Assembly: GCA_965243395.1 (NCBI GenBank)
Contig: CBDEUS010000002.1
Location: 449,310-513,309 of the forward strand
Length of the DNA: 64,000 bases
Reading direction: 5' to 3'
Source: Gammaproteobacteria bacterium
GTDB lineage: Bacteria > Pseudomonadota > Gammaproteobacteria > UBA4575
A program made the position numbers and the translations under genes. The notes beneath the pieces were generated by a model that was given only the letters and a program-made list of their open reading frames with translations, searched no databases and was not told the DNA's origin. This document shows positions 1 through 64,000 of the stretch, one piece after another; the first letter of the stretch is position 1, and each line of letters opens with the position of its first letter.

Positions 1-83
1 GTTAACCAAGCTTCGGTGTGCTGCATGTGAGTACTTATGATTTTTTATTATCCCCAAAGCAGATTGTAGCGGGATCTAGACGC

Positions 84-121
84 AAACGAAAATAAACCCC
101 TAAAACCGTTGGTCTTAGGGG
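84..121 (-). terminator. Probable rho-independent terminator for the LysM gene: stem CCCCTAA/TTAGGGG followed by a T-rich run on the minus strand
   Basis: Inverted repeat at 97-103/115-121 with an 11-nt loop; the reverse complement of 84-96 gives GTTTATTTTCGTT directly after the hairpin. Confidence 0.45.
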
Positions 122-144
122 CTTAGAAATTATTAATAAAATGA

Positions 145-1455
145 TTAAGGGCTAGTAGCAGAATCGCCAACTTGAATCGAACGAGTAGTCTCCATTACTA
201 ATGCATAGCTTACTTTCTCAAAAGTTCTAAACACCATGGCTCTACCTGCTGTTTCTTCCGGTAGCTCAACGTCTACAAGTGATCCAGGTTTTTCGAATGG
301 ATCCGCTACGACACGGCCCGCTTGATTGATATCTAAGACATGACCTTTTTGAATTCCGTTACGTTCTCCTACGCTTAAAGTAATGACCTGATACGTGCCT
401 ACCTGGCTAATTGCATCAAATAAAGAAATGACATGGCCATGGGTTTCTGCAGGAGGTGCATGGGGAACAAATTCTGTATCGATTTCACCAAAATTTACTG
501 GCAGTAGACGATCTCCACGTAATGCTTCACGTTTAGTTTGAGTTAAATCAAATGTTACTGGGTCATCCGCACGAATGACTTGTCCATCACCAACAATTAT
601 CGCTTCAAAGCCCAGCAATTCATCTGTTTCAGGATCATGCAATGCTTCACCTTTGCGAAACACAGTATATTGTCCTTGCGGTTCTTCTTGAAAACCCCGT
701 GCATACACGCGATCGCCTGCACCGAAAGCTAAACGCTCTTCAATCGAGCTTAGTATGTAAGGAGCACTATCAAGTGTTTCTTCGCTTACAACACGTGGAC
801 GGATAATAAATTGTTGGATAGCGGGAATGGCAATACCATAGGTTTGTGCATCAATGTTTTCACCACGAATTTTCGGAGAAAGCTTGGCAACACGTGGTCC
901 ATCATCCACTGTTAAATATGGTTTACCACCAACATAAAAAATTGAAATTACATCACCCGGAAAAATTAAATGCGGATTTTCTATTTGTGGATTGAGGTAC
1001 CAGATTTCAGGCCAATACCAAGGCTGGACTAAAAATTTATTGGACAAATCCCATAATGTGTCACCAGGTACAACAGTATATTGCTCAGGTGCAGAGGCTT
1101 TAAATTCTACATTATGCTGGTCAGGCGAGACCGGTAGATCCTCTATTCGAGGTTCATCCGCAGCATCTACTGCTTGAGTTTCGGTACTACTGACTTCAAC
1201 CGCAGGTTCATTAATTTCTATATCTGAATCACCCGTTTCGTTCGTAACCTCAGATGTTGTCGTACAAGAGGAGAGCATGGTTACCAACAGCGCGCTTGAA
1301 AAGACGCTAATGAGTTGATTGATGAATGTGCCGTGATGCTTGAATTTCCCCAGCATATTAATCCTTATCCGTTGTTGAAGACGTTTTTTTGCTAAACTAA
1401 TTAATAGTATTTTTAGGTTATTGTATGACCTTATTAAGCCCATGGTAATCTGCAA
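145..1455 (-). CDS. LysM-domain peptidoglycan-binding protein (TsaP-like), divergent from def
   Basis: LysM motif YTVVPGDTLWDLSNKF, N-terminal signal/TM segment, and the divergent position next to def-fmt as for Pseudomonas PA0020 TsaP. Confidence 0.6.
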   Translation of the reverse strand: MQITMGLIRSYNNLKILLISLAKKRLQQRIRINMLGKFKHHGTFINQLISVFSSALLVTMLSSCTTTSEVTNETGDSDIEINEPAVEVSSTETQAVDAADEPRIEDLPVSPDQHNVEFKASAPEQYTVVPGDTLWDLSNKFLVQPWYWPEIWYLNPQIENPHLIFPGDVISIFYVGGKPYLTVDDGPRVAKLSPKIRGENIDAQTYGIAIPAIQQFIIRPRVVSEETLDSAPYILSSIEERLAFGAGDRVYARGFQEEPQGQYTVFRKGEALHDPETDELLGFEAIIVGDGQVIRADDPVTFDLTQTKREALRGDRLLPVNFGEIDTEFVPHAPPAETHGHVISLFDAISQVGTYQVITLSVGERNGIQKGHVLDINQAGRVVADPFEKPGSLVDVELPEETAGRAMVFRTFEKVSYALVMETTRSIQVGDSATSP

Positions 1456-1509
1456 AAAGTATCTTATCGATGCGAGCTAGAAAGGTAATACTAAATTAAT
1501 TTATAACTA

Positions 1510-2064
1510 TTGTGTAACTTAATGGCGCTTCTACAAATTTTACACTTTCCAGACCCCAGATTGAGGAAAAAGGCTGTACCAGTCGATGAGGTGAATGATC
1601 AGATCCGACAGACGGTGGAGGATATGTTTGAGACCATGTATGACGCTCCAGGCATAGGTTTGGCGGCTACTCAGGTCGATATTCAAAAGCAGATCATTGT
1701 CATCGATGTCTCCGAAAAGCACACAGAGCCATTGTGCCTTATCAATCCTGAAATTATTGCCAAAGACGGTGAAGAGGAAATGCAGGAAGGTTGTCTATCT
1801 GTGCCAAAGATCTTCGAAAATGTGCAACGCTACGAAAACATTACCGTACGTGCGCTGGATAAAGATGGTCGGGAATATACCCTGGATGCGAATGGCCTAC
1901 TTGCGGTATGCATACAGCATGAAATGGACCATCTGGATGGCAAGTTATTTATTGACTATTTATCACCTCTTAAAATGCAACGTATTAAGAAAAAAATGCT
2001 CAAATTAAAAAAATATGAGAGCACTGAGGATGATCCCGTTGCGCAATCGGCCAAAATTATTTAA
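1510..2064 (+). CDS. def: Peptide deformylase
   Basis: Deformylase motifs [16 protein letters not shown] and HEMDHLDG; the true start is probably the internal Met at about 1522 (MALLQILHF). Confidence 0.9.
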
Positions 2065-2149
2065 AGGCATGTTTAATTCCTAGCTGCAACCCTCAGCTAT
2101 TGGGCGCCACGCCACTCTTACATGCAATTTCAAACGTATACGATCTGTT

Positions 2150-3124
2150 TTGATGAATAAAGGTCTTAACATAGTATTTGCAGGGACACCGGAATTTGCA
2201 GCGGTAGCATTACAGTCTTGTATTAGCAGTCATCACAATGTTGTTGCGGTATATACTCAACCCGATCGACCTGCAGGACGTGGCCGTAAAATTAACTATA
2301 GTCCGGTCAAACAACTGGCGCTTGATGCGGATATTCCGATATTTCAACCAGATCGTTTTGCAAATAATCAAATCGAGCAACTAAAAAGTACTGATGCTGA
2401 CCTCATGCTAGTGAGTGCGTATGGCATGCTTTTACCTATTGATGTTTTAGAAATTCCCAAGCTCGGTTGCATCAATATTCATGCTTCTTTACTGCCCAAA
2501 TGGCGTGGTGCCGCACCCATTCAGCGCGCGATTATCGCGGGGGATACACAAACCGGTATTAGTATTATGCAAATGGTTGAGGCACTTGATGCTGGTCCTG
2601 TTCTGCAAACGTTTACTTGCGATATTTATGCGAATGATACGGGGAAGAGTTTGCATGACCGTCTTGCAAAAATAGCTGCTGATGAAATTATTACTGTATT
2701 AGATTGCTTGCAAAAGCATGAATTGCAAGCCGTCGTACAAGATGAAAGTCGAGTAAGTTATGCCAATAAACTTAGTAAACAAGAAGCTAATATAGATTGG
2801 AATCAATCGGCCGTTGAGATAGAACGCAAAATCAGAGCCTTTAATGCTTGGCCGGTTGCGTATAGCTATATGAATGATCAACGAGTGAGAATTTGGCAGG
2901 CTGAGTTATGCTCTACAGCAACGCACGCACCACCAGGTGCAATTGTCACTGCCGATAAAAATGGTATTCAAGTAGCCACTGGTGAAGGTGATCTTAAGCT
3001 CAAAACCTTGCAGCTTGCCGGCGGGAAGGAAATAAGCGCACAGGATTTTATTAACGCACATAACGTAGACGGCCAGCACTTTAAATCTGATACCACTAAA
3101 AATCCTATTAAGGCTTCAGCATGA
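2150..3124 (+). CDS. fmt: Methionyl-tRNA formyltransferase
   Basis: N-terminus IVFAGTPEFA, formyltransferase fold length, and def-fmt synteny. Confidence 0.9.
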   Translation: MMNKGLNIVFAGTPEFAAVALQSCISSHHNVVAVYTQPDRPAGRGRKINYSPVKQLALDADIPIFQPDRFANNQIEQLKSTDADLMLVSAYGMLLPIDVLEIPKLGCINIHASLLPKWRGAAPIQRAIIAGDTQTGISIMQMVEALDAGPVLQTFTCDIYANDTGKSLHDRLAKIAADEIITVLDCLQKHELQAVVQDESRVSYANKLSKQEANIDWNQSAVEIERKIRAFNAWPVAYSYMNDQRVRIWQAELCSTATHAPPGAIVTADKNGIQVATGEGDLKLKTLQLAGGKEISAQDFINAHNVDGQHFKSDTTKNPIKASA

Positions 3125-3687
3125 TGAGTGTGCAAAAATTTTATAAATATGTGTTAGTGCTGATTATTCTTAGTACTTTTCTCAGTACGGGCTTAGCTAG
3201 AACCAGTGCGGTAGAAGTCAATTATTTAAATGTTGCCAAACTTAATAATGAACTTCGGTTAGATGCTGAAATTGCATACGAGTTAAATAGCGAGGTTCGG
3301 CGAGCATTAGTTAATGGAATTCCATTGATGTTTCAGGTTGAAGTACAAGTTGTGGCACTTAAAGATTGGCGTTGGGACAAAATTATTTCTTCTGTCGTCA
3401 AGACATACGAGCTTAAATACCATGCTCTTAGTAAACAATATGTTCTAGATAATCTTGAGTCTGGCGAAAGCGATAGTTATCCTGATTTGGAATCAGTGCT
3501 CATTCAGCAAGGAAGAGTTTCTGCAATGTATATTGCTGAAATAGATTACTTAGATGAACAAGAAAAGTATGTTGTGCAATTACGTGCACGTTTATTAAGT
3601 AATAAATTACCTTTGCCTTTAAGAATGAAAAGTTATTTTTCTCCTAAATGGCGTTTAAGTAGCGGGTGGCACGAATGGCCCTTATAG
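3121..3687 (+). CDS. Secreted hypothetical protein, possibly DUF4390-like as commonly found upstream of ntrY
   Basis: Signal peptide, about 188 aa, overlaps the fmt stop (ATGA) and precedes a NtrY-like kinase; the family assignment is from context only. Confidence 0.4.
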
Positions 3688-5951
3688 CTAAAGAAGCTTC
3701 AGATAATAAAATGCAAGATAAACAAGCTACGGAAAAACATACTAATTTGCGCATATGGCCAATAGTTTTCTTGTTTGTTTTATTGATGGGCTCATTGTAT
3801 TTACTAGCAGATGCTACGCGTAGTGAAACTAGTTTTGAGCAACTGCATTACTGGTTGTTTCCATTTAACGTTTTATTGCTTGCAATATTTTTAATTTTAA
3901 TTGTAGTTAATATTGCAAGATTAGGTACGCAAGTTGTCAGACGACTGCCTGGTTCACGTTTAACATTACGTTTATTGTTAATGTTTGTGTTATTAGCGAT
4001 TGTTCCTGTAGGAATCGTATATACATTTTCAATGTGGCTAATCCAAGAGGGGGTGGATAGTTGGTTTGATGCAGATGTTGAAAAAGCATTACAAGATTCT
4101 GTTGATCTAAGTCGGTCATCTCTGGATTTGCATATGCGTAAACTTCGACAACAAACCGAACCTATGGTTAGAGAGTTAGCTCAAACAACCCCATTAGATG
4201 CGCCTTTGGTGATTAACGATTTACTGCGTCGTAGTGGCGCTGCAGAAATTGTTTTGTTTACTCGAAGCAGTCGTATTATTGCCTCTGGTGGTGAAGTAGG
4301 TGCCGCCGTATTACCACGTTTACCGGGAGAAACCGTAATGCGACTGGTAAGCCAAGGGGAAACTTATGTTGGCTTAGATCCTATTAAAGATTCAGGATTA
4401 CATGTGCGCTTAGTATTTCCGATGGATGTAGGGCGTGCCACTACAGAACAACGCATGGCACAAGTGTTATATCCGATATCAGATCGAATCAGTAATTTAG
4501 CACTTGGTGTTCAAGAAGGGTTTGGTAAATATAACGAATTGGTTTATCTGCGCACCCCTCTTAAACAAAATTTTGCACTCATAATAACGTTGGTGCTGTT
4601 ATTGGGAATTTTATTCGCCGTGTGGGCCGCTTTTTATTCAGCACGCAAATTAGTGGAGCCTATAAAAGATCTAGCGCAAGGCACTAAAGCGGTTGCAGAA
4701 GGGCAATATCATAAAAAAATTCCTGTCGAACGTAATGATGACCTGGGTATGTTGGTTGCGTCTTTTAATCAAATGACAGAACGACTTTCTTTAGCCCGAG
4801 ATAAAGCTAAATTAAGTCAGCGCTTAATTGATAGTCAACGTATTTATTTGCAAACTATTTTAGAGAATTTGTCTTCAGGTGTAATAAGTCTTGATCAAAA
4901 CTTGGTGATCAAAACCGTAAATGCGACAGCATCGCAAATTTTAGGTATGGATATTAATGAATATGTAGGCCGTGACATCGCTCAGCTTTCTATGGCGAAT
5001 GAAAACCTAAAAAGTTTTTGTGACCAAATTGTACCCATGATTCAAGGGCATCAACTACAGTGGCAAGCCGAAGTAAAATTATTTGGTGCCAATCAAAATA
5101 AAACTTTAATGTGCAGAGGTGTAAAATTACCGGATGAGCCTGAACAAACTGGAGGCTATGCACTAGTGTTTGATGACATTACAGAACTCATTAGTGCACA
5201 ACGTGATTCTGCGTGGGGAGAAGTTGCACGACGCTTAGCACATGAAATCAAAAACCCGCTTACCCCGATCCAGCTATCTGCAGAGCGCCTACAACGTAAA
5301 ATATTACCTGAACTTGATCAACATGATGGCAGTATTCTGGACCGTGCGACATCTACGATAATAGAACAAGTGGAATCTATGAAAGAGATGGTTAATGATT
5401 TTGCTGATTATGCGCGTGCACCACAAATAGAAAAAACCCCGCTTGATCTAAACAAACTGATTACAGAAGTTGTTGAGCTTTATCAAAACAATACACAAAA
5501 TTTTGCTGTACTCACTTCATTAGATGAGTATCCACCATTAATATTGGGCGATAATACGCGCCTGCGTCAATTGATGCATAACCTTATTAAAAATGCATTT
5601 GAAGCAATGTCTGAAACAGATAAAGATGAAAAGCAAGTCCAAATTACTACGCGTTGTTTTGAGATTAGTGGCGTTGCATTTGTGAGTTTGGTTGTAGTAG
5701 ATGATGGTCCGGGATTTCCAGATGAAGTACTTGAACGATTATTTGAGCCCTATGTGACAACTAAAAATACGGGCAACGGTTTAGGTTTAGCAATTGTAAA
5801 GAAGATTGTGGAAGAACATGGTGGAACCATCCGTGCAGAAAATTCTCCTGATAGAGGAGCCCGAATTAAAATTCGTATACCATTAAGCACAATGCAAATG
5901 AGCGATACTGCAAGTGATATAGCAGTACGTAGCCAAGGAGACGCGGCATGA
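3666..5951 (+). CDS. ntrY: NtrY-like membrane sensor histidine kinase (TM-HAMP-PAS-HisKA-HATPase)
   Basis: Multiple N-terminal TM segments, H-box [17 protein letters not shown], and G-box DDGPGF...[18 protein letters not shown]. Confidence 0.7.
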
Positions 5952-7309
5952 GTCAAGAAAGTATTTTGGTTGTCGACGATGAGCCAGATATTCGTAATCT
6001 GGTACAAGAGATATTAGTCGATGAAGGTTACGATGTTAGTGTTGCCGAAAATACAAAAGTTGCACGTAAACATGCAAGTAGTAAACAACCCGATTTAGTT
6101 CTGCTAGATATTTGGATGCCAGGTGAAGATGGAATTAGCTTATTAAAAGATTGGCAAAGTAGCGGAGGTTTGCAATGCCCTGTAGTTATGATGTCTGGGC
6201 ATGGCACAGTTGAAACGGCAGTAGAAGCTACACGTTTAGGTGCATACGATTTTATTGAAAAGCCACTTACCATGGCAAAATTACTCGTTAGTGTAAAACG
6301 CGCATTAGAGGCGTCTGATCAGAATGAAACTTCAACTAAGAATGAAAACTTAGTAGAAGCACCAATCGGAGCAAGCTTACCTATTCAATCTTTACGTGAC
6401 CAAGCAAAAAAATTAGCCGCGCATGACAATATCTTATTTATTAAAGGTGAAACCGGAGTTGGTAAAAAGTCTTACGCTAACTTTATACATTCACTTAGCA
6501 CAAGAAAATCTAAACGCTTTATCGCTTTAAGTGAAGATAATTTTAATACTCGAGAAGCTACGAAACAATTAATTGGATCGGAAGAAGATGGTGTTATTAC
6601 ACCCGGTATATTTGAATTATCGAAAGGCGGAACAATTTTTATTAGTGATGTAGCTAAAATTAATCCGCAAGGCCAAAAATTGTTACTACGGTTACTACAA
6701 CGAAAACAATACAACCGTGTCGGCGGCAGTACTGATCTAAAATTCGATGCACGTATGATGGTAGCGACGCAACATAATTTACAGGCTGAAGTAAAAGCCA
6801 ACCGCTTTGATGACGAACTATACTTTTTATTAAACGTCATCCCAGTGCGTATCCCAGCTTTACGTGAGCACTTGCAAGATGTACCCGAATTATTGCGTTA
6901 CTACATAGATTTTTATTGTTCCAAAGACAATTATCCATATAGAAATTTTGCCATCGCAGCACAAAACCGATTGCTTCACTACACTTGGCCAGGCAATGTG
7001 CGGGAGCTTAAAAATTTAGTGCAAAGATTGCTAATCTTAAGCTCAGAGGACGAAGTTTCTGCTGAAGAAGTAGAGCAAGCACTGGAAGAACAAAATGTAG
7101 AAACTCAAAATGAAAGCGCTGCTCATGAAAAGTTATACCGACTGCCGCTAAGGGAAGCACGAGAGTCTTTTGAACGTAGTTATTTCTTATATCAGTTGAA
7201 ACAAGTCGATGGAAATATCAGTAAACTGTCCGAACGTGTTGGGCTTGAACGTACCCACCTATACCGTAAGCTTCGAGCCCTCGGCATTAATACCAAGGAA
7301 GTACAATAG
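5948..7309 (+). CDS. ntrX: NtrX-like NtrC-family response regulator with degenerate AAA+ motifs
   Basis: Receiver domain ([11 protein letters not shown]...[11 protein letters not shown]), central domain with GETGVGKK instead of GESGTGKE and no clear GAFTGA, C-terminal Fis-type HTH; overlaps the kinase stop. Confidence 0.65.
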
Positions 7310-7426
7310 TTACCTACCGTTCATACTGTTTAGTAGAAAAGGGCTTGCATGTCGTAATTAACACGCCTATCCTGCGCCGGCTGTAATACGACAGGGTCTA
7401 GAAGACCCGCTCGGTGAAAAAATGCT

Positions 7427-8800
7427 ATGAAAATCATAATCTTAGGTGCAGGCCAAGTAGGCGGATCGCTGGCGCTAAGCTTGGCAAATGAAAACAACGA
7501 CATTACTGTTGTCGATACCGATACCTTGATTTTGCAAGATATCCAAGACCGTGCTGATTTACGCACCATTGTCGGTGAGGCATCGCATCCTTCTGTGTTA
7601 GCTCAGGCAGGTGCGAAAGATGCGGACATGATTATTGCGCTGACTAATAGTGACGAGACAAATATGGTGGCTTGCCAAGTTGCCTATACACTTTTCCACA
7701 CACCTACAAAAATCGCACGTATACGTGCAATAGAGTATCTCACTTATAGTGATTTATTTGTGCAAGAAGCATTACCCGTAGATGTGCTTATTAGTCCTGA
7801 GCATTTAATCTCACAATATATACAGCGCTTAATTGAACATCCCGGCTCATTACAGGTTCTTGACTTTGCCAATGGCCAAATTAAATTATTAGTTATACGT
7901 GCTGAGGCCGATGGCCCTTTAATCGGTAAACGTTTAGAAGATATTTGGGAGGCCATGCCTGAAACAGAAGCAAAAGTGGTAGCGATTTATCGTAATGATG
8001 ACTCACTATCATTAGATAGTAATACTGTTATTGATGCGGAGGATGAAGTATTTTTCCTGGCATCCTCTGCAAATGCCATGACACTGACAACACAGCTACG
8101 CGGTGCTGATAAACCATACAAGCGTGTGCTACTTGCTGGCGGAGGAAACATCGGTTTTCATCTCGCCAAAGCACTAGAAAACAAATATCAAGTTAAAATT
8201 ATTGAAGCCTATCCTGAACGTGCAAATTATTTATCTGAATCGCTGGATAAGGCCATTGTTTTACAAGGGGATGCTGCAGATCAAGACATGTTAGTAGAAG
8301 AAAATATCGAAAACATGGATGTATTTTGCGCGCTCACAAATGATGATGAAGCCAATATCCTTTCTGCCATGCTGGCAAAACGCTTAGGTGCCAATAAAGT
8401 AATGTCGTTGATCAATCGCCCTAGTTATGTAGATCTGGTCGAAAGCGGCATGATTGATATTGCGATTTCACCTCAGCAAGTAACGCTAGGCACACTGTTA
8501 GCACATGTACGTAAGGGAGATATCGTTGCAGTGCATTCTTTGCGGCGCGGTGCGGCGGAAGCAATTGAAGCGGTGGCACATGGAGATAAAAAGACTTCTA
8601 AAGTAGTAGGGCGTAATATAGAGCAAATTAATCTACCCAGTGGTGCGACGATTGGTGCCATAGTTCGTGGTGATGAGGTGATGATGGCAGAAGCAGATAT
8701 CACAATCGAGTCAGAAGACCACGTGATTATCTTTTTAGCAGACAAAACTGCTGTTAAAGATATAGAAAAACTGTTTCAAGTTAGTGCAACGTTCATTTAA
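7427..8800 (+). CDS. trkA: Trk potassium uptake protein TrkA (tandem NAD-binding/RCK domains)
   Basis: MKIIILGAGQVGGSLA Rossmann motif repeated in the second half (LLAGGGNIGFHLAKAL); 457 aa. Confidence 0.9.
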   Translation: MKIIILGAGQVGGSLALSLANENNDITVVDTDTLILQDIQDRADLRTIVGEASHPSVLAQAGAKDADMIIALTNSDETNMVACQVAYTLFHTPTKIARIRAIEYLTYSDLFVQEALPVDVLISPEHLISQYIQRLIEHPGSLQVLDFANGQIKLLVIRAEADGPLIGKRLEDIWEAMPETEAKVVAIYRNDDSLSLDSNTVIDAEDEVFFLASSANAMTLTTQLRGADKPYKRVLLAGGGNIGFHLAKALENKYQVKIIEAYPERANYLSESLDKAIVLQGDAADQDMLVEENIENMDVFCALTNDDEANILSAMLAKRLGANKVMSLINRPSYVDLVESGMIDIAISPQQVTLGTLLAHVRKGDIVAVHSLRRGAAEAIEAVAHGDKKTSKVVGRNIEQINLPSGATIGAIVRGDEVMMAEADITIESEDHVIIFLADKTAVKDIEKLFQVSATFI

Positions 8801-8888
8801 TTTAGGTTAATAGTCCTACATCGCGATTTACAAAACGCGTTTCCGTTAAATATTTTTTAATATTTACATTTTATCTAAATACTAACTC

Positions 8889-10340
8889 ATGCAAAGACAA
8901 GTCATTCAACGTGTATTAGGAATTTTGCTGGCTTGGTTTAGTGTCACGATGCTGCCGCCTATACTTGTTGATCAAATTTATACGGAGCATGCTTATACAC
9001 CTTTTCTATTAGCATTTATTATCACTTTAGTTACTGGGTTGTTATTGTGGTATCCGGTAAGAACTTACCGGGATGATTTACGTTTACGTGATGGATTTTT
9101 AATCGTTGTTTTATTTTGGACAGTACTAGGATTATTTGGCGCACTACCACTAATATTTAGCAGTGCTCTTTCTATTGGCATTACGGACTCTATCTTTGAA
9201 TCGATTTCAGGTTTAACCACAACGGGTGCCACGGTAATCACAAATCTAGATGAATTACCCAAATCGATTTTATTTTACAGACAAGCTTTACAATGGTTAG
9301 GCGGTATGGGAATTATTGTACTGGCTGTGGCCATTCTACCTATGCTTGGGGTGGGCGGTATGCAATTGTATCGTGCAGAAACACCTGGCCCAGTAAAAGA
9401 TACAAAGCTTACACCACGAATAAAAGAGACTGCAAAAGCACTTTGGTATATCTATTTATCCTTAACCGTTGCATGTGCAATAAGTTATTGGTTGGCTGGG
9501 ATGAATGTATTTGACGCTATTGGGCATAGCTTCTCTACAGTAGCAATTGGCGGTTTTTCTACACATGATGAAAGCATAGGGCATTTTCGCAGCGCATCGA
9601 TTGAAACCGTTGCCATTATTTTCATGTTGCTGTCAGGTTTAAATTTTGGTTTGCATTTTATAACTTGGAAATCACAAAGTTTACGACACTACTTTCAAGA
9701 TGCAGAATTTAAAACCTATTTTTTTGTAATCATCTCTATTACTACAATTACGGCATTATTTTTACGTCTTGGAGAAGTGTATTTAAGTTGGGGCGATGCT
9801 TTTTCTAAAGCAGTGTTTCACTCCGTTTCAATTGCTACTACAACTGGGTTTACCACGTCCCAATATCATTTTTGGCCAAGCTTCTTACCATTACTATTAT
9901 TGTTAGCAAGTTTTATCGGAGGTTGTACTGGCTCAACGGGTGGTGGCATGAAGGTAATCCGAGTGCTTCTGTTGGTAAAACAAGGCATGCGAGAAATGCA
10001 GCGGTTGATTCACCCAAATGCAAAAATTGCTGTAAAAATCGGGTCGAAAGCTGTTGATGGCCGCGTGATTGAAGCGGTGTGGGGGTTTTTCTCGGCCTAT
10101 ATCGGAGTTTTTGTGGTGATGCTTTTGCTACTCATGGCCTCAGGATTAGATCAAGTAACGGCCTTTTCCGCAGTTACCGCAACGCTTAATAATTTAGGCC
10201 CAGGATTAGGAGAAGTGGGCGCCAACTACACGAGTATTAATAATTTTAGTAAATGGGTATTGTGTTTAGGTATGTTGCTTGGACGCCTCGAAATTTTCAC
10301 ACTACTCGTTATCCTAACCCCAGCATTTTGGCGCAGGTGA
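8889..10340 (+). CDS. trkH: Trk potassium transporter membrane subunit TrkH
   Basis: 483-aa polytopic membrane protein with TrkH-type GxGG selectivity-like loops (TTTGAT, TTTGFT), directly after trkA. Confidence 0.85.
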   Translation: MQRQVIQRVLGILLAWFSVTMLPPILVDQIYTEHAYTPFLLAFIITLVTGLLLWYPVRTYRDDLRLRDGFLIVVLFWTVLGLFGALPLIFSSALSIGITDSIFESISGLTTTGATVITNLDELPKSILFYRQALQWLGGMGIIVLAVAILPMLGVGGMQLYRAETPGPVKDTKLTPRIKETAKALWYIYLSLTVACAISYWLAGMNVFDAIGHSFSTVAIGGFSTHDESIGHFRSASIETVAIIFMLLSGLNFGLHFITWKSQSLRHYFQDAEFKTYFFVIISITTITALFLRLGEVYLSWGDAFSKAVFHSVSIATTTGFTTSQYHFWPSFLPLLLLLASFIGGCTGSTGGGMKVIRVLLLVKQGMREMQRLIHPNAKIAVKIGSKAVDGRVIEAVWGFFSAYIGVFVVMLLLLMASGLDQVTAFSAVTATLNNLGPGLGEVGANYTSINNFSKWVLCLGMLLGRLEIFTLLVILTPAFWRR

Positions 10341-10359
10341 ATACACATATTATTAAAAT

Positions 10360-10950
10360 ATGAAAGATGTTGAAGCTGAAAAAAAATGGGATAAAGTGTA
10401 CGTCACACAAGATAGTTCAGATGTTAATTTAATAAACCCTGCCGAAGTTTTACTTCAACACACAAGCTTATTACCCGAGACTGGAACAGCACTTGATCTT
10501 GCTTGTGGTTTAGGCGCAAATGCAATTTATTTAGCCAAACATGGTTTAACAACGCATGCCTGGGATATTTCTACTCAGGCAATAGACAAACTGCAAACTT
10601 ATTGTAGTGAAAATGATATTACAGTGATTGCAGAAGCTCGAGATGTAGAGGAGCGGCCACCAGAAGAAGAATCATTTGATGTAATTTGTGTCAGCTATTA
10701 CTTAGAGCGTTCGATTATTTCTAATATCATTGCTGCGTTAAAACCTAAAGGTCTATTGTTTTATCAAACTTTCGTTAAAGAAAGCGTCACAGACACAGGC
10801 CCTAAAAATCCTGCATATCGACTAGGAGATAACGAGTTGCTTACACTATTTTCATCACTACATATTTTGGCTTACCAAGATTACGGACGTGTAGGTAATT
10901 TAAATACTGGCTTAAGAAATATTGCAATGCTGGTTGCCCAAAAAAGGTAA
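10360..10950 (+). CDS. Class I SAM-dependent methyltransferase (small, TehB/UbiE-like)
   Basis: Motif I LDLACGLGANAIYLA and a later acidic motif; 196 aa. Confidence 0.6.
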   Translation: MKDVEAEKKWDKVYVTQDSSDVNLINPAEVLLQHTSLLPETGTALDLACGLGANAIYLAKHGLTTHAWDISTQAIDKLQTYCSENDITVIAEARDVEERPPEEESFDVICVSYYLERSIISNIIAALKPKGLLFYQTFVKESVTDTGPKNPAYRLGDNELLTLFSSLHILAYQDYGRVGNLNTGLRNIAMLVAQKR

Positions 10951-10964
10951 ATCAGAAATTATTT

Positions 10965-11921
10965 ATGTCACTAAAAAAACTTTATCCCGAGCTTGAACCC
11001 TATCACGAGTTTCAATTAAAAGTTTCTGATTTGCATACATTATGGATCGAAGAGTGTGGCAACCCACGTGGCATACCCGTGGTATTTTTACATGGTGGTC
11101 CAGGAGCTGCCTGTGAGCCATTTCAAAGGAGATTTTTTGATCCAGATAAATATCGCATAGTTTTATTTGATCAGCGTGGTTGCGGAAGATCCACTCCACA
11201 TGCCGAATTACGAGAAAATACAACACAACATTTAATGACTGATATTGAAACTATCCGTCAGTATTTAAAAATTGATAAGTGGTTAGTGTTTGGTGGATCA
11301 TGGGGTTCTACATTAGCGCTGGTTTATGCTGAAACATATCCTGAGAAAGTAACAGGTTTAGTTCTAAGGGGTATTTTTTTATGTCGGCCACGTGATATCC
11401 AATGGTTTTATCAAGACGGAGCAAGCAGAATTTATCCTGACTTATGGCAAGACTACGTAAATGTTATAGATTCTAGTGAGCGAGAAGATTTAGTTAGTGC
11501 TTTTTATAAATGTTTGACTTCCGATGATGAACAAGCGTGTTTGCAAGCGGCAAGAGCATGGTCTGTTTGGGAAGGAAGTACCTCTAATTTAATTACTAAA
11601 CCTAGTGTGTTGGGCCATTTTTCAGATGAACATACCGCTTTAAGTTTGGCTAGAATTGAATGTCATTACTTTATTAATGACTCTTTTCTAGATGATAATC
11701 AACTACTAGCAAATGCCGATAAATTAAAAAATATACCCGGAATTATTGTACACGGGCGCTATGACGTAGTATGTCCAATTGAACAAGCTTATGCATTACA
11801 CCAGGCTTGGCCAACTGCAGAATTTTTTATTGCACCTACGTCAGGGCATTCTGCAACCGAGGATGAGATTGTCGACGCTTTAGTGGGCGCAACCCAAAAG
11901 TTTGCCAAGCGATTAGCATGA
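10965..11921 (+). CDS. pip: Proline iminopeptidase (alpha/beta hydrolase)
   Basis: Nucleophile elbow GGSWGSTL, conserved HGGPG N-terminal motif, 318 aa. Confidence 0.8.
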   Translation: MSLKKLYPELEPYHEFQLKVSDLHTLWIEECGNPRGIPVVFLHGGPGAACEPFQRRFFDPDKYRIVLFDQRGCGRSTPHAELRENTTQHLMTDIETIRQYLKIDKWLVFGGSWGSTLALVYAETYPEKVTGLVLRGIFLCRPRDIQWFYQDGASRIYPDLWQDYVNVIDSSEREDLVSAFYKCLTSDDEQACLQAARAWSVWEGSTSNLITKPSVLGHFSDEHTALSLARIECHYFINDSFLDDNQLLANADKLKNIPGIIVHGRYDVVCPIEQAYALHQAWPTAEFFIAPTSGHSATEDEIVDALVGATQKFAKRLA

Positions 11922-12355
11922 TTACCTTACTGCAACGCGTATCTTGCGCAAGTGTGGAAATTAACAAGGAGGTTGTTGGAAATATCAATGCGGGAATGCT
12001 GGTATTTCTAGCTGTGCAAAAAGACGATACACCTACTACCGCCAACCAAATGCTTCAACGCATTTTGGCTTATCGAATTTTTGCAGATGAGCACAATAAG
12101 ATGAATAAAAACATCAAAGAAGTTGCAGGCGGTATCTTATTAGTACCACAATTCACACTTGCTGCAGATACAAAAAAAGGATTGCGACCCAATTTTTCCT
12201 CTGCCGCATCTCCTGATCAGGGGGAACAGCTATTTGACTATTTTTTAGACAAATTGAAAGCTGAATATGCTAAAGTTTCAGCTGGTGTATTTGGCGCTGA
12301 TATGCAAGTGCAACTGATTAATGATGGACCCGTGACATTTTGGCTACAAATATAG
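11918..12355 (+). CDS. dtd: D-aminoacyl-tRNA deacylase
   Basis: MITLLQRV...GLLVFLAVQKDD matches the Dtd N-terminus; 145 aa; 4-nt overlap with the pip stop. Confidence 0.85.
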   Translation: MITLLQRVSCASVEINKEVVGNINAGMLVFLAVQKDDTPTTANQMLQRILAYRIFADEHNKMNKNIKEVAGGILLVPQFTLAADTKKGLRPNFSSAASPDQGEQLFDYFLDKLKAEYAKVSAGVFGADMQVQLINDGPVTFWLQI

Positions 12356-12403
12356 AAAAGAAATTACAAATAATTGTTTAACTAACCCATAATTTATATT
12401 CCC

Positions 12404-12997
12404 GTGACTGCGCGTACTGCTAGTGTTGAACGCAACACCAACGAAACCCAAATAGCAATTCAATTAAACTTAGATGGTAATGGCCAATCTTCTTTGAAGA
12501 CGGGTTTGCCTTTCTTCGAGCATATGTTGAACCAAATTGCTCGTCATGGCATGTTGGATTTAAATATTGATGCAAAAGGTGATCTTGAAATTGATGCACA
12601 CCACACTGTGGAGGATGTAGGCATCACTTTGGGTCAAGCTTTTAATCAAGCGATAAGCGATAAGAAAGGTATTTGTCGCTATGGGCATGCTTATGTGCCT
12701 CTGGACGAAGCGCTATCGCGTGTTGTGATCGATTTTTCAGGTCGTCCTGGTTTAGAGTTTCGAGTGCAGTTTCCGCGTGCACGCGTAGGTGATTTCGATG
12801 TTGATCTTACCCATGAATTTTTCCAGGGATTTGTAAATCACGCTAATGTAACGTTACACATTGACAATTTATCAGGTGAAAACTCGCACCACATAGCTGA
12901 GACAATTTTTAAAGCTTTTGGTCGTGCTTTACGCATGGCAGTTACTGCCGATGAGCGAATGCAAGGGGTCGTACCTTCTACAAAAGGTAGTTTATAG
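12404..12997 (+). CDS. hisB: Imidazoleglycerol-phosphate dehydratase
   Basis: RNTNETQI and [11 protein letters not shown] motifs; GTG start. Confidence 0.9.
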
Positions 12998-13056
12998 AAT
13001 GTTATCTTTACCAGTGAGCTCCAACCGGAAAGTTTATCGAATAACATTATCTTAAT

Positions 13057-13713
13057 ATGAATATCGCAATTGTAGATTATGGCATGGGCAACTTATATTC
13101 TGTTGCAAAAGCAGTGGAACATGTTGCTGAAGCTAAAGATACTATTGTAGTAACTTCTGATGCTAAAAAAATTTCAGCAAGTGACAAAATAATTTTCCCT
13201 GGACAAGGTGCCGCAAGGGACTGCATGCAAGCCTTAGATAAATATGGTTTACAACCTGTGATTATGAGTGCTGCTAAACAAAAACCTTTTTTAGGTATAT
13301 GCATGGGCATGCAAGTGTTGATGCAAATGAGTGAAGAAAATAACGGAATTGATTGTTTAGGTCTTTATTCCGGTACTGTTAAATATTTTGGTAACCATAT
13401 AGATATTGGAGCAAGTGAAAATTCGTATAAAGTTCCTCATATGGGATGGAATATTATTCATCAACAACAAAATCACCCGCTTTGGAATAATATAAAAGAT
13501 AACAGCTATTTTTATTTTGTTCACAGCTACTTTGTTTATCCTGAGCAACAGGAGTTGACTGCTGGCGTTACAGATTATGGAGTAGCTTTTACCTCAGTTA
13601 TTGCGCATGAAAATGTTTTTGCGTTGCAGTGTCACCCTGAAAAGAGCGCGCAAGCAGGTTTGCAACTATTAAAAAACTTTATACACTGGGACGGTAGTGC
13701 CAGCATTAATTAA
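13057..13713 (+). CDS. hisH: Imidazole glycerol phosphate synthase glutamine amidotransferase subunit
   Basis: MNIAIVDYGMGNL and the class I GATase Cys in GICMGMQ. Confidence 0.9.
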   Translation: MNIAIVDYGMGNLYSVAKAVEHVAEAKDTIVVTSDAKKISASDKIIFPGQGAARDCMQALDKYGLQPVIMSAAKQKPFLGICMGMQVLMQMSEENNGIDCLGLYSGTVKYFGNHIDIGASENSYKVPHMGWNIIHQQQNHPLWNNIKDNSYFYFVHSYFVYPEQQELTAGVTDYGVAFTSVIAHENVFALQCHPEKSAQAGLQLLKNFIHWDGSASIN

Positions 13714-13716
13714 ACC

Positions 13717-14454
13717 ATGATCGTTATTCCGGCAATTGACTTAAAAGACGGTAAATGTGTGCGATTGCGTCAAGGCAGTATGGATGATGTCACCATATTT
13801 TCTGAAGATCCTGTTGCAGTAGCAGATCAGTGGGTGGAAGCAGGAGCAAAGCGTTTACATATCGTTGATCTTGATGGTGCGGCTTCTGGAAGTCCTAAAA
13901 ATCGCGAAATAATTCATACCATTGCAGATAATCATCCTGACTTACCGATACAACTTGGAGGCGGAATTCGGGACGAAGATACTGTACAAGCATATTTAGA
14001 CGTCGGAGTTCAATATGTAATTATTGGCACTCAGGCGGTGAGTGCACCACACTTTGTAAACGATTTATGCTTGGAGTTTCCCGGACATATCATTGTTGGA
14101 TTAGATGCAAAAGACGGCAAAGTTGCGATTGATGGTTGGTCAAAGTTATCTCATCACGACGTAATTGATATGGCACAGCATTTTGAAGCGGATGGTGTCG
14201 CTGCAATCGTGTTCACTGATATTAGCCGTGACGGAATGATGGAAGGTTTAAATGTTGAATCTACAGCCGAACTTTCTGCAGCTATCCACATACCTGTTAT
14301 TGCTTCGGGGGGTGTTACAGACGAAAACGATATCAAACGTTTGTGCGAATGTGATGAGGAAGGAATTATAGGTGTGATAGTCGGCAGAGCTTTGTACGAA
14401 GGTACTATTGATTTGCAGCACGCACAAAAACTTGCAGATACTTATCAGACGTAA
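13717..14454 (+). CDS. hisA: ProFAR isomerase
   Basis: [18 protein letters not shown]-terminus and the (beta/alpha)8 HisA signature SGGV near the C-terminus. Confidence 0.9.
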
Positions 14455-14521
14455 ACATTTCTTATTATTTATTCGTAATTGACAGATGCGTTTCTGTCAA
14501 AACTCATAAAATCAAAAAATC

Positions 14522-15295
14522 ATGCCGCTTGCTAAAAGAATTATTCCTTGTCTTGACGTTGATGCAGGTCGAGTTGTAAAGGGTGTTAAATTTGTTGATA
14601 TACGTGATGCAGGTGATCCAGTAGAAATCGCTAAGCGCTATGATGATGAAGGCGCTGATGAGATTACTTTTTTGGATATTACTGCGAGTTCAGATGAACG
14701 TGAAACGATGGTGCATGTTGTTGAGCGTGTTGCTGCAGAAGTATTTATACCTTTGACTGTTGGTGGCGGAATTAGAAAGGTGGAAGATATTCGAACCTTA
14801 TTAAATGCAGGTGCAGATAAAGTCGGCATTAATACTGCTGCGGTTTTCAATCCAGAATTTGTGCGACAAGCAAGTGACAAAGTCGGTTCTCAGTGCATTG
14901 TGGTCGCCATCGATGCAAAACAAGTTAGCGAGCAAAATGAGCCACTAAAATGGGAAATTTTTACTCATGGAGGCCGCAAGCCTACCGGCTTGGATGCGTT
15001 AAAATGGGCTGAGAAGATGCAACAGCTAGGCGCGGGGGAAATCTTGCTCACCAGCATGGATCGTGATGGCACGAAAATCGGCTTTGATTTAGAACTCACA
15101 CGGTCGATCAGCGAAGCCGTTGGTATTCCGGTTATCGCCTCTGGAGGTGTAGGCACATTGGCACATTTAGCCGATGGCGTGACAATAGGTAAAGCCGATG
15201 CGGTATTGGCAGCGAGCATATTTCATTTTGGTGAATATTCTATTCAAGAAGCAAAAAGCTATATGGCTGAACAAGGTATTATGGTAAGAAGATAA
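14522..15295 (+). CDS. hisF: Imidazole glycerol phosphate synthase cyclase subunit
   Basis: [11 protein letters not shown]...GRVVKG N-terminus and ASGG motif. Confidence 0.9.
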
Positions 15296-15296
15296 A

Positions 15297-15617
15297 ATGA
15301 ACAGCCATCTAACTTTACAACAGTTAACCGATATTCTTGAAAAGCGTAAAACGGCTGATGCGAGTGAGTCTTATGTGGCAAGTTTATATGAATCGGGTTT
15401 AGGAAAAATACTCGATAAAATCAGTGAAGAAACATCAGAACTTATCGAAGCTGCTAGAGAAGAAGATACTGAGCATATAATACATGAGATGGCAGATTTA
15501 TGGTTTCATTGCATGGTGTTGTTAGCAGAAAAAAATCTTAGCTATGAAAACGTGTTAACAGAATTGGATAAACGCTTTGGTGTTTCAGGCCTGGTTGAAA
15601 AGGCACAACGTGAGTAA
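15297..15617 (+). CDS. hisE: Phosphoribosyl-ATP pyrophosphatase (monofunctional HisE)
   Basis: 106 aa, LEKRKTADASESYVASLYESGLGKILDKISEE...E(A)ADLWFHCMVLL is typical of HisE. Confidence 0.8.
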   Translation: MNSHLTLQQLTDILEKRKTADASESYVASLYESGLGKILDKISEETSELIEAAREEDTEHIIHEMADLWFHCMVLLAEKNLSYENVLTELDKRFGVSGLVEKAQRE

Positions 15618-15659
15618 AGTTTATAAATTATTTAAATGATATGAATAGGAGTAGACGTT

Positions 15660-15848
15660 ATGGGAATTAGCCCTTGGCAGTTACTAATCGTACTGGTCAT
15701 CGTAATATTAATTTTTGGTACAAAAAAATTACGCAGTATGGGCGGTGATATTGGTGGCGCCGTTAAAAATTTCAAGAAGTCTATGAAAGATGAAGAAGCC
15801 GCAGATGATGCTGATTCTGAATCGGAAGAGAATCCACCTAAAGAATAA
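15660..15848 (+). CDS. tatA: Sec-independent translocase TatA
   Basis: [26 protein letters not shown] segment plus amphipathic helix, 62 aa. Confidence 0.85.
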
Positions 15849-15870
15849 GTTTTTTTAACCTTAATTTAGA

Positions 15871-16275
15871 ATGTTTGATTTTGGATTTTGGGAACTTACC
15901 ATAGTGATGGTAATTGCATTATTGGTAGTAGGCCCTGAACGCCTACCTGCATTGGCGGGTCAAATAGGAAAATGGGTAGGCAAAGCCAAACGTATGATAG
16001 AAGGCGTACGTGCTGATATTGAATCCGAAATTAAAGCTGCAGAATTAAAAGAAATTCTCGAAAAACAGCAAAATGAAATCGGTGAACTTAAAGAGATGCT
16101 CAAAGATACTCAATCTGATATTGAGAGAAGTTTCGATGAAGAAGGTGATCGTGAATTAATAGAAGCTGTAGAAAAACATATAGAAGCCAATAAAAATACT
16201 TCTGAATTGGAAACACAGCAGGAGTTATCTTTAAATACTGAAGCTGAATCATCGCAAAAGAATGAAGTCGACTGA
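15871..16275 (+). CDS. tatB: Sec-independent translocase TatB
   Basis: MFDFGFWEL...VVGPERLP N-terminus and a longer acidic C-terminal tail. Confidence 0.8.
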   Translation: MFDFGFWELTIVMVIALLVVGPERLPALAGQIGKWVGKAKRMIEGVRADIESEIKAAELKEILEKQQNEIGELKEMLKDTQSDIERSFDEEGDRELIEAVEKHIEANKNTSELETQQELSLNTEAESSQKNEVD

Positions 16276-17125
16276 AGACTCAAAAAAAACTGAGCTTAAG
16301 CAAGAAACGTTACTCACTCATTTATATGAGTTGCGTAGTCGTTTACTCTGGATTGTCGGCAGTGTCATGTTAGTCTTTATATGTTTATTTCCTTTTGCTA
16401 ACACATTATATGAGTACTTAGCCGGACCTCTGATGGTACATATGCCGGAAGGCAGTTCAATGGTAGCCATTGATGTTGCCTCACCATTTTTGACACCTTT
16501 TAAATTTGTTTTTGTTCTCAGTATAGTTTTATCTATTCCTCTAATTCTATTTCATGTTTGGGCGTTCATAGCACCTGGCCTCTACAGTCATGAAAAACGC
16601 TTAGCTTTCCCAATAATTGTATCCAGTTCGATACTTTTTTATGTTGGTATGGCATTCGCTTACTTTGTGGTGTTTCCCTTGATGTTTGCCTTTTTTACCA
16701 AGGTAGCTCCTGAAGGTGTAACGGTAATGACCGATATTGGACGTTATCTAGATTTTGTATTGAAAATCTTCATTGCGTTTGGTGTAGCGTTTGAAGTGCC
16801 GATTATTACATTTGTCTTAGTAAGACTAGGCATGACCTCTGCCGAAAAACTTGCTTCGAAACGTCCTTATGTAATTGTTGGCGCTTTCGTAGTCGGAATG
16901 TTACTTACACCTCCGGATGTGATTTCGCAATTTTTACTTGCGATACCGGTTTGGCTTTTATTTGAACTTGGTTTAGTTTTATCACGTGTAATGATTAATA
17001 ATAACGAATCGAATGAAATTGCTAATCAAACAAGAGAAGAGCCGCGATTCAAAACAGGGACTAAAGAAGAAATGGAAATTGACGAAAATGAATTATTGGA
17101 TGATCCAGATATCAAATCTTCATAG
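16262..17125 (+). CDS. tatC: Sec-independent translocase TatC
   Basis: Six-TM protein with THLYELRSRL N-terminal motif after tatAB. Confidence 0.9.
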   Translation: MKSTEDSKKTELKQETLLTHLYELRSRLLWIVGSVMLVFICLFPFANTLYEYLAGPLMVHMPEGSSMVAIDVASPFLTPFKFVFVLSIVLSIPLILFHVWAFIAPGLYSHEKRLAFPIIVSSSILFYVGMAFAYFVVFPLMFAFFTKVAPEGVTVMTDIGRYLDFVLKIFIAFGVAFEVPIITFVLVRLGMTSAEKLASKRPYVIVGAFVVGMLLTPPDVISQFLLAIPVWLLFELGLVLSRVMINNNESNEIANQTREEPRFKTGTKEEMEIDENELLDDPDIKSS

Positions 17126-17158
17126 CTAATAAATAATTCTAAAACTTAATTATTAATT

Positions 17159-18703
17159 GTGGGTAAACAAGCAAATATCCGTAATCGAGCCATGCTATTA
17201 ATTCTTGATGGCTTTGGTATCAACCCTAGTAAAGCAAATAATGCTGTATTACAGGCACACACCCCTAGGCTTGATGAATACTTTTCCCAATACCCACATA
17301 CCGTTTTAGAAGCCTCTGGAGAAGCGGTCGGGCTGCCTCCGGGACAGATGGGCAATTCAGAAGTGGGCCATATGACCATCGGATGCGGAACGATCATTAA
17401 ACAAGATTTAATCCGCATCAATGATGCTATTGCAGATGGCAGTTTTTTTGAAATGTCGCCTCTTAGGAGAGCATTAGAGAATGCTAAGAAAAAAGAAGGC
17501 TATATTCATATTATAGGCTTGGTGTCTGATGGGGGCGTCCATTCTCATATCAATCATATCATTGCTCTAATGAAACTTTGTCATGAAGTGCAGGTGCGTC
17601 CTGTTTTACATGCGATTACAGATGGCAGAGATACTCCTCCCAAAAGCGCTAAAAAATATATCGAACAAATTAATAAAGTGCTTACAGAAGTAAACGGATC
17701 AATCGCTACGTTGATGGGTCGATATTATGCAATGGATAGAGATCGCCGTTGGGAGAGAACCATTATGGCATGGGAAGCTCTGGTGCAACTAAAAGGCGAG
17801 AAATGCAAAAATGCAGTGGATGCAATCGATAAGGCCTATGAGCGAGGTGAAACGGATGAATTCATTACACCTTCTGTATTAAGTAACGCAGTGCCAATGA
17901 CCGCAGAGTCTGAAGTGATTTTTACAAATTTTAGAAATGATCGTCCAAGGCAATTAAGTAAAGCACTCGCTAAACATGATTTCTCAGCATTTGATCGTGG
18001 TTCTAATTTTGAACCGATTAAGCTTACAAAAATGACAAAGTATAGTAAGGAATATTTAGGGCCGGTAATTTTTGCGACACGGAAACCTGAGACCAATTTA
18101 GCAGAAGTGGTATCCAATCACGGCTTATTTCAGTTTCACTGTGCGGAAACTGAAAAGTATCCACATGTCACTTATTTTTTAAACGGTGGCCAAGAAGAAG
18201 CGTATGAAGGCGAAGATCGTAAAATGGTTCCGTCTCCAAAGGTTGCAACCTATGATTTACAACCTGAAATGAGTGCCGAAGAAGTTGCAGATGAAACCAT
18301 TAAAGCCATTAATAACGAAACCTATGCTTTAATCGTTACAAATTTTGCCAATGCGGATATGGTAGGACACACCGCAAAAAAAGAAGCCATTATTGCAGCA
18401 ATCGAAGCACTCGATGAACATGTCGGCCGTGTACTTGATGCGGCTAAAGAACAAGGACTTTCCGTAGTACTTACCTCTGATCACGGAAACTGTGATGAAA
18501 TGATTGATCCGCGCACCAAAGAACCCCACACGCAACATACTACTTATCCCGTACCATGTTTAGTTATTGATAACGGTGCCTGGGATCTTGCCAACGGACA
18601 AGGTTTGAGTACAGTTGCGCCTACACTATTAGAATTAATGGGTATTGAACAACCCAAAGCGATGACGGGTGAGTCATTATTGATACACCACAATGGGGAT
18701 TAA
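17159..18703 (+). CDS. gpmI: 2,3-bisphosphoglycerate-independent phosphoglycerate mutase
   Basis: LLILDGFG, catalytic Ser region SEVGHM, 514 aa; GTG start. Confidence 0.9.
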   Translation: MGKQANIRNRAMLLILDGFGINPSKANNAVLQAHTPRLDEYFSQYPHTVLEASGEAVGLPPGQMGNSEVGHMTIGCGTIIKQDLIRINDAIADGSFFEMSPLRRALENAKKKEGYIHIIGLVSDGGVHSHINHIIALMKLCHEVQVRPVLHAITDGRDTPPKSAKKYIEQINKVLTEVNGSIATLMGRYYAMDRDRRWERTIMAWEALVQLKGEKCKNAVDAIDKAYERGETDEFITPSVLSNAVPMTAESEVIFTNFRNDRPRQLSKALAKHDFSAFDRGSNFEPIKLTKMTKYSKEYLGPVIFATRKPETNLAEVVSNHGLFQFHCAETEKYPHVTYFLNGGQEEAYEGEDRKMVPSPKVATYDLQPEMSAEEVADETIKAINNETYALIVTNFANADMVGHTAKKEAIIAAIEALDEHVGRVLDAAKEQGLSVVLTSDHGNCDEMIDPRTKEPHTQHTTYPVPCLVIDNGAWDLANGQGLSTVAPTLLELMGIEQPKAMTGESLLIHHNGD

Positions 18704-18712
18704 ATTTAATAC

Positions 18713-19492
18713 TTAATCAAATGGATTCCACCAACGTTTCTTTTTCTTCTTAGGTTCAGCAACTTCCTCTTCAACGTTAACCGCTTCAGCGATCTGATTT
18801 TCCTCGCCGTCACCTGCATAGGTATTAGCAAGGGTTCGAAATGCATTTACTATTCTTGCTACAGAATAATCACTGTTAACGGGAAAAGCCGTTTTTTCAC
18901 CATCTTCTTTCCATTCAAAGTTTCGTTGTAATGATCTTCTAACAGTGATTGGATAGGAGTCCCAACTGCGTTTAGGTGTTGCTTCAATACTGCCCTCTAA
19001 CAAAACGTAATTTGTACCAAATAATAAAAGTTTTTTACCAGATGAAGACACAATCAAGTCCTTCCGTTGAACTGTAAAATCTACGTCGACACAATCTTTA
19101 AATCGCTGATCAAATTCTGGACTGTTAGCAGAAGTAACACAGGTTTGAGCTTGATAATGGATGGTTTCAGGCGTTACCTTTAGCTTGGTGATTTCACCTC
19201 CCGCCTTAATTGTGTTGACTGCCTCTCGTTCTTCCTTAGTAAGGCCGTCTTTTATGCCAGGTGCCTCACCGCCACCATCTTTATAAATAATCACTTTTTG
19301 CTGATAAGGCGTGTAATCGGGGACCGATTCACTATTTTGTCCAGCACTTGCAGAACAAAGTTGTGTTATCTGATCTTGAGTAAACCCTTTATCAAGGTAG
19401 AACTGCACATCTTCACGACTACAGTCAGCATAAAGCGTTAGGGTAAGGCAAAAATAGATAACGGTAATAAAGGAGGTGTACTTAAATAGCAT
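18713..19492 (-). CDS. Hypothetical secreted protein or lipoprotein
   Basis: N-terminal signal peptide with Cys (TLYADCS), lysine-rich C-terminus; no recognisable family. Confidence 0.4.
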   Translation of the reverse strand: MLFKYTSFITVIYFCLTLTLYADCSREDVQFYLDKGFTQDQITQLCSASAGQNSESVPDYTPYQQKVIIYKDGGGEAPGIKDGLTKEEREAVNTIKAGGEITKLKVTPETIHYQAQTCVTSANSPEFDQRFKDCVDVDFTVQRKDLIVSSSGKKLLLFGTNYVLLEGSIEATPKRSWDSYPITVRRSLQRNFEWKEDGEKTAFPVNSDYSVARIVNAFRTLANTYAGDGEENQIAEAVNVEEEVAEPKKKKKRWWNPFD

Positions 19493-19600
19493 ATGAGAAC
19501 TTATAAACTAATACGAGATTGGAAAAAGAGTGTAATCGATATTTTGAGGGGCTACCAACGAAGATAGTTCACATATTGAAAGACTATAAATCAATAATGC

Positions 19601-19632
19601 AAAAAAATAGGCGTCCGAAGACGCCTATTTTT
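19601..19632. terminator. Bidirectional rho-independent terminator downstream of the porin gene
   Basis: Perfect 8-bp stem TAGGCGTC/GACGCCTA with loop CGAA, flanked by A7 on one side and T5 on the other. Confidence 0.65.
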
Positions 19633-19657
19633 GTAAGGTTTGGGTATCTAAACTAGA

Positions 19658-20980
19658 TTAGAACCACTGAACCATACCAATACCAATTGCTTGGACATCG
19701 TCGCCAGCACCTGCGCCAGCACCGTTGATACCAAAGTCATAGGTAGCAGCATCTTCGTTGTCTACTTCAGAGTAGACTAGACGAAGCTCTGTACCTGCAG
19801 GCATGGTGTAGTACAAACCAATGTTGAATGCATTCGCATCTGTGTCGTCCTCAGCACAAGCTGCTGTGTCTTTACAGTCATACTCGTCTGCATCCATGTA
19901 TGAGAAACGGAAATCAAGTGGACCAGGGAAGTTGTGCTTACCTGAAATCATCCAGTGCTCAATTTCAAGATCATTGAATAATGAATCAAAGTCGCACTCT
20001 AGCTCCCATGATAGTTCTTCATACATTGCAGAGATCTGTGTGGTATGTCCATTACCCCAAGACTGAATCCATCGACCAGCAACACGCCATGCATCATCAT
20101 CAGAGTCAGTACAAGTACCAGCTGCTAATGGAGCACCAGGCTCTGTAGCATCCGCAGCAATACCAACACCAAATGCTTGGTTTTGATTGTTTGATGCTGC
20201 AGTCCACTCATCATGCTCTTCATAGGTGAAGGCTAACCAAAGGTTGTTATCACCAATGTCGGTAGTGTATGTCACACCAGTTGAGATAATTTGTGGGTCA
20301 AGGTCACCAATTTCGTCACGGTTACCTGCTGTAATGGCAAAACGTGCGTTAAGACCATTCCAGTTTGGGCTCCACCAGTGAATCAAGTTTTCTTGACGAC
20401 GGTTAAATGATGTTTCGTAGATGGTGTAGTTTGAGTAGTCAAAGTCACCGCCTAGAGTTGAATCATCAAATGTACCACCGTTGAAGAAGTTTGATGTTAG
20501 ACCATGGGTACCCATGATTGAGGTGTGAGAGTCTAGACCCGCATCATAGAATGGGTCTACCCACTGTGCGACCATTTCGTTGAATGGTAATAGCCAGATT
20601 GCAACACCGATTTCACCCCAAACACCAGAAAGGCTTAATTTAGAGTTACGGTTACACCAGCCAGAACCGCCAGCCAATTGATTGTAAAAAGTAAATTGCT
20701 CACATTGAACATTTGCTTTTACCGCTTGGCCGCCAACTGAAACACCAGTGTCGATGCTTGCCGCGAAACCAATGTTTGCAGCGTTGCCATCGATACGATC
20801 GAAATCACGATCTTCACCAGCATCGACATCAACATCGATGAAGTTCCATGAATAGTTTTGCCATCCATAGATCGTCCAGTTTGAATTAGCGTTACCGCCA
20901 CCAACACCACCGGCGATTGACGCTAAAGGCGTCACCGCAAGCGCTAGTGCAGCAGCAGCTCCGATAAGTTTAGTTTTCAT
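19658..20980 (-). CDS. Outer membrane porin (general diffusion channel beta-barrel)
   Basis: Signal peptide MKTKLIGAAAALALAVTPLASIAG, Gly/Asp/Trp-rich alternating strands, C-terminal aromatic (…VQWF). Confidence 0.7.
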   Translation of the reverse strand: MKTKLIGAAAALALAVTPLASIAGGVGGGNANSNWTIYGWQNYSWNFIDVDVDAGEDRDFDRIDGNAANIGFAASIDTGVSVGGQAVKANVQCEQFTFYNQLAGGSGWCNRNSKLSLSGVWGEIGVAIWLLPFNEMVAQWVDPFYDAGLDSHTSIMGTHGLTSNFFNGGTFDDSTLGGDFDYSNYTIYETSFNRRQENLIHWWSPNWNGLNARFAITAGNRDEIGDLDPQIISTGVTYTTDIGDNNLWLAFTYEEHDEWTAASNNQNQAFGVGIAADATEPGAPLAAGTCTDSDDDAWRVAGRWIQSWGNGHTTQISAMYEELSWELECDFDSLFNDLEIEHWMISGKHNFPGPLDFRFSYMDADEYDCKDTAACAEDDTDANAFNIGLYYTMPAGTELRLVYSEVDNEDAATYDFGINGAGAGAGDDVQAIGIGMVQWF

Positions 20981-21734
20981 GAAGATACTCCTCTTCGTTA
21001 ACTAAGGTTAAAAGATAAAAAGAAAAATACTCGAGTAATTTTCCTAAATGAGATTCGTCATAATTTTTGGTAACAACCTTAGTCTTTTGATTAAAACTTT
21101 AGGTGCTTCCCTCCCTCTGAACGACAAATCTCAATCTGAAATGGGTCGATGTATCCTTACAACAACCCACACAGACCAAACACAACAAACGTTGTATTTG
21201 TGCGACAGATTGCCTTTAGATGGGAACCAAGTCAATAAAAAAGTGTTGCAATTAAGCAACATTACTAAAATATCTGGTTACTTTTGAAGGATGAAAGCGA
21301 CTTTGAAGAAATCTTAAGCCCAAAATATTGTTGTATATGCACAACAAAATACTCACTAGAGTTGTAAGTCATTGATAAATGATAATTTCACGAAAATGAT
21401 ACTAACAAACTTAGGCGTTTAGTTTTGAAACTGGATCTGCACGTAAATTGAAAATGTTCTCCTGTTCATATGCAAGATTTTATGAAAGCTTAGAGTAGTT
21501 TATCCGTAAACTTTCTGAACTGATCTGAAATATCCACTTCTGTACGACATGCTTCTATATATTAAGCCAGTCAACAACATTGAATGGACAACTAGGATGT
21601 CTGTGAATTTACTCATTGCCCTTTTTATATTAGTTGTGGGCGCAGTAATACTAATACGTAACTAAGCTCAAACTATAAGGTAAAATAATTACAATTTGAT
21701 GCACATGGAGTGATACTTCTAATTCTATGAATAA

Positions 21735-22145
21735 TTAATGAGAGCGAGAAGTAAAGTTATCAATTGGCATAAAATTCAATTTTTCTTCGGCTTGGAATTC
21801 GCGGTCAAATATTAACTCAATTCCGATTTCACCATTTTGCTCGACCGCTTTTAACTGCTTCAGGTCAGGTAAGGTATGTGCTAGATAGGCACAGGCTGCC
21901 GCAGCAATTGTTTCTTCATCATTTAGCAAAGCTGATACTAGATTAGCACTTACAAATTGTATTTTTTGTTCAAAATTAGGATTATTAATTAATTGGTCTC
22001 CAAGCTCTAAACCTAGATCAAGTTTTTCTTCCATAAGTTTTAAGGACTGTTGTTGTGCATCAGAAAGCTCTTTTCCTCTATCATATTCAAGAATGGGATT
22101 ACCATTTACTTGAATAACTAGAATTTCTGACTGATTTTTTTCCAC
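21735..22145 (-). CDS. Hypothetical protein
   Basis: 136-aa ORF with a plausible RBS context; no family recognised. Confidence 0.35.
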   Translation of the reverse strand: MEKNQSEILVIQVNGNPILEYDRGKELSDAQQQSLKLMEEKLDLGLELGDQLINNPNFEQKIQFVSANLVSALLNDEETIAAAACAYLAHTLPDLKQLKAVEQNGEIGIELIFDREFQAEEKLNFMPIDNFTSRSH

Positions 22146-22216
22146 GGATCAAGTAAAAATTTTTGCTAATAATCAAACTTAAAGGTTGATTTATAATTCA
22201 ATAAACTTGAATTTAT

Positions 22217-24253
22217 TTATAAGGGTTTTTTGAATTTTCGCAATTGATCAATTCGGTCAGATAATTGATTATTATCTGGCTCAATAGACAATGCTTGGCC
22301 ATACAAAAATAATGCAATATTATAATTTCGGTTTTGAATTTGTAATTCTGCCCACTCGACATAATAATTCATTAATGAAGACAGGCCTTGTTGTGCGCTG
22401 AGGTTTTGAGGCTGGGATTTTAAGACACTTTCATATGTATTCTGCGCCTCTTTATAAATTTTAAAATTGCGTTGGTCAGATTGAATATCTGATTCTATTT
22501 GCAACATTTTTTCATTAGCATCAATAAGTAAACGACTTACATTCTCAGAAGGGGTGCTATCATTTAAAATGTTTTGTGCTGGCGGGTTGCTATTAGTATT
22601 TAAAGAAGCAGTTTGCTGCCGTTCAATTTTTTGCAGCCCTTGTAGCGCAATAGTATCATTTTGATCAATTGACAAAGCCTTATTGTAGAATTGCTTGGCC
22701 AGATCAATGTCATTGTTTTTATAATAGTAATTAGCCCAGCTTAAATACTTACCATGTACTTTTTTGATGCCATCAATAGCAATTTGGTTGTTTGGTGCCA
22801 GCTCCAAAATTTTTTGATATGTTTCTAGCGCATTATCACCAGGCGGAGTAGAAAGTTGCTTATTCTCAAATTGGTATTCAGCAAGCATTAGCAGGTTGCC
22901 TATGCCCTCGTCTGTGTTAAACAACGAGCTATCCAGTTGACCTAGTACTAGAGGTGCCACTTTAGGCTTCTGGGAACTTTTTTTATTATAATTTGTTCCG
23001 CTTGTAGTAGAAAAATCACTATTATTTTCAAGATTAGCTATAGTATTTTCTATAGATTCATTTATCGGCACATCATCCGTTGTGTTCGTTTCAATACGAT
23101 TATTTATAAAAAGGACATACCCTAAAACCAATACGGCTAGAAGCCCGAAAATTGTAGGAAAAGATCTCTTGTGAGCAGGAATTTTTTGTTCTTTTGGAGT
23201 CCACTCAACAGACATGACGTCATTACTAAGATCTATATTTTTGGTGTCTTTACTTAGTAGACCCTCATTAGCTTTTTGTCTGGTAAGTTTTTTAGTAATG
23301 CCAATGTTAGTTGTAACAGTTGGAATTTTTGATTCATTTAAATCAGATTTGCTAGGTTTTTTTATAAAAGCTTTGTGCTTTTCGTTCGGTTTATAGGCTG
23401 CAGTTTTTCTGGACTGAAAACCATTAATATATTTGTAAACTTCATGAGAAGGAGGATAAGAATTTTCTAAGCGTATATTTTTATCTTTAGAAAATAATCG
23501 TGCAAAATTTATTGCTCGTGTAACAGTATCTAATGTAACAAAATCCAATTGATCTTTTTTTACTAATGCGGAACACCATTCTAATGCGACATCCAGAAGC
23601 CTTTTGTTCATTAGTGAAAATTCACTTAATGCATTTAACGTTTCATTATCAAATTTTAAGTTTTTTATATTCGAAGAAATTTTATAGGTTTTATTCTTAG
23701 CATATTTCAGTATTTCTTCTTTATTTAAACTTTCCATTGGACAATGTATAAAATCTGCATCATCCAAAGTTTTTATAGATAATAATTGGTCTTTAAAGTT
23801 GGTTGATCCGGTTAAGACTAGCTGTAAACTATGATCGTTATTCGACTTAGTTGTGATCGAAGAAATCAGTTCGGTTAAAAAATCTATTGGTAAGTGATCA
23901 GCATCATCCAAAGTAACAATGAGCTTATCGTCCAGATCTGTAGACGCAATAATAAAGTCCCAGACAGTGCTAAGTTCGCTTCTATCAGAATCCGCATTAG
24001 TAGAATCTGACGATGGCAAGTCTTTCCCGCACAATGCGATAGTGCGGTGGCTAGAGGACATATCTTTACTAATTGTATGAAGAAGAGCAGATTTACCTTT
24101 TTTAGGGTCCCCTGTAACTAATATAATTTTTTTATTGCTATTTAACGCAGCAAGTACGATCTCGTAAGTACTTTTAAGTACTTTCTTTGACGCAGGTTGT
24201 TGACTAGAAGAATTTTCTAGAGTGTTTACATCATTAGAAATGACTGTGCTCAT
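22217..24253 (-). CDS. Membrane-anchored AAA ATPase (ExeA/GspA-like N-terminus) fused to C-terminal TPR repeats
   Basis: Walker A ILVTGDPKKGKSALLHT, Walker B-like IVTLDDADHL, central TM helix (FPTIFGLLAVLVLGYVLFI), repeated TPR-like motifs (YYKNNDIDLAKQFYNKALSIDQND, ALFLYGQALSIEPDN). Confidence 0.55.
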   Translation of the reverse strand: MSTVISNDVNTLENSSSQQPASKKVLKSTYEIVLAALNSNKKIILVTGDPKKGKSALLHTISKDMSSSHRTIALCGKDLPSSDSTNADSDRSELSTVWDFIIASTDLDDKLIVTLDDADHLPIDFLTELISSITTKSNNDHSLQLVLTGSTNFKDQLLSIKTLDDADFIHCPMESLNKEEILKYAKNKTYKISSNIKNLKFDNETLNALSEFSLMNKRLLDVALEWCSALVKKDQLDFVTLDTVTRAINFARLFSKDKNIRLENSYPPSHEVYKYINGFQSRKTAAYKPNEKHKAFIKKPSKSDLNESKIPTVTTNIGITKKLTRQKANEGLLSKDTKNIDLSNDVMSVEWTPKEQKIPAHKRSFPTIFGLLAVLVLGYVLFINNRIETNTTDDVPINESIENTIANLENNSDFSTTSGTNYNKKSSQKPKVAPLVLGQLDSSLFNTDEGIGNLLMLAEYQFENKQLSTPPGDNALETYQKILELAPNNQIAIDGIKKVHGKYLSWANYYYKNNDIDLAKQFYNKALSIDQNDTIALQGLQKIERQQTASLNTNSNPPAQNILNDSTPSENVSRLLIDANEKMLQIESDIQSDQRNFKIYKEAQNTYESVLKSQPQNLSAQQGLSSLMNYYVEWAELQIQNRNYNIALFLYGQALSIEPDNNQLSDRIDQLRKFKKPL

Positions 24254-24629
24254 ATGTCTGCGAATTAGTGAATTTTCGATTTGAAATTAATATTATAGTA
24301 CTTCAGCAGTTTACCTATAATGAATATTGGCCAAACATTTCTGAATTTGGCTATAGCCGAGTTTACATAAGTTAAATCATTAAAATTGATGTGAATTCAA
24401 TTCAAAATCCATAGTATTATTAGGGTTTAAATGTAAAATGATATTGTTAGTTGACGACCAATATTAAATTGACAGTTTAAGAAATAACCAACTTACATAC
24501 ACTGTAATACAGCTGCAAAATTTAAATTTAACTAGATTTTTATCAAAATAATTTTTGTACGCATTTAAGCAACATAAACCACAACTGAATGAATGCAATT
24601 AAAATATTCATTGCATCAAGGAGATATTA

Positions 24630-25919
24630 GTGAGTAATAAAGCACAACAAGGATTTTCCACACGAGCCATTCATGCCGGAGCCTCACCAGATCCTTCCAC
24701 CGGTGCACGTGGAACCCCAATACATCAATCAACCGCTTTTGTATTTGATGACGCAGATCATGCAGCTGCATTGTTTGGGTTAGAACAGGCTGGTTTTATT
24801 TACTCACGACTTACGAATCCTACGGTAAGTGTATTTCAAGAAAGAGTGGCAAGCTTAGAAGGGGGTGTGGGAGGAACCTGCACATCTTCTGGACATGCAG
24901 CACAATTATTAGCTCTGTTTGCATTAATGAGCAGTGGTGATGAGTTTGTGGCGTCCAATAAGCTTTATGGAGGATCGATTACACAATTTGTGCATAGTTT
25001 TAAAAAGTTTGGCTGGAAAGTGAATTTTGTTGATCCAATAGATCCGCAAAACTTCCGCAAAGCAATTAACGAAAAAACCAAGGCGGTGTTCACAGAAAGT
25101 TTGGCGAATCCAGGTGGCGTTGTTTGTGATATAGAAGCCATTGCTGCGGTTGCACATGATGCAGGTATACCTTGTATTGTTGATAACACACTTCCTTCAC
25201 CGGCTTTATGTCGTCCCATAGAGTTTGGTGCTGATATTGTTGTGCATTCCACGACAAAGTTTATTTCGGGTCATGGTAACGCCATGGGAGGTGTTGTTGT
25301 GGATAGTGGCAACTTTGATTGGTCTCAAAATGACAAATTCCCGGATTTAGTACAAAGTTGTGGTGCTTACCATGGTTTAAAGTTTTATGAAACTTTTGGC
25401 AATATGGCTTATACGATGTTTAGTCATGCAATTGGTTTGCGTGACTTGGGCCCGGCCATGTCCCCTATGAATGCATACTTATCATTAACCGGTGCAGAAA
25501 CTTTGCCTCTACGGATGCAAAAACATGCTGACAATGCCTTGGAAGTTGCAACATGGTTACAAGGCAACCCAAATGTAACTTGGGTATCGTATGCAGGATT
25601 GCCTGATAATGAATTTAATACACTGGCTAAAAAATACTGCCCAAGTGGAGCTGGGGCTGTGTTTACCTTCGGTGTTGCAGGCGGATATGACATGGGTTTA
25701 AGTATTGTAAGTAATTGCAAGCTACTTTCGCACTTAGCGAATATTGGTGATACGCGCTCACTTATTATTCACCCAGCCTCAACTACCCATCGTCAGTTGA
25801 CTGAAGAGCAACAAATTTCTGCCGGTGCAGGTCCTGATGTTGTACGTCTGTCGATTGGTTTAGAAGATGCTGCTGATATTATTGCAGACCTTGATCAAGC
25901 GATTGCTGCAAGTAGTTAA
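24630..25919 (+). CDS. metY: O-acetylhomoserine sulfhydrylase / Cys-Met metabolism PLP enzyme
   Basis: PLP-lysine motif STTKFISGHGN, 429 aa, gamma-family fold length. Confidence 0.8.
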   Translation: MSNKAQQGFSTRAIHAGASPDPSTGARGTPIHQSTAFVFDDADHAAALFGLEQAGFIYSRLTNPTVSVFQERVASLEGGVGGTCTSSGHAAQLLALFALMSSGDEFVASNKLYGGSITQFVHSFKKFGWKVNFVDPIDPQNFRKAINEKTKAVFTESLANPGGVVCDIEAIAAVAHDAGIPCIVDNTLPSPALCRPIEFGADIVVHSTTKFISGHGNAMGGVVVDSGNFDWSQNDKFPDLVQSCGAYHGLKFYETFGNMAYTMFSHAIGLRDLGPAMSPMNAYLSLTGAETLPLRMQKHADNALEVATWLQGNPNVTWVSYAGLPDNEFNTLAKKYCPSGAGAVFTFGVAGGYDMGLSIVSNCKLLSHLANIGDTRSLIIHPASTTHRQLTEEQQISAGAGPDVVRLSIGLEDAADIIADLDQAIAASS

Positions 25920-26367
25920 AATATAGTAAAAAAATTTTCGCCAGTGACGCGCAAGTAATTTATTTTGCTTGGTCGTCTCACTTAAAGCCTTTATTCTTTT
26001 TTTTCGTGCTCGTATATAGCAAAGATAAGCTGTAAGTTTTTCCGGATAAATGGAAAGTCGTATATATCCTCAGCTTGTATAGTTTGCCTATCCTTGATTA
26101 ACCATCGGAGTTGGAAATTCATCGATAAATGAGGCTTGTGTATTTCTTTGAATAATACATAAGCCAGTCTATTTAATCCGAAATTTAAATCCATTCAGTG
26201 CGTTACCGGCATATTTCTACACATAAATACTTAATAATTTGCTCAAATCATTTCTTCAGTGTGTAGGAAATCGCATTTTTAACAGTAAGACTGAATCCGA
26301 TTAAACGAATAGAAAATTAATCGATCTAAATCAGAAATGATTTAACAATAAAGTATAGAGGTAAAAC

Positions 26368-26868
26368 ATGAATATACGTTTTTTAAGCCCATTGATTATT
26401 CTAGTATTTGTATTTCTACCATTTACTGTTTCAGCAATATCAGTTGGCGATACAGTGCCGTCATTTAAAGCACGAACTATTGATGGTACAAAAAGTATTG
26501 CTGTAGATGATTATCGCGGCAAAGTTGTTTTAATTGATTTCTGGGCTTCGTGGTGTCCTCCATGCTTGAAGTCTTTGCCAAAATATAATGAATTACGCAG
26601 AGAAATTGGCACTAGCGATTTTGAAATAGTTGCTGTCAATGTAGACGAAAACACTGAAGATGCAAAAAAGTTTTTAGCCAAGCATCCAGTTAGCTATCCA
26701 ATCGCAAAAGATCCTAAAGGTGTTTTACCTGGTGTATTTGGTGTTAAAGCAATGCCAACTTCATATCTAGTGGATAAAAATGGTGTTGTAAAATATGTAC
26801 ATGCTGCTTTCAAAGAAGGTGATATTGAAAAACTCAGAGTCGAAATTGAAAAATTGATTGCTGAATAA
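26368..26868 (+). CDS. Periplasmic TlpA-like thiol:disulfide oxidoreductase
   Basis: Signal peptide and the WASWCPPC thioredoxin active site. Confidence 0.8.
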   Translation: MNIRFLSPLIILVFVFLPFTVSAISVGDTVPSFKARTIDGTKSIAVDDYRGKVVLIDFWASWCPPCLKSLPKYNELRREIGTSDFEIVAVNVDENTEDAKKFLAKHPVSYPIAKDPKGVLPGVFGVKAMPTSYLVDKNGVVKYVHAAFKEGDIEKLRVEIEKLIAE

Positions 26869-26890
26869 AAATTTAGACTAAATTACAAAT

Positions 26891-27100
26891 ATGAAAAATA
26901 TTTTTTACATTATTTTAATTTCTATTGTTGCATCTGCATGCACAACAGTTAATCCATGGGAGCGTGGGATTTTAGCTAAAACAGAAATGGCATGGGAGCC
27001 CGACCCACTTATGGGACAACTACAAGAGCACGTTTATTTCAGTAAAGAAGGATCTAACGGTGGATATGGTGCTGGCGGCGGGGGCTGTGGCTGCAATTAA
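26891..27100 (+). CDS. Small lipoprotein, DUF4266-like, with a Gly-rich C-terminus ending CGCN
   Basis: Lipobox (VASAC), 69 aa, C-terminus SNGGYGAGGGGCGCN; the family assignment is from memory of gene-neighbourhood conservation. Confidence 0.45.
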   Translation: MKNIFYIILISIVASACTTVNPWERGILAKTEMAWEPDPLMGQLQEHVYFSKEGSNGGYGAGGGGCGCN

Positions 27101-27144
27101 TTCAATATTCTTCTTTTTATAAAAAAGTAAATCTATAGAAATAA

Positions 27145-28356
27145 ATGGGTAAAAAATCTAGCAGTATTAGCCCTGCATTGGCTGCACTTACCTCAGCAGC
27201 AATGGCACTACCTGGCATTAGTTCAAACGTTAAAGCGGCTGTTGCTGCTAACGAACCTAAGCTTTCACTCGCTTACACACGTTATGACGAAGACTCTATT
27301 CCTAGCAATGATGCAGTAACAACTGCGGGTGATCGAGATCGCTATGAAATTGATGTCGCTCAAATTCAGTTTCTCTATCCGCTCAGTGATAAATGGCAAA
27401 TTACGACCGGCTTTGTTTATGATGATATGAGTGGGTCCTCCCCTTGGTTTATTCAACCCACCAATACTGTGACCGCTACTGGTGATCCGCTTGTGGTCAT
27501 GAGTGGTGCCACGATTGATGACACACGCTATGACTTCAGTATAGGGGCTGAATATTTTGGTGAGAAATTTACTGTTGCGCCTAGCATTGGTTATTCAACT
27601 GAGAAAGATTACAAAGCCATTAGTGGCGGAGTAGAAATTGAATATGAATTTCCCAACAAAGCGACTTCCTTGCGTGGTGGCATAGCGGTTTCATTTGATG
27701 AAATCGATCCTACTCAAGAACCCGGTGTTGTACGTGTTAATAATGAAGACAAGGAAAATTATGCAATTTTTGGTGGAGTAACTCAGGTTATTAACAAACA
27801 CACTATCATTCAAACCACATTAGGTATTTCTTATTTTGATGGGTTTCTGTCTGATCCTTACAAACAAGTATGGCTACCAACAGGAAACTTGCCCGATAGT
27901 CGTCCTGGTGATCGAACTCAATATACTTTTGCTACACGTCTGCGTAGGTACTCGGAATTATTTGCCGCAGCATTACATGTAGACTATCGTTTTTATTATG
28001 ACGACTGGAATGTTCGCTCACACACATTAGATTTAGGGTTGCATAAGGTCACCGAAAGCGGTTGGGCATTCGATACCTCTATACGTTACTACACACAAAC
28101 TCAGGCCGATTTTTACGAACCATTTTATCGAGCACCGCGAGCCGACGGGGAATACTCTAGTGATTTTCGTCTTTCTCCCTATGGCTCTGTATCATTACGT
28201 TTAGGTTTATCGGAAACCATAGGCGATTGGACAGTTAAGCTAGCGGCAGAGCGTTATATCAGCGACAAATCTTATTCTGTGCAGAGCGTCGATGTTGAAA
28301 ATCCTGCTTTGTTAGATTTCACGCAATTCACATTTGGCGTTGATTACAGTTTTTAA
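27145..28356 (+). CDS. Predicted outer-membrane beta-barrel protein, DUF3570-like
   Basis: Signal peptide, alternating beta-strand pattern, C-terminal DYSF; partner of the DUF4266 gene. Confidence 0.45.
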   Translation: MGKKSSSISPALAALTSAAMALPGISSNVKAAVAANEPKLSLAYTRYDEDSIPSNDAVTTAGDRDRYEIDVAQIQFLYPLSDKWQITTGFVYDDMSGSSPWFIQPTNTVTATGDPLVVMSGATIDDTRYDFSIGAEYFGEKFTVAPSIGYSTEKDYKAISGGVEIEYEFPNKATSLRGGIAVSFDEIDPTQEPGVVRVNNEDKENYAIFGGVTQVINKHTIIQTTLGISYFDGFLSDPYKQVWLPTGNLPDSRPGDRTQYTFATRLRRYSELFAAALHVDYRFYYDDWNVRSHTLDLGLHKVTESGWAFDTSIRYYTQTQADFYEPFYRAPRADGEYSSDFRLSPYGSVSLRLGLSETIGDWTVKLAAERYISDKSYSVQSVDVENPALLDFTQFTFGVDYSF

Positions 28357-28418
28357 TTTTCTGACTTCAGAAAAAATCTAGTACACTTCGCAACAGTTTT
28401 ATTTTTGGAGCTTCCAAT

Positions 28419-29339
28419 TTGGAACTCTACACTTTTGCATTTAAAGCCATGGGCTCACCTTGTGAGTTACGTCTTTATTCCAATGAAAAAGCATTTGCAC
28501 AAGAAATTGCAGATGCGGCAATTGCAGAAATACATCGTCTTGAAAAAAAGTACTCGCGCTATCGCAACGATAGCGTCACCAGTGAAATAAATAATAGTGC
28601 CGGAAATAAAAATGGTATTGAAGTAGATTCGGAAACCGCACTGTTACTCAATTATGCTCAAGTGGGTTTTGAACAAAGTGATGGTTTATTCGATATAAGC
28701 TCCGGTATTTTACGTAAAGCTTGGGATTTCCGTTCGCAACAACTTCCTTCACAAGATGACATCGATGCATTATTACCCTTAATTGGTTGGGACAAATTGA
28801 GCTGGCAAGCTCCCCGCTTATGTTTGCCAGTAGAAGGAATGGAATTAGATTTTGGTGGATACGTAAAAGAATATGCTGCCGATGTTGCCGCGAATGTTTG
28901 TCGTAGTGGAAATATTCAAGGAGGTCTGGTCAACCTGGGGGGTGATATATGTATTATTGGACCCCACCCAAATGGTGACGCATGGAAAGTAGGTGTACGA
29001 CACCCACGTAATCCAAGTGTACCGATGTCATTTGTGCTACTTGAAAAAGGCGGTTTAGCCAGCAGCGGAGACTACGAACGTTTTATGATGATAGATGGTG
29101 TTCGTTATGCCCACATTCTTAATCCGAAAACAGGCTGGCCGGTAAATAGTTTAGCGAGCACGAGTGTATACGCTGAGCAATGTGTAGTGGCTGGTACATC
29201 GTCAACCATTGCGATGTTAAAAGGCGAGCAAGAGGGGATAACGTGGCTTGAGGGATTGGGCTTGCCCTATATCAGTATGAATCAACAACAAGAAATCTTC
29301 GGTACTCTTAAACGCCTTGAAGACATTAATCAAGTTTGA
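28419..29339 (+). CDS. apbE: FAD:protein FMN transferase (ApbE family)
   Basis: ApbE-family length and motifs (AMGSPCEL…, GGIAKG-like GGYVKEYA, SSGDYERF). Confidence 0.75.
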   Translation: MELYTFAFKAMGSPCELRLYSNEKAFAQEIADAAIAEIHRLEKKYSRYRNDSVTSEINNSAGNKNGIEVDSETALLLNYAQVGFEQSDGLFDISSGILRKAWDFRSQQLPSQDDIDALLPLIGWDKLSWQAPRLCLPVEGMELDFGGYVKEYAADVAANVCRSGNIQGGLVNLGGDICIIGPHPNGDAWKVGVRHPRNPSVPMSFVLLEKGGLASSGDYERFMMIDGVRYAHILNPKTGWPVNSLASTSVYAEQCVVAGTSSTIAMLKGEQEGITWLEGLGLPYISMNQQQEIFGTLKRLEDINQV

Positions 29340-29582
29340 TACGAAGCTGCCAGATAGAATTACCTTTGCCCAAAAAGTGTGAATCTATTCACATATTTAA
29401 CATGAAATACCAAAGAAAACATAGCAATACGACCGTTTATTCACACTTTGCTACCACTCGTCGCCAAAAAGAGTTACTATTTATTCGCCACATTGTTCCA
29501 ACTCCAGTGGCAAACCTGAAAGCCTTGTGGATGGATCCATGGGGCTTTCTTATATCTGCTTGGTTTATTTCTAGCTGAAACT

Positions 29583-30728
29583 TTATTGTGTTAAGAATTC
29601 TTCTATTGTTTGCGCATTGAGTTGCGCATCTTTTTCGCCCAACTCAATTAAACGATGTAAGTAATCCGGCTGAAACATTAATAAAGACAAAGAGTCTGGG
29701 CTTTTGGTATCGCGAGTTCCAAAGCCTCGAGTGAAATACCGAAATGGCTGTGGTAATCGAATTTCATATTGACTGGCAAGCTTACCTAAGTCTTCACTAG
29801 GCCTAAGAATAAGTAAGTTTACTTTTTTTAATTCTTCTCGCGTTGCTTCGCTTACTTCTTCATACAACATATTAATTCGGCTCATGTTGGCAGCATCATA
29901 ATCGAGTAAGTCTAAAAAGATTGAGTCAAGCAAAATACCAATTATTTGTGCAACAGGTGCATATTCACCAATAACAGATTCGTCTGGCGTAACCTGTCCA
30001 CCTCGAAAGCGTGTCGATATCGCGAGTATTTTTTTTGCCCCCAAATGCATAATTGGTGAAAGTGGAGCAATCGAACGAATTCCACCATCCCCATGCCAAC
30101 CATCATCAAGCTTAACGGCGGGGAATACTAAGGGTAATGCGGCTGATGCCATAATGTGTTCCACAGTGATCTCTGCTGATTCGCTATGGCGTCTTGGACG
30201 TTGCCAATGTTCTTGAACATCTCCTTGAACCCATGTGATGGCTTTACCGGTACCATAGTTTGTGCTGGTGATACCTAGAACTTGCAATCGGCCATGTTCA
30301 ATATTTTCCTGAATGCCGTGAATTCTTTCTGTTGCTTTTGAGGCTAATTTTTTTTCTAAGAAAATTCTTAATGGGTCACTATCTAATAAACTACGTTTGC
30401 GCGGGCCCATATTGCTACCACCCAAAATAAAACTTAGTCCCCAGCGAAAAAAGTTTGCAAAGAAATAACCACTGTCTGTGCGAAATACCTTATCTGTAGT
30501 TAATTCAAGCCATAGTTCAGCAAGTTGATTTACTGCTTCGTGGAAGGTGCCTTGGTAAGCTGCTAGATGTGCAGCATTTACCGCCCCAGCAGAAACACCT
30601 GTAAGTATAGGGGGGTGGAAATCGTCAAAATTTTTACATATATAGCGTAACACTCCTACTTGATAAGCTGCTCTAGCACCCCCTCCTGTCATTGCCAAAC
30701 CTAAATCCGTGTTAATTGTATTAGACAT
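29583..30728 (-). CDS. Patatin-like phospholipase
   Basis: Gly-rich oxyanion loop GGGARAAYQVG, GxSxG nucleophile GVSAGAVNA, catalytic Asp region (DGG). Confidence 0.8.
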   Translation of the reverse strand: MSNTINTDLGLAMTGGGARAAYQVGVLRYICKNFDDFHPPILTGVSAGAVNAAHLAAYQGTFHEAVNQLAELWLELTTDKVFRTDSGYFFANFFRWGLSFILGGSNMGPRKRSLLDSDPLRIFLEKKLASKATERIHGIQENIEHGRLQVLGITSTNYGTGKAITWVQGDVQEHWQRPRRHSESAEITVEHIMASAALPLVFPAVKLDDGWHGDGGIRSIAPLSPIMHLGAKKILAISTRFRGGQVTPDESVIGEYAPVAQIIGILLDSIFLDLLDYDAANMSRINMLYEEVSEATREELKKVNLLILRPSEDLGKLASQYEIRLPQPFRYFTRGFGTRDTKSPDSLSLLMFQPDYLHRLIELGEKDAQLNAQTIEEFLTQ

Positions 30729-30950
30729 ATTGTTTTACGGTCTAACTAGGCCTATAACGGCATATGAAAGAGATTGCGCTACTTTACGTATTACGTTAAT
30801 GATGCAGTAATTATATGAAAGTATTTTCACGAAATTACTTTCAACTATTATTCATAAAGTAAATATTTATGGGTTATCTTATCGTCATGGTTTGAAATTG
30901 CCTAGTTATCTATTATGAAATTCTGCAAATAAATCTATACTTTAAAAATA

Positions 30951-33596
30951 ATGAATGATATTGACCCACAAGAAACTAAGGAATGGTTGCAAGCTATGCA
31001 AGCCATATTAGAGCGTGATGGTGAAGCCCGTGCTCATTACATCATCGAGCAGCTCATTCATAATGCACGTCTTGCTGGAGTTAATTTACCTTTTCGTAAT
31101 ACCACCGCTTACGTAAATACCATACCTGTAGATGAAGAAGCTCGTCTGCCTGGCGATCCTCAAATGGAGCACCGGGTGCGTTCTTTAGAAAGGTGGAATG
31201 CACTTGCCATGGTCGTACGTGCAAATAAAAAATTTCCTGAATTGGGCGGCCATATTTCTACCTATGCCTCTTCAGCTACATTAATGAGTATTGGATTCAA
31301 CCATTTCTTTCGCCCGGCAACGAAAGATTTTGCTGGGGATTGTATTTACTTCCAGGGACACGCTGCCCCCGGTGTTTACGCGCGCGCTTATTTAGAGAAT
31401 CGGATCAGTGAAGAGCAGCTACAACATTATCGTCGAGAAGTGGATGGTAAAGGCCTATCTTCTTATCCACATCCTTGGCTCATGCCAGATTTTTGGCAAT
31501 TTCCAACAGTATCTATGGGGCTTGCGCCAATTATGGGGATTTATCAAGCACGTTTTATGGAGTACTTACACGATAGAGGCCTAATTGATAAAGGAGATCG
31601 TAAAGTTTGGGTCTTTACGGGTGATGGCGAAATGGATGAGCCTGAATCACTTGGAGCCATTTCGCTTGCTTCACGAGAGGAACTGGATAATTTAATTTTT
31701 GTTATCAACTGTAATTTGCAACGCCTAGATGGTCCTGTTCGTGGCAATGGAAAAATAATTCAAGAGTTAGAGGGTGTGTTTCGTGGTGCGGGCTGGAATG
31801 TTATTAAACTTATTTGGGGTGGAAACTGGGATCCTTTATTAGCAAAAGATAAAGAGGGATTTTTGCGCAAACGCATGAATGAAGCATTAGATGGTGATTT
31901 TCAAAACTATCGCGCCAAAGGAGGCGCTTATGTGCGCAAACACTTTTTTGGCGAATATCCTGAGCTGGAAAAAATTATTGAAAATATGACCGACGATGAT
32001 ATTTGGCGTTTAAATCGTGGCGGTCACGATCAACAAAAAGTCTACGCAGCCTATGCCGCTGCTGTAAAACATCAGGGACAACCAACCGTTATTTTAGCGA
32101 AAACCGTGAAAGGCTATGGGCTGGGCAAAAGTGGTGAAAGTATGAATATTGCTCATCAGCTTAAGAAACCTACTAAAGATTCGCTCGTCGCATTTCGCGA
32201 TCGTTATCGAATTCCTGTAAGCGATGAACAATTAGAAGAGGTGCCATTTTATAAGCCCGATGATGATAGTGCTGAAATGCAATACATGAAGAAATTGCGT
32301 AGCAAGTTGGCTGGTGAAATTCCTAAGCGTTCACAATCAAGTATAAAAATAAAAGTGCCAGAACTGGAAATATTTAAAGATTTAATCAATGGCAGTGACG
32401 GTCGTGAAAACTCTACTACGATGGCTTTTGTAAGAATTTTATTGGCGCTTACACGTGATAAAGAAATCGCAAAATATGTAGTACCTATTGTTCCTGATGA
32501 AGCACGCACATTTGGTATGGAGGGGTTGTTTCGAAGCATGGGAATATATGCTCACAAAGGACAACTTTATGATCCAGTCGATGCTGATCAAGTCATGTAT
32601 TACCGCGAAGATCAGGCTGGGCAAATTTTAGAAGAAGGTATAAATGAAGCAGGAGCAATGTCCTCGTGGATTGCCGCATCAACTTCTTACAGTGCTCATA
32701 ACATGCCAATGATCCCTTTTTATATTTTTTATTCCATGTTTGGATTTCAACGAATTGGTGATCTCGCTTGGGCTGCAGGAGATAGCCGCGCACGCGGATT
32801 TTTAATTGGTGGAACAGCCGGACGTACCACTTTAGCGGGTGAAGGATTACAACATCAAGATGGCCACAGTCACTTACTAGCATCTACGATTCCTAATTGT
32901 CGTGCATATGATCCTGCCTATGCATATGAACTTGCTGTAATCGTTCATCATGGCATGCAATCTATGTTTGAACATAACGAAGATCATTACTATTACATCA
33001 CAGTGATGAATGAAAATTATGCACAACCAAAAATGCCGCAAGGTTGTGAACAAGGCATTATTAATGGCATGTATCAATTGCAAGCTCCTGATCCTAAGAA
33101 ACACCACGTGCAATTGTTAGGAAGTGGAGCGATCTTATTGGAAGTAATTGCAGCTGCTGAATTGCTTGATCGAGATTATTCAATTAGTGCCGATATTTGG
33201 AGTGTTACAAGCTTTAATCGTTTACGGCATGAGGGCATGGAAGTTCAACGATGGAATATGCTCCATGCAGACGAAAAATCTAAAACTACTTACGTTGAAC
33301 AGTGTCTGCAAAATACTAAAGCTCCAGTTATAGCGGCAACGGACTATATGAAAATTTATGCAGACCAAATACGCCCATTCATTAAATCGAATTATGTCGT
33401 ATTAGGTACAGATGGGTTTGGACGAAGCGATACACGCAAACAATTACGCCGCCATTTTGAAGTGAATTCACATCATGTCGTTATTGCAGCAATTTATTCG
33501 TTGGTGCAAGAAGGTAGTCTCGATAAATCGGTTTTGCACTCTGCCATGCAAAAGTATGGCATTGATGCTGATAAAACTGATCCTGTATTTTCTTAG
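30951..33596 (+). CDS. aceE: Pyruvate dehydrogenase E1 component
   Basis: 881 aa, typical homodimeric-E1 N-terminus MNDIDPQETKEWLQA, ThDP-binding region GDGEMDEPES. Confidence 0.95.
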   Translation: MNDIDPQETKEWLQAMQAILERDGEARAHYIIEQLIHNARLAGVNLPFRNTTAYVNTIPVDEEARLPGDPQMEHRVRSLERWNALAMVVRANKKFPELGGHISTYASSATLMSIGFNHFFRPATKDFAGDCIYFQGHAAPGVYARAYLENRISEEQLQHYRREVDGKGLSSYPHPWLMPDFWQFPTVSMGLAPIMGIYQARFMEYLHDRGLIDKGDRKVWVFTGDGEMDEPESLGAISLASREELDNLIFVINCNLQRLDGPVRGNGKIIQELEGVFRGAGWNVIKLIWGGNWDPLLAKDKEGFLRKRMNEALDGDFQNYRAKGGAYVRKHFFGEYPELEKIIENMTDDDIWRLNRGGHDQQKVYAAYAAAVKHQGQPTVILAKTVKGYGLGKSGESMNIAHQLKKPTKDSLVAFRDRYRIPVSDEQLEEVPFYKPDDDSAEMQYMKKLRSKLAGEIPKRSQSSIKIKVPELEIFKDLINGSDGRENSTTMAFVRILLALTRDKEIAKYVVPIVPDEARTFGMEGLFRSMGIYAHKGQLYDPVDADQVMYYREDQAGQILEEGINEAGAMSSWIAASTSYSAHNMPMIPFYIFYSMFGFQRIGDLAWAAGDSRARGFLIGGTAGRTTLAGEGLQHQDGHSHLLASTIPNCRAYDPAYAYELAVIVHHGMQSMFEHNEDHYYYITVMNENYAQPKMPQGCEQGIINGMYQLQAPDPKKHHVQLLGSGAILLEVIAAAELLDRDYSISADIWSVTSFNRLRHEGMEVQRWNMLHADEKSKTTYVEQCLQNTKAPVIAATDYMKIYADQIRPFIKSNYVVLGTDGFGRSDTRKQLRRHFEVNSHHVVIAAIYSLVQEGSLDKSVLHSAMQKYGIDADKTDPVFS

Positions 33597-33604
33597 CGCT
33601 AATT

Positions 33605-34846
33605 GTGGAAACAAAAGAAATTAAGATCTCTGATATTGCTGATTTTGATGCAGTAGACGTAATAGAGATTTTAGTAAAAAAAGGAGACGAAATTACCTTA
33701 GAGCAACCCTTGGTAACAGTGGAAAGTGACAAAGCCATGATGGATTACCCTTCTCCATCAGCAGGGATAGTTGAAAATATAGTCGTAAGCGAGGGAGATA
33801 AGATAAGTGAGGGTGATACGTTATTGACGCTAAAAGTAACTTCAGATGAAGCACCTTCAACTGAAAAAGTTATTGCTGAGCCTAAGGAAGAGTTAGAAAA
33901 AGAAAAAGTCGTTGAAAAACAAGTAGTACGTTCTGAAAATATTCAACCGTCGAATACCTCAAATGCCTATGCGAGCCCAGGAACACACAAATATGCACGT
34001 GAGTTAGGAGTAGATTTAGACAATATACATGGTAGCGGACGACAACAAAGAATTGTTATTGAAGATATTCAACAGCATGTTCGTGACAACTTGTATTCGA
34101 CTTCATCAAATAAAGCTATAAAACAAAAAGCGTTAGACTTTTCTCAATACGGTCAATCACATGCAAAAGATTTAAGTAAAGTTCAAAAATTAACAGCGCA
34201 AAATATGCTTAATGCTTGGCAAAGTATCCCGCATGTGACCCATTTTGATAATGCTGACGTTACACAATTAGAACAACACCGAAAAAAACTAGCTAGCGAA
34301 CTTGAAACTAAGAAAATAAAGCTCACGCCACTTGCGTTTGTCGCTAAAGCACTCGTATTGTGTCTTAAACAGTTTCCTGATTTTAATGCTTCACTTGATA
34401 TTGTATCTGAGCAATTAATTTATAAAGATTTTTTTCATATTGGTATAGCAGTAGATACTGAACATGGGCTATTTGTACCGGTATTACGTGACGTAGACAA
34501 AAAAACATTGGAACAGGTAGCAAAAGAATTAGTTGAAGTCAGCACACTGGCAAAACAAAGAAAACTTACTCCTAAACATATGGGAGGAGCGAGTATGACA
34601 ATCTCAAGCTTGGGTAATTTAGGCGGCCAAGCTTTTACGCCCATTATTAATCCCCCCGAGGTTGCGATATTAGGGCTATCCAAAATGCTTATTAAAGATC
34701 AATTGAGCGAAGCAGGAACAAAACAACAAAAACTATTACCTTTATCATTGTCATATGACCACCGAGTGATTAATGGCGCAGATGCGGCACGTTTTTGTTC
34801 ACATTTAAAAAATGTTTTAGAGGATATCTGGAAACTTATTCTTTAA
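33605..34846 (+). CDS. aceF: Dihydrolipoamide acetyltransferase E2 (single lipoyl domain)
   Basis: Lipoyl-lysine motif ESDKAMMD, C-terminal catalytic DHRVINGA; GTG start. Confidence 0.9.
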   Translation: METKEIKISDIADFDAVDVIEILVKKGDEITLEQPLVTVESDKAMMDYPSPSAGIVENIVVSEGDKISEGDTLLTLKVTSDEAPSTEKVIAEPKEELEKEKVVEKQVVRSENIQPSNTSNAYASPGTHKYARELGVDLDNIHGSGRQQRIVIEDIQQHVRDNLYSTSSNKAIKQKALDFSQYGQSHAKDLSKVQKLTAQNMLNAWQSIPHVTHFDNADVTQLEQHRKKLASELETKKIKLTPLAFVAKALVLCLKQFPDFNASLDIVSEQLIYKDFFHIGIAVDTEHGLFVPVLRDVDKKTLEQVAKELVEVSTLAKQRKLTPKHMGGASMTISSLGNLGGQAFTPIINPPEVAILGLSKMLIKDQLSEAGTKQQKLLPLSLSYDHRVINGADAARFCSHLKNVLEDIWKLIL

Positions 34847-34864
34847 GTTTTAACGACAACGATC

Positions 34865-35965
34865 GTGATAATTGGTGTTCCAAAAGAAATAAAAGCAGAT
34901 GAATACCGTGTTTCATTACTACCGGTTGGCGCACAATTACTTGTTCAAGATGGTCATGAGGTACTTATAGAAAAAAATGCGGGTCTAGCAAGCGGGTATC
35001 ATGATAAGGAATTCGAGTCGGCGGGTGCAAAAATAGTATCGAATGTGAATGACATTTTTGCTGAGTCAAATTTAATTGTAAAAGTAAAAGAACCACAGCA
35101 CGAAGAGCTTGATAAATTTACTAACTCGCAAATCATATTTAGCTATTTTCATTTTGCGAGTTCGGAAGCATTAACCAAATCATGCATAAAAAGCGGTATA
35201 ACTGCTTTAGCTTATGAAACGCTTACAGATGTTCATGGACAATTACCCTTGTTAAAACCCATGAGCGAGGTTGCAGGCAAGATGTCTATTCAAGAAGGTG
35301 CTAAATGTCTTGAGAAACCTATGTTAGGAAGAGGTGTGTTATTAGGAGGCGTGGCAGGTGTTGCGCCTGCAAATGTACTCATTCTTGGGGCTGGTGTTGT
35401 GGGCTCAAACGCAGCACGCGTCGCTGCTGGATTGGGTGCAAATGTGATTGTAATGGATATAGACATTGAAAAACTTCGTCATATTGATGAAGTAATGCCA
35501 GATAATGTCACAACTATTTATTCTGACCCTCATGCAATTGAAAACTGTGCAATTAATGCAGATTTAATTATAGGTGCAACACTCGTTCCTGGTGCACGCG
35601 CAAAAAAATTGATCGACAGAAGCTTATTAAAAGATATGAAAAAGGGTGCTGTGCTTGTTGATGTATCCATTGATCAAGGGGGGTGTTTTGAAACCAGTAA
35701 ACCCACTACACACCATGATCCGGTCTATGTAATTGATAATATCGTACATTATTGTGTAACTAATATACCTGGTGCCGTTGCGCGTACAAGCAGTCAAGCA
35801 TTATGCAATGCAACGCTACCCTTTATTCAAAAATTGAGTAACTTAGGCTTACAGGCGTTTATTAATGAAAGTAAAAATTTACGCAATGCACTCAATATTC
35901 ATGAAGGCAAGATTAAACATTTAGCTGTAGCAAACGCATTTCCAAATTTGCCGAATAGCTTCTAG
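34865..35965 (+). CDS. ald: Alanine dehydrogenase
   Basis: MIIGVPKEIK N-terminus, NAD-binding GAGVVGSNAARVAAGLGA. Confidence 0.85.
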   Translation: MIIGVPKEIKADEYRVSLLPVGAQLLVQDGHEVLIEKNAGLASGYHDKEFESAGAKIVSNVNDIFAESNLIVKVKEPQHEELDKFTNSQIIFSYFHFASSEALTKSCIKSGITALAYETLTDVHGQLPLLKPMSEVAGKMSIQEGAKCLEKPMLGRGVLLGGVAGVAPANVLILGAGVVGSNAARVAAGLGANVIVMDIDIEKLRHIDEVMPDNVTTIYSDPHAIENCAINADLIIGATLVPGARAKKLIDRSLLKDMKKGAVLVDVSIDQGGCFETSKPTTHHDPVYVIDNIVHYCVTNIPGAVARTSSQALCNATLPFIQKLSNLGLQAFINESKNLRNALNIHEGKIKHLAVANAFPNLPNSF

Positions 35966-36559
35966 CTAGCGAAATTCTAAAAAATATATGGTCACGCCAA
36001 GAAGTATTAATGCAATTTCTATAATGCTTATCCAGATGATCATATAAGTAATTCTCCTGGCCATTGGCTTCATTGGCAGCCAAATTCGTTGTTTATAAAG
36101 TTTCCAAGGCAAAAACCAAGACCAACGCTGCCAATCGATTACATAGTTTTGAACTTCTTCTGCCCATTTCGTTAGGCTTTTGTCAACGCTGCTAAGTTCA
36201 TTAGCGGTATCGTTAGATGAAGGTGAATGATATTTTTCAGTTATTTTTAATTTTGATCCTTCTGGAATAGATAGTGTTTTAAGTATTGTTTCAGACTTAA
36301 TTCCATTTTCGTATTCAATCTTAATGCCATCATCAATATCAGTGACATATATGTTTGTTTTAAGTGAGAACGTATGGTTCTGGCTATGATTAACTACATC
36401 AATGAAATATTTTTGCGGCCCTAAATTTTTCCATTGCTTAATTTCAAGATAAGGATTAATTTTAAAAAGTTGCTCGATATCGCGACAAAAATGAATTAAA
36501 GCATCTTGGCGTAGGGGCGTTTTGAATTCTGCCCACGCCTTATTATCTGTACTTGTCAA
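35966..36559 (-). CDS. Hypothetical protein with a C-terminal TM helix
   Basis: ORF only; hydrophobic C-terminus IIWISIIEIALILLGVTIYF. Confidence 0.35.
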   Translation of the reverse strand: MTSTDNKAWAEFKTPLRQDALIHFCRDIEQLFKINPYLEIKQWKNLGPQKYFIDVVNHSQNHTFSLKTNIYVTDIDDGIKIEYENGIKSETILKTLSIPEGSKLKITEKYHSPSSNDTANELSSVDKSLTKWAEEVQNYVIDWQRWSWFLPWKLYKQRIWLPMKPMARRITYMIIWISIIEIALILLGVTIYFLEFR

Positions 36560-36565
36560 AAGGAA

Positions 36566-37033
36566 TTAGTGTTTCGTGTCAGGGTAAGGAATTTGCAGAA
36601 GTGCTGTACTCAAATTCTTCTTAATTGAATCCGTCATCATGCGAGAATGCAATCCAGATATAAATTTTGGTCGGGGCGAGCCTGTAACGATTAAATCAAA
36701 ATCGTGTTCTTCACAAACGTTTTGCAAACAATTTTTTGGGTCACCGAACATGAATAGACTTTTATATTTTGCATTATGCTTTGAAAGGGTAGCCTCAACT
36801 CTAGAAATCGTTATTTCTGCTTCATTTACAAGTTCAGATTCCAAATAGTTACAAAATCGCTCTTGTGTGATTTGGTTGCTGAGCCAATCATCCCCAGTCA
36901 TATGTTTCCAAAGCTCAGGAACTACATACAAGTGAATAACTTCAACATCCTTTAAGTGCATATTTAATAATGCCTGTTCAGCGGCACGCGCACCTGTGGA
37001 GCCATGGCTGGCAAGCAAAACTTTCTTAGGCAT
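36566..37033 (-). CDS. Universal stress protein family (UspA-like)
   Basis: 155 aa, alpha/beta pattern with HLYVV… and a C-terminal LIVTGSPRPKFISGLHSRMM ATP-binding-like motif. Confidence 0.4.
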   Translation of the reverse strand: MPKKVLLASHGSTGARAAEQALLNMHLKDVEVIHLYVVPELWKHMTGDDWLSNQITQERFCNYLESELVNEAEITISRVEATLSKHNAKYKSLFMFGDPKNCLQNVCEEHDFDLIVTGSPRPKFISGLHSRMMTDSIKKNLSTALLQIPYPDTKH

Positions 37034-37187
37034 AAATGTTAACTATTCAATAGGCTAGATAGACAAATAAAGCAACCAATAAAGCTAATATGAGTGCCAC
37101 TAAATCTTCTCTTCTATCGCTGCTGAAGATAGATAGTGCGGATCCACGATCAAATTTATTATCTTGCATAAGAATCTCCTGGAAAAT

Positions 37188-38768
37188 TTAAATTTTTTCC
37201 GAAATAAATAATAAAACTACAATTAAGGACAAACTGGCTTTAACGAATCCCACGATTCCCCCGATTACTGCAGGTTGCCCTCCTGCTTGCCGCATTGCGG
37301 AAACAGTAATTTGCATGCCTAAACCCACCAATCCAAATGCAAATAACCAGGTAATCCAGTTTCTAAAGGCCTTTATCTTTTTTGCAGTATGTCGTACAGA
37401 CTTGTGGGCTTTTTTAAGGATTTCATTTGCAGATTTGGTAAGTACATTTGCGTTTATCAGACCTCGTATCGCATCATCATCATCGATACTCATGATCTTG
37501 CCATGTTGAATTAATTGATTAAGCGCCTGTTTGCGATCTTGTCGCTGTACTTTTGAAGATTCGTTGACTAACAAACTTTTATTTTCATCACTTAATAGAT
37601 TTTCAGATTTAAATCCACTTTCTTCGGTGTTCCCAAAGTACTTTCCTTTGTAATGATTGGCAGGTGCAAATATACCTGTTGTTGAAAGTGCAAAAAGTAA
37701 GATAAAACCCAAAACAAAAATTGGGAATTTTTCAAAAATAACTCTACCAACATTAACTTGGGTATCCACACTGTCTTCACGTTTTACGTACCAAACGGAT
37801 AACCATAAAACGATAATAGGCAAAATAAGCACACGTGTAATATTAAAAATTTCAGCAACTTTTAGGGTTTCAATTCCATCCGGTTGATAAGCTAACGCAG
37901 CACCTGCTACTTGAGCGGAATTCAAAATACCTGTGCCTGCCCAAGCTCCAAACTGCACGTGTGAGAAATTTAATAAGTGTCCAATGATGGGGAATATAAA
38001 CATACATAGCACACCCCATAGCAATATCGTGCCAATGGTGTAAGCAATTTCTACAGACTTTGCTTTAACAACCGGGGCTGCTGCAACGGTCGCAGATACT
38101 CCACAAACCCCCATTCCTGCAGACAACACGCCGCCCATAGAATTGGATATTTTTCTACGAGCTCCTAACCATAAAACTAGACCTACTGAGCCTAATACAA
38201 AAAATCCGATCATGATGATGGATAGCCCACCGAGATTTTTTAGTTCTGCAGCACTATATAAGGTACCAAGTAAGATCACTCCGGTTTTTAAACCTAACCG
38301 GGAAAGCCGTACTCCATTTTCAGCCCATTCTGGAATTCTGAAAACGTTAACGATGATGATGCCAACTAAAATGCCTAAAACTACATAGTTCAAGCCGAGA
38401 ATTTCATGTAGATATTTTCCAGTGTTACCTACTTTCCCAATTGAACTCCCTACGACAGCAATTTCTGGTGCAACAAACCAGCGCACAAGCATTGCAATTA
38501 ACAAAATGAACATAACTCCAGCAATAGTTGAAAGGTAATAGTCGCATGTTCCTTCTTTAGGAGTGCTTAGCCATTGCCAAAGACCGAAAATGATAGAGAA
38601 AATCCCAAAGTAAAGAGGCAGGGTAGTAAGTTCATTAAAGTATTTATATTTATTCCCACCAAGATGATTAATATAGGATGCAAGATAATCAGAACTGGCT
38701 AGAAACCAAATGGCCAACATAATTAGCCCGATAAAGAACAAAGCAGAAGATTTTTTTGTATAAACCAT
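37188..38768 (-). CDS. Polytopic inner-membrane protein (possible transporter) with a large cytoplasmic loop
   Basis: At least 10 hydrophobic segments and a charged 80-aa central insert; family unclear. Confidence 0.45.
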   Translation of the reverse strand: MVYTKKSSALFFIGLIMLAIWFLASSDYLASYINHLGGNKYKYFNELTTLPLYFGIFSIIFGLWQWLSTPKEGTCDYYLSTIAGVMFILLIAMLVRWFVAPEIAVVGSSIGKVGNTGKYLHEILGLNYVVLGILVGIIIVNVFRIPEWAENGVRLSRLGLKTGVILLGTLYSAAELKNLGGLSIIMIGFFVLGSVGLVLWLGARRKISNSMGGVLSAGMGVCGVSATVAAAPVVKAKSVEIAYTIGTILLWGVLCMFIFPIIGHLLNFSHVQFGAWAGTGILNSAQVAGAALAYQPDGIETLKVAEIFNITRVLILPIIVLWLSVWYVKREDSVDTQVNVGRVIFEKFPIFVLGFILLFALSTTGIFAPANHYKGKYFGNTEESGFKSENLLSDENKSLLVNESSKVQRQDRKQALNQLIQHGKIMSIDDDDAIRGLINANVLTKSANEILKKAHKSVRHTAKKIKAFRNWITWLFAFGLVGLGMQITVSAMRQAGGQPAVIGGIVGFVKASLSLIVVLLFISEKI

Positions 38769-38902
38769 GCATCACCCTGATTTATTTTTGTTATAGAGTG
38801 CTTATTTATATTCTAATCTGTGCCAGTAATGTGTGTATAGCTATTTGTATCCAGAGTATGAAAAGACATCTATAAGTTTTATTTATTTTTGCTATCAATT
38901 TA

Positions 38903-40807
38903 ATGTCAAAAATTTACAAACACGACAATGATGATACTCCGGCTTATCGAAATGCTTGGAATAGTAGTTTTGCTGAAGTTCTGTCTCGACGCATGAGTCG
39001 TCGCGCGTGGATAAAGAGCATTGGCTTGATGGGTTTTTGTACAGTTTCAAGTAATGTGAATCTGTCTGCAAAAGATAAGCAAACACTACTTTCTTTTGAA
39101 GAAATTTCTCATGGCTTAGACACGCAATTACATTTAGCAAAAGATTATTCCGCACAAATTTTATTAAGATGGGGAGACCCATTGTTTAGAAATGAAAGTA
39201 AATTTAATCCTTATAAACAAAATGCTGAATCACAACTCAAACGTTTTGGATACAACAATGATTTTGTAGATTATTTATCAATTTCACGTAAGAAAAATAT
39301 TTCTAATCATGGGTTATTAGTTGTTAATCATGAGTATGTAAATAGTAGCTTGATGCATCCGGGCTCACCTAGACCCTATGATTTAGCACGAGAACAAATT
39401 GATACTGAAATGGCCGCTCACGGTCTCAGCATTATTGAGGTGTATAAACAAAAGAATCATTGGAACATTAAACTTGATTCAAACTACAATCGACGCATCA
39501 CGCCTTCTACTAAGATGAAATTATCGGGCCCTGCAAAAGGGCACCAAAGAGTAAAAACTGAATATTCTCCTCAAGGTGATTTTTGTTTGGGTACGTTTGG
39601 TAATTGTGCTGGGTGTGTAACACCTTGGGGAACTGTATTAACAGCAGAGGAAAACATTCAAGCCTATTTTATGGGTAATGCGAAATCTACGAATGAGCGC
39701 GAAAACTACAAACGTTTTGGATTACATGGAGATAAAACAGCATTATCTATATGGGGAAATTATCATGATATTTGGGATTTAGATAAACATCCACAAGCTG
39801 CTATGCATGCAGGATGGATTGTGGAGATTGATCCATACGATTCTTCATTTGTGCCGATTAAACGAACAGCTTTGGGTCGCTGTAAACATGAGGGATGTGA
39901 TGTGCACATCAATAAAGATGGAAGAGTCGTTCTATACATGGGCGATGATCAAACATTTGAATATATATATCGCTTTGTAAGCAAGGAAAAATTTCAAACA
40001 CATAACCAAAGAAATAATTTGGCTTTATTGGATGAAGGTGAGTTGAGTGTTGCGGAATTTACAGATCAAGGCACAGTTATTTGGCATCCATTGCAATACG
40101 GAAATGAACCACACATAAAAAAGAACGGATTTAACAGTCAAGCAGATGTCGTTTTAGATATGCGAAAAGCAGCTGATTTAGTAGGCGCAACACCGATGGA
40201 TCGGCCCGAAGAAATAAAAGTTAACCCAAAATCCGGAAATGTATTTGCTGTTTTAACTAACAATTTCAAACGTACACCGTTGCAAGTCGATGCTGTAAAT
40301 CCTCGTGCATTAAATCGACATGGGCACATTCTAGAGCTCATCGCTCCTGAACAAGACCATAGTGCCAGAGAATATCAATGGGAAGTATTCATATTAGCAG
40401 GAGACCCAAATAAAAAAATTGATCAGGCTTACTATTCTGCAAAGTTATCGGAAAATGGTTGGTTTTCTAGTCCTGATAATTGTAGCTTTGATAGGTATGG
40501 CAATATTTGGATTGCTACGGATGGCTTTAATCGATCCGGCAAAGCAGATGGGATATGGGTTTCTGTGACTGGTAATGAAAATGAGAAAATTTGTAAGCAG
40601 TTTTTACGAGCTCCGATTGGTGCGGAAGTTTGTAGCCCTTGCTTCACACCCGATCATAAAACGATGTTTTGTTCTATCCAACACCCGGGAGACGGGTCGA
40701 CATTTGATCAACCCAATACGCGCTGGCCTGATTTTAATTTAAAGATACCGCCTCGTCCTGCCGTGGTAGCGGTAACTCACGATCAAGACGAGGAGATAGG
40801 AAGTTAA
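38903..40807 (+). CDS. Tat-secreted PhoX-like (DUF839) phosphatase
   Basis: Twin-arginine signal SRRMSRRAWIKSIGLMG, about 630 aa, beta-propeller-like repeat content, TAEEN motif. Confidence 0.45.
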   Translation: MSKIYKHDNDDTPAYRNAWNSSFAEVLSRRMSRRAWIKSIGLMGFCTVSSNVNLSAKDKQTLLSFEEISHGLDTQLHLAKDYSAQILLRWGDPLFRNESKFNPYKQNAESQLKRFGYNNDFVDYLSISRKKNISNHGLLVVNHEYVNSSLMHPGSPRPYDLAREQIDTEMAAHGLSIIEVYKQKNHWNIKLDSNYNRRITPSTKMKLSGPAKGHQRVKTEYSPQGDFCLGTFGNCAGCVTPWGTVLTAEENIQAYFMGNAKSTNERENYKRFGLHGDKTALSIWGNYHDIWDLDKHPQAAMHAGWIVEIDPYDSSFVPIKRTALGRCKHEGCDVHINKDGRVVLYMGDDQTFEYIYRFVSKEKFQTHNQRNNLALLDEGELSVAEFTDQGTVIWHPLQYGNEPHIKKNGFNSQADVVLDMRKAADLVGATPMDRPEEIKVNPKSGNVFAVLTNNFKRTPLQVDAVNPRALNRHGHILELIAPEQDHSAREYQWEVFILAGDPNKKIDQAYYSAKLSENGWFSSPDNCSFDRYGNIWIATDGFNRSGKADGIWVSVTGNENEKICKQFLRAPIGAEVCSPCFTPDHKTMFCSIQHPGDGSTFDQPNTRWPDFNLKIPPRPAVVAVTHDQDEEIGS

Positions 40808-40826
40808 GTTGCAAAGTAAATCTTTT

Positions 40827-41135
40827 TTATCTTTCACTTGGTGGGACAAATTTATCTGTCCAAGGGGAAAGCTGAATAAATTCACTGAATTCTGCACGAT
40901 TAATTAACCCGTTTGAGTCTTCATCAAAGCGAGCAAAAATTTCGTCATCACTTAAGTTATAGACGGCTTTAGCTTCATCGCGGTCCAATCGTTCATTTCG
41001 ATCCAGATCTGCACCCCAAAATAGTCCGTCTTCAAAACTGCGTCCACCTCCAGCAACACCCGCTATAGAAGCAAGAGGTATCAACATAAGCACAACAGCA
41101 AATACAACATTAAGGAATTTCATTATTTTCTCCAA
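40827..41135 (-). CDS. Small secreted EF-hand calcium-binding protein
   Basis: Signal peptide; two EF-hand loops DLDRNERLDRDE and DEDSNGLINRAE. Confidence 0.6.
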   Translation of the reverse strand: MEKIMKFLNVVFAVVLMLIPLASIAGVAGGGRSFEDGLFWGADLDRNERLDRDEAKAVYNLSDDEIFARFDEDSNGLINRAEFSEFIQLSPWTDKFVPPSER

Positions 41136-41407
41136 AATAGTTTTGATAACCCAGTAGACCGCATTATCAATAAAAAATTACATCAAAAAGGTTAAAAATT
41201 TGTAATATTCGAAATCATATCTATTTCGTTAATAATTATTTTTTATTCGTATGAATATTTGCTTTCAAATTTAGACTGTGAATTGAGTTGCAATTATCAA
41301 AACGAGTTAACCACCTGTCTATTTCAAATAACCGTAAATATTTATGTTCGCCTATAAGCGTTTAATTTTACATATAATGTTTTATTTCCTTTAACACGGG
41401 TGGGGTT

Positions 41408-41659
41408 ATGTTGGGTTTAAAAAAATCACCTAAGAGGGAACAAAAATCATTATTAGAGAGTAAGCAATTACCTGATCGTCGAAGTAAGAGGGCAGATCGG
41501 CGTTCTTTTGGCTTACCAAACAAGTTTCCCTTGTCAGATCGTCTTGGAAAGATTATTAAAGTGGATCGCCGCAGAAGGCCTGATCGTCGTATAGCCAATA
41601 TCGAAGTTAAAGAAGACTGTCTATCGAATGATTCGAGGTGGTTTAAAAATAATAATTAA
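41408..41659 (+). CDS. Possible small, highly basic, repeat-containing protein (DRR repeats); could be noncoding
   Basis: 83-aa ORF with PDRRSKRADRRS / VDRRRRPDRRIA repeats; corresponding DNA carries repeated CCTGATCGTCG; G-rich RBS-like sequence upstream. Confidence 0.25.
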   Translation: MLGLKKSPKREQKSLLESKQLPDRRSKRADRRSFGLPNKFPLSDRLGKIIKVDRRRRPDRRIANIEVKEDCLSNDSRWFKNNN

Positions 41660-41738
41660 AATTATTGTATATTTTTGCTTAGTAAAGTCTGTTAAATCTC
41701 GACAACCCAATTTTAGGAGTTGGGTAATTATTTTAAAA

Positions 41739-42395
41739 CTACTTAAAACTTAGCTTGGTTTTTCGAGTATAGAACGCTTCGGAAAAACCTGAAGAAGCAT
41801 TACATTCAATGCTACGTAGCCTCATTAATGCTTTAAAATTTTCGGGTTTAAACCAATGTTTGTCATGTTGAGATACAAAGTAGCGTTGGAGGCTGTCTAC
41901 TTTTTTCTTAGCATTTTCAGTAGAAATTTCCATGAAGGTATTCGGTTGCCCGAGGTCACCATCGAATTTGGGGATCTCATATTCCAGAATTAAATGATCT
42001 CGAAATGTATTCCATGTCAGGTCCGAAATAACTCGATGATCTTGATGAAGATCATTGCGATAATGAGTGAAAACTATATCGGGTTTAAAATTATACTTAA
42101 GTGTTTCAAATGCATCTTTAATTTCTGTGCCGATATAAGGAAAGTAACTATTGCGAAATTTATGTATTTCGATATTGACCTTGGCCCAGTTTGCACTTAG
42201 TTCAGACAGAGCCATTCGGGTTTCTTTTTCACGCGTTTCATTGGATGAGAATATAGAACAGTATAGTTCTGCTTGCTCAAGAGAATTACCGAGTTCTAAT
42301 AAGGTGCCACCACAACCAATTTCAATATCATCGCAGTGTGCACCTAGGCACAAAATTCTTGGTCGAACTACATCAGACAGACCAAGTTCAATCAT
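41739..42395 (-). CDS. PIG-L/LmbE family N-acetylglucosaminyl deacetylase
   Basis: ILCLGAHCDDIEIGCGGTL metal-binding motif; start set at the internal Met overlapping the rfbF stop (ATGATTGA). Confidence 0.65.
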   Translation of the reverse strand: MIELGLSDVVRPRILCLGAHCDDIEIGCGGTLLELGNSLEQAELYCSIFSSNETREKETRMALSELSANWAKVNIEIHKFRNSYFPYIGTEIKDAFETLKYNFKPDIVFTHYRNDLHQDHRVISDLTWNTFRDHLILEYEIPKFDGDLGQPNTFMEISTENAKKKVDSLQRYFVSQHDKHWFKPENFKALMRLRSIECNASSGFSEAFYTRKTKLSFK

Positions 42396-43200
42396 GATCA
42401 AACTCTTTATTTTCGTGCTTACGATTATTCCAAGGTCGCTCTCCACGGCCTTCCATACGATCAAAAGTTATTTTATCTTTAAAAGTGTCCATTGCTTTCC
42501 AGAAACCATCGTATTTGTATGTCCAAAGTAACTTTTTCTCTGCAAGACGACTGAATGGCTGCTCTACTAGTTCTTCATTTGATTCAATGTAGTCAAAAAT
42601 ATCATTGCGAAAAAGGAAATACCCACCATTTATCCAGTAATCTGAATCTTGACTTGATTGTAGTTGCTCAACATACCCTTTCTCATCCATTTCTACATGA
42701 TGTAGAGTCAGGTGCGGCTTGACACTAACAAAGTTAGCCACAGTGTTTTTGCTTTGAGCATTGTTAATAAACTCATAAAGCGGTAAATCACTAAGTTGGT
42801 CGCTATAGTTGGCAAGAAAGTATTTTTCACCTTTAATATGTTCTCGGACAGCAGCCAATCGTTGTGCAAGATTGGAATGCAAACCAGTATCTACGAATGA
42901 TATTCGCCAGTCATGAATGTCACTAATGGCTGGTTGCAATGTTTTACCCCCTTCCATCATAACGAAATCGTTTGTTATATATGTATTGTAAGTTAGAAAA
43001 AATTTTCGAATCAGGTCACCGCGGTAACCTAAACAAAGAATAAAGTCTTTGTGGCCATAGGATGCATAATATTGCATTAAATGCCAAAGTATTGGCCGGT
43101 TTCCTATTTCTACTAATGGTTTAGGTATGACATCCGAGTGTTCGCGAAGACGAGTTCCGAGCCCGCCGCAAAATAAAACAACTTTCATATTAGTCCCCAA
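42388..43200 (-). CDS. rfbF: Glucose-1-phosphate cytidylyltransferase
   Basis: MKVVLFCGGLGTRLRE nucleotidyltransferase motif, 270 aa, matches CDP-glucose synthase length. Confidence 0.8.
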   Translation of the reverse strand: MGTNMKVVLFCGGLGTRLREHSDVIPKPLVEIGNRPILWHLMQYYASYGHKDFILCLGYRGDLIRKFFLTYNTYITNDFVMMEGGKTLQPAISDIHDWRISFVDTGLHSNLAQRLAAVREHIKGEKYFLANYSDQLSDLPLYEFINNAQSKNTVANFVSVKPHLTLHHVEMDEKGYVEQLQSSQDSDYWINGGYFLFRNDIFDYIESNEELVEQPFSRLAEKKLLWTYKYDGFWKAMDTFKDKITFDRMEGRGERPWNNRKHENKEFDHD

Positions 43201-43619
43201 ATATTTAGTGTTAATTGAATTTCATAACTAGAATCAAAATCAAAATCAGAATCGATTAATTTTAATTTAAGTGATTATGAATCTATATTTTCCTAACTTG
43301 CTAGAGCCAAAAATATACGTCACGTACTATGTGGAATATAATTGCAAACAATAATTAAATTCAGCAAGCTAATATAACTAGTGGATAAAGTATCATTTTT
43401 ACAATTGTAATTTTGTGGAAATATATGCATTTTAGTTACAAACAATTAGTATTCTCTAAGAATTAATCTTGTTTAATTCAAGACATAATTCCAATAAATA
43501 AAGCATGGTTATTTTTATCTAAAATTCATGTTCCCATTGTGTGCCTAAGTTAAGGTTATATATCAGTCAATGCGCTGAAAATAATTAAAAAAACCTTAAA
43601 TTGTTGAAAGAAATTAAAG

Positions 43620-44318
43620 ATGAAATTGCTGTTGATTGAAGATGATGATCGAATAATTGAGTTTATTCAGCCGGGGCTACAAGCTGAAGGCTATATTGTC
43701 GATGTTATAAAGGATGGGCAAACCGCAAAAGACTTTATGCCTTATCATGACTATGGCGCAATCATATTGGATCTTTTATTGCCGGGAGTTGATGGCAGGG
43801 CTCTCTGCAGTCATATCAGAAGTACAGGTATAAGAATTCCGATATTAATGCTGACTGCATTAGACACTGTGGATGACCGTGTTTTAGGTTTAAAAATTGG
43901 TGCAGATGACTATCTAGCTAAACCCTTTGCATTCGAAGAATTACTGGCTCGAATTAAGGCTTTGATACGACGTAGCTGTGACTATCAAAATCAATCACCA
44001 AGAGTTCTTAGATTTGCAGATCTTGTTCTTGATGAAGAAACTTATGAAGTCACGCGTAATGGTAAAAAAATAGATCTAACACCAAAGGAATTTACTCTTC
44101 TTGCTTATTTGATGCTCCATGCAGAAAAAGTAGTTAGTAAAACAAAGATACTTGATAATGTTTGGGGGTATGACAGCGACCCATTTACGAATGTCGTGGA
44201 AGTTTATATAAGACATTTGAGAAATAAAATTGATAGGTCTAATAAAGTTCCACTAATTCATACAGTACGCGGGTTTGGCTATAAACTTCACGATTCCACG
44301 GTCAATAAAAGCAATTAA
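43620..44318 (+). CDS. OmpR-family response regulator
   Basis: Receiver domain (LLIEDDD…ILDLLLPGVDG) plus winged-helix C-terminus (…YIRHLRNKID…VRGFGYKL). Confidence 0.85.
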   Translation: MKLLLIEDDDRIIEFIQPGLQAEGYIVDVIKDGQTAKDFMPYHDYGAIILDLLLPGVDGRALCSHIRSTGIRIPILMLTALDTVDDRVLGLKIGADDYLAKPFAFEELLARIKALIRRSCDYQNQSPRVLRFADLVLDEETYEVTRNGKKIDLTPKEFTLLAYLMLHAEKVVSKTKILDNVWGYDSDPFTNVVEVYIRHLRNKIDRSNKVPLIHTVRGFGYKLHDSTVNKSN

Positions 44319-44320
44319 GA

Positions 44321-45304
44321 TTGAATATGTTTTTTGCTATTTTGCTAAAAAATATGGTTTATAAAAAAACCATATTGATTAAATCATACCTGGCACTATT
44401 ACTCCTTTTATTTTTTCAACAACCACTACATGCAGAAAATACTAACAACGATGTAGTTAGTAATGATATACGAAATGAAGTTTTAATACTTGGGCGTGTT
44501 TCACAAGGTCCACGTCGACATTATCGGGCTTTTGATAGCCTTGGAAAATATCTTGTCAAACACATGGAAGATGTTGGAATAAAAAGTTTCGAAATTAACT
44601 TTCCTCGAAACAAAGATGAAATGATTAAAGAATTGCAACAAGGCAGAATCGATTTTCTTTGTGATACTCCATTTTCAGCACTATTCTTTGAAAGAGAAGC
44701 AGATGCGAAAATCATATTACGACAGTGGAAGAATGGAGCTTCGTCGTATCGAACACATTTTATTACACATAAGGATAGCCAAATTAAAAATCTTAGTGAT
44801 CTTGCGGGGCACAAAATTGCATTCGAAGACCCTGGTTCTACATCAGCCTTTTTTGTGCCGATGCTTTCGCTTAAAAATAATGGTTTAGATGTGCAGCAGC
44901 TAGGGAGTTCAAGTTATAACCCAAAGCTGAATACCGTAAGCTACACTTTCAACTTTTCAGAGGAAAATATTCTTTACTCAATTTTGCGCGGAAAGAATGA
45001 TGCTGGAGCCATAAGTAATTTGGACTGGATTGATCCAACACAAGCACCTGAAGGTTTAAAGCGAGACTTGAGAGTATTTCATACGACTCCAAACATTATA
45101 CGTTCATTGTTTCTTGCCCGATCAGGCATTTCACCCGATATCGAAAAGCGAATTATATTTCTCTTAACAAACATGCATGAAAGTGAAGAAGGAAAAGAGG
45201 TGCTGAAAAATTTTTTTAAAGTAGCCCGATTCGATCGACTTGTTGATGATGCGGCAGAAGATCTTGAGTATGCGCGCGAACTGTTTGCCGGATTTGATTA
45301 CTAA
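44321..45304 (+). CDS. Periplasmic substrate-binding protein, PhnD/SsuA-like, placed between RR and HK
   Basis: Signal peptide, type-2 periplasmic binding fold length and pattern; the family call is tentative. Confidence 0.5.
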   Translation: MNMFFAILLKNMVYKKTILIKSYLALLLLLFFQQPLHAENTNNDVVSNDIRNEVLILGRVSQGPRRHYRAFDSLGKYLVKHMEDVGIKSFEINFPRNKDEMIKELQQGRIDFLCDTPFSALFFEREADAKIILRQWKNGASSYRTHFITHKDSQIKNLSDLAGHKIAFEDPGSTSAFFVPMLSLKNNGLDVQQLGSSSYNPKLNTVSYTFNFSEENILYSILRGKNDAGAISNLDWIDPTQAPEGLKRDLRVFHTTPNIIRSLFLARSGISPDIEKRIIFLLTNMHESEEGKEVLKNFFKVARFDRLVDDAAEDLEYARELFAGFDY

Positions 45305-45315
45305 AACCTAATAAT

Positions 45316-46935
45316 ATGAAACTGCGTCAACAATATGTATTAATACTTGGATCAGTATCGGTACTGATCATATTGACAATATCTGCAGCGATGGCCTTAC
45401 GACATAAGCATATGGAGTCACTGTTACTGCAATCAAGTTTTAATGCGATGTCTGAATCTCTTTATATCGAAAATGAAAACGCAGCGCGAGCGCTAACAAT
45501 GACACTCACAGACAGTCTTGTTGAGCCAATAGCGGTGGATGACTTCGAAGGTATTGCAAATGTTGCCAAGTCTGCTCGTAAGCTTCCACGTGTATCTAAA
45601 CTAATAGTATTTGATGCTCAAGGATTATTAGTTCATGACGGTACAGATCAAGTCAGTGAATTTGGCACACTAATTCCATCGGAAATTTTGGATGTAGTTA
45701 CTTCTAATTTTCATACTGTATCCGAAAGAAAAAATGACTTCTTAAAAGTTTGTGCTCCAGTCCATATTGATAACAGAGTGTTGGGAGGTATTTATCTAGA
45801 ATTTAAACTTGATTATGTAGATTCACATATTCAGGATTTAAAATCTGAACTTGAATATATTATCAAAAGTAATGATTTACGTGATTTTTTACTGACAACA
45901 CTATTAGCAATTATGGTGTGTATTTTGGCAGTATTAGGCGGCTTTTTTATCTCAAGACATCTGTCACAACCAATTCTTACATTAGCAGAGCTAACACGGC
46001 GAATTGGTCAAGGAGAATATGGAATTAAAACCAAAGTAACGAGTCGTCAGGATGAATTAGGCGAGCTAGCACAATCAATTCATTGGATGTCAAATGAATT
46101 AAGTAATCATACCTATACTAAAGCTCAGTTAGAGAATCTAATTAAAGTGCGTACGGCCGAGCTTGAGGATGCAAATCAAAAACTTTTACAAATAGACGAA
46201 ACTCGTCGAGAGTTTTTAACCGATTTAGGACATGAATTGAGGACGCCGTTAACTGCGATACGAGGCATTTCCGAGGTGAGGCTTCGATCTAGCGAATATC
46301 TAAATAACAATGACAGCTCTGCGCTTAAGCGTATCGTGGAGTTATGTGGACAACTTGGTTCTTTAGTGGATGACTTATTATTTATAGCGCGCTCTGAAAC
46401 AGGAAAACCTGTACTAGATACTACTACACTTTCATTATGCGCTCTTTTATCTAATGTAAAAGAACAAATGGCAGAGATCGCTAAGCAAAATCAAATTAAA
46501 CTCATATTTACATGTGATCATGACAGTTTAATTGAGGGGGATCCACGAAGATTGAAACAACTGTTTAGTATACTTATCGACAATGCAATAAAGTATTCAA
46601 AACCAAGCGGGATAGTAAAAATTGAAATTACTACCAGAACTGGCATCCCTCAGAATTTTGCTGACGTACGAATAAGTGATACTGGGATAGGTATGACTAA
46701 AGATGAGAAAGACCAGAGTACGATCCGCTTTTTTCGTGGCAAGCGCGCTCAAGAGAAACATGATAAAGGGATGGGGCTGGGGCTTTCTATAGCAAGAGCT
46801 ATCATGAGCGCACATGGGATTAATTTTAATTTGAGCAGTGAAATTAATAAGGGAACAACCGCTCTAGTCACATTTAATCTAGATGTAGACAGCTTCGAAG
46901 AAAATCAAGATACTAGTCAAATAGCGGGAATGTAA
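45316..46935 (+). CDS. Sensor histidine kinase (periplasmic domain-TM-HAMP-HisKA-HATPase)
   Basis: Two TM segments, H-box LGHELRTPLTAIRG, G-boxes DTGIGM and GMGLGLSIARAI. Confidence 0.8.
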   Translation: MKLRQQYVLILGSVSVLIILTISAAMALRHKHMESLLLQSSFNAMSESLYIENENAARALTMTLTDSLVEPIAVDDFEGIANVAKSARKLPRVSKLIVFDAQGLLVHDGTDQVSEFGTLIPSEILDVVTSNFHTVSERKNDFLKVCAPVHIDNRVLGGIYLEFKLDYVDSHIQDLKSELEYIIKSNDLRDFLLTTLLAIMVCILAVLGGFFISRHLSQPILTLAELTRRIGQGEYGIKTKVTSRQDELGELAQSIHWMSNELSNHTYTKAQLENLIKVRTAELEDANQKLLQIDETRREFLTDLGHELRTPLTAIRGISEVRLRSSEYLNNNDSSALKRIVELCGQLGSLVDDLLFIARSETGKPVLDTTTLSLCALLSNVKEQMAEIAKQNQIKLIFTCDHDSLIEGDPRRLKQLFSILIDNAIKYSKPSGIVKIEITTRTGIPQNFADVRISDTGIGMTKDEKDQSTIRFFRGKRAQEKHDKGMGLGLSIARAIMSAHGINFNLSSEINKGTTALVTFNLDVDSFEENQDTSQIAGM

Positions 46936-47113
46936 GTCAGTTTTAAATTACATCTTTTCTATATTTCTGGTAATTCTGACTTTTTCATTGAATATTTATT
47001 CAATTTTAACTCAAATTTAATGCTTAATTTAGCATGTACTTATATGTTATATAAGCGCTTTATAATTAATAATTGATATCATTACATCGACAATATTTAA
47101 AAAGATTTAAATT

Positions 47114-47602
47114 GTGAAATTAAATATTATTGAAAAACGCAATTTGCAGGATTCATATTATCCAGCTAAAAATAATTATGATGATAAACCTGCAGATAAA
47201 TTTTACAAATTAGATGATTCATTATTGAACGATTTTCAAGATGAAGATGTTGCAGTTATCTCACAAAAGTTTCTTAAAAAGATTGACTATTACGAAAGTG
47301 CAAAAAAAAGTATAAATGAAACATTAAAAAGTAAAAAACTGAGTTTGAGGGAATGGAGAGTTCTGAATGAAGTTGTTATTTCAAAAACCTCAGGCCCTAA
47401 AATTATACGTTCTCATACAAATTATACTTATCCACAAATTTCAAATATATTAAACATGCTGGAATCAAAAGGGTTAATTAACCGAAATTATTTTGTTCCT
47501 AAGGATCGAAGAACAGTTCAGATATCAATTACAGCTTCTGGAAAAGAAGCTTGGAAGCTTGGTATTCAAAATATAATTGATTTTGAACAAAATGATGTTT
47601 AG
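47114..47602 (+). CDS. MarR-like winged-helix transcriptional regulator
   Basis: Central wHTH pattern (PQISNILNMLESKGLINRNYFVPKDRRTVQISITASGKEAW). Confidence 0.45.
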   Translation: MKLNIIEKRNLQDSYYPAKNNYDDKPADKFYKLDDSLLNDFQDEDVAVISQKFLKKIDYYESAKKSINETLKSKKLSLREWRVLNEVVISKTSGPKIIRSHTNYTYPQISNILNMLESKGLINRNYFVPKDRRTVQISITASGKEAWKLGIQNIIDFEQNDV

Positions 47603-47617
47603 AAATTCGTAATATTC

Positions 47618-49054
47618 TTAATTTTTCTTTATACCAAGTTTGATAATTCTTGAGTTTAAAGTCGACGCATTCATCCCTAAAAGTTCTGATGCACTGCCTT
47701 TTCCAGATATTTTCCAGTTAGCTTTGTTTAATGCGGTTCTGATATTTTCTCGCTCAAGATGTTTAATTTCATCCGCTTTTAGTAAGGCATGTCTTGTAAG
47801 TGAAACTGACTGCTCTAAGTTTTCACCCTTATCGTGGTCTCTTAGTAAATCTGGACTAATATGCAATGATGTGCCCTTGCTTAATATAACAGCTCGTTCA
47901 ATTACATTTTGTAGCTCTCGAATATTTCCTGGCCAGTCATAATCTTTCAGCTCATCTACGGTCTGTTCATTTAGACCATAACACTGTTTATTAAATCGAT
48001 TACAAGATTCATCTAGAAAGTGTCGAGTCAAAATTGCAATATCATTTAATCTCTCTCTAAGGGGAGGCACTTCAATTGGAAACACATTAAGCCGGTAAAA
48101 TAAATCTTCTCTGAAGTTTCCTTCTTTTACCATCTGTTCTAAATTACGATTGGTCGCTGCAATGATTCTTACATCAACATGCCTTGTTTTTTCATCGCCT
48201 ACACGCTCGAATTCTTTATGCTGGATCGCACGAAGTAACTTAGGTTGAAGCTCTAGAGGCACCTCACCAATCTCATCTAAGAATAGTGTTCCTGTATCTG
48301 CAAGTTCCCAACGGCCTTTACGATCTTTAAGTGCGCCTGTAAAGGATCCCTTGACGTGACCAAAGAATTCGCTTTCGAATAAATCTTTAGTAACGGATGA
48401 ACAGTTTATGGTTACAAAGGGCATATCGGCACGATCACTTTGTTTTACAATTGTGCGTGCAACTACTTCCTTTCCTGATCCAGTTTCACCAAAGATCATA
48501 ACCGATGCATCAGTTTGAGAAACTGCTTTCAGCTTTTCAAACAAATGCTGCATAGCAAGAGATTGGCTGATTAAGGGATATTTCTCTTTTACAAGATCTA
48601 ATTCATCCCGTAAGTAATCTCTTTCATCTATGAGTTGGTTTTTAATCCTAATGAGTTGTTTGATGTGATGGTTTGTATTTGGAGGTATAGCTTCAGCGTC
48701 TTCAACATCATATAGCGCCCACGTTATGTTTTTAGGGTTTCCTTCTTTATCGTAAATAACTTCTGCCGATGCAATGGCCTCGAAAATATCTCCATTTTTC
48801 TTTACACATTCTATTACTTGATTGGAGAGTTCACCTTTGTCAATGATTTGTTCCAATAAACCAGACAATAGTGCAGTATTGGTCTCTTCGCTTAAAAATT
48901 CGAATACTTTTTTCCCAATCACTTCGTGCTCTTCAAATCCTAATTTCTCAAGCCATTTCTTACTAACGGCTTGCATGACTCCATCACCATCAATAGCCTG
49001 TAACATCACAGGCGTTTTTTCATAGAAGAATTGATATAAGTTTTTGTCGTTCAT
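47618..49054 (-). CDS. Sigma-54-dependent transcriptional activator with an N-terminal PAS domain
   Basis: Walker A GETGSGKE, GAFTGA-equivalent GSFTGA, ESELFGH, R-finger region, C-terminal Fis HTH. Confidence 0.85.
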   Translation of the reverse strand: MNDKNLYQFFYEKTPVMLQAIDGDGVMQAVSKKWLEKLGFEEHEVIGKKVFEFLSEETNTALLSGLLEQIIDKGELSNQVIECVKKNGDIFEAIASAEVIYDKEGNPKNITWALYDVEDAEAIPPNTNHHIKQLIRIKNQLIDERDYLRDELDLVKEKYPLISQSLAMQHLFEKLKAVSQTDASVMIFGETGSGKEVVARTIVKQSDRADMPFVTINCSSVTKDLFESEFFGHVKGSFTGALKDRKGRWELADTGTLFLDEIGEVPLELQPKLLRAIQHKEFERVGDEKTRHVDVRIIAATNRNLEQMVKEGNFREDLFYRLNVFPIEVPPLRERLNDIAILTRHFLDESCNRFNKQCYGLNEQTVDELKDYDWPGNIRELQNVIERAVILSKGTSLHISPDLLRDHDKGENLEQSVSLTRHALLKADEIKHLERENIRTALNKANWKISGKGSASELLGMNASTLNSRIIKLGIKKN

Positions 49055-49126
49055 AGTGACTCATATGTACGATCAATATCGATAATTTAAAGTCTAACTC
49101 TACTCTTGTGTGAGATTCAAAATCCT

Positions 49127-49156
49127 CGAAATTTCGCAAAAATTTCTGAAATTTCA
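49127..49156. promoter_or_regulatory. Candidate enhancer (UAS): palindromes CGAAATTTCG and TGAAATTTCA upstream of the cupin gene
   Basis: Two 10-bp perfect palindromes 10 bp apart, about 60-85 bp upstream of a -24/-12 element; the same core motif recurs at 49922-49957. Confidence 0.35.
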
Positions 49157-49210
49157 GTATTCATCCTATTTTTCAAATTCTAAGTTATTGATTTTATATA
49201 TGAGAAATCT

Positions 49211-49226
49211 TGGTACGGTTGATGCA
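49211..49226 (+). promoter_or_regulatory. Sigma-54 (-24/-12) promoter for the cupin gene
   Basis: TGGTACGgttgATGCA against the consensus TGGCACG-N4-TTGCA, correct GG/GC spacing, about 50 nt upstream of the ATG at 49277. Confidence 0.5.
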
Positions 49227-49276
49227 ATTGTCTAGGCACAAATGTTTCAACAACTATTTTCAGGAGAAAAATTGAT

Positions 49277-49771
49277 ATGAAAGCGATACAACTAAATAAC
49301 TTTAATTTCCTTATCCAATTATTGATGGTTATTTCCATTAGTATGTTTTTTTCACAAGTCTATGCACATGAATTAGGCTCAAATAAAAAACCAATTGCAT
49401 TTGGAGCTGATCAAACCATTGTCGATGTAGACAAACTTGTTTATGAACCACTTGAAGTTGAGGGGCTACCAAAAGGTGCTGAAATCGCGCACATTCGTGG
49501 TGATTTAGGTAAAGCTGGAAGTGAATCTATTTTACGTATTCCACCCGGTTACCATGTACCAAGTCACACGCATACCTCAGAAGAATTGTATATGTGGATT
49601 AGTGGAGAATTTACTTTAATTTCTGATCAAGGCGATGAAAAAAATTTTCGTGGTCCTGCTTATATAAGTTTTCCTGGTAATGCACCGCCACATACTTTGA
49701 TCTGTGGAAAAAAAGAGCCCTGTATCTTTTATCTGGCCTATACAAGACCATTTGACATTATTTACGAGTAA
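49277..49771 (+). CDS. Secreted cupin-domain protein
   Basis: Signal peptide; cupin motifs HTHTSEELYMWISGEF and later PPH. Confidence 0.6.
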   Translation: MKAIQLNNFNFLIQLLMVISISMFFSQVYAHELGSNKKPIAFGADQTIVDVDKLVYEPLEVEGLPKGAEIAHIRGDLGKAGSESILRIPPGYHVPSHTHTSEELYMWISGEFTLISDQGDEKNFRGPAYISFPGNAPPHTLICGKKEPCIFYLAYTRPFDIIYE

Positions 49772-49807
49772 CAATAATTCTTCCCGCACGCAGTAATGCG
49801 TAGTATT

Positions 49808-49863
49808 AACGGGATGCTATATTTTCCTGCCCATCTCATTTGCATAAGCATCCCGTTCTTTTT
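49808..49863 (+). terminator. Probable terminator after the cupin gene
   Basis: AACGGGATGCT … AGCATCCCGTT inverted repeat followed by CTTTTT. Confidence 0.45.
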
Positions 49864-49921
49864 AAATAATACAAATTTATTTTCTTAACCAAGCTTGTTT
49901 GTGTATTGGAATATCGTTACA

Positions 49922-49957
49922 CGAAATTTCGGGATTATTTTTTAAATTTCGAAATTT
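49922..49957. promoter_or_regulatory. Candidate enhancer (UAS): CGAAATTTCG and 14-bp palindrome AAATTTCGAAATTT
   Basis: Same palindromic core as at 49127-49156, positioned about 50-85 bp upstream of the second -24/-12 element. Confidence 0.35.
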
Positions 49958-50006
49958 ATCTTATGTATAAAAAGCTATCTTATTGATTTGTATAGTGAGT
50001 TCTTCT

Positions 50007-50022
50007 TGGCACAGTTGATGCA
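50007..50022 (+). promoter_or_regulatory. Sigma-54 (-24/-12) promoter for the 50071 operon
   Basis: TGGCACAgttgATGCA, a near-perfect match to TGGCACG-N4-TTGCA, about 48 nt upstream of the ATG at 50071; nearly identical to the 49211 element. Confidence 0.6.
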
Positions 50023-50070
50023 ATTACTTGAGCGTAATTATTTGAAGAACTGTTAGAAGGAGAATACAAA

Positions 50071-50721
50071 ATGTATAAATCAATTAGTTCAATTATCTTT
50101 GCGTCACTTTTTGTTTTGATCGCAAATAATCTCAATGCGAAAGACATCCCAGGGTATACATATAGTGAATCTAATCTAGAGACAGCACCCTATACCTTGA
50201 AAGATTTGAAATTGTTAAAAACCACTGTGTTGTTTACTGAAGACGATGCCAAATGGTTACGCAAAAGTCGTAAGGTACTTGAGCCACATGCAGAAGAAAT
50301 TTTAGATACATGGTATGGCTTTGTTGGTTCCCATCCTCATCTTATTTACTACTTTTCAAATAAGAAGGGTGAGGCAGATGCTAATTATCTGGCTCGAGTA
50401 CGCGCACGGTTTATTCAGTGGGTCTACGATACTGCAGATGCAAATTATGATCAGGATTGGTTGAACTATCAGTATGAGATAGCCAAGCGCCATCATCGTA
50501 TTGGTAAAAACAAGGTAGATGATGTGCAATCAGTAGACCATATCCACTTCCGCTATGTAGTCGCTTTACTATATCCCGTCACGGCAACATTAAAACCTTT
50601 TCTTGAACGTAGTGAATATTCACCAGAGGAAGTAAATGCGATGCATCAAGCTTGGATCAAATCTGTATTGATGCAGACGATTTTATGGAGCCACCCATAC
50701 ATCAATACAAATGAATTTTAA
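50071..50721 (+). CDS. Secreted hypothetical protein, possibly protoglobin-like fold
   Basis: Signal peptide; weak resemblance of the central helical region to sensor-globin/protoglobin domains; low certainty. Confidence 0.3.
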   Translation: MYKSISSIIFASLFVLIANNLNAKDIPGYTYSESNLETAPYTLKDLKLLKTTVLFTEDDAKWLRKSRKVLEPHAEEILDTWYGFVGSHPHLIYYFSNKKGEADANYLARVRARFIQWVYDTADANYDQDWLNYQYEIAKRHHRIGKNKVDDVQSVDHIHFRYVVALLYPVTATLKPFLERSEYSPEEVNAMHQAWIKSVLMQTILWSHPYINTNEF

Positions 50722-50782
50722 CCATTTAAAAGGTAGCCGAAGTAAATTTACTTTGGTTGCCTTTGTTTTTCGGGAGATAGAA

Positions 50783-51073
50783 ATGTCTGCATATTGTTTA
50801 TTTGATAATTTGAAAGTTACAGACCCTGCTGCACTTGAGGTATACAAGAAACATGTGGGGCCAATTGTTGCGAAATTTAGTGGCCGTTATGTAGTTCTAG
50901 GCGGCCAATGTGAAATTGTCGAAGGCGATTGGAAACCAACTTACCCGGTAATGATTGAGTTTCCGAGACTGGAGGATGCTCGTAACTGGTATCAATCTGA
51001 AGAATATGATGAATTAAAAACAATACGTTTGAATGCTACAAAATCAAACGCTGTGTTTATTGAAGGAATCTAG
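50783..51073 (+). CDS. DUF1330-family protein
   Basis: About 96-aa core MSAYCLFDNLKVTDPAALEVYKKHVGPIV...GDWKPTYPVMIEFP typical of DUF1330; the upstream in-frame extension from 50711 is probably not translated. Confidence 0.5.
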   Translation: MSAYCLFDNLKVTDPAALEVYKKHVGPIVAKFSGRYVVLGGQCEIVEGDWKPTYPVMIEFPRLEDARNWYQSEEYDELKTIRLNATKSNAVFIEGI

Positions 51074-51091
51074 AAAGTCGTAAAAACTAAT

Positions 51092-51141
51092 TGGTGGGCC
51101 CGGTAGGACTCGAACCTACGACCAAAGGATTATGAGTCCTT
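51092..51141 (-). tRNA. 3' fragment (about 50 nt) of a tRNA with anticodon CAT (Met or Ile2); probable att site
   Basis: Reverse complement reads AAGGA-CTCATAA-TCCTT (anticodon arm, CAT) / TGGTC / GTAGG-TTCGAGT-CCTAC (T arm) / CGGGCCC-A-CCA; no D arm or 5' acceptor strand (GGGCCCG) upstream. Confidence 0.7.
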
Positions 51142-51250
51142 AATCCTATCTACTTGTATAAATAGTTTAACTACCTTTTAAAAACTATAATACGTTGTAA
51201 TTAAAGAACATTTTTACAACGAGCGTAGTGCATCTATAGTGCAAAGGTAG

Positions 51251-52549
51251 TTGAACATGAGTTTAAAAATGGTGGCCCTGAGGGTGGATAGCAGATCCGG
51301 GGATTTTTCTGTTCGGACCGCTTCCAACAAAATATATCTCTCCAAAGCGAATCTTAAAAAAATTCCCTTACCTGAAAAAGGTACCCAACGGATTTGGGAT
51401 ACCGAACAACCGGGTTTGTTTGTGCAACTTTCCTCAACCGGAAACGCGGTCGCCTACTATCGCTATCGATTGAATACACGTCAGCGTGATTATCGTATCG
51501 GACGCGTCTCGCATTTGAGTATGAAATCGATTCGTGAAGCGGTACGCAAAGCGGCAGCGAAAGTCGAATTGGGTCGCGATCCGCAACAAGAACGTAAAGA
51601 GGAAAAGAAACAACAACTCGAAGCCTTACGTCAACAAGAGAAAGACACGCACTCCACTTTGGGAAACTTTTATTACAACTATTATATTGATTATGCCAAG
51701 GCGCATTTAAAAGACTACGAAGCACGTTTGCATTCGATCGAATTTAATTTTCAACAATGGTTCGAATGGCCGATGGAAGAACTCACTCCTGCGGTAGTGA
51801 GTCAATGGCGCAATCAAAAAATGAATACACCTGTGATCCGAGGTAAAGGAGCTAATCGAACGGAACATCCGAGAAAACCGGGTGGTGTGAATCGACCGAT
51901 TGCCTATCTTCGTGCTCTACTCACCGTTGCATTTGAAGAAGTCGAGATCATCGACAAACATCCGTTGGCAAAATTCAAACCTTTAAAAGAACCCAAAAAT
52001 CCTCGCAAACGTTTTTTACGTGAAGACGAGTACATTCGCCTGCGCAATACCTTGCGGGAACGCGAAGACTATCTCCCGGTGTTCATCGAACTCGGAATTC
52101 ATACCGGACTTCGCATGAATGAAATGCTGACACTGACTTGGGAGAATGTGAACTTTCAAGAGAAGTGTCTCATCGTGGAATCACAATATGCCAAGAGCAA
52201 ACGTCAGCGAACGGTACCGTTGAATGACACCATCATCGCAATGTTGCGTGAATGGAAATTTAAGATTCAACGCTTCGGACCGTGGGTGTTCACCAATCCT
52301 GAAACCGGTAACCACTATGTTTCGATTAAACGGGCTTGGGTTGCTGCGATGAAGGAAGCCAATATTGAAGACTTTGTGCGTCAGGATTTACGGCGCACCT
52401 TTGGTAGTTGGTTAGCTGAACGTGGAGAAAGTATTTTTGTCATTAAAAATTTGCTTGGTCATAGCACCGTACAAGTCACCGAAGGGCATTACGCATATCT
52501 ACAAGATGATTCACAACGCCAAGCGGTGAAACGACTCGAAAATAAATAG
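51251..52549 (+). CDS. int: Tyrosine-type site-specific integrase (phage/P4-like)
   Basis: Catalytic residues in context: GLRMNEM (Arg), HxxR region, LGHSTVQVTEGHYAYL (Tyr); N-terminal SAM-like arm-binding region; adjacent to a tRNA fragment. Confidence 0.85.
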   Translation: MNMSLKMVALRVDSRSGDFSVRTASNKIYLSKANLKKIPLPEKGTQRIWDTEQPGLFVQLSSTGNAVAYYRYRLNTRQRDYRIGRVSHLSMKSIREAVRKAAAKVELGRDPQQERKEEKKQQLEALRQQEKDTHSTLGNFYYNYYIDYAKAHLKDYEARLHSIEFNFQQWFEWPMEELTPAVVSQWRNQKMNTPVIRGKGANRTEHPRKPGGVNRPIAYLRALLTVAFEEVEIIDKHPLAKFKPLKEPKNPRKRFLREDEYIRLRNTLREREDYLPVFIELGIHTGLRMNEMLTLTWENVNFQEKCLIVESQYAKSKRQRTVPLNDTIIAMLREWKFKIQRFGPWVFTNPETGNHYVSIKRAWVAAMKEANIEDFVRQDLRRTFGSWLAERGESIFVIKNLLGHSTVQVTEGHYAYLQDDSQRQAVKRLENK

Positions 52550-53077
52550 ATGCAGCAAAAATACACACAAAATGCACAAGACGGGGCGTCTTTTAACTAC
52601 AAGTTCACCCCGGAGAAGATTGATGAATTTTTAGAGCAACTGGGTACTAACGGTAATATTTCACTTTCTGCAAAGATGGTGGGTATGAGTCGGCGTGCAA
52701 TATATGCCTTTGCAAAGCGCGATCCGTCATTTCGAGAAGCGATGGATAATGCACGTGCGGAAGCACAAGACATGCTGTATTACGAGACTTGGCGGCGTGC
52801 AGTGCAGGGTGTGGAGGAGACGCTTTATTATCGTGGGAAGCCGTGTGGTACTGTCACTCGATACTCCGATAAATTACTTGCCTTGTTATTACGACGACAA
52901 TTCGGGATGCCGTTTTCGAAAGATGATGATTATCAGTTCACAAATAATGAAGATGAATCTCACTCAGCAACAATTGTCGATGACAACCTTGATTTAAGCA
53001 AACTCACAGACGAAGAATTAAATACGTTTGCGCACTTAATTGATAAGTGTTCTGTCGAAGAAAATATTTCTTTTTAA
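52550..53077 (+). CDS. Island hypothetical protein with HTH (phage regulatory or terminase-small-like)
   Basis: Start abuts the integrase stop; HTH-like ISLSAKMVGMSRRAIYAFAKRDPS. Confidence 0.35.
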   Translation: MQQKYTQNAQDGASFNYKFTPEKIDEFLEQLGTNGNISLSAKMVGMSRRAIYAFAKRDPSFREAMDNARAEAQDMLYYETWRRAVQGVEETLYYRGKPCGTVTRYSDKLLALLLRRQFGMPFSKDDDYQFTNNEDESHSATIVDDNLDLSKLTDEELNTFAHLIDKCSVEENISF

Positions 53078-53211
53078 TTTTCTAATTTAGTAACTTCAAT
53101 CTGTATCATAATGATAGTGATTGATCTTACTTTTATATTTTTACACTTAGCAATTATTGCTCAATACTAAAGTTATAGTATCTATAATCTACTTTTAACT
53201 GGAGATTAAAA

Positions 53212-53475
53212 GTGGATCTAGAACATAACAGAACAGGCTCTATACAAGACGGCCAAATTCTTACATGTGCTGAAGCCGCTAAGTATTTAGGTGTGAGCAT
53301 ACTTGCTCTACGCGACTCACGATATTCGAATAAGTTATGTGGACGTAAATCACCGAAACATATTAAATTGAATCACCGTACTATTGTTTATCGTAGAACT
53401 ACTTTAGATGAGTGGCTTAATTCACTCGAAGAATTTGAGACTGCTTCAGAAGCTAGATCAGCAATTCAAAAATAA
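53212..53475 (+). CDS. AlpA/excisionase-like small DNA-binding protein
   Basis: 87 aa, ILTCAEAAKYLGVSILALRDSRY HTH followed by a basic region, typical position near an island integrase. Confidence 0.45.
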   Translation: MDLEHNRTGSIQDGQILTCAEAAKYLGVSILALRDSRYSNKLCGRKSPKHIKLNHRTIVYRRTTLDEWLNSLEEFETASEARSAIQK

Positions 53476-53491
53476 TGAAAATAATAAATAA

Positions 53492-53914
53492 ATGTCGACT
53501 AAGTATCATTATACAGATGACCTTGTATTAATAGATGAAGGAGATTATGAGTTTATTTATGATCATCACGAAACGTATCTATATTTAGGAAAATCCCCGA
53601 AGTTAGCGGTGTGGTTTAAAATTATTTCGAAGAGTAAGTTTAATGGAATATATATTCCACGATACTACAATGTTGCAAAAGTTAATGGAAAAAGAGAAAT
53701 AAATGGATTATTTGATCCAAAAGGTCAAAAAAGTGATCTCGTAAGAGAAGCGACACTAGTCACGGGGGAGATACCTGAAAGATATAATGAATCTCTAAGT
53801 TCATGGAAAGGAATAGTAGTTCTTGGGTATGTGCATGCAGTTCAAAAGAACTCAAATGGTCAAAAGTTACATGAAAAATTGCACTATTCTGTAATTAAAT
53901 ATTTATATATATAA
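53492..53914 (+). CDS. Island hypothetical protein
   Basis: ORF with a close-coupled start after the previous gene; no family recognised. Confidence 0.3.
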   Translation: MSTKYHYTDDLVLIDEGDYEFIYDHHETYLYLGKSPKLAVWFKIISKSKFNGIYIPRYYNVAKVNGKREINGLFDPKGQKSDLVREATLVTGEIPERYNESLSSWKGIVVLGYVHAVQKNSNGQKLHEKLHYSVIKYLYI

Positions 53915-54162
53915 GTATTCTAGTATTTCAAATTAGTATTTTAAATTTGTTAATTAGCTATCCCTAACCCTAGTGCCATACCAGTTCCTTCTCCCTTCCT
54001 ATTGCTAAACTTATTCCCACACCTATATACACATGTGAATATTCAGGTGTGTTATTGAAGACGATAATTTTTTCTATAACCCTGTAGTATAAATTTAATT
54101 TAATCGCAATCATTTACTCTAATAGGTCAAAAACCTATACATCAGCACCTGGTCAAACAATT

Positions 54163-55053
54163 TTAGTCCCACTCAACAGCCACGCTTATCACAGCATCTA
54201 ATACAATGGCAGCATCAGCTGCTGCTCGTCCATGCAAGGTAACTCCTAATTCCATTGAGTGTTCAAGTGATGCAGTATTCATGTTTGAGGATCCAATATA
54301 TACAGCATCTCTGTCACATAATATTACTTTTGCATGAAATGTTTCTCTTCCAGAGCCTACAATTTTTGGTATCGAATAGTTTAAGACGCGTATTGCATTC
54401 TCCTTCAGCCACATTGAAATAGTATCGTAACCTTGAGGATAGTCACTTCGAGACGGTGAATCTAAACTTCTTAGGATAAGTACCCGTTCAACATCAGCGT
54501 TTATAAGAGAAAATAATTCCTGAAGCCACAAAGCACCTTTTATATCAAAAAATGGTGTCATTACCACAACTCTTTGTTTTGCAGTTTGAACCATGTTTTG
54601 AAACGCGCGAGCAGTTGGTTCCAGTTCAGATGTCTTCCATCCAAACTCTGATAACTTTTTTTCTAAATTACTTGGTTTTGGTGGTTTAGTTAAAACGACA
54701 CTTGCATTTGTCGCGTCTTTATGAATATTAGAAATGTAAAAGTCTATAGTACTAAGTGCAAAAGCCAAACGTTTAAATAACTTGTAGGTACTACTAAGAG
54801 GTAAATAGCCATTATCAACCTTTTTGATAACTTTTAGCTCTACAGATTTTTCAAGTACTTCATGTGTAGCAGCTTCTTCTGTTAGTCCTAATTGTGCATG
54901 ATCAATCAATGTACGTTCAGATTGTACTAACGTTTCTGGTAACTCTGCCCAAGAATCAAAAAGTGAAGATGCTAAGCTCGCTCTATACACAAGTCCTACA
55001 ATTATTTGTTTCTCAAACGCTGAAAGTTTTTCTGCTGACATTGCAAAAAACAC
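54163..55053 (-). CDS. PLD-family (HKD) nuclease, DrmC-like
   Basis: HKD motif FHAKVILCDRDAVYIGSSNMN (H-x-K-x4-D-x6-GSxN); single PLD domain, 296 aa; 4 nt downstream of the DUF1998-like gene. Confidence 0.7.
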   Translation of the reverse strand: MFFAMSAEKLSAFEKQIIVGLVYRASLASSLFDSWAELPETLVQSERTLIDHAQLGLTEEAATHEVLEKSVELKVIKKVDNGYLPLSSTYKLFKRLAFALSTIDFYISNIHKDATNASVVLTKPPKPSNLEKKLSEFGWKTSELEPTARAFQNMVQTAKQRVVVMTPFFDIKGALWLQELFSLINADVERVLILRSLDSPSRSDYPQGYDTISMWLKENAIRVLNYSIPKIVGSGRETFHAKVILCDRDAVYIGSSNMNTASLEHSMELGVTLHGRAAADAAIVLDAVISVAVEWD

Positions 55054-55057
55054 TAAA

Positions 55058-57265
55058 TTACATTATTGAATCAAAATAACCATCGATTGCGCCTTTCCTA
55101 ATATCGAATCGCTTTGGCCGACCGCCTATTGATCGTAGTACTGTTCTTGATAAAAGTTTGTTGCCGGCAATACAAGATGTTTCAGGAATCATGATGCAAT
55201 CTGGACAAGCCCCTCCTCTTTGAGTACATAGAGAACCAGTACCACATTGTGTTGCTTTAATGCTTAACAGAGATGAAAGCATTGCAGTTCCTGAATTACG
55301 CCACATTGCAGAGAGATTTCCCAAGTCCATAGTAGTTCCACTACGATAGACCACAAAGGCAAGATCTGCAGGGAATATATATTCTCCTAATGAACCAAGA
55401 TCCAAACCAGAATATTCTGACACATGCTTCATCAATAAGTGCGAGTAGCTGTGAAGTAGTGTGTAGATATAATAATAAACTGATGGTGAATCAGACTGTT
55501 CTAACTGATCTAAAAAAGGCTTCATAGGTTGGGCTACATTTAATATACCTGCGCCAATTTTCTCAGTGGGATTTAGGGAGAACATGTCAGAACAATTTAA
55601 GTCTTTAAGCCAAGCTACAACCGTTTCTTCTTTAAGCCTCACATACAATGCTTCATTACTTTGCTGGACAACATACACGGGGTGACATGATATGTCGTTA
55701 TATTTTACTTTTGGGAAAAGCCTCATTCTTACAGGCATTCTCTTACCTCGTTTCTCTAAAGTTGGAGTCGACTCCATCCGTGAGTAACCAAAACTAAATT
55801 TGCATAAGTCAAATTCACGAATAAGACCCATATCATCAAGGCCCAACTTATCTAATAGCTCACGTGTATAGATTTGCTGTTCTTCAGTCTCTTCTATTTT
55901 ATTTGGCGCTAGATCTTCATCAAGTCTGGTAAACGAAACATACTTTTTTTTCCCATTTGTCTTTGTTTCTACATCCAGCCTTGTATTCTTTAAAGCAGAA
56001 TGTTCTACAGCTAATCTAAATGGGTCAAACTTTGAAGCAAATCGAGTTTGACGTTCATGAATATTAGCCAGGACATTACTAGGTAAATTCACCTTTGCAA
56101 TTAAAATTTCTCGTCTATGCAAATCATCTATAATCCGTTTTTTAGTTACATAAGCTGTATCTAAAGATTTCTTTAATATTTTACTTGTTTGGTCATCTGA
56201 ATTTTCTAATAGCTCTTCAATATCTCTAATTGTACTAACTGCACTTCTATATTCTGCGAGATCAATATTACATTCATCCTTTCCTGCACATGCATTTTCG
56301 ACATCTTCATCTGTAATTAAATCTACAGCGAATCCATATTGTATTGCTACAAAGTCTTTGAGAGCTTCTTCTCGACTTGGACGTAATCGTGTCAAAAGAT
56401 CTTGGCTTCCGTCTTTGAAGTCGACAAATAAATCTGATTTGAGGTAGTAAGCGTTTGATGCCCGATAAGGCGTTGCTTCCATTCGAACATGAGAAACCCA
56501 TGCTGAATAATTGAATCGTCCGATTATAGCTAAGGTGTCTTTGTCATTTTGCAACCATTTCCCTGGGTGTAATGGTTTATCACAAACTGCACACTCAAAA
56601 AACCATTCTCCTATTTGAGGGGATTTTCTATTAAGCCTAAAGTCGGCACTATTACACGTACATCTGCTTCGACGCGGAACGACTTTTTCTTTTTTACTAT
56701 CCCATTGCCATTGGCCCGGAAATGGAGCAGCCCAGTTGCCCGACCAATGAACAAAAATAACATCAAGTTGTTCCCAATCGCATTGCCCCTTTTTTCTAGG
56801 ATTTGGACAATATTCTGGTGTTAACTTACTCAAATTCTTGTCGAGCTCATTTAAGTTTTTATAATCTTTAAACATTCCACATGTTCTACACACAAAGCTA
56901 AGTGGTGCCGGTGTGTATCCCATATGTGACGGTTTGCATAGATGAAACCTGTCTTCACCAGGTAGTTGAAACTCAGAACATGATGAATTAAGCAATGCCC
57001 TATCTACACACTGAAGCGGTTTCACTGCTTCATTTGAGTTACCCCCCTCTCGAGCAGACATTGCCCTATCAAACCATGATGAACCTAGCTCATTCATGCG
57101 TTCATATATAAGCTCTTTGGTAGGTTCACTAAGATCAACTGAAGCACCAGCTGTTGAACGCGAAATACATGCACCGAGACCACCTTCAAATGTAAAAAAA
57201 CTTTCAGGCGCATAAGCAGTCGCAAGTTGATTTCGAGATCGAGACATAGTTTTAGCTTTAGCCAT
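55058..57265 (-). CDS. DUF1998-like Cys-rich protein, DrmB-like
   Basis: Cys clusters CRTCGMF…CPNPRKKGQC, CTCNSADF…ECAVCDKPLH and C-terminal CTQRGGACPDCIMIPETSC; sits between a helicase and a PLD gene as in DISARM. Confidence 0.55.
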   Translation of the reverse strand: MAKAKTMSRSRNQLATAYAPESFFTFEGGLGACISRSTAGASVDLSEPTKELIYERMNELGSSWFDRAMSAREGGNSNEAVKPLQCVDRALLNSSCSEFQLPGEDRFHLCKPSHMGYTPAPLSFVCRTCGMFKDYKNLNELDKNLSKLTPEYCPNPRKKGQCDWEQLDVIFVHWSGNWAAPFPGQWQWDSKKEKVVPRRSRCTCNSADFRLNRKSPQIGEWFFECAVCDKPLHPGKWLQNDKDTLAIIGRFNYSAWVSHVRMEATPYRASNAYYLKSDLFVDFKDGSQDLLTRLRPSREEALKDFVAIQYGFAVDLITDEDVENACAGKDECNIDLAEYRSAVSTIRDIEELLENSDDQTSKILKKSLDTAYVTKKRIIDDLHRREILIAKVNLPSNVLANIHERQTRFASKFDPFRLAVEHSALKNTRLDVETKTNGKKKYVSFTRLDEDLAPNKIEETEEQQIYTRELLDKLGLDDMGLIREFDLCKFSFGYSRMESTPTLEKRGKRMPVRMRLFPKVKYNDISCHPVYVVQQSNEALYVRLKEETVVAWLKDLNCSDMFSLNPTEKIGAGILNVAQPMKPFLDQLEQSDSPSVYYYIYTLLHSYSHLLMKHVSEYSGLDLGSLGEYIFPADLAFVVYRSGTTMDLGNLSAMWRNSGTAMLSSLLSIKATQCGTGSLCTQRGGACPDCIMIPETSCIAGNKLLSRTVLRSIGGRPKRFDIRKGAIDGYFDSIM

Positions 57266-57306
57266 TATTTTTTTCTCATAATTGATTTGGTTTCAAATAC
57301 TCATTT

Positions 57307-60300
57307 CTATGAATCAATGTCAGCTCCTGAGCCTTTTCTTATAAACATCATTGCACGGCCCGTTACACCATCTTGTACTCTATTATTAGCAGCATCGAAT
57401 TTTGATTCTTGAATTTCACCTGGAAGATCGACATCTCGGAGCGATGTCATAGGTCTTAGTAAGGGAGAGCGAACTTTAAAAAAATTTGACAGGTATGTGG
57501 CACTTACGAATTTGTCTTCATCTAGATCTTGTTGATAGTGATTTAGTTGTTCTTTAAGTAAAGCCCGATAATAATTTTTTCCTTCAGGTGAAGGCGAAAA
57601 TTCAAGTCCAAGTGCTTTTTCCATGAAAGTATTGGTTTCTTTTAAATTGTCCGGTTTATTTAGAAAGTTTTTTACGTCATCAGCCATCATATAATAAGGT
57701 GACTTATCCTTATTTTTTTCATTTGCAGCACATAATTCTTTAATTGCATTTATGCCGCATACATACTCTTGAAAGAAACTTGGCATTACACGAACAAGAG
57801 CTTTTTCTGCCCATCTATCTACAGATGCTGGGAGAATCATCCTTTCTAAAAACCTATGAAAAATATCATGTATCTCCAACACAAATCGGTCTCTATATCG
57901 TTGAGGTATTGGTACCAGCAATGAAAAACCGACATGCGTACGACCGACACGTGAAGAAGCTTGAATATATTGAGCGATATCCGACGGCATTCCTGCAAAA
58001 AACATTGCATTAAATTCTTCAACATCAACTCCATGTGATATTGCTGATGTTGCAATTATTGATCTCAACGTATTATTAAGATCAGGAAAAGGTTTATTTA
58101 TACCGACTCGTTTCTCTGCTTTTCGAATAACTTCCTGGATATCTCCAGCTGACACAGCTCCAGAAATAAGTTCTGAAGAAAGTATGTGCTCATCATAACC
58201 ATTGGCTTTGTGGAGCTTTTCAAATTCGACTTTCTCAGTATCAATGACTTGATCACCACCTTTTTTATTAGTTACATATGTCAATGAGATACGATGTAAG
58301 TCGATAAGGGTTAATAGTGTCTCGATACTTGCTTCAGTAAGTAACCGCACATGTTGTTTATATAATGCTCCGGGTGATACCCATTGTATTAATTTTTCTC
58401 TTGCATATTTTTGTTTAGTGGAATCTTCACTTCGTAAATATTCATACATTTCTGTTATAGCAAGGTGATAGTGTCCAAGTACAGAAGCCATTGCCACAGT
58501 GTGACGATGATTATTCGTAAGGACAGAAACATATATTCGAGCCCAATGGCTTCTTATTTCAGTTTCATGTATGGGTATCTCTACGCGTTCAGAATCTTCC
58601 AAAGTATTGTCTGGGTCTTTGGGATTCATATAAAAGGAACTGTATAATTCCGGTCCCGGATATGGAAATTGTATCGTCGAAGACCGTTGATATAGATTTC
58701 GCATTTGTCGATTTGGATCTGCAACTGTTGCAGATGCAGCAATCACTTTAATTTTTCTGCGAACAGTTGAGTTTGGTTCACAGCAAATAGCGCCATCAAG
58801 CAATGTAGCAAGTTGATCAAAAGCGGATTCTAATGCTGACTCAAATAGTGCTGCAAATGTTCCTAGCGATTCATCTAGTAAATGAGCCTCATCTTGAATA
58901 AGCAAAGATGGAAATGGATCATAAAATCTTTTTTCACCAGTTGAAAAAACTGGAAACAACTTTCGTGAATTAGAACCAGGATGCCCATCCCATTGTTTGA
59001 GCTGGTTTGGGGTGTGTAACCGATCCGAATCATTTAAAATTAATGGAGCAAAACCAAAAATTCCAAAGAATTTTCTAATTGTGCTTTGGGTATGACCTAA
59101 AGCAGCAAGTTTATCAATCGTGCCCAACAAAACTGATGGTGCAAGGCAATAGATGTCTTCATCTACTATATAAAAAGGAAGTGGTGTCGGAGACTTAAAA
59201 CGAGCGTTCCATGAGCATTTTTCTTTTGACGATGTACAAAAATGTCCTAATGTATTCGCACTGTTAGCAGAATGACGCCTAAGTGCTATAGCATCATCTT
59301 TATTATTATGACAAAAAGGGCATTTAGTGATTTTCAACCATCGTTCTTTTGCGCTTTTATATGGTTGAGTTTCTTTGAATTTAGTTTCATCGGTTGGAGC
59401 AACATCTATCTCAGTTGGAACGTCATTATATGCTTCATCTTTATGCCAATTAGGTGTGTTGCTGCGACCTACCCAGAAACCCAAGGAAAATATCTCGCCA
59501 GGATGATGACGTAAGTAGCGTATTTCCTCAGCAGCACTCATCACCTCAAAAGTTCTTCGTGCTTGCTGCAGTGTTAATAATCGAAGAGGATAACGCATGA
59601 GGGCTGATACACCGAAATGCTTTCCTCGTAGTCGATCTAAAAACAAAACAAAAACTAGTAAACCAAGAAAAGCCTCTGACTTACCCCCACCAGTTGAAAA
59701 GTAAAGAAGCGTTACAGCATTTGCATGCATTGCTGTCTCTGGTGTGTAAAAGCTATGGTATTCAGGAATACGAGTCACAAACGAAGGGATAGTTGCCAAA
59801 ATAAATGCCAGTTGAAACAAACGCCACTCTTTATAACCTTTTGCTTTGGCAACTTTGTGCATTGCTGTGTTCATAGACACCCATGCCTCAAACGGAATGC
59901 CAAGAGGAGATTCCTGAACTCCTGGACCGCTCCAATGCTTGCTTGATACATCTAAAATTTCAATTCCACAGCGTATCGCACTTAACTCATCACGCCATTT
60001 CTTAAGATCTTTTTGAAACTTATCTTCCTCCAGAATCTTTTGTTCCTCAGAATCTGGTTCTTCCAAACCTGAATCTACAGGATTATTTTTTATTTTATTT
60101 AGCCAAGACTCATATGAATCCAGTAGTGGTTTAAGTCCTTTTACACAATCTGGCTGTGACAATTTTTCAATATTGCTTTCTACTGTTACTTCAGCAGGTA
60201 TTATTCTTGGTAAAATATACCTTGGTGACCATGTCGTAGTTAGTAAATGTTGATCACCGATTTTTGTCATCACGACACCACCATTGAATCCAAGGGCGGG

Positions 60301-61485
60301 ATATTCTAAGTAGCGATTGTATTGATAGGATGGTTTGACACGGTCAAGACGTAAGGGCTTGTGTATTGAAGCTGGTAATTCTACCGACATTGATACATGG
60401 AACAGTGATGGTTCGATTTCTTTATAATTTGTTTTGTTTAATGGCTTCGTCCAATTCTCAATTGCAATATGAATTGTTTTTCGTGATGGTATTAAAGGAT
60501 CTGGTACTGTCTGAACCACCCATCGAAAATCAAATTCCGGTACTAACACCTTTAAATCGGATGTTCTTACCGAATCAAGATATTTTTCCCAGTTGCGTAT
60601 ATCAGATGGTTTAACTTTCAGCCCTTTTCTGTAGCACCAATGATGACCGCCAAAATTTTCATCAGTGCTCGTTGCCCAGTTATTTAATTGTTCTTTAATT
60701 GAATTATTAAGTAAGTTTGTTGCATTCGATGCATCCAACTTATCTAATGTGAAGTTAAACGAGGGAAGCTCTAGTTCAAGGCGAAGCCATTTGGGCGGTG
60801 GTAATATTTCTTCGACTACGTCATCGGGCAATGTGCCATTGCATTGAACTTCTTCCATTGGAGGATTTTTATCTTCATTAGGTAATTCATCATTTTCTTC
60901 CGCTTCATTATCAGAAAACTCAAATTCATCCTTATCAATCTGACTACGATCGAGCTCGTTATTAAAGGGTATACCCATTTCTTTATGAATAGCCTTGCGC
61001 ACTTGCTCGCTTTTTGTTTTCCAATCAGGGTGGTCATATCCACCCTCTAAAGAATTCCTCAATTCTGAAAGTGCAAAACGGGTTTTAGTTTTTATCTCTT
61101 TGTTAATTTTAGAGGTAAGTGGGAAATTTGGTGCTAACCTGCCATCAGGTTTTACGTCTTCTTGTGAGGGCAATACTCGTATGTATACAGCACCATTAAC
61201 TGAAACTTTGATATTTGAATTCTTTGCATCTGATCTGACTTGAAAATCTAGGCCATGTGCACTTATCTGAATTGGATTGGCTTCTTCATCACCATCACGC
61301 TCACCTTCAGGCATTGGCACTATGAATTCTGAAACAAGCTGTAAACTAGGTTTACGTTTATATATTACTTTGTAAAATTCACCTCGTCCTGCCAATCGAG
61401 CAGAAACATTATTTAGCAAACTGTCAACGACAGCTTCTTTATATCCGTCATGAATTTCACGTGGATCTTTGCTAAGAATAGACAT
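57307..61485 (-). CDS. Large SF2 DEAH-box helicase, DrmA-like
   Basis: Motif I FSTGGGKSEAF, motif II LLIQDEAHLL, motif VI QASSRVGRT; about 570-aa N-terminal region of unknown function; internal CPFCHNN…HFCTSSKEKC zinc-finger-like insert. Confidence 0.75.
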   Translation of the reverse strand: MSILSKDPREIHDGYKEAVVDSLLNNVSARLAGRGEFYKVIYKRKPSLQLVSEFIVPMPEGERDGDEEANPIQISAHGLDFQVRSDAKNSNIKVSVNGAVYIRVLPSQEDVKPDGRLAPNFPLTSKINKEIKTKTRFALSELRNSLEGGYDHPDWKTKSEQVRKAIHKEMGIPFNNELDRSQIDKDEFEFSDNEAEENDELPNEDKNPPMEEVQCNGTLPDDVVEEILPPPKWLRLELELPSFNFTLDKLDASNATNLLNNSIKEQLNNWATSTDENFGGHHWCYRKGLKVKPSDIRNWEKYLDSVRTSDLKVLVPEFDFRWVVQTVPDPLIPSRKTIHIAIENWTKPLNKTNYKEIEPSLFHVSMSVELPASIHKPLRLDRVKPSYQYNRYLEYPALGFNGGVVMTKIGDQHLLTTTWSPRYILPRIIPAEVTVESNIEKLSQPDCVKGLKPLLDSYESWLNKIKNNPVDSGLEEPDSEEQKILEEDKFQKDLKKWRDELSAIRCGIEILDVSSKHWSGPGVQESPLGIPFEAWVSMNTAMHKVAKAKGYKEWRLFQLAFILATIPSFVTRIPEYHSFYTPETAMHANAVTLLYFSTGGGKSEAFLGLLVFVLFLDRLRGKHFGVSALMRYPLRLLTLQQARRTFEVMSAAEEIRYLRHHPGEIFSLGFWVGRSNTPNWHKDEAYNDVPTEIDVAPTDETKFKETQPYKSAKERWLKITKCPFCHNNKDDAIALRRHSANSANTLGHFCTSSKEKCSWNARFKSPTPLPFYIVDEDIYCLAPSVLLGTIDKLAALGHTQSTIRKFFGIFGFAPLILNDSDRLHTPNQLKQWDGHPGSNSRKLFPVFSTGEKRFYDPFPSLLIQDEAHLLDESLGTFAALFESALESAFDQLATLLDGAICCEPNSTVRRKIKVIAASATVADPNRQMRNLYQRSSTIQFPYPGPELYSSFYMNPKDPDNTLEDSERVEIPIHETEIRSHWARIYVSVLTNNHRHTVAMASVLGHYHLAITEMYEYLRSEDSTKQKYAREKLIQWVSPGALYKQHVRLLTEASIETLLTLIDLHRISLTYVTNKKGGDQVIDTEKVEFEKLHKANGYDEHILSSELISGAVSAGDIQEVIRKAEKRVGINKPFPDLNNTLRSIIATSAISHGVDVEEFNAMFFAGMPSDIAQYIQASSRVGRTHVGFSLLVPIPQRYRDRFVLEIHDIFHRFLERMILPASVDRWAEKALVRVMPSFFQEYVCGINAIKELCAANEKNKDKSPYYMMADDVKNFLNKPDNLKETNTFMEKALGLEFSPSPEGKNYYRALLKEQLNHYQQDLDEDKFVSATYLSNFFKVRSPLLRPMTSLRDVDLPGEIQESKFDAANNRVQDGVTGRAMMFIRKGSGADIDS

Positions 61486-61505
61486 ATATAAGTTTTATAG
61501 TTTCG

Positions 61506-64000
61506 TTAATGTGAAATATCATTACGCTTATTTTGTGGTAGGGTAATATTTTCTACACAATAAACACAGCGCAATGCTTCTTGTTGCAACTGTCTAATAA
61601 CTTTCTTTGAAATTTTTCTATAAATGAATGCACTTTCTGGCTGAAACAGTATTTCTGCATACTGTGCAGAGAGTTGGCGCCCCAGCTCTATATTTAAACT
61701 ACGCGCATTACGAATGTAATTCCAATACATAACTGCTTGTTCGTCATTTATTTCTAATGCCATGCAAAATATTTTAAAAAACTTGAAATCTTTTGGTGCA
61801 TGCGGCTTAGTATCCCCATCAATTTTTAAATCTAACCAATAGTTGATACGGTCTGATCTACAATTATTAGCAGTCGTGTCGATATCGATCATTTTTTTAT
61901 GGATTACCTTCGCTAAAGTCGAACGTTTTTGTTCTTTAAAAATAATTTCGCAGCGATACTTGATATCTTCATGGTATATCTTAAGTAGGACACGTTGAGG
62001 ATAGACTTCTGAAGGTGAGCCATCGTTAGTAAGCTGCAAGACAGATTCAAGCTTAGTTCGAAGTTCATCATCCATTACAAATATAAAATCACCTTCCTCA
62101 ATTGAACGCGCATTGACTCGACGAAAAAATGGATCCTCATCAGCTTCATAGCGATATAGCATACCTGTGGCGTAATGATGAGAACCATCCTCCAATCCAA
62201 ATTTGAAGTATGTTTGATTGACTTTGTCATTTGAATTATTAACAGCTTCTAAATTGAACTGCATATTCATTTTGTGCAACTTTTCAATGTTCAGAGGATT
62301 TGGTATTTCGTTAAGTTTTAACGTCAGCTGTTGTATGAGTAATCCCATCCTTCCTCGATAAGGTCTAAAAACTTCTATCCCATTCATGCTTTTGAGAGTT
62401 ATTAATGTAGATTTAGCCTGCTTATAAGTAATTAATACTGATGTGCCATGAGGAATATCTGGGTGTGCGATTAAGCAACGTATTACATCAGAATTAACCC
62501 CAATAAATAAAAAATGGCAAGCTTCAAATTTTTCAGAAAGAACTTTGCGGACAGTAAGTAGCGTATGCCAATCTATATTTAATTTGACCGTTTCCCAATC
62601 ATTAGCAAGCTTTCGTTTTAAAAAGTTTTGCGCCAACTCAATATAATCGATGTTTGGTAAAACTATAAGAAGCTTTTTACGATCTTCGATTACATATTTT
62701 TTTACCTCACTGAAAAGCTTGGATGCCAAGGGAGTTGCGTCTGCCCACATATCAATGAGTTTTTCGGCTTTACTAATAGCCTCGTCTGCTTCTTTTCTTT
62801 TAGCATTAAGTTGTCCCGACTCGAGTACCTCTTGTAGTCCAATACGGACAGATGACCATGAATTTTTTTGATTTACAAATAGGTGGCCTTCCTTTGTTTT
62901 TGTTAATTTAGCTGTAAGATCACTGTAGCCTGCAGGCAGATTTGACAAACGCGCAATATAGCAACAAGCATTAATAACAGCTTCATAGCTTGAGCTCTCA
63001 TAGTTGCCTGCTTCTTTGGCAAGTCGTTGAAATGATAAAGCAACCTGAGACGCATCACGGTCGACAATATCTACTTTGAAATTTGCAAGACTCTTTTGCT
63101 CGGGCTTCCAGTCTGCTGAAAGAGCTTGGGGAGACAATATCGCATTAACCCTGTCAGATTCTGCAGCCCATATTTTCTCTTTATATTTTAATTTTAATTT
63201 TACTAGTTTATCTCGAAGTACAAAAAATGTTTTTGGATCGTCTGTGACAATTAAAGCACCACAATTTTCATATCCATTTTCAATAGCAACATTCAAAAAG
63301 TCAGGAATTTTCATAATAGATTTGTAGTTGCTTAGAGAAGTTGCATCAAGCAGAATAATTTCTGGCTGGTTATTCTCTTTTAATGCTTCTGATCCAAGAG
63401 AGTCTTCCCAATTGCTTTTGTTTGTGTTTTGAGGTAACACCATCATGGCACCAGGCGCATAAATTGGATTACCCCACTCGTCATTTACTTTCTCTCGTAA
63501 TATTCGCCGTCGTGCTAACTTATCAACCTTCTTAAGTGAACGTTCTAAAGGGAAGTTAGCCACTGTAGTCCAATCTTGTTGTTCTGGAACGTAAGTAAAT
63601 GCTGGTATGAGCTCGGCTAGAGATGGATCGTCCATCTCAGGATTATTTTCCCTAATATCATTCAGCGCTGTGAGCATTGCCTTGAATGATTTGGATTGTG
63701 TATGACACTCGAATTTAAGCCCCTCTTCTTCATTATGTACCCAAAGCGATCGAAACAAGTCGCTTAGTTGTTCTCGGTTCACTAAAGTAGATTGTAAAGA
63801 AATTCGGTATGTACGCTTTCCTGGATATAAGAGTGTTCTCATACCGCGCAAATCTTTTGCAAAGTTACGCTCAATGTTTGCTAGTGCATGCAGTAACGCA
63901 AGCCCGAAGAGACGTACGGGCCAGATAAGACACAAATTAATTTCGCCCTTTTCAGTAGTTTCTAATGTTAAATCAACTAATTCACTAGCCCATGGCTGTA
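61506..64000 (-). CDS. Large protein of unknown function, 5'-truncated by the window edge (>830 aa); DrmE-like position upstream of the helicase
   Basis: Reading frame stays open to position 64000 on the minus strand; no helicase, SNF2 or methyltransferase motifs in the visible 830 aa; 20-nt gap to the helicase start. Confidence 0.4.
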   Translation of the reverse strand, partial: QPWASELVDLTLETTEKGEINLCLIWPVRLFGLALLHALANIERNFAKDLRGMRTLLYPGKRTYRISLQSTLVNREQLSDLFRSLWVHNEEEGLKFECHTQSKSFKAMLTALNDIRENNPEMDDPSLAELIPAFTYVPEQQDWTTVANFPLERSLKKVDKLARRRILREKVNDEWGNPIYAPGAMMVLPQNTNKSNWEDSLGSEALKENNQPEIILLDATSLSNYKSIMKIPDFLNVAIENGYENCGALIVTDDPKTFFVLRDKLVKLKLKYKEKIWAAESDRVNAILSPQALSADWKPEQKSLANFKVDIVDRDASQVALSFQRLAKEAGNYESSSYEAVINACCYIARLSNLPAGYSDLTAKLTKTKEGHLFVNQKNSWSSVRIGLQEVLESGQLNAKRKEADEAISKAEKLIDMWADATPLASKLFSEVKKYVIEDRKKLLIVLPNIDYIELAQNFLKRKLANDWETVKLNIDWHTLLTVRKVLSEKFEACHFLFIGVNSDVIRCLIAHPDIPHGTSVLITYKQAKSTLITLKSMNGIEVFRPYRGRMGLLIQQLTLKLNEIPNPLNIEKLHKMNMQFNLEAVNNSNDKVNQTYFKFGLEDGSHHYATGMLYRYEADEDPFFRRVNARSIEEGDFIFVMDDELRTKLESVLQLTNDGSPSEVYPQRVLLKIYHEDIKYRCEIIFKEQKRSTLAKVIHKKMIDIDTTANNCRSDRINYWLDLKIDGDTKPHAPKDFKFFKIFCMALEINDEQAVMYWNYIRNARSLNIELGRQLSAQYAEILFQPESAFIYRKISKKVIRQLQQEALRCVYCVENITLPQNKRNDISH

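Follow-up and report, generated by a model that had tools for sequence, protein, structure and literature searches.

Among the closest described systems, DISARM class 1 is organized as drmD-drmMI-drmA-drmB-drmC, as in Serratia sp. SCBI and on a Planktothrix plasmid (L039), and DISARM class 2 as drmE-drmA-drmB-drmC-drmMII, as in Bacillus paralicheniformis. PADLOC defines the 2 classes by DrmD plus DrmMI, or by DrmE plus DrmMII. The drmC gene has been published as dispensable, while the discrimination of self from non-self and the roles of the accessory proteins DrmD and DrmE have been stated as open questions (Bravo et al. 2022). The ARMADA systems of types I and II encode a fused YprA protein, which consists of a RecA core, a BrxA-like insert, an OB-CON-DUF1998 region and a C-terminal Vsr nuclease, and this protein is accompanied by a PglX-like methylase and by a BrxHII-like helicase that is active (Bell et al. 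2025, bioRxiv 10.1101/2025.09.15.676423).

Here, we describe a locus at the end of a 64,000-nucleotide stretch of gammaproteobacterial DNA, which we refer to as the window. The region is likely to be the integrase-proximal end of a tRNA-inserted island, the cargo of which is a diverged, methylation-associated five-gene operon of the DISARM type (Table 1). The locus falls outside class 1 DISARM, class 2 DISARM and ARMADA, and we interpret it as a DISARM variant that has so far escaped description. The 5 genes would code for an N6-adenine methylase, predicted just past the end of the window, a protein here called X, a DrmA-like helicase, a DrmB-like protein and a DrmC-like PLD nuclease. According to the ORF coordinates, the minus-strand operon consists of genes with 296, 735, 1392 and more than 830 codons that are separated by 4, 41 and 20 nt. 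The coordinates thereby reproduce the lengths, strands, positions and gaps of an earlier reading of the same DNA that had been made from the sequence alone (the sequence-only reading).

Table 1. Features of the island end and the operon, with window positions, strands and the basis of each assignment (E-values unless otherwise stated).
Feature	Position	Strand	Basis
tRNA(CAT) 3' fragment	51092-51153	-	sequence read directly; presumed att repeat, chromosome-facing island end
Tyrosine integrase, 432 aa, TTG start	51251-52549	+	Pfam Phage_integrase 6.2e-26; Arm-DNA-bind_3 1.8e-11; PHROG phrog_1 3e-56
Terminase small-subunit-like protein, 175 aa	52550-53077	+	PHROG phrog_4044 1.8e-29; Pfam Sf6_terminase weak, 0.0022
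Helix-turn-helix protein, 87 aa	53212-53475	+	Pfam HTH_17 1.7e-4, under gathering score
140-aa ORF between mobility module and defense operon	53492-53914	+	no match in Pfam, PADLOC or PHROGs
DrmC-like PLD nuclease, 296 aa	54163-55053	-	Pfam PLDc_2 3.8e-10; PADLOC DrmC best 1.3e-11
DrmB-like OB-CON-DUF1998 protein, 735 aa	55058-57265	-	PADLOC DrmB 1.4e-17; NCBIfam DrmB_fam 4.2e-12
DrmA-like SF2 helicase, 1392 aa	57307-61485	-	PADLOC DrmA 5.9e-84; NCBIfam DISARM_DrmAS 1.2e-99
Protein X, C-terminal 830 codons	61506-64000	-	frame open to window end; gene runs off the window

The helicase, the 735-aa protein and the 296-aa protein are real but distant homologs of DrmA, DrmB and DrmC, with about 27% identity, or less, between the first two and the canonical DISARM proteins. 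The sequence-only reading had recognized the drmA-drmB-drmC order from a helicase, a cysteine-rich protein and a PLD nuclease, and the PADLOC matches agree with this; the DEAH and HKD motifs and the cysteine clusters that it had named were all located in the sequences. The DrmA-like protein is an SF2 helicase with a Helicase_C domain (pfam00271; Pfam E-value 7.4e-8) and, within the YprA family, belongs to the DISARM branch. Its motifs I (GGGKS, residues 599 to 603), II (DEAH, 865 to 868), III (SAT, 918 to 920) and VI (QASSRVGR, 1175 to 1182) are intact. The only significant match in a sequence search of the PDB was the Serratia DrmA protein (7s9v_A, 2.4e-40). The score against the NCBIfam model DISARM_DrmAS was 334.8 bits, which is far below the curated cut-off of 950.

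The DrmB proteins of DISARM are encoded by a separate DUF1998 gene (pfam09369) beside drmA, and the gene for the 735-aa protein occupies this position. The sequence-only reading had expected a Pfam DUF1998 domain in this protein, and here it formally failed, as PF09369 was absent even at E<=10 and no Pfam match at all was obtained. The DrmB assignment is kept despite this because the DrmB-specific models and the predicted fold match. In the PDB sequence search, only DrmB (7s9v_B) was retrieved, with E-values of 1.6e-3 for the single sequence and 2e-5 for the profile. The same Serratia DrmB structure was the sole significant Foldseek match to the AlphaFold2 model (E-value 2.1e-7 over 617 columns), the confidence of which was only moderate (pLDDT 64.9). 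The score against the NCBIfam model DrmB_fam was 45.7 bits, again far below the curated cut-off (240). A C-terminal cluster of 4 cysteines (C674, C680, C687 and C690) is invariant, as are 2 N-terminal clusters that contain CxxC. The 296-aa protein, encoded after the drmB-like gene, was confirmed as a PLD-family nuclease (pfam13091) with a PLDc_2 score of 40.2 bits, above the cut-off of 27, and was matched by 23 PADLOC DrmC models. Its HKD motif, HAKVILCD...GSSN, covers residues 240 to 257 (window positions 54283 to 54336).

The full-length X protein has 930 amino acids (P0001, 100% identical) and belongs to a small, unnamed family with 257 representatives among 1.84 billion, most of which are labeled as hypothetical proteins and contain no Pfam domain. 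From the position of the gene in the slot of drmE or drmMI/drmD, the sequence-only reading had pointed to a class 1 or class 2 system, which was not supported. No model in PADLOC, Pfam or NCBIfam matched X, and a PADLOC search with X and 10 remote members of its family gave nothing at E<=0.1, while a genuine DrmD protein scored E=0 against the same library as a positive control. There was no SNF2 (pfam00176) or DrmD match in X and no profile similarity to genuine DrmD (hhalign probability 0.3%). Nor was a DrmE match obtained from PADLOC or NCBIfam, both of which we assume to hold DrmE models; this search was made without a DrmE control sequence and very remote kinship could escape it. A methylase identity for X was considered and rejected by sequence search. 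Homologs of X were absent from the viral contigs in IMG/VR, which speaks neither for nor against a role in defense.

The predicted fold of X (AlphaFold2, pLDDT 80.6) is that of an SF2 helicase, with Chd1, ALC1, SNF2 and RapA among the structural matches. X itself contains neither a Walker A nor a DExH motif; the latter was found in none of 80 family members, and a Walker-A-like string in only 2 of the 80, in both cases within the disordered N-terminus. The conserved core of the family is the C-terminal two-thirds of the protein, and the motifs QPW, WP, LLDAT, TDDPK and YRGR are invariant. Based on these motif patterns, we propose that X is an ATPase-dead SF2 pseudo-helicase, a helicase fold in which the ATPase activity would have been lost.

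A total of 43 related loci were identified in beta- and gammaproteobacteria, a Synechococcus MAG, Fimbriimonadales and Trueperaceae. Their gene order is methylase, X, DrmA-like and DrmB-like, followed by an optional PLD gene, and the genes are separated by short gaps or overlap, as for the methylase and X genes in locus L043 (4 nt). In all related loci whose sequence extends upstream of the gene for X, this gene is immediately preceded by that of the methylase. The window is cut at position 64000, probably just short of a methylase gene that the source genome, by analogy, would contain; among the listed methylase homologs, none was recognized as belonging to this genome. The methylases in the relatives are compact proteins of 576 to 593 amino acids with N6_Mtase/Eco57I domains (PF02384, PF07669), for which MTase_II was the best PADLOC model (e-164 to e-175) and the similarity to PglX was weak (about e-10); they are not PglX-like N6-adenine methylases (pfam13659) of the DrmMI kind. 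A C5 methylase (PF00145) of the DrmMII kind was neither found downstream of drmC in the window nor annotated in loci L001 to L005 or L043. The identity values among the loci ranged from 39% to 100% for the methylase and from 63% to 75% for DrmA and DrmB.

The PLD gene is present in 21 of the related loci and missing from 9 to 10, one of which retains a remnant of 19 residues beside an IS21 fragment, in line with the published dispensability of drmC. Neighboring genes in the relatives include unrelated integrases, a relaxase and toxin-antitoxin genes, and some of the loci are located on plasmids. An alphaproteobacterial variant was identified in Rhizobium pRL10 (L040), with a DrmA-like helicase that is 37% identical over 99% of the length, a DrmB-like protein, a PLD nuclease, an N6 methylase and an X homolog (hhalign probability 95%, E=3.9e-8). 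It differs from the locus in the window in that its X homolog, encoded 3 nt upstream of DrmA, has only 662 amino acids and lacks the N-terminal RecA1-like part, and in that the methylase gene comes last in the operon, after the PLD gene.

A tRNA-integrated island is recognized by a site-specific integrase, a tRNA-derived att repeat and a second copy of the repeat, the intact tRNA, at the far end. The tRNA fragment in the window contains the anticodon stem-loop (CUCAUAA, anticodon CAT), the variable loop, the T arm (GGTTCGAGTCC), the 3' strand of the acceptor and CCA. Its score against the Rfam tRNA model was 26.4 bits (E=0.08), slightly below the gathering score of 29. ARAGORN reported no complete tRNA, and the fragment, which has neither the 5' acceptor strand nor the D arm, forms no cloverleaf. 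The adjoining integrase is of the P4 type with an N-terminal arm-type DNA-binding domain, and the succession of a tRNA(CAT) 3' fragment and a tyrosine integrase stands as first read in the sequence. The orientation of the fragment puts the island on its right. The terminase small-subunit-like ORF begins 1 base past the integrase stop codon, and the 87-aa helix-turn-helix protein could be a regulator of the AlpA or excisionase type. The fragment occurs only once in the 64,000 nt, with neither a second copy nor an intact tRNA, and therefore one island boundary is visible. The description of the island as bounded by an integrase and a tRNA thus stands for the end with the tRNA fragment, whereas the other end is absent from the window.

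The locus shares with class 1 DISARM the split pair of DrmA and an OB-CON-DUF1998 DrmB protein followed by a PLD nuclease, the optional nature of this nuclease, the association with mobile DNA, an N6-adenine methylase in the operon (here in the relatives) and an additional protein with an SF2 fold encoded upstream. It differs in the accessory protein, as X shows no sequence similarity to DrmD, lacks both the Walker A and the DExH motif and does not qualify as an SNF2 helicase, in that the methylase of the relatives is a compact N6_Mtase/Eco57I protein rather than a PglX-like DrmMI of about 1500 amino acids, and in the order methylase-X as compared to drmD-drmMI. A large protein of unknown function encoded directly 5' of drmA, with drmB and drmC following, is reminiscent of class 2, from which the locus is set apart by the lack of a C5 cytosine methylase and of any match of X to the presumed DrmE models in PADLOC and NCBIfam. 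ARMADA likewise combines a YprA-family helicase with an adenine methylase and a further helicase of the SF2 type and is likewise linked to tRNA-targeting integrative elements, but here the helicase and DUF1998 parts are split, the PLD nuclease is separate, and the best matches are DrmA and DrmB. A fused YprA protein was not found, and no window protein matched BrxHII or PglX in Pfam or PADLOC.

It is quite unlikely that the operon is simply a DISARM system of class 1 or class 2 with a divergent drmD, drmMI or drmE as its upstream gene. Such a system would explain the canonical order of the drmA-drmB-drmC-like core, the SF2-type fold that X shares with DrmD and the N6-adenine specificity that the methylase of the relatives shares with DrmMI, but not the failure of X to match any model in searches that recover DrmD, nor its missing ATPase motifs. 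Furthermore, the MTase_II-like methylases are far from the 1533-aa PglX-type DrmMI of the canonical locus, no C5 methylase occurs in the window or in the relatives examined, and both DrmA and DrmB score under the NCBIfam cut-offs. X may instead be a partner of the methylase, as a specificity, activating or read-out subunit, rather than of DrmAB, in which case an RM-like module would have been joined to a DrmABC effector. In all loci from beta- and gammaproteobacteria, the methylase and X genes lie side by side, with an overlap in L043, and the methylases vary more widely in identity than DrmA and DrmB, as expected of a specificity-determining module. We nevertheless consider this unlikely, since the arrangement in Rhizobium pRL10, in which the methylase gene has a different position while the X homolog is still next to DrmA, makes DrmA the most conserved adjacency of X.

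A housekeeping DNA-repair helicase locus of the YprA/MrfA or Lhr type that lies near an integrase by chance would be highly improbable, given that DISARM proteins are the best matches and the only ones that are specific, that the helicase/DUF1998 module is split and accompanied by a PLD nuclease and, in the relatives, a methylase, and that the locus is found on that side of the tRNA att fragment where the island extends. The taxonomic distribution is also patchy, with loci on islands and plasmids beside toxin-antitoxin, integrase and relaxase genes. Equally little credence is given to a decaying, non-functional remnant of a defense island. Immobilized islands have been described (Bell et al. 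2025, bioRxiv 10.1101/2025.09.15.676423), a tRNA fragment is seen with no intact tRNA, and the PLD gene is frequently lost in the relatives; yet the 4 operon ORFs are full length, the catalytic motifs and family-invariant residues are intact, and so is the integrase.

If the operon is a DISARM variant, the methylase would, by analogy, mark the host DNA at its own motif, and the DrmA-like ATPase with the DrmB-like OB-CON-DUF1998 "canopy" would load on single-stranded or 5'-overhang DNA of phages or plasmids and translocate. The methyl mark on the host DNA would damp the activation of DrmAB, and the PLD nuclease may provide an additional, dispensable degradation of DNA. X, in the slot of DrmD or DrmE, would join the DrmAB motor as a stoichiometric subunit with a regulatory or DNA-sensing role and would possibly link it to the methylase. 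The activity in defense, the dependence on methylation and the role of X are all modeled on DISARM in this scheme, and the transfer of the mechanism from Serratia DrmAB is a long extrapolation because the scores are far below the NCBIfam cut-offs and DUF1998 is undetectable. With a confidence that falls somewhat short of even, we tentatively suggest that the loci represent a third, unnamed class of DISARM that is widespread in Proteobacteria, in which X replaces DrmD or DrmE and gates the DrmAB motor as a sensor of self/non-self or of DNA ends that couples it to a compact type-II-like m6A methylase.

The system is missed by standard annotation, as most members of the X family are listed as hypothetical proteins without a Pfam domain. 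The family models do not flag the system either, the DrmA- and DrmB-like proteins in the window being under the NCBIfam cut-offs. Censuses of DISARM probably undercount the clade. The clade keeps the DrmAB motor and has swapped the accessory helicase for a helicase fold without ATPase motifs. It also has a small methylase in place of the giant PglX-type enzyme, and it thus offers a minimal system of natural origin in which to ask what accessory functions require ATP hydrolysis.

The operon at the end of the window consists of four close-packed genes on the minus strand, and the ORF map bore out the lengths and strands that had been assigned to them from the sequence alone, as well as the gaps of 4, 41, and 20 nt that separate the PLD, DrmB-like, DrmA-like, and X genes, in this order. 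The gene for X, located upstream of the gene for the DrmA-like protein, runs off the end of the window. The full-length X protein (P0001) contains 930 amino acids and is 100% identical to the translated frame over the 830 residues within the window.

Features of the window and their coordinates
Feature	Coordinates	Strand	Source
Protein with AAA_22 ATPase domain and TPR repeats, 678 aa	22217-24253	-	
ORF, 440 aa	19658-20980	-	
Protoglobin-domain protein, 216 aa, and DUF1330 protein, 120 aa	50071-51073	+	
tRNA 3' fragment	51092-51153	-	
Integrase, 432 aa	51251-52549	+	ORF map
Terminase small-subunit-like (TerS-like) protein, 175 aa	52550-53077	+	PHROG search
PLD/DrmC-like protein, 296 aa	54163-55053	-	ORF map
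DrmB-like protein, 735 aa	55058-57265	-	ORF map
DrmA-like protein, 1392 aa	57307-61485	-	ORF map
X, open frame of 830 codons	61506 to window end	-	ORF map

The DrmA-like protein contained a Helicase_C domain (Pfam) and intact motifs I (GGGKS), II (DEAH), III (SAT), and VI (QASSRVGR). Its best match to the PADLOC models for DrmA had an E-value of 5.9e-84, and its sole sequence match in PDB was DrmA from Serratia (7s9v_A, 2.4e-40). The score of 334.8 bits against the NCBIfam model for DrmA missed the curated cut-off of 950 by a wide margin, and the identity to proteins named DrmA by PGAP was about 27% across about 60% of the length. The DrmB-like protein matched no Pfam domain whatsoever, even at E<=10, so that the DUF1998 domain (PF09369) anticipated in the sequence-only reading was not recovered. 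It matched DrmB in PADLOC (E 1.4e-17) and the DrmB_fam model in NCBIfam (E 4.2e-12, 45.7 bits against a cut-off of 240), and its sole sequence match in PDB was DrmB (7s9v_B), with values of 1.6e-3 for the single sequence and 2e-5 for a profile of 46 sequences. Its AlphaFold2 model was of moderate confidence (pLDDT 64.9), and DrmB was the sole significant match in Foldseek (E=2.1e-7 over 617 columns), followed by a match with an E-value of 0.2. A C-terminal cysteine cluster (C674, C680, C687, C690) and two N-terminal cysteine clusters were invariant in the family. The PLD protein matched PLDc_2 above the Pfam cut-off, gave 23 matches to DrmC in PADLOC and contained the motif HxK(x)4D...GSxN. 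Taken together, the PADLOC, NCBIfam, PDB, fold, PLDc_2, and motif evidence shows that the core is drmA-drmB-drmC, as had been proposed, with proteins that are distant from the canonical ones.

No significant match to X was found in Pfam, PADLOC, NCBIfam, PHROGs, or PDB sequences, including a PDB profile search, and no homologs were found in the viral contigs of IMG/VR. With a cut-off of E<=1e-3, a profile built from 80 homologs retrieved only 257 of 1.84 billion representative proteins. Full-length members had about 820 to 990 amino acids, and all source names read "hypothetical protein". A set of 10 among the most remote full-length members had no match in PADLOC and no significant match in Pfam. 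As judged by these searches, X represents a self-contained, unnamed family.

The AlphaFold2 model of X was confident (mean pLDDT 80.6), and its top Foldseek matches in PDB were to SF2 helicases only, headed by Hef (4e-6) and followed by RIG-I, MDA5, LGP2, Chd1, WRN, Dicer, and RapA. These matches to the predicted structure indicate an SF2 fold and no subfamily. C-L-V-W-P-A-K/R, in which W126 and P127 are invariant, takes the place of the P-loop behind the first core strand, and L-L-D-A-T, of which D318, A319, and T320 are invariant or nearly so, stands at the end of the strand where DExH would normally be found. None of the 80 family members contained a DExH/D string, and a Walker-A-like string was present in 2 of the 80, both times in the disordered, basic N-terminus. 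A conserved Y-R-G-R-x-G motif at residues 647 to 652 resembles helicase motif VI. Because the predicted SF2 fold is combined with missing ATPase motifs, we read X as a probable SF2 pseudo-helicase. hhalign gave no relationship between X and the neighboring DrmA-like helicase. It was also noted that residues 29 to 71 of P0001, beyond the window end and N-terminal to the helicase-like core, are lysine-rich and predicted to be disordered (pLDDT <50); this segment could be a DNA-binding tail.

Looking up X homologs as exact proteins, scanning 185,579 species genomes and searching plasmids yielded 43 related loci, whose gene order was mapped by tblastn with the window proteins and a methylase from Achromobacter. 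The genes were arranged in the order N6_Mtase/Eco57I methylase (576 to 593 amino acids), X, DrmA-like, DrmB-like and usually PLD, and the order from methylase to DrmB-like was found throughout a beta- and gammaproteobacterial clade and in MAGs of Synechococcus, Fimbriimonadales, and Trueperaceae. Wherever a locus included DNA upstream of X, the methylase gene was located there. The genes were spaced by tens of bases or overlapped, as for methylase and X in locus L043 (4 nt) and X and DrmA-like in locus L003 (17 nt). Identities to the window proteins were 63% to 75% for the DrmA-like and DrmB-like proteins, 43% to 64% for X and 53% to 62% for the PLD protein. The methylases were 39% to 100% identical among loci; such a spread would be expected if specificity resided in the methylase. 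In PADLOC, they scored best against a model for type II methylases (e-164 to e-175), and the similarity to PglX was weak.

The PLD gene was present in 21 loci and absent from 9 to 10 loci with enough downstream sequence, with no alternative HKD ORF in its place. The closest named relative, a Candidatus Thiodiazotropha MAG (L001, 15999-17028), retained a remnant of 19 N-terminal residues beside an IS21 IstB fragment, which suggests IS-mediated loss of the nuclease with the rest of the operon intact. Other ORFs were seen in loci that lack the PLD gene: in Roseateles saccharophilus (L017, 19043-20317), an ORF of 424 amino acids directly followed the gene for the DrmB-like protein, as did an ORF of 119 amino acids in Pseudomonas indica (L018) and Stutzerimonas stutzeri (L036), both at 19131-19490. 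These ORFs contain no HKD motif and may encode alternative effectors.

More distant relatives were identified on plasmids. The Polaromonas plasmid pPNAP03 contained the same five genes, with identities of 24% for X and 41% for the DrmA-like protein. In an alphaproteobacterial variant, Rhizobium johnstonii pRL10 (L040, NC_008381.1 18943-39082), the genes were located at positions 5983-16983 of the locus, in the order X homolog, DrmA-like, DrmB-like, PLD, and, at the end, the N6 methylase. The X homolog, of 662 amino acids, was encoded 3 nt upstream of the DrmA-like gene and matched residues 376 to 881 of X (hhalign 95%, E=3.9e-8). The adjacency of X and DrmA thus outlasts rearrangement, and the conserved core of X corresponds to its C-terminal two-thirds. 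Similar helicases, with 35% to 37% identity over the full length, were also present on plasmids of Sinorhizobium, Mesorhizobium, Sphingomonas, and Afipia. In other genomes, the neighbors of the operon included an unrelated integrase (BLASTP E=0.12), a HipA toxin, a MobA/MobL relaxase, YhaV/PrlF and HEPN/NTase genes, and the operon also occurred on plasmids, which supports its horizontal transfer as a cassette.

The sequence-only reading had placed the operon on an island bounded by a tRNA and an integrase. One such boundary is visible. A segment preceding the integrase gene corresponds to the 3' two-thirds of a tRNA, with the CAT anticodon stem-loop, variable loop, T arm (GGTTCGAGTCC), 3' strand of the acceptor and CCA; the 5' strand of the acceptor and the D arm are missing and no cloverleaf is formed. 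Its Rfam tRNA score of 26.4 bits (E=0.08) was slightly under the gathering score, and ARAGORN identified no tRNA gene over the window. The anticodon could be that of Met, fMet, or Ile2. The 3' end of the fragment points left to housekeeping genes (aceE, two-component systems, a sigma-54 activator, protoglobin, and a DUF1330 protein), and the truncated 5' end points to the integrase. Such a geometry would be expected if an element had integrated into the 3' portion of a tRNA gene and carried the displaced copy of att at its distal end, in which case the intact tRNA should sit beyond the window. The repeat occurred once in the window, so that the second boundary of the proposed island was not seen. 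The last chromosomal genes ahead of the fragment are those for the protoglobin and DUF1330 proteins, with an 11-nt overlap between them.

The gene for the TerS-like protein (phrog_4044, E=1.8e-29) begins at the base that follows the stop codon of the integrase gene and is itself followed by an HTH_17 gene (Pfam). In gene content, this combination with a tRNA target is reminiscent of phage-satellite (PICI-like) elements and also of the mobile elements carrying defence genes that Bell et al. (2025) describe, and the island may be a putative phage satellite rather than a plain genomic island. Elsewhere in the window, the gene for the AAA_22/TPR protein, which had no PADLOC match, is located in the stretch of lowest GC content (about 33%, 21000-25000) and may have been horizontally acquired. 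The ORF of 440 amino acids matched neither Pfam nor PADLOC.

The defining genes of DISARM are drmA, drmB, and drmC, to which class 1 adds drmD and drmMI and class 2 adds drmMII, either alone or accompanied by drmE. The sequence-only reading had placed the upstream gene in the slot of one of these accessory genes. An identity with one of them was not supported for X, which matched no PADLOC or NCBIfam model and showed no relationship to genuine DrmD in hhalign (probability 0.3%); as a positive control, genuine DrmD gave E=0 against the PADLOC DrmD models. A locus on a Bacillus plasmid, considered as a possible class 2 or DrmE control, gave no DrmE match and was unsuitable for this purpose. The canonical class 1 locus of Planktothrix contains drmD, a PglX-type methylase of 1533 amino acids, drmA, a DUF1998 gene and drmC. 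The window operon has the drmA, drmB, and drmC features of the DISARM core, with a predicted methylase gene that would lie outside the window, and none of the class-defining accessory features that could be tested. ARMADA is characterized by a fused YprA and Vsr nuclease, BrxHII, and PglX, none of which is found in the window operon. Readings as ARMADA, Dpd, or Druantia were rejected, given that there are no deazaguanine genes, that the helicase and DUF1998 proteins form a split pair and that the PLD protein is separate. The literature searched contained no description of the methylase-X-DrmA-DrmB arrangement, which may have been mentioned earlier in a supplementary table, and nothing relevant on a "class 3" or "type III" DISARM. 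The DISARM branch is said to hold "many uncharacterized DISARM-like classes" (Bell et al. 2025, bioRxiv 10.1101/2025.09.15.676423).

The complex of DrmA and DrmB binds single-stranded DNA or 5' overhangs, is autoinhibited by a trigger loop, requires ATPase activity and is stimulated less by methylated DNA. DrmC is dispensable, and published work leaves open what DrmD and DrmE do (Bravo et al. 2022). All functions proposed for the operon are inferred from homology and from the neighboring genes. In this scheme, the methylase would, by analogy, mark self DNA, the DrmA-like/DrmB-like motor would engage incoming DNA and the PLD nuclease would be an optional effector. X would belong to the motor as a subunit that regulates it or senses DNA, independently of ATP. 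As the main alternative, X may be a partner of the methylase instead, in line with the adjoining and overlapping methylase and X genes, but the arrangement in R. johnstonii, where the methylase gene comes last, speaks against it.

Follow-up and report, generated by a model that had tools for sequence, protein, structure and literature searches.

Two classes of the DISARM defence system are the closest described counterparts of the operon at the right end of the 64-kb window (the whole stretch of 64,000 nucleotides that was analysed). Class 1, as in Serratia sp. SCBI, comprises drmD, drmMI, drmA, drmB, and drmC, and class 2, as in Bacillus paralicheniformis, comprises drmE, drmA, drmB, drmC, and drmMII. 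Separate helicase and DUF1998 genes are a hallmark of DISARM, whereas in the ARMADA systems helicase and DUF1998 parts are fused in one protein that also has Vsr nuclease domains (ArmC), accompanied by an active RapA/Snf2 ATPase (ArmA), a PglX-like protein (ArmB), and, in type II, an additional GajB-like helicase (Bell et al. 2025, bioRxiv 10.1101/2025.09.15.676423; PMC13463889).

Like class 1, the present operon encodes a DrmA helicase and a DrmB-like protein of putative DUF1998 type in two genes, with the PLD gene drmC last, as well as a second SF2-fold protein (the product of the truncated gene adjoining drmA, hereafter X) and an acidic loop in DrmA at the position of the trigger loop; in relatives of the operon, an N6-adenine DNA methyltransferase (MTase) gene also lies upstream of the core, and the only PDB matches of DrmA and DrmB are their Serratia class 1 counterparts. 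It differs from class 1 in that X lacks any ATPase motif and any SNF2 or DrmD match, in the relatives' MTase, a protein of about 580 aa of the N6_Mtase/Eco57I type whose best model is MTase_II and not DrmMI, in the gene order MTase-X-A-B-C (the MTase being placed by synteny with relatives), and in the scores of DrmA, DrmB, and DrmC, which fall far under the NCBIfam curated cut-offs. As in class 2, a large protein of unknown function adjoins drmA upstream and is followed by the same core triplet; unlike class 2, X matches no DrmE model, the place 3' of drmC is taken by an opposite-strand ORF of 140 aa and not by a C5-cytosine MTase gene (PF00145), and the relatives' MTase is of the adenine type and stands at the 5' end of the operon. 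With ARMADA types I and II the locus shares a YprA-family helicase, an adenine MTase, a second SF2 protein, and an integrase-bearing mobile island, but here the helicase and the putative DUF1998-type protein come from two genes, a PLD protein is the nuclease, and X has no ATPase motifs. Finally, the relatives' MTase resembles stand-alone type II/IIG gamma-class adenine MTases in its N6_Mtase and Eco57I domains and NPPY motif, but is encoded at the head of a DrmAB operon and is not paired with a restriction endonuclease. The original prediction had measured the locus against classes 1 and 2; the operon fits neither, the gene upstream of drmA being none of drmMI, drmD, or drmE, and the MTase of relatives lying one gene further upstream than the gene that adjoins drmA.

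The core genes and the surrounding island

PADLOC matches to DrmA, DrmB, and DrmC (Table 1) confirm the DISARM-like identity of the locus. For the DrmA-like protein, motif checks located a Walker A motif (GGGKS) at residue 599 and DEAH at residue 865, and Pfam Helicase_C (PF00271) was matched at 33.1 bits, above its gathering threshold of 23.5, while NCBIfam DISARM_DrmAS, at 335 bits, did not reach its cutoff of 950; the sole PDB match was Serratia DrmA (7s9v_A, 2.4e-40). The DrmB-like protein scored 45.7 bits against NCBIfam DrmB_fam (cutoff 240), had Serratia DrmB (7s9v_B, E 1.6e-3) as its sole PDB match, and gave no Pfam match, DUF1998 included, at E up to 0.01; its place and the gene order are consistent with a DrmB beside drmA. 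The DrmC-like protein matched Pfam PLDc_2 (PF13091) at 40.2 bits, exceeding the gathering threshold of 27, and NCBIfam DrmC_I at 49 bits, below the cutoff of 133, with an HxK(x4)D motif found at residue 240.

The genes to the left of the integrase are housekeeping genes, and the integrase, which also matched the PHROG integrase family phrog_1 (3e-56), forms the left boundary of the operon-bearing island. Given the homologue of a small terminase subunit, this island is suggested to be phage-satellite-like. The AlpA-like gene showed, in addition to its Pfam match, a PHROG excisionase match (2.3e-3). The ORF of 140 aa on the other strand downstream of the PLD gene, described earlier as hypothetical, was indeed found there; it had no match in Pfam, PADLOC, NCBIfam, or PHROGs, was the sole member of its own protein cluster, and had no counterpart beside the operon in those relatives for which a gene table was read. 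It is cargo of the island, outside the defence system.

Table 1. Coordinates, strands, and supporting matches of the operon and island genes in the 64-kb window
Feature	Position	Strand	Match or remark
Tyrosine integrase with Arm-DNA-binding domain	51251..52549	+	Pfam Phage_integrase 6.2e-26, Arm-DNA-bind_3 1.8e-11
Small terminase subunit homologue, 175 aa	52550..53077	+	phrog_4044 terminase small subunit 1.8e-29
AlpA-like HTH_17 excisionase/regulator	53212..53475	+	Pfam HTH_17 1.7e-4, 22.2 bits, below gathering threshold 27
Orphan ORF, 140 aa, convergent with operon	53492..53914	+	no family match
DrmC-like PLD nuclease, 296 aa, last operon gene	54163..55053	-	PADLOC DrmC 1.3e-11
DrmB-like partner, 735 aa, Cys-rich C-terminal module of putative DUF1998 type	55058..57265	-	PADLOC DrmB 1.4e-17
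DrmA-like SF2 DEAH helicase, 1392 aa	57307..61485	-	PADLOC DrmA 5.9e-84
Gene X, second operon gene	61506..64000	-	open to window end; 830 of 930 codons visible

Probable position of the methyltransferase gene

No DNA MTase gene was found between positions 53492 and 64000 or in the rest of the window, and this lack is a property of the window, not a statistical signal. The earlier observations that no MTase is visible in the locus and that the visible 830 aa of the upstream gene lack FxGxG and NPPY/DPPF motifs are borne out by motif checks and by tblastn: neither [DNS]PP[YFW] nor an FxGxG-type motif occurs in that part of X, no [DNS]PP[YFW] occurs among open frames of at least 120 aa in the entire window, no combination of PCQ and ENV occurs among its open frames of at least 150 aa, and a tblastn search of the window with five MTases from related operons returned no match (best E-value 1.2).

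A comparison with related loci indicates where the gene would be. An N6-adenine MTase gene (N6_Mtase/Eco57I) lies directly upstream of X, on the same strand, in 41/41 related loci with upstream sequence (40 fetched ones that extend 1.8 kb or more upstream of X, plus the closest relative, at 64% identity, in which the MTase likewise adjoins X), and X identities across these loci range from 24% to 66%. The encoded MTases are intact proteins of 572-667 aa, their best PADLOC model being MTase_II (PDLC03338, 5e-164 to 5e-175), with DrmMI absent from the best 25 PADLOC models, and NPP[YF] is kept in 35 of the 36 distinct sequences. Measured in 39 loci, the end of the MTase ORF lies between -13 and +91 nt from the start of X, so that the ORF overlaps X or sits within 91 nt of it. 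The order MTase-X-DrmA-DrmB is constant among the related loci, DrmC was found in 24 of 34, and the Polaromonas plasmid pPNAP03 carries the same five genes although its X is only 24% identical. The window ends 300 bases, or 100 codons, before the start of X, which should extend to about 64298, and the first gene of the operon is therefore out of view. The visible locus would represent the 3' four-fifths of a five-gene minus-strand operon (MTase, X, DrmA, DrmB, DrmC), the first gene of which is expected to encode an N6-adenine DNA MTase of about 580 aa with N6_Mtase and Eco57I domains and an NPPY motif. As judged from this synteny, which strongly supports the earlier suggestion of an MTase beyond position 64000, the MTase gene of this genome very probably lies just past the window end, on the minus strand at about 64.3-66.1 kb.

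It is very unlikely, in comparison, that this copy of the operon is truly MTase-less, its first gene having been lost or deleted and the host being spared by the sensing of DNA structure by DrmAB alone. Such a copy could be viable, as Serratia class 1 DISARM lacking both methylases shows no autoimmunity (bioRxiv 10.1101/2021.12.28.474362), and of the 1457 homologues of the Thiodiazotropha MTase, the best 120 included no MTase of the source genome. The latter absence was considered as a hint of MTase loss and dropped, as the commonest MTase type falls outside the best 120, the lower end of which lies at 53-54% identity. It constitutes weak evidence because the P0014 and P0011 loci possess an MTase that is absent from the same best 120 of 1457, and because the identity of the MTase does not follow that of the other operon genes: identity to the MTase of locus L001 varies between 36% and 100% whatever the identity of DrmA, and in L032, L040, and L018, DrmA is 77-80% identical to that of L001 but the MTase only 53-54%. 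By these controls the absence is uninformative, whereas the MTase is missing from none of the 41 related loci. The part of the original prediction that envisaged an MTase-less or rearranged variant, with self/non-self discrimination left open, thus gained no positive support; with no good reason to assume discrimination free of methylation, that question is largely gone.

These identities also indicate that, of all parts of the operon, the MTase module is exchanged most freely, which could favour a non-canonical MTase that is disrupted (by a frameshift or an inserted IS element), exchanged for one of an unrelated family, or moved within the island; the short products of a broken gene, moreover, would score below the best 120 of 1457. 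In relatives, nevertheless, each of the 36 distinct MTase ORFs is intact and adjacent to X, with no rearranged example seen, and such an arrangement is about as unlikely as outright loss. That the MTase forms the unseen N-terminal part of the truncated gene, as had also been proposed, is refuted: nothing speaks for it except that X is cut by the window, whereas a protein (P0001) 100% identical to the visible 830 aa is 930 aa long in total, its residues 1-100 consist of a helix rich in Lys and a disordered linker and are not an MTase, X carries no NPPY or FxGxG motif, and the longest member of the X family has 985 aa.

Gene X and the class of the operon

The family of X was represented by 71 full-length proteins starting at 807 aa in length, none of which is fused to an MTase. 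X has an SF2 helicase-type fold with two RecA domains, only the generic SF2 fold being detected, and neither of the ATPase motifs (Walker A, DExx) was found. Searches of X against Pfam, PADLOC (E up to 1), and NCBIfam gave no match, including to SNF2 (PF00176), DrmD, and DrmE, and a profile search of PDB sequences gave none at E up to 10. Ten distant family members yielded nothing relevant against PADLOC, apart from one weak Cas12a match (P0512), and no nuclease, MTase, or methyl-reader fold was recognised in a separate model of the last 240 aa of X. Genome contigs and metagenome contigs scanned with P0001, and viral contigs scanned with alignment A1, yielded no relative. DrmD as the identity of X was ruled out by the lack of an SNF2 or DrmD match and of Walker A and DExx motifs, and DrmE by the lack of a match to any DrmE model of PADLOC or NCBIfam. 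X is a member of an unannotated family of ATPase-dead SF2-like proteins.

The five-gene DISARM-like architecture is kept down to 24% identity of X and occurs in many Proteobacteria and a few other phyla, and no named description of the MTase-X-DrmA-DrmB-(DrmC) variant was found in the literature. The operon is a widespread but unnamed DISARM-like type, which current tools fail to call as DISARM: NCBIfam scores remain under the cut-offs, the PADLOC definitions of type I and type II DISARM are not satisfiable by it, and the RefSeq product names of its proteins are generic. We lean slightly towards regarding this arrangement as a third DISARM class, in which the place of DrmD or DrmE would be taken by a dead SF2 protein, X, and that of DrmMI by a short, type-II-like adenine MTase; X would connect the methylation module with the DrmAB motor in a non-enzymatic role. 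Naming and testing such a class would improve the annotation of defence systems, and the class would offer a natural comparison for the contributions of DrmD and DrmE.

Proposed mechanism

All steps of the likely mechanism are drawn by analogy from Serratia class 1 DISARM. There, DrmAB binds single-stranded DNA as well as 5' overhangs (PMC9142583), the system is switched off by methylation, and drmC is not required (bioRxiv 10.1101/2021.12.28.474362). The MTase would mark host DNA at a short motif, and the complex of the DEAH helicase DrmA and its DUF1998-type partner DrmB would load onto invading DNA with 5' single-stranded ends, with host-type methylation dampening its activity and the PLD protein DrmC acting as an accessory nuclease. 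X, which has a two-RecA SF2 fold devoid of motifs for ATP binding or hydrolysis, would most likely serve as a non-catalytic scaffold or DNA-binding adaptor in place of DrmD or DrmE. The DrmA-DrmB complex may be kept inactive by the acidic loop of DrmA: residues 175-226 contain 20 Asp/Glu versus 3 Lys/Arg, and this segment occupies the same place as the trigger loop of Serratia DrmA, residues 176-232 (PMC9142583).

Gene content of the operon and the full length of X

Four co-directional genes were identified across 54163-64000, separated by gaps of 4, 41, and 20 nt and encoding DrmC-, DrmB-, and DrmA-like proteins and X, the protein upstream of DrmA that is cut by the window end. All NCBIfam DISARM matches of the operon scored far below the curated cut-offs. 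The hypothetical opposite-strand gene described in the original prediction downstream of the PLD gene was found as stated.

Features of the operon and the adjoining island
Feature	Coordinates	Strand	Size	Library matches
Tyrosine integrase (start of island)	51251-52549			
Small-terminase subunit homologue	52550-53077			phrog_4044, 1.8e-29
AlpA-like HTH gene	53212-53475			
Orphan ORF	53492-53914	opposite to operon	140 aa	none in PADLOC, Pfam, NCBIfam, or PHROGs
DrmC-like PLD protein	54163-55053	minus	296 aa	PADLOC DrmC, 1.3e-11; Pfam PLDc_2 above gathering threshold
DrmB-like protein	55058-57265	minus	735 aa	PADLOC DrmB, 1.4e-17
DrmA-like helicase	57307-61485	minus	1392 aa	PADLOC DrmA, 5.9e-84; Pfam Helicase_C above gathering threshold
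X	from 61506, open to last window base	minus	830 codons visible	none in PADLOC or Pfam

The lack of a DNA methyltransferase (MTase) gene, noted previously for 53492-64000, holds for the entire 64-kb window, as evidenced by motif scans and tblastn. Among open frames, none of 120 aa or longer contained [DNS]PP[YFW], and none of 150 aa or longer held both PCQ and ENV, the motifs of C5 MTases. When five MTases from related operons served as tblastn queries, the window gave no match. Likewise, neither an NPPY-type nor an FxGxG-type motif was detected in the visible part of X, bearing out the earlier reading. The absence is therefore real inside the window and is best explained by the point at which the window ends.

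The suggestion that the MTase forms the unseen N-terminal part of X was refuted. The full-length database protein (P0001, 930 aa) is 100% identical to X over the 830 visible residues, leaving only 100 residues unseen, which comprise a Lys-rich helix and, after it, a disordered linker. When 1.84 billion representative proteins were searched exhaustively with a profile, 254 clusters were assigned to the X family; the best 150 included 71 full-length members (807-985 aa), none of which had a fused extra domain or an MTase motif in the setting expected of an MTase. The ORF listing gives X as a complete protein of 809 aa (61506-63935) with a TTG start in a frame lacking a stop up to the window end; the start given there is an artefact, with the true start about 300 nt past the window end.

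An AlphaFold2 model of X (65 homologues, mean pLDDT 80.9) contained two RecA-like alpha/beta domains with a helical insertion between them, then a small beta module, and at the C-terminus a helical region, and its best Foldseek matches in the PDB were the helicase cores of Hef, RIG-I/MDA5, and FANCM (E 6e-7). In the alignment, the loop at the expected Walker A site reads WP(A/V)(K/R)xx, with a Walker A motif at that position in none of the 71 full-length representatives, and the strand end at the expected DExx site reads LLDATS, with D318 and A319 invariant in the 65 homologues. Given this helicase-core fold with degenerate sites, X is an SF2-helicase-like protein that is probably ATPase-dead. 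Residues 783, 813, 845, and 911 in the C-terminal helical region (window about 61566-61952) include three Cys invariant in the 65 homologues and a fourth nearly so, which could form a metal site or structural cluster.

Position of the methyltransferase gene in related operons

Related loci were gathered by exact homologue look-up, by scanning one genome per species with an alignment, and by a plasmid search. A same-strand MTase gene was located directly upstream of X in all 40 loci having at least 1.8 kb of upstream sequence, and also in L043, the closest relative (64% identity in X), while in the sole two loci without an MTase match (L028 and L033) the sequence begins inside X. The MTase ORFs, of 572-667 aa measured from the first start codon, carried N6_Mtase and Eco57I domains wherever Pfam matches were recorded; in each of the 39 loci measured they were intact, with an end between -13 and +91 nt relative to the start of X, and NPP[YF] was kept in 35 of 36 distinct MTases. 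The order MTase-X-DrmA-DrmB did not vary among the related loci, with DrmC next in 24 of the 34 having room for it. The PLD gene was absent from the other ten operons (L001, L014-L017, L020, L024, L025, L038, and L040). The same five genes, under generic RefSeq names, were present on plasmid pPNAP03 of Polaromonas naphthalenivorans CJ2 (89447-101356) with an X of only 24% identity, indicating that the five-gene architecture withstands deep divergence.

From this conserved synteny, the missing MTase gene is expected on the minus strand, at about 64,300-66,100. The option of an MTase beyond 64000 has thus gained the support of 41 syntenic relatives, from which we infer that the source genome very probably carries an intact MTase gene next to X.

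An operon copy devoid of an MTase has no positive support, and the sole evidence against an MTase in the source genome is that, of 1457 homologues of the Thiodiazotropha MTase, the best 120 include none from it; the source's DrmA, DrmB, DrmC, 140-aa ORF, PhoX, and PDH E1 are in the protein collection. However, the loci of P0014 and P0011, close database homologues of X, possess MTases that are likewise missing from these best 120. Furthermore, identity in the MTase did not follow identity in X, DrmA, and DrmB: three loci (L032, L040, and L018) were 77-80% identical to L001 in DrmA but just 53-54% in the MTase, exactly the lower edge of the best 120, and the MTase of L031 was only 36% identical to that of L001. 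This pattern suggests that the methylation module is swapped among otherwise related operons, which would probably alter the recognised motif. Given such exchange, it is uninformative that a source MTase is missing from the best 120 of the 1457.

Relation to known systems and a putative mode of action

Within the YprA family, a helicase and its DUF1998 partner encoded as two genes are described as the hallmark of DISARM in a paper that also mentions numerous uncharacterized DISARM-like classes (bioRxiv 10.1101/2025.09.15.676423). In PADLOC, both types are defined by DrmA, DrmB, and DrmC, to which type I adds DrmD and DrmMI and type II adds DrmE and DrmMII (PMC9252829). The operon can match neither set, since X does not correspond to DrmD or to DrmE, drmC has no C5 MTase gene 3' of it, and the relatives' MTase best matches MTase_II in PADLOC rather than DrmMI. 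ARMADA, with its own helicase-DUF1998-Vsr fusion and an active RapA-like ATPase, differs from the operon in both respects. A literature search found no published description of the five-gene MTase-X-DrmA-DrmB-DrmC variant. The locus belongs to a widespread, unnamed DISARM-like class, and it is this class, not missing methylation, that makes it of interest.

The sole solved relatives of the DrmA and DrmB proteins are those of Serratia class 1, in which a trigger loop (DrmA residues 176-232), displaced by 5'-overhang DNA, keeps DrmAB auto-inhibited (PMC9142583). In that system methylation by its own MTases serves as an off switch, methylase deletion is non-toxic, and drmC is dispensable (bioRxiv 10.1101/2021.12.28.474362). 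DrmA residues 175-226 (window 60808-60963) form a 52-residue acidic segment (20 Asp/Glu versus 3 Lys/Arg) that is probably disordered and occupies the same position as the Serratia trigger loop. Together with the intact GGGKS and DEAH motifs of DrmA and the likeness to Serratia, this leads us to expect the same logic here. By analogy, the adenine MTase would mark host DNA, DrmAB would sense and unwind invading DNA, and DrmC may act as an optional nuclease, which fits with 10 of 34 relatives lacking it. As X invariably lies between the MTase and DrmA, the simplest reading, a speculative one, is that it could serve as a non-catalytic scaffold or DNA-binding adaptor.

Genomic surroundings

The operon is part of an island, near its left end, where 51251-53914 holds the integrase, small terminase homologue, AlpA-like HTH gene, and orphan ORF, with housekeeping genes left of the integrase and no tRNA gene in the 64-kb window. 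The island looks like a phage-satellite (PICI-like) element, similar to the satellite-like defence-carrying elements of Bell et al. On the 172-kb pPNAP03, UvrD-helicase and AAA ATPase genes come before the very distant operon copy, and immediately after it stand type I RM genes, for a class I SAM-dependent DNA methyltransferase and a restriction endonuclease S subunit; these surroundings are a plasmid-borne defence island. A phosphate-related cluster in the chromosomal flank (43620-46935 and 38903-40807), encoding PhoX alkaline phosphatase, a response regulator, a phosphonate-binding periplasmic protein, and a HAMP histidine kinase, has no relation to the MTase question. The PDH E1 of the host, an uncultured gammaproteobacterium, showed 83-85% identity to gammaproteobacterial MAG proteins and 68% to those of Thiodiazotropha and Sedimenticola.
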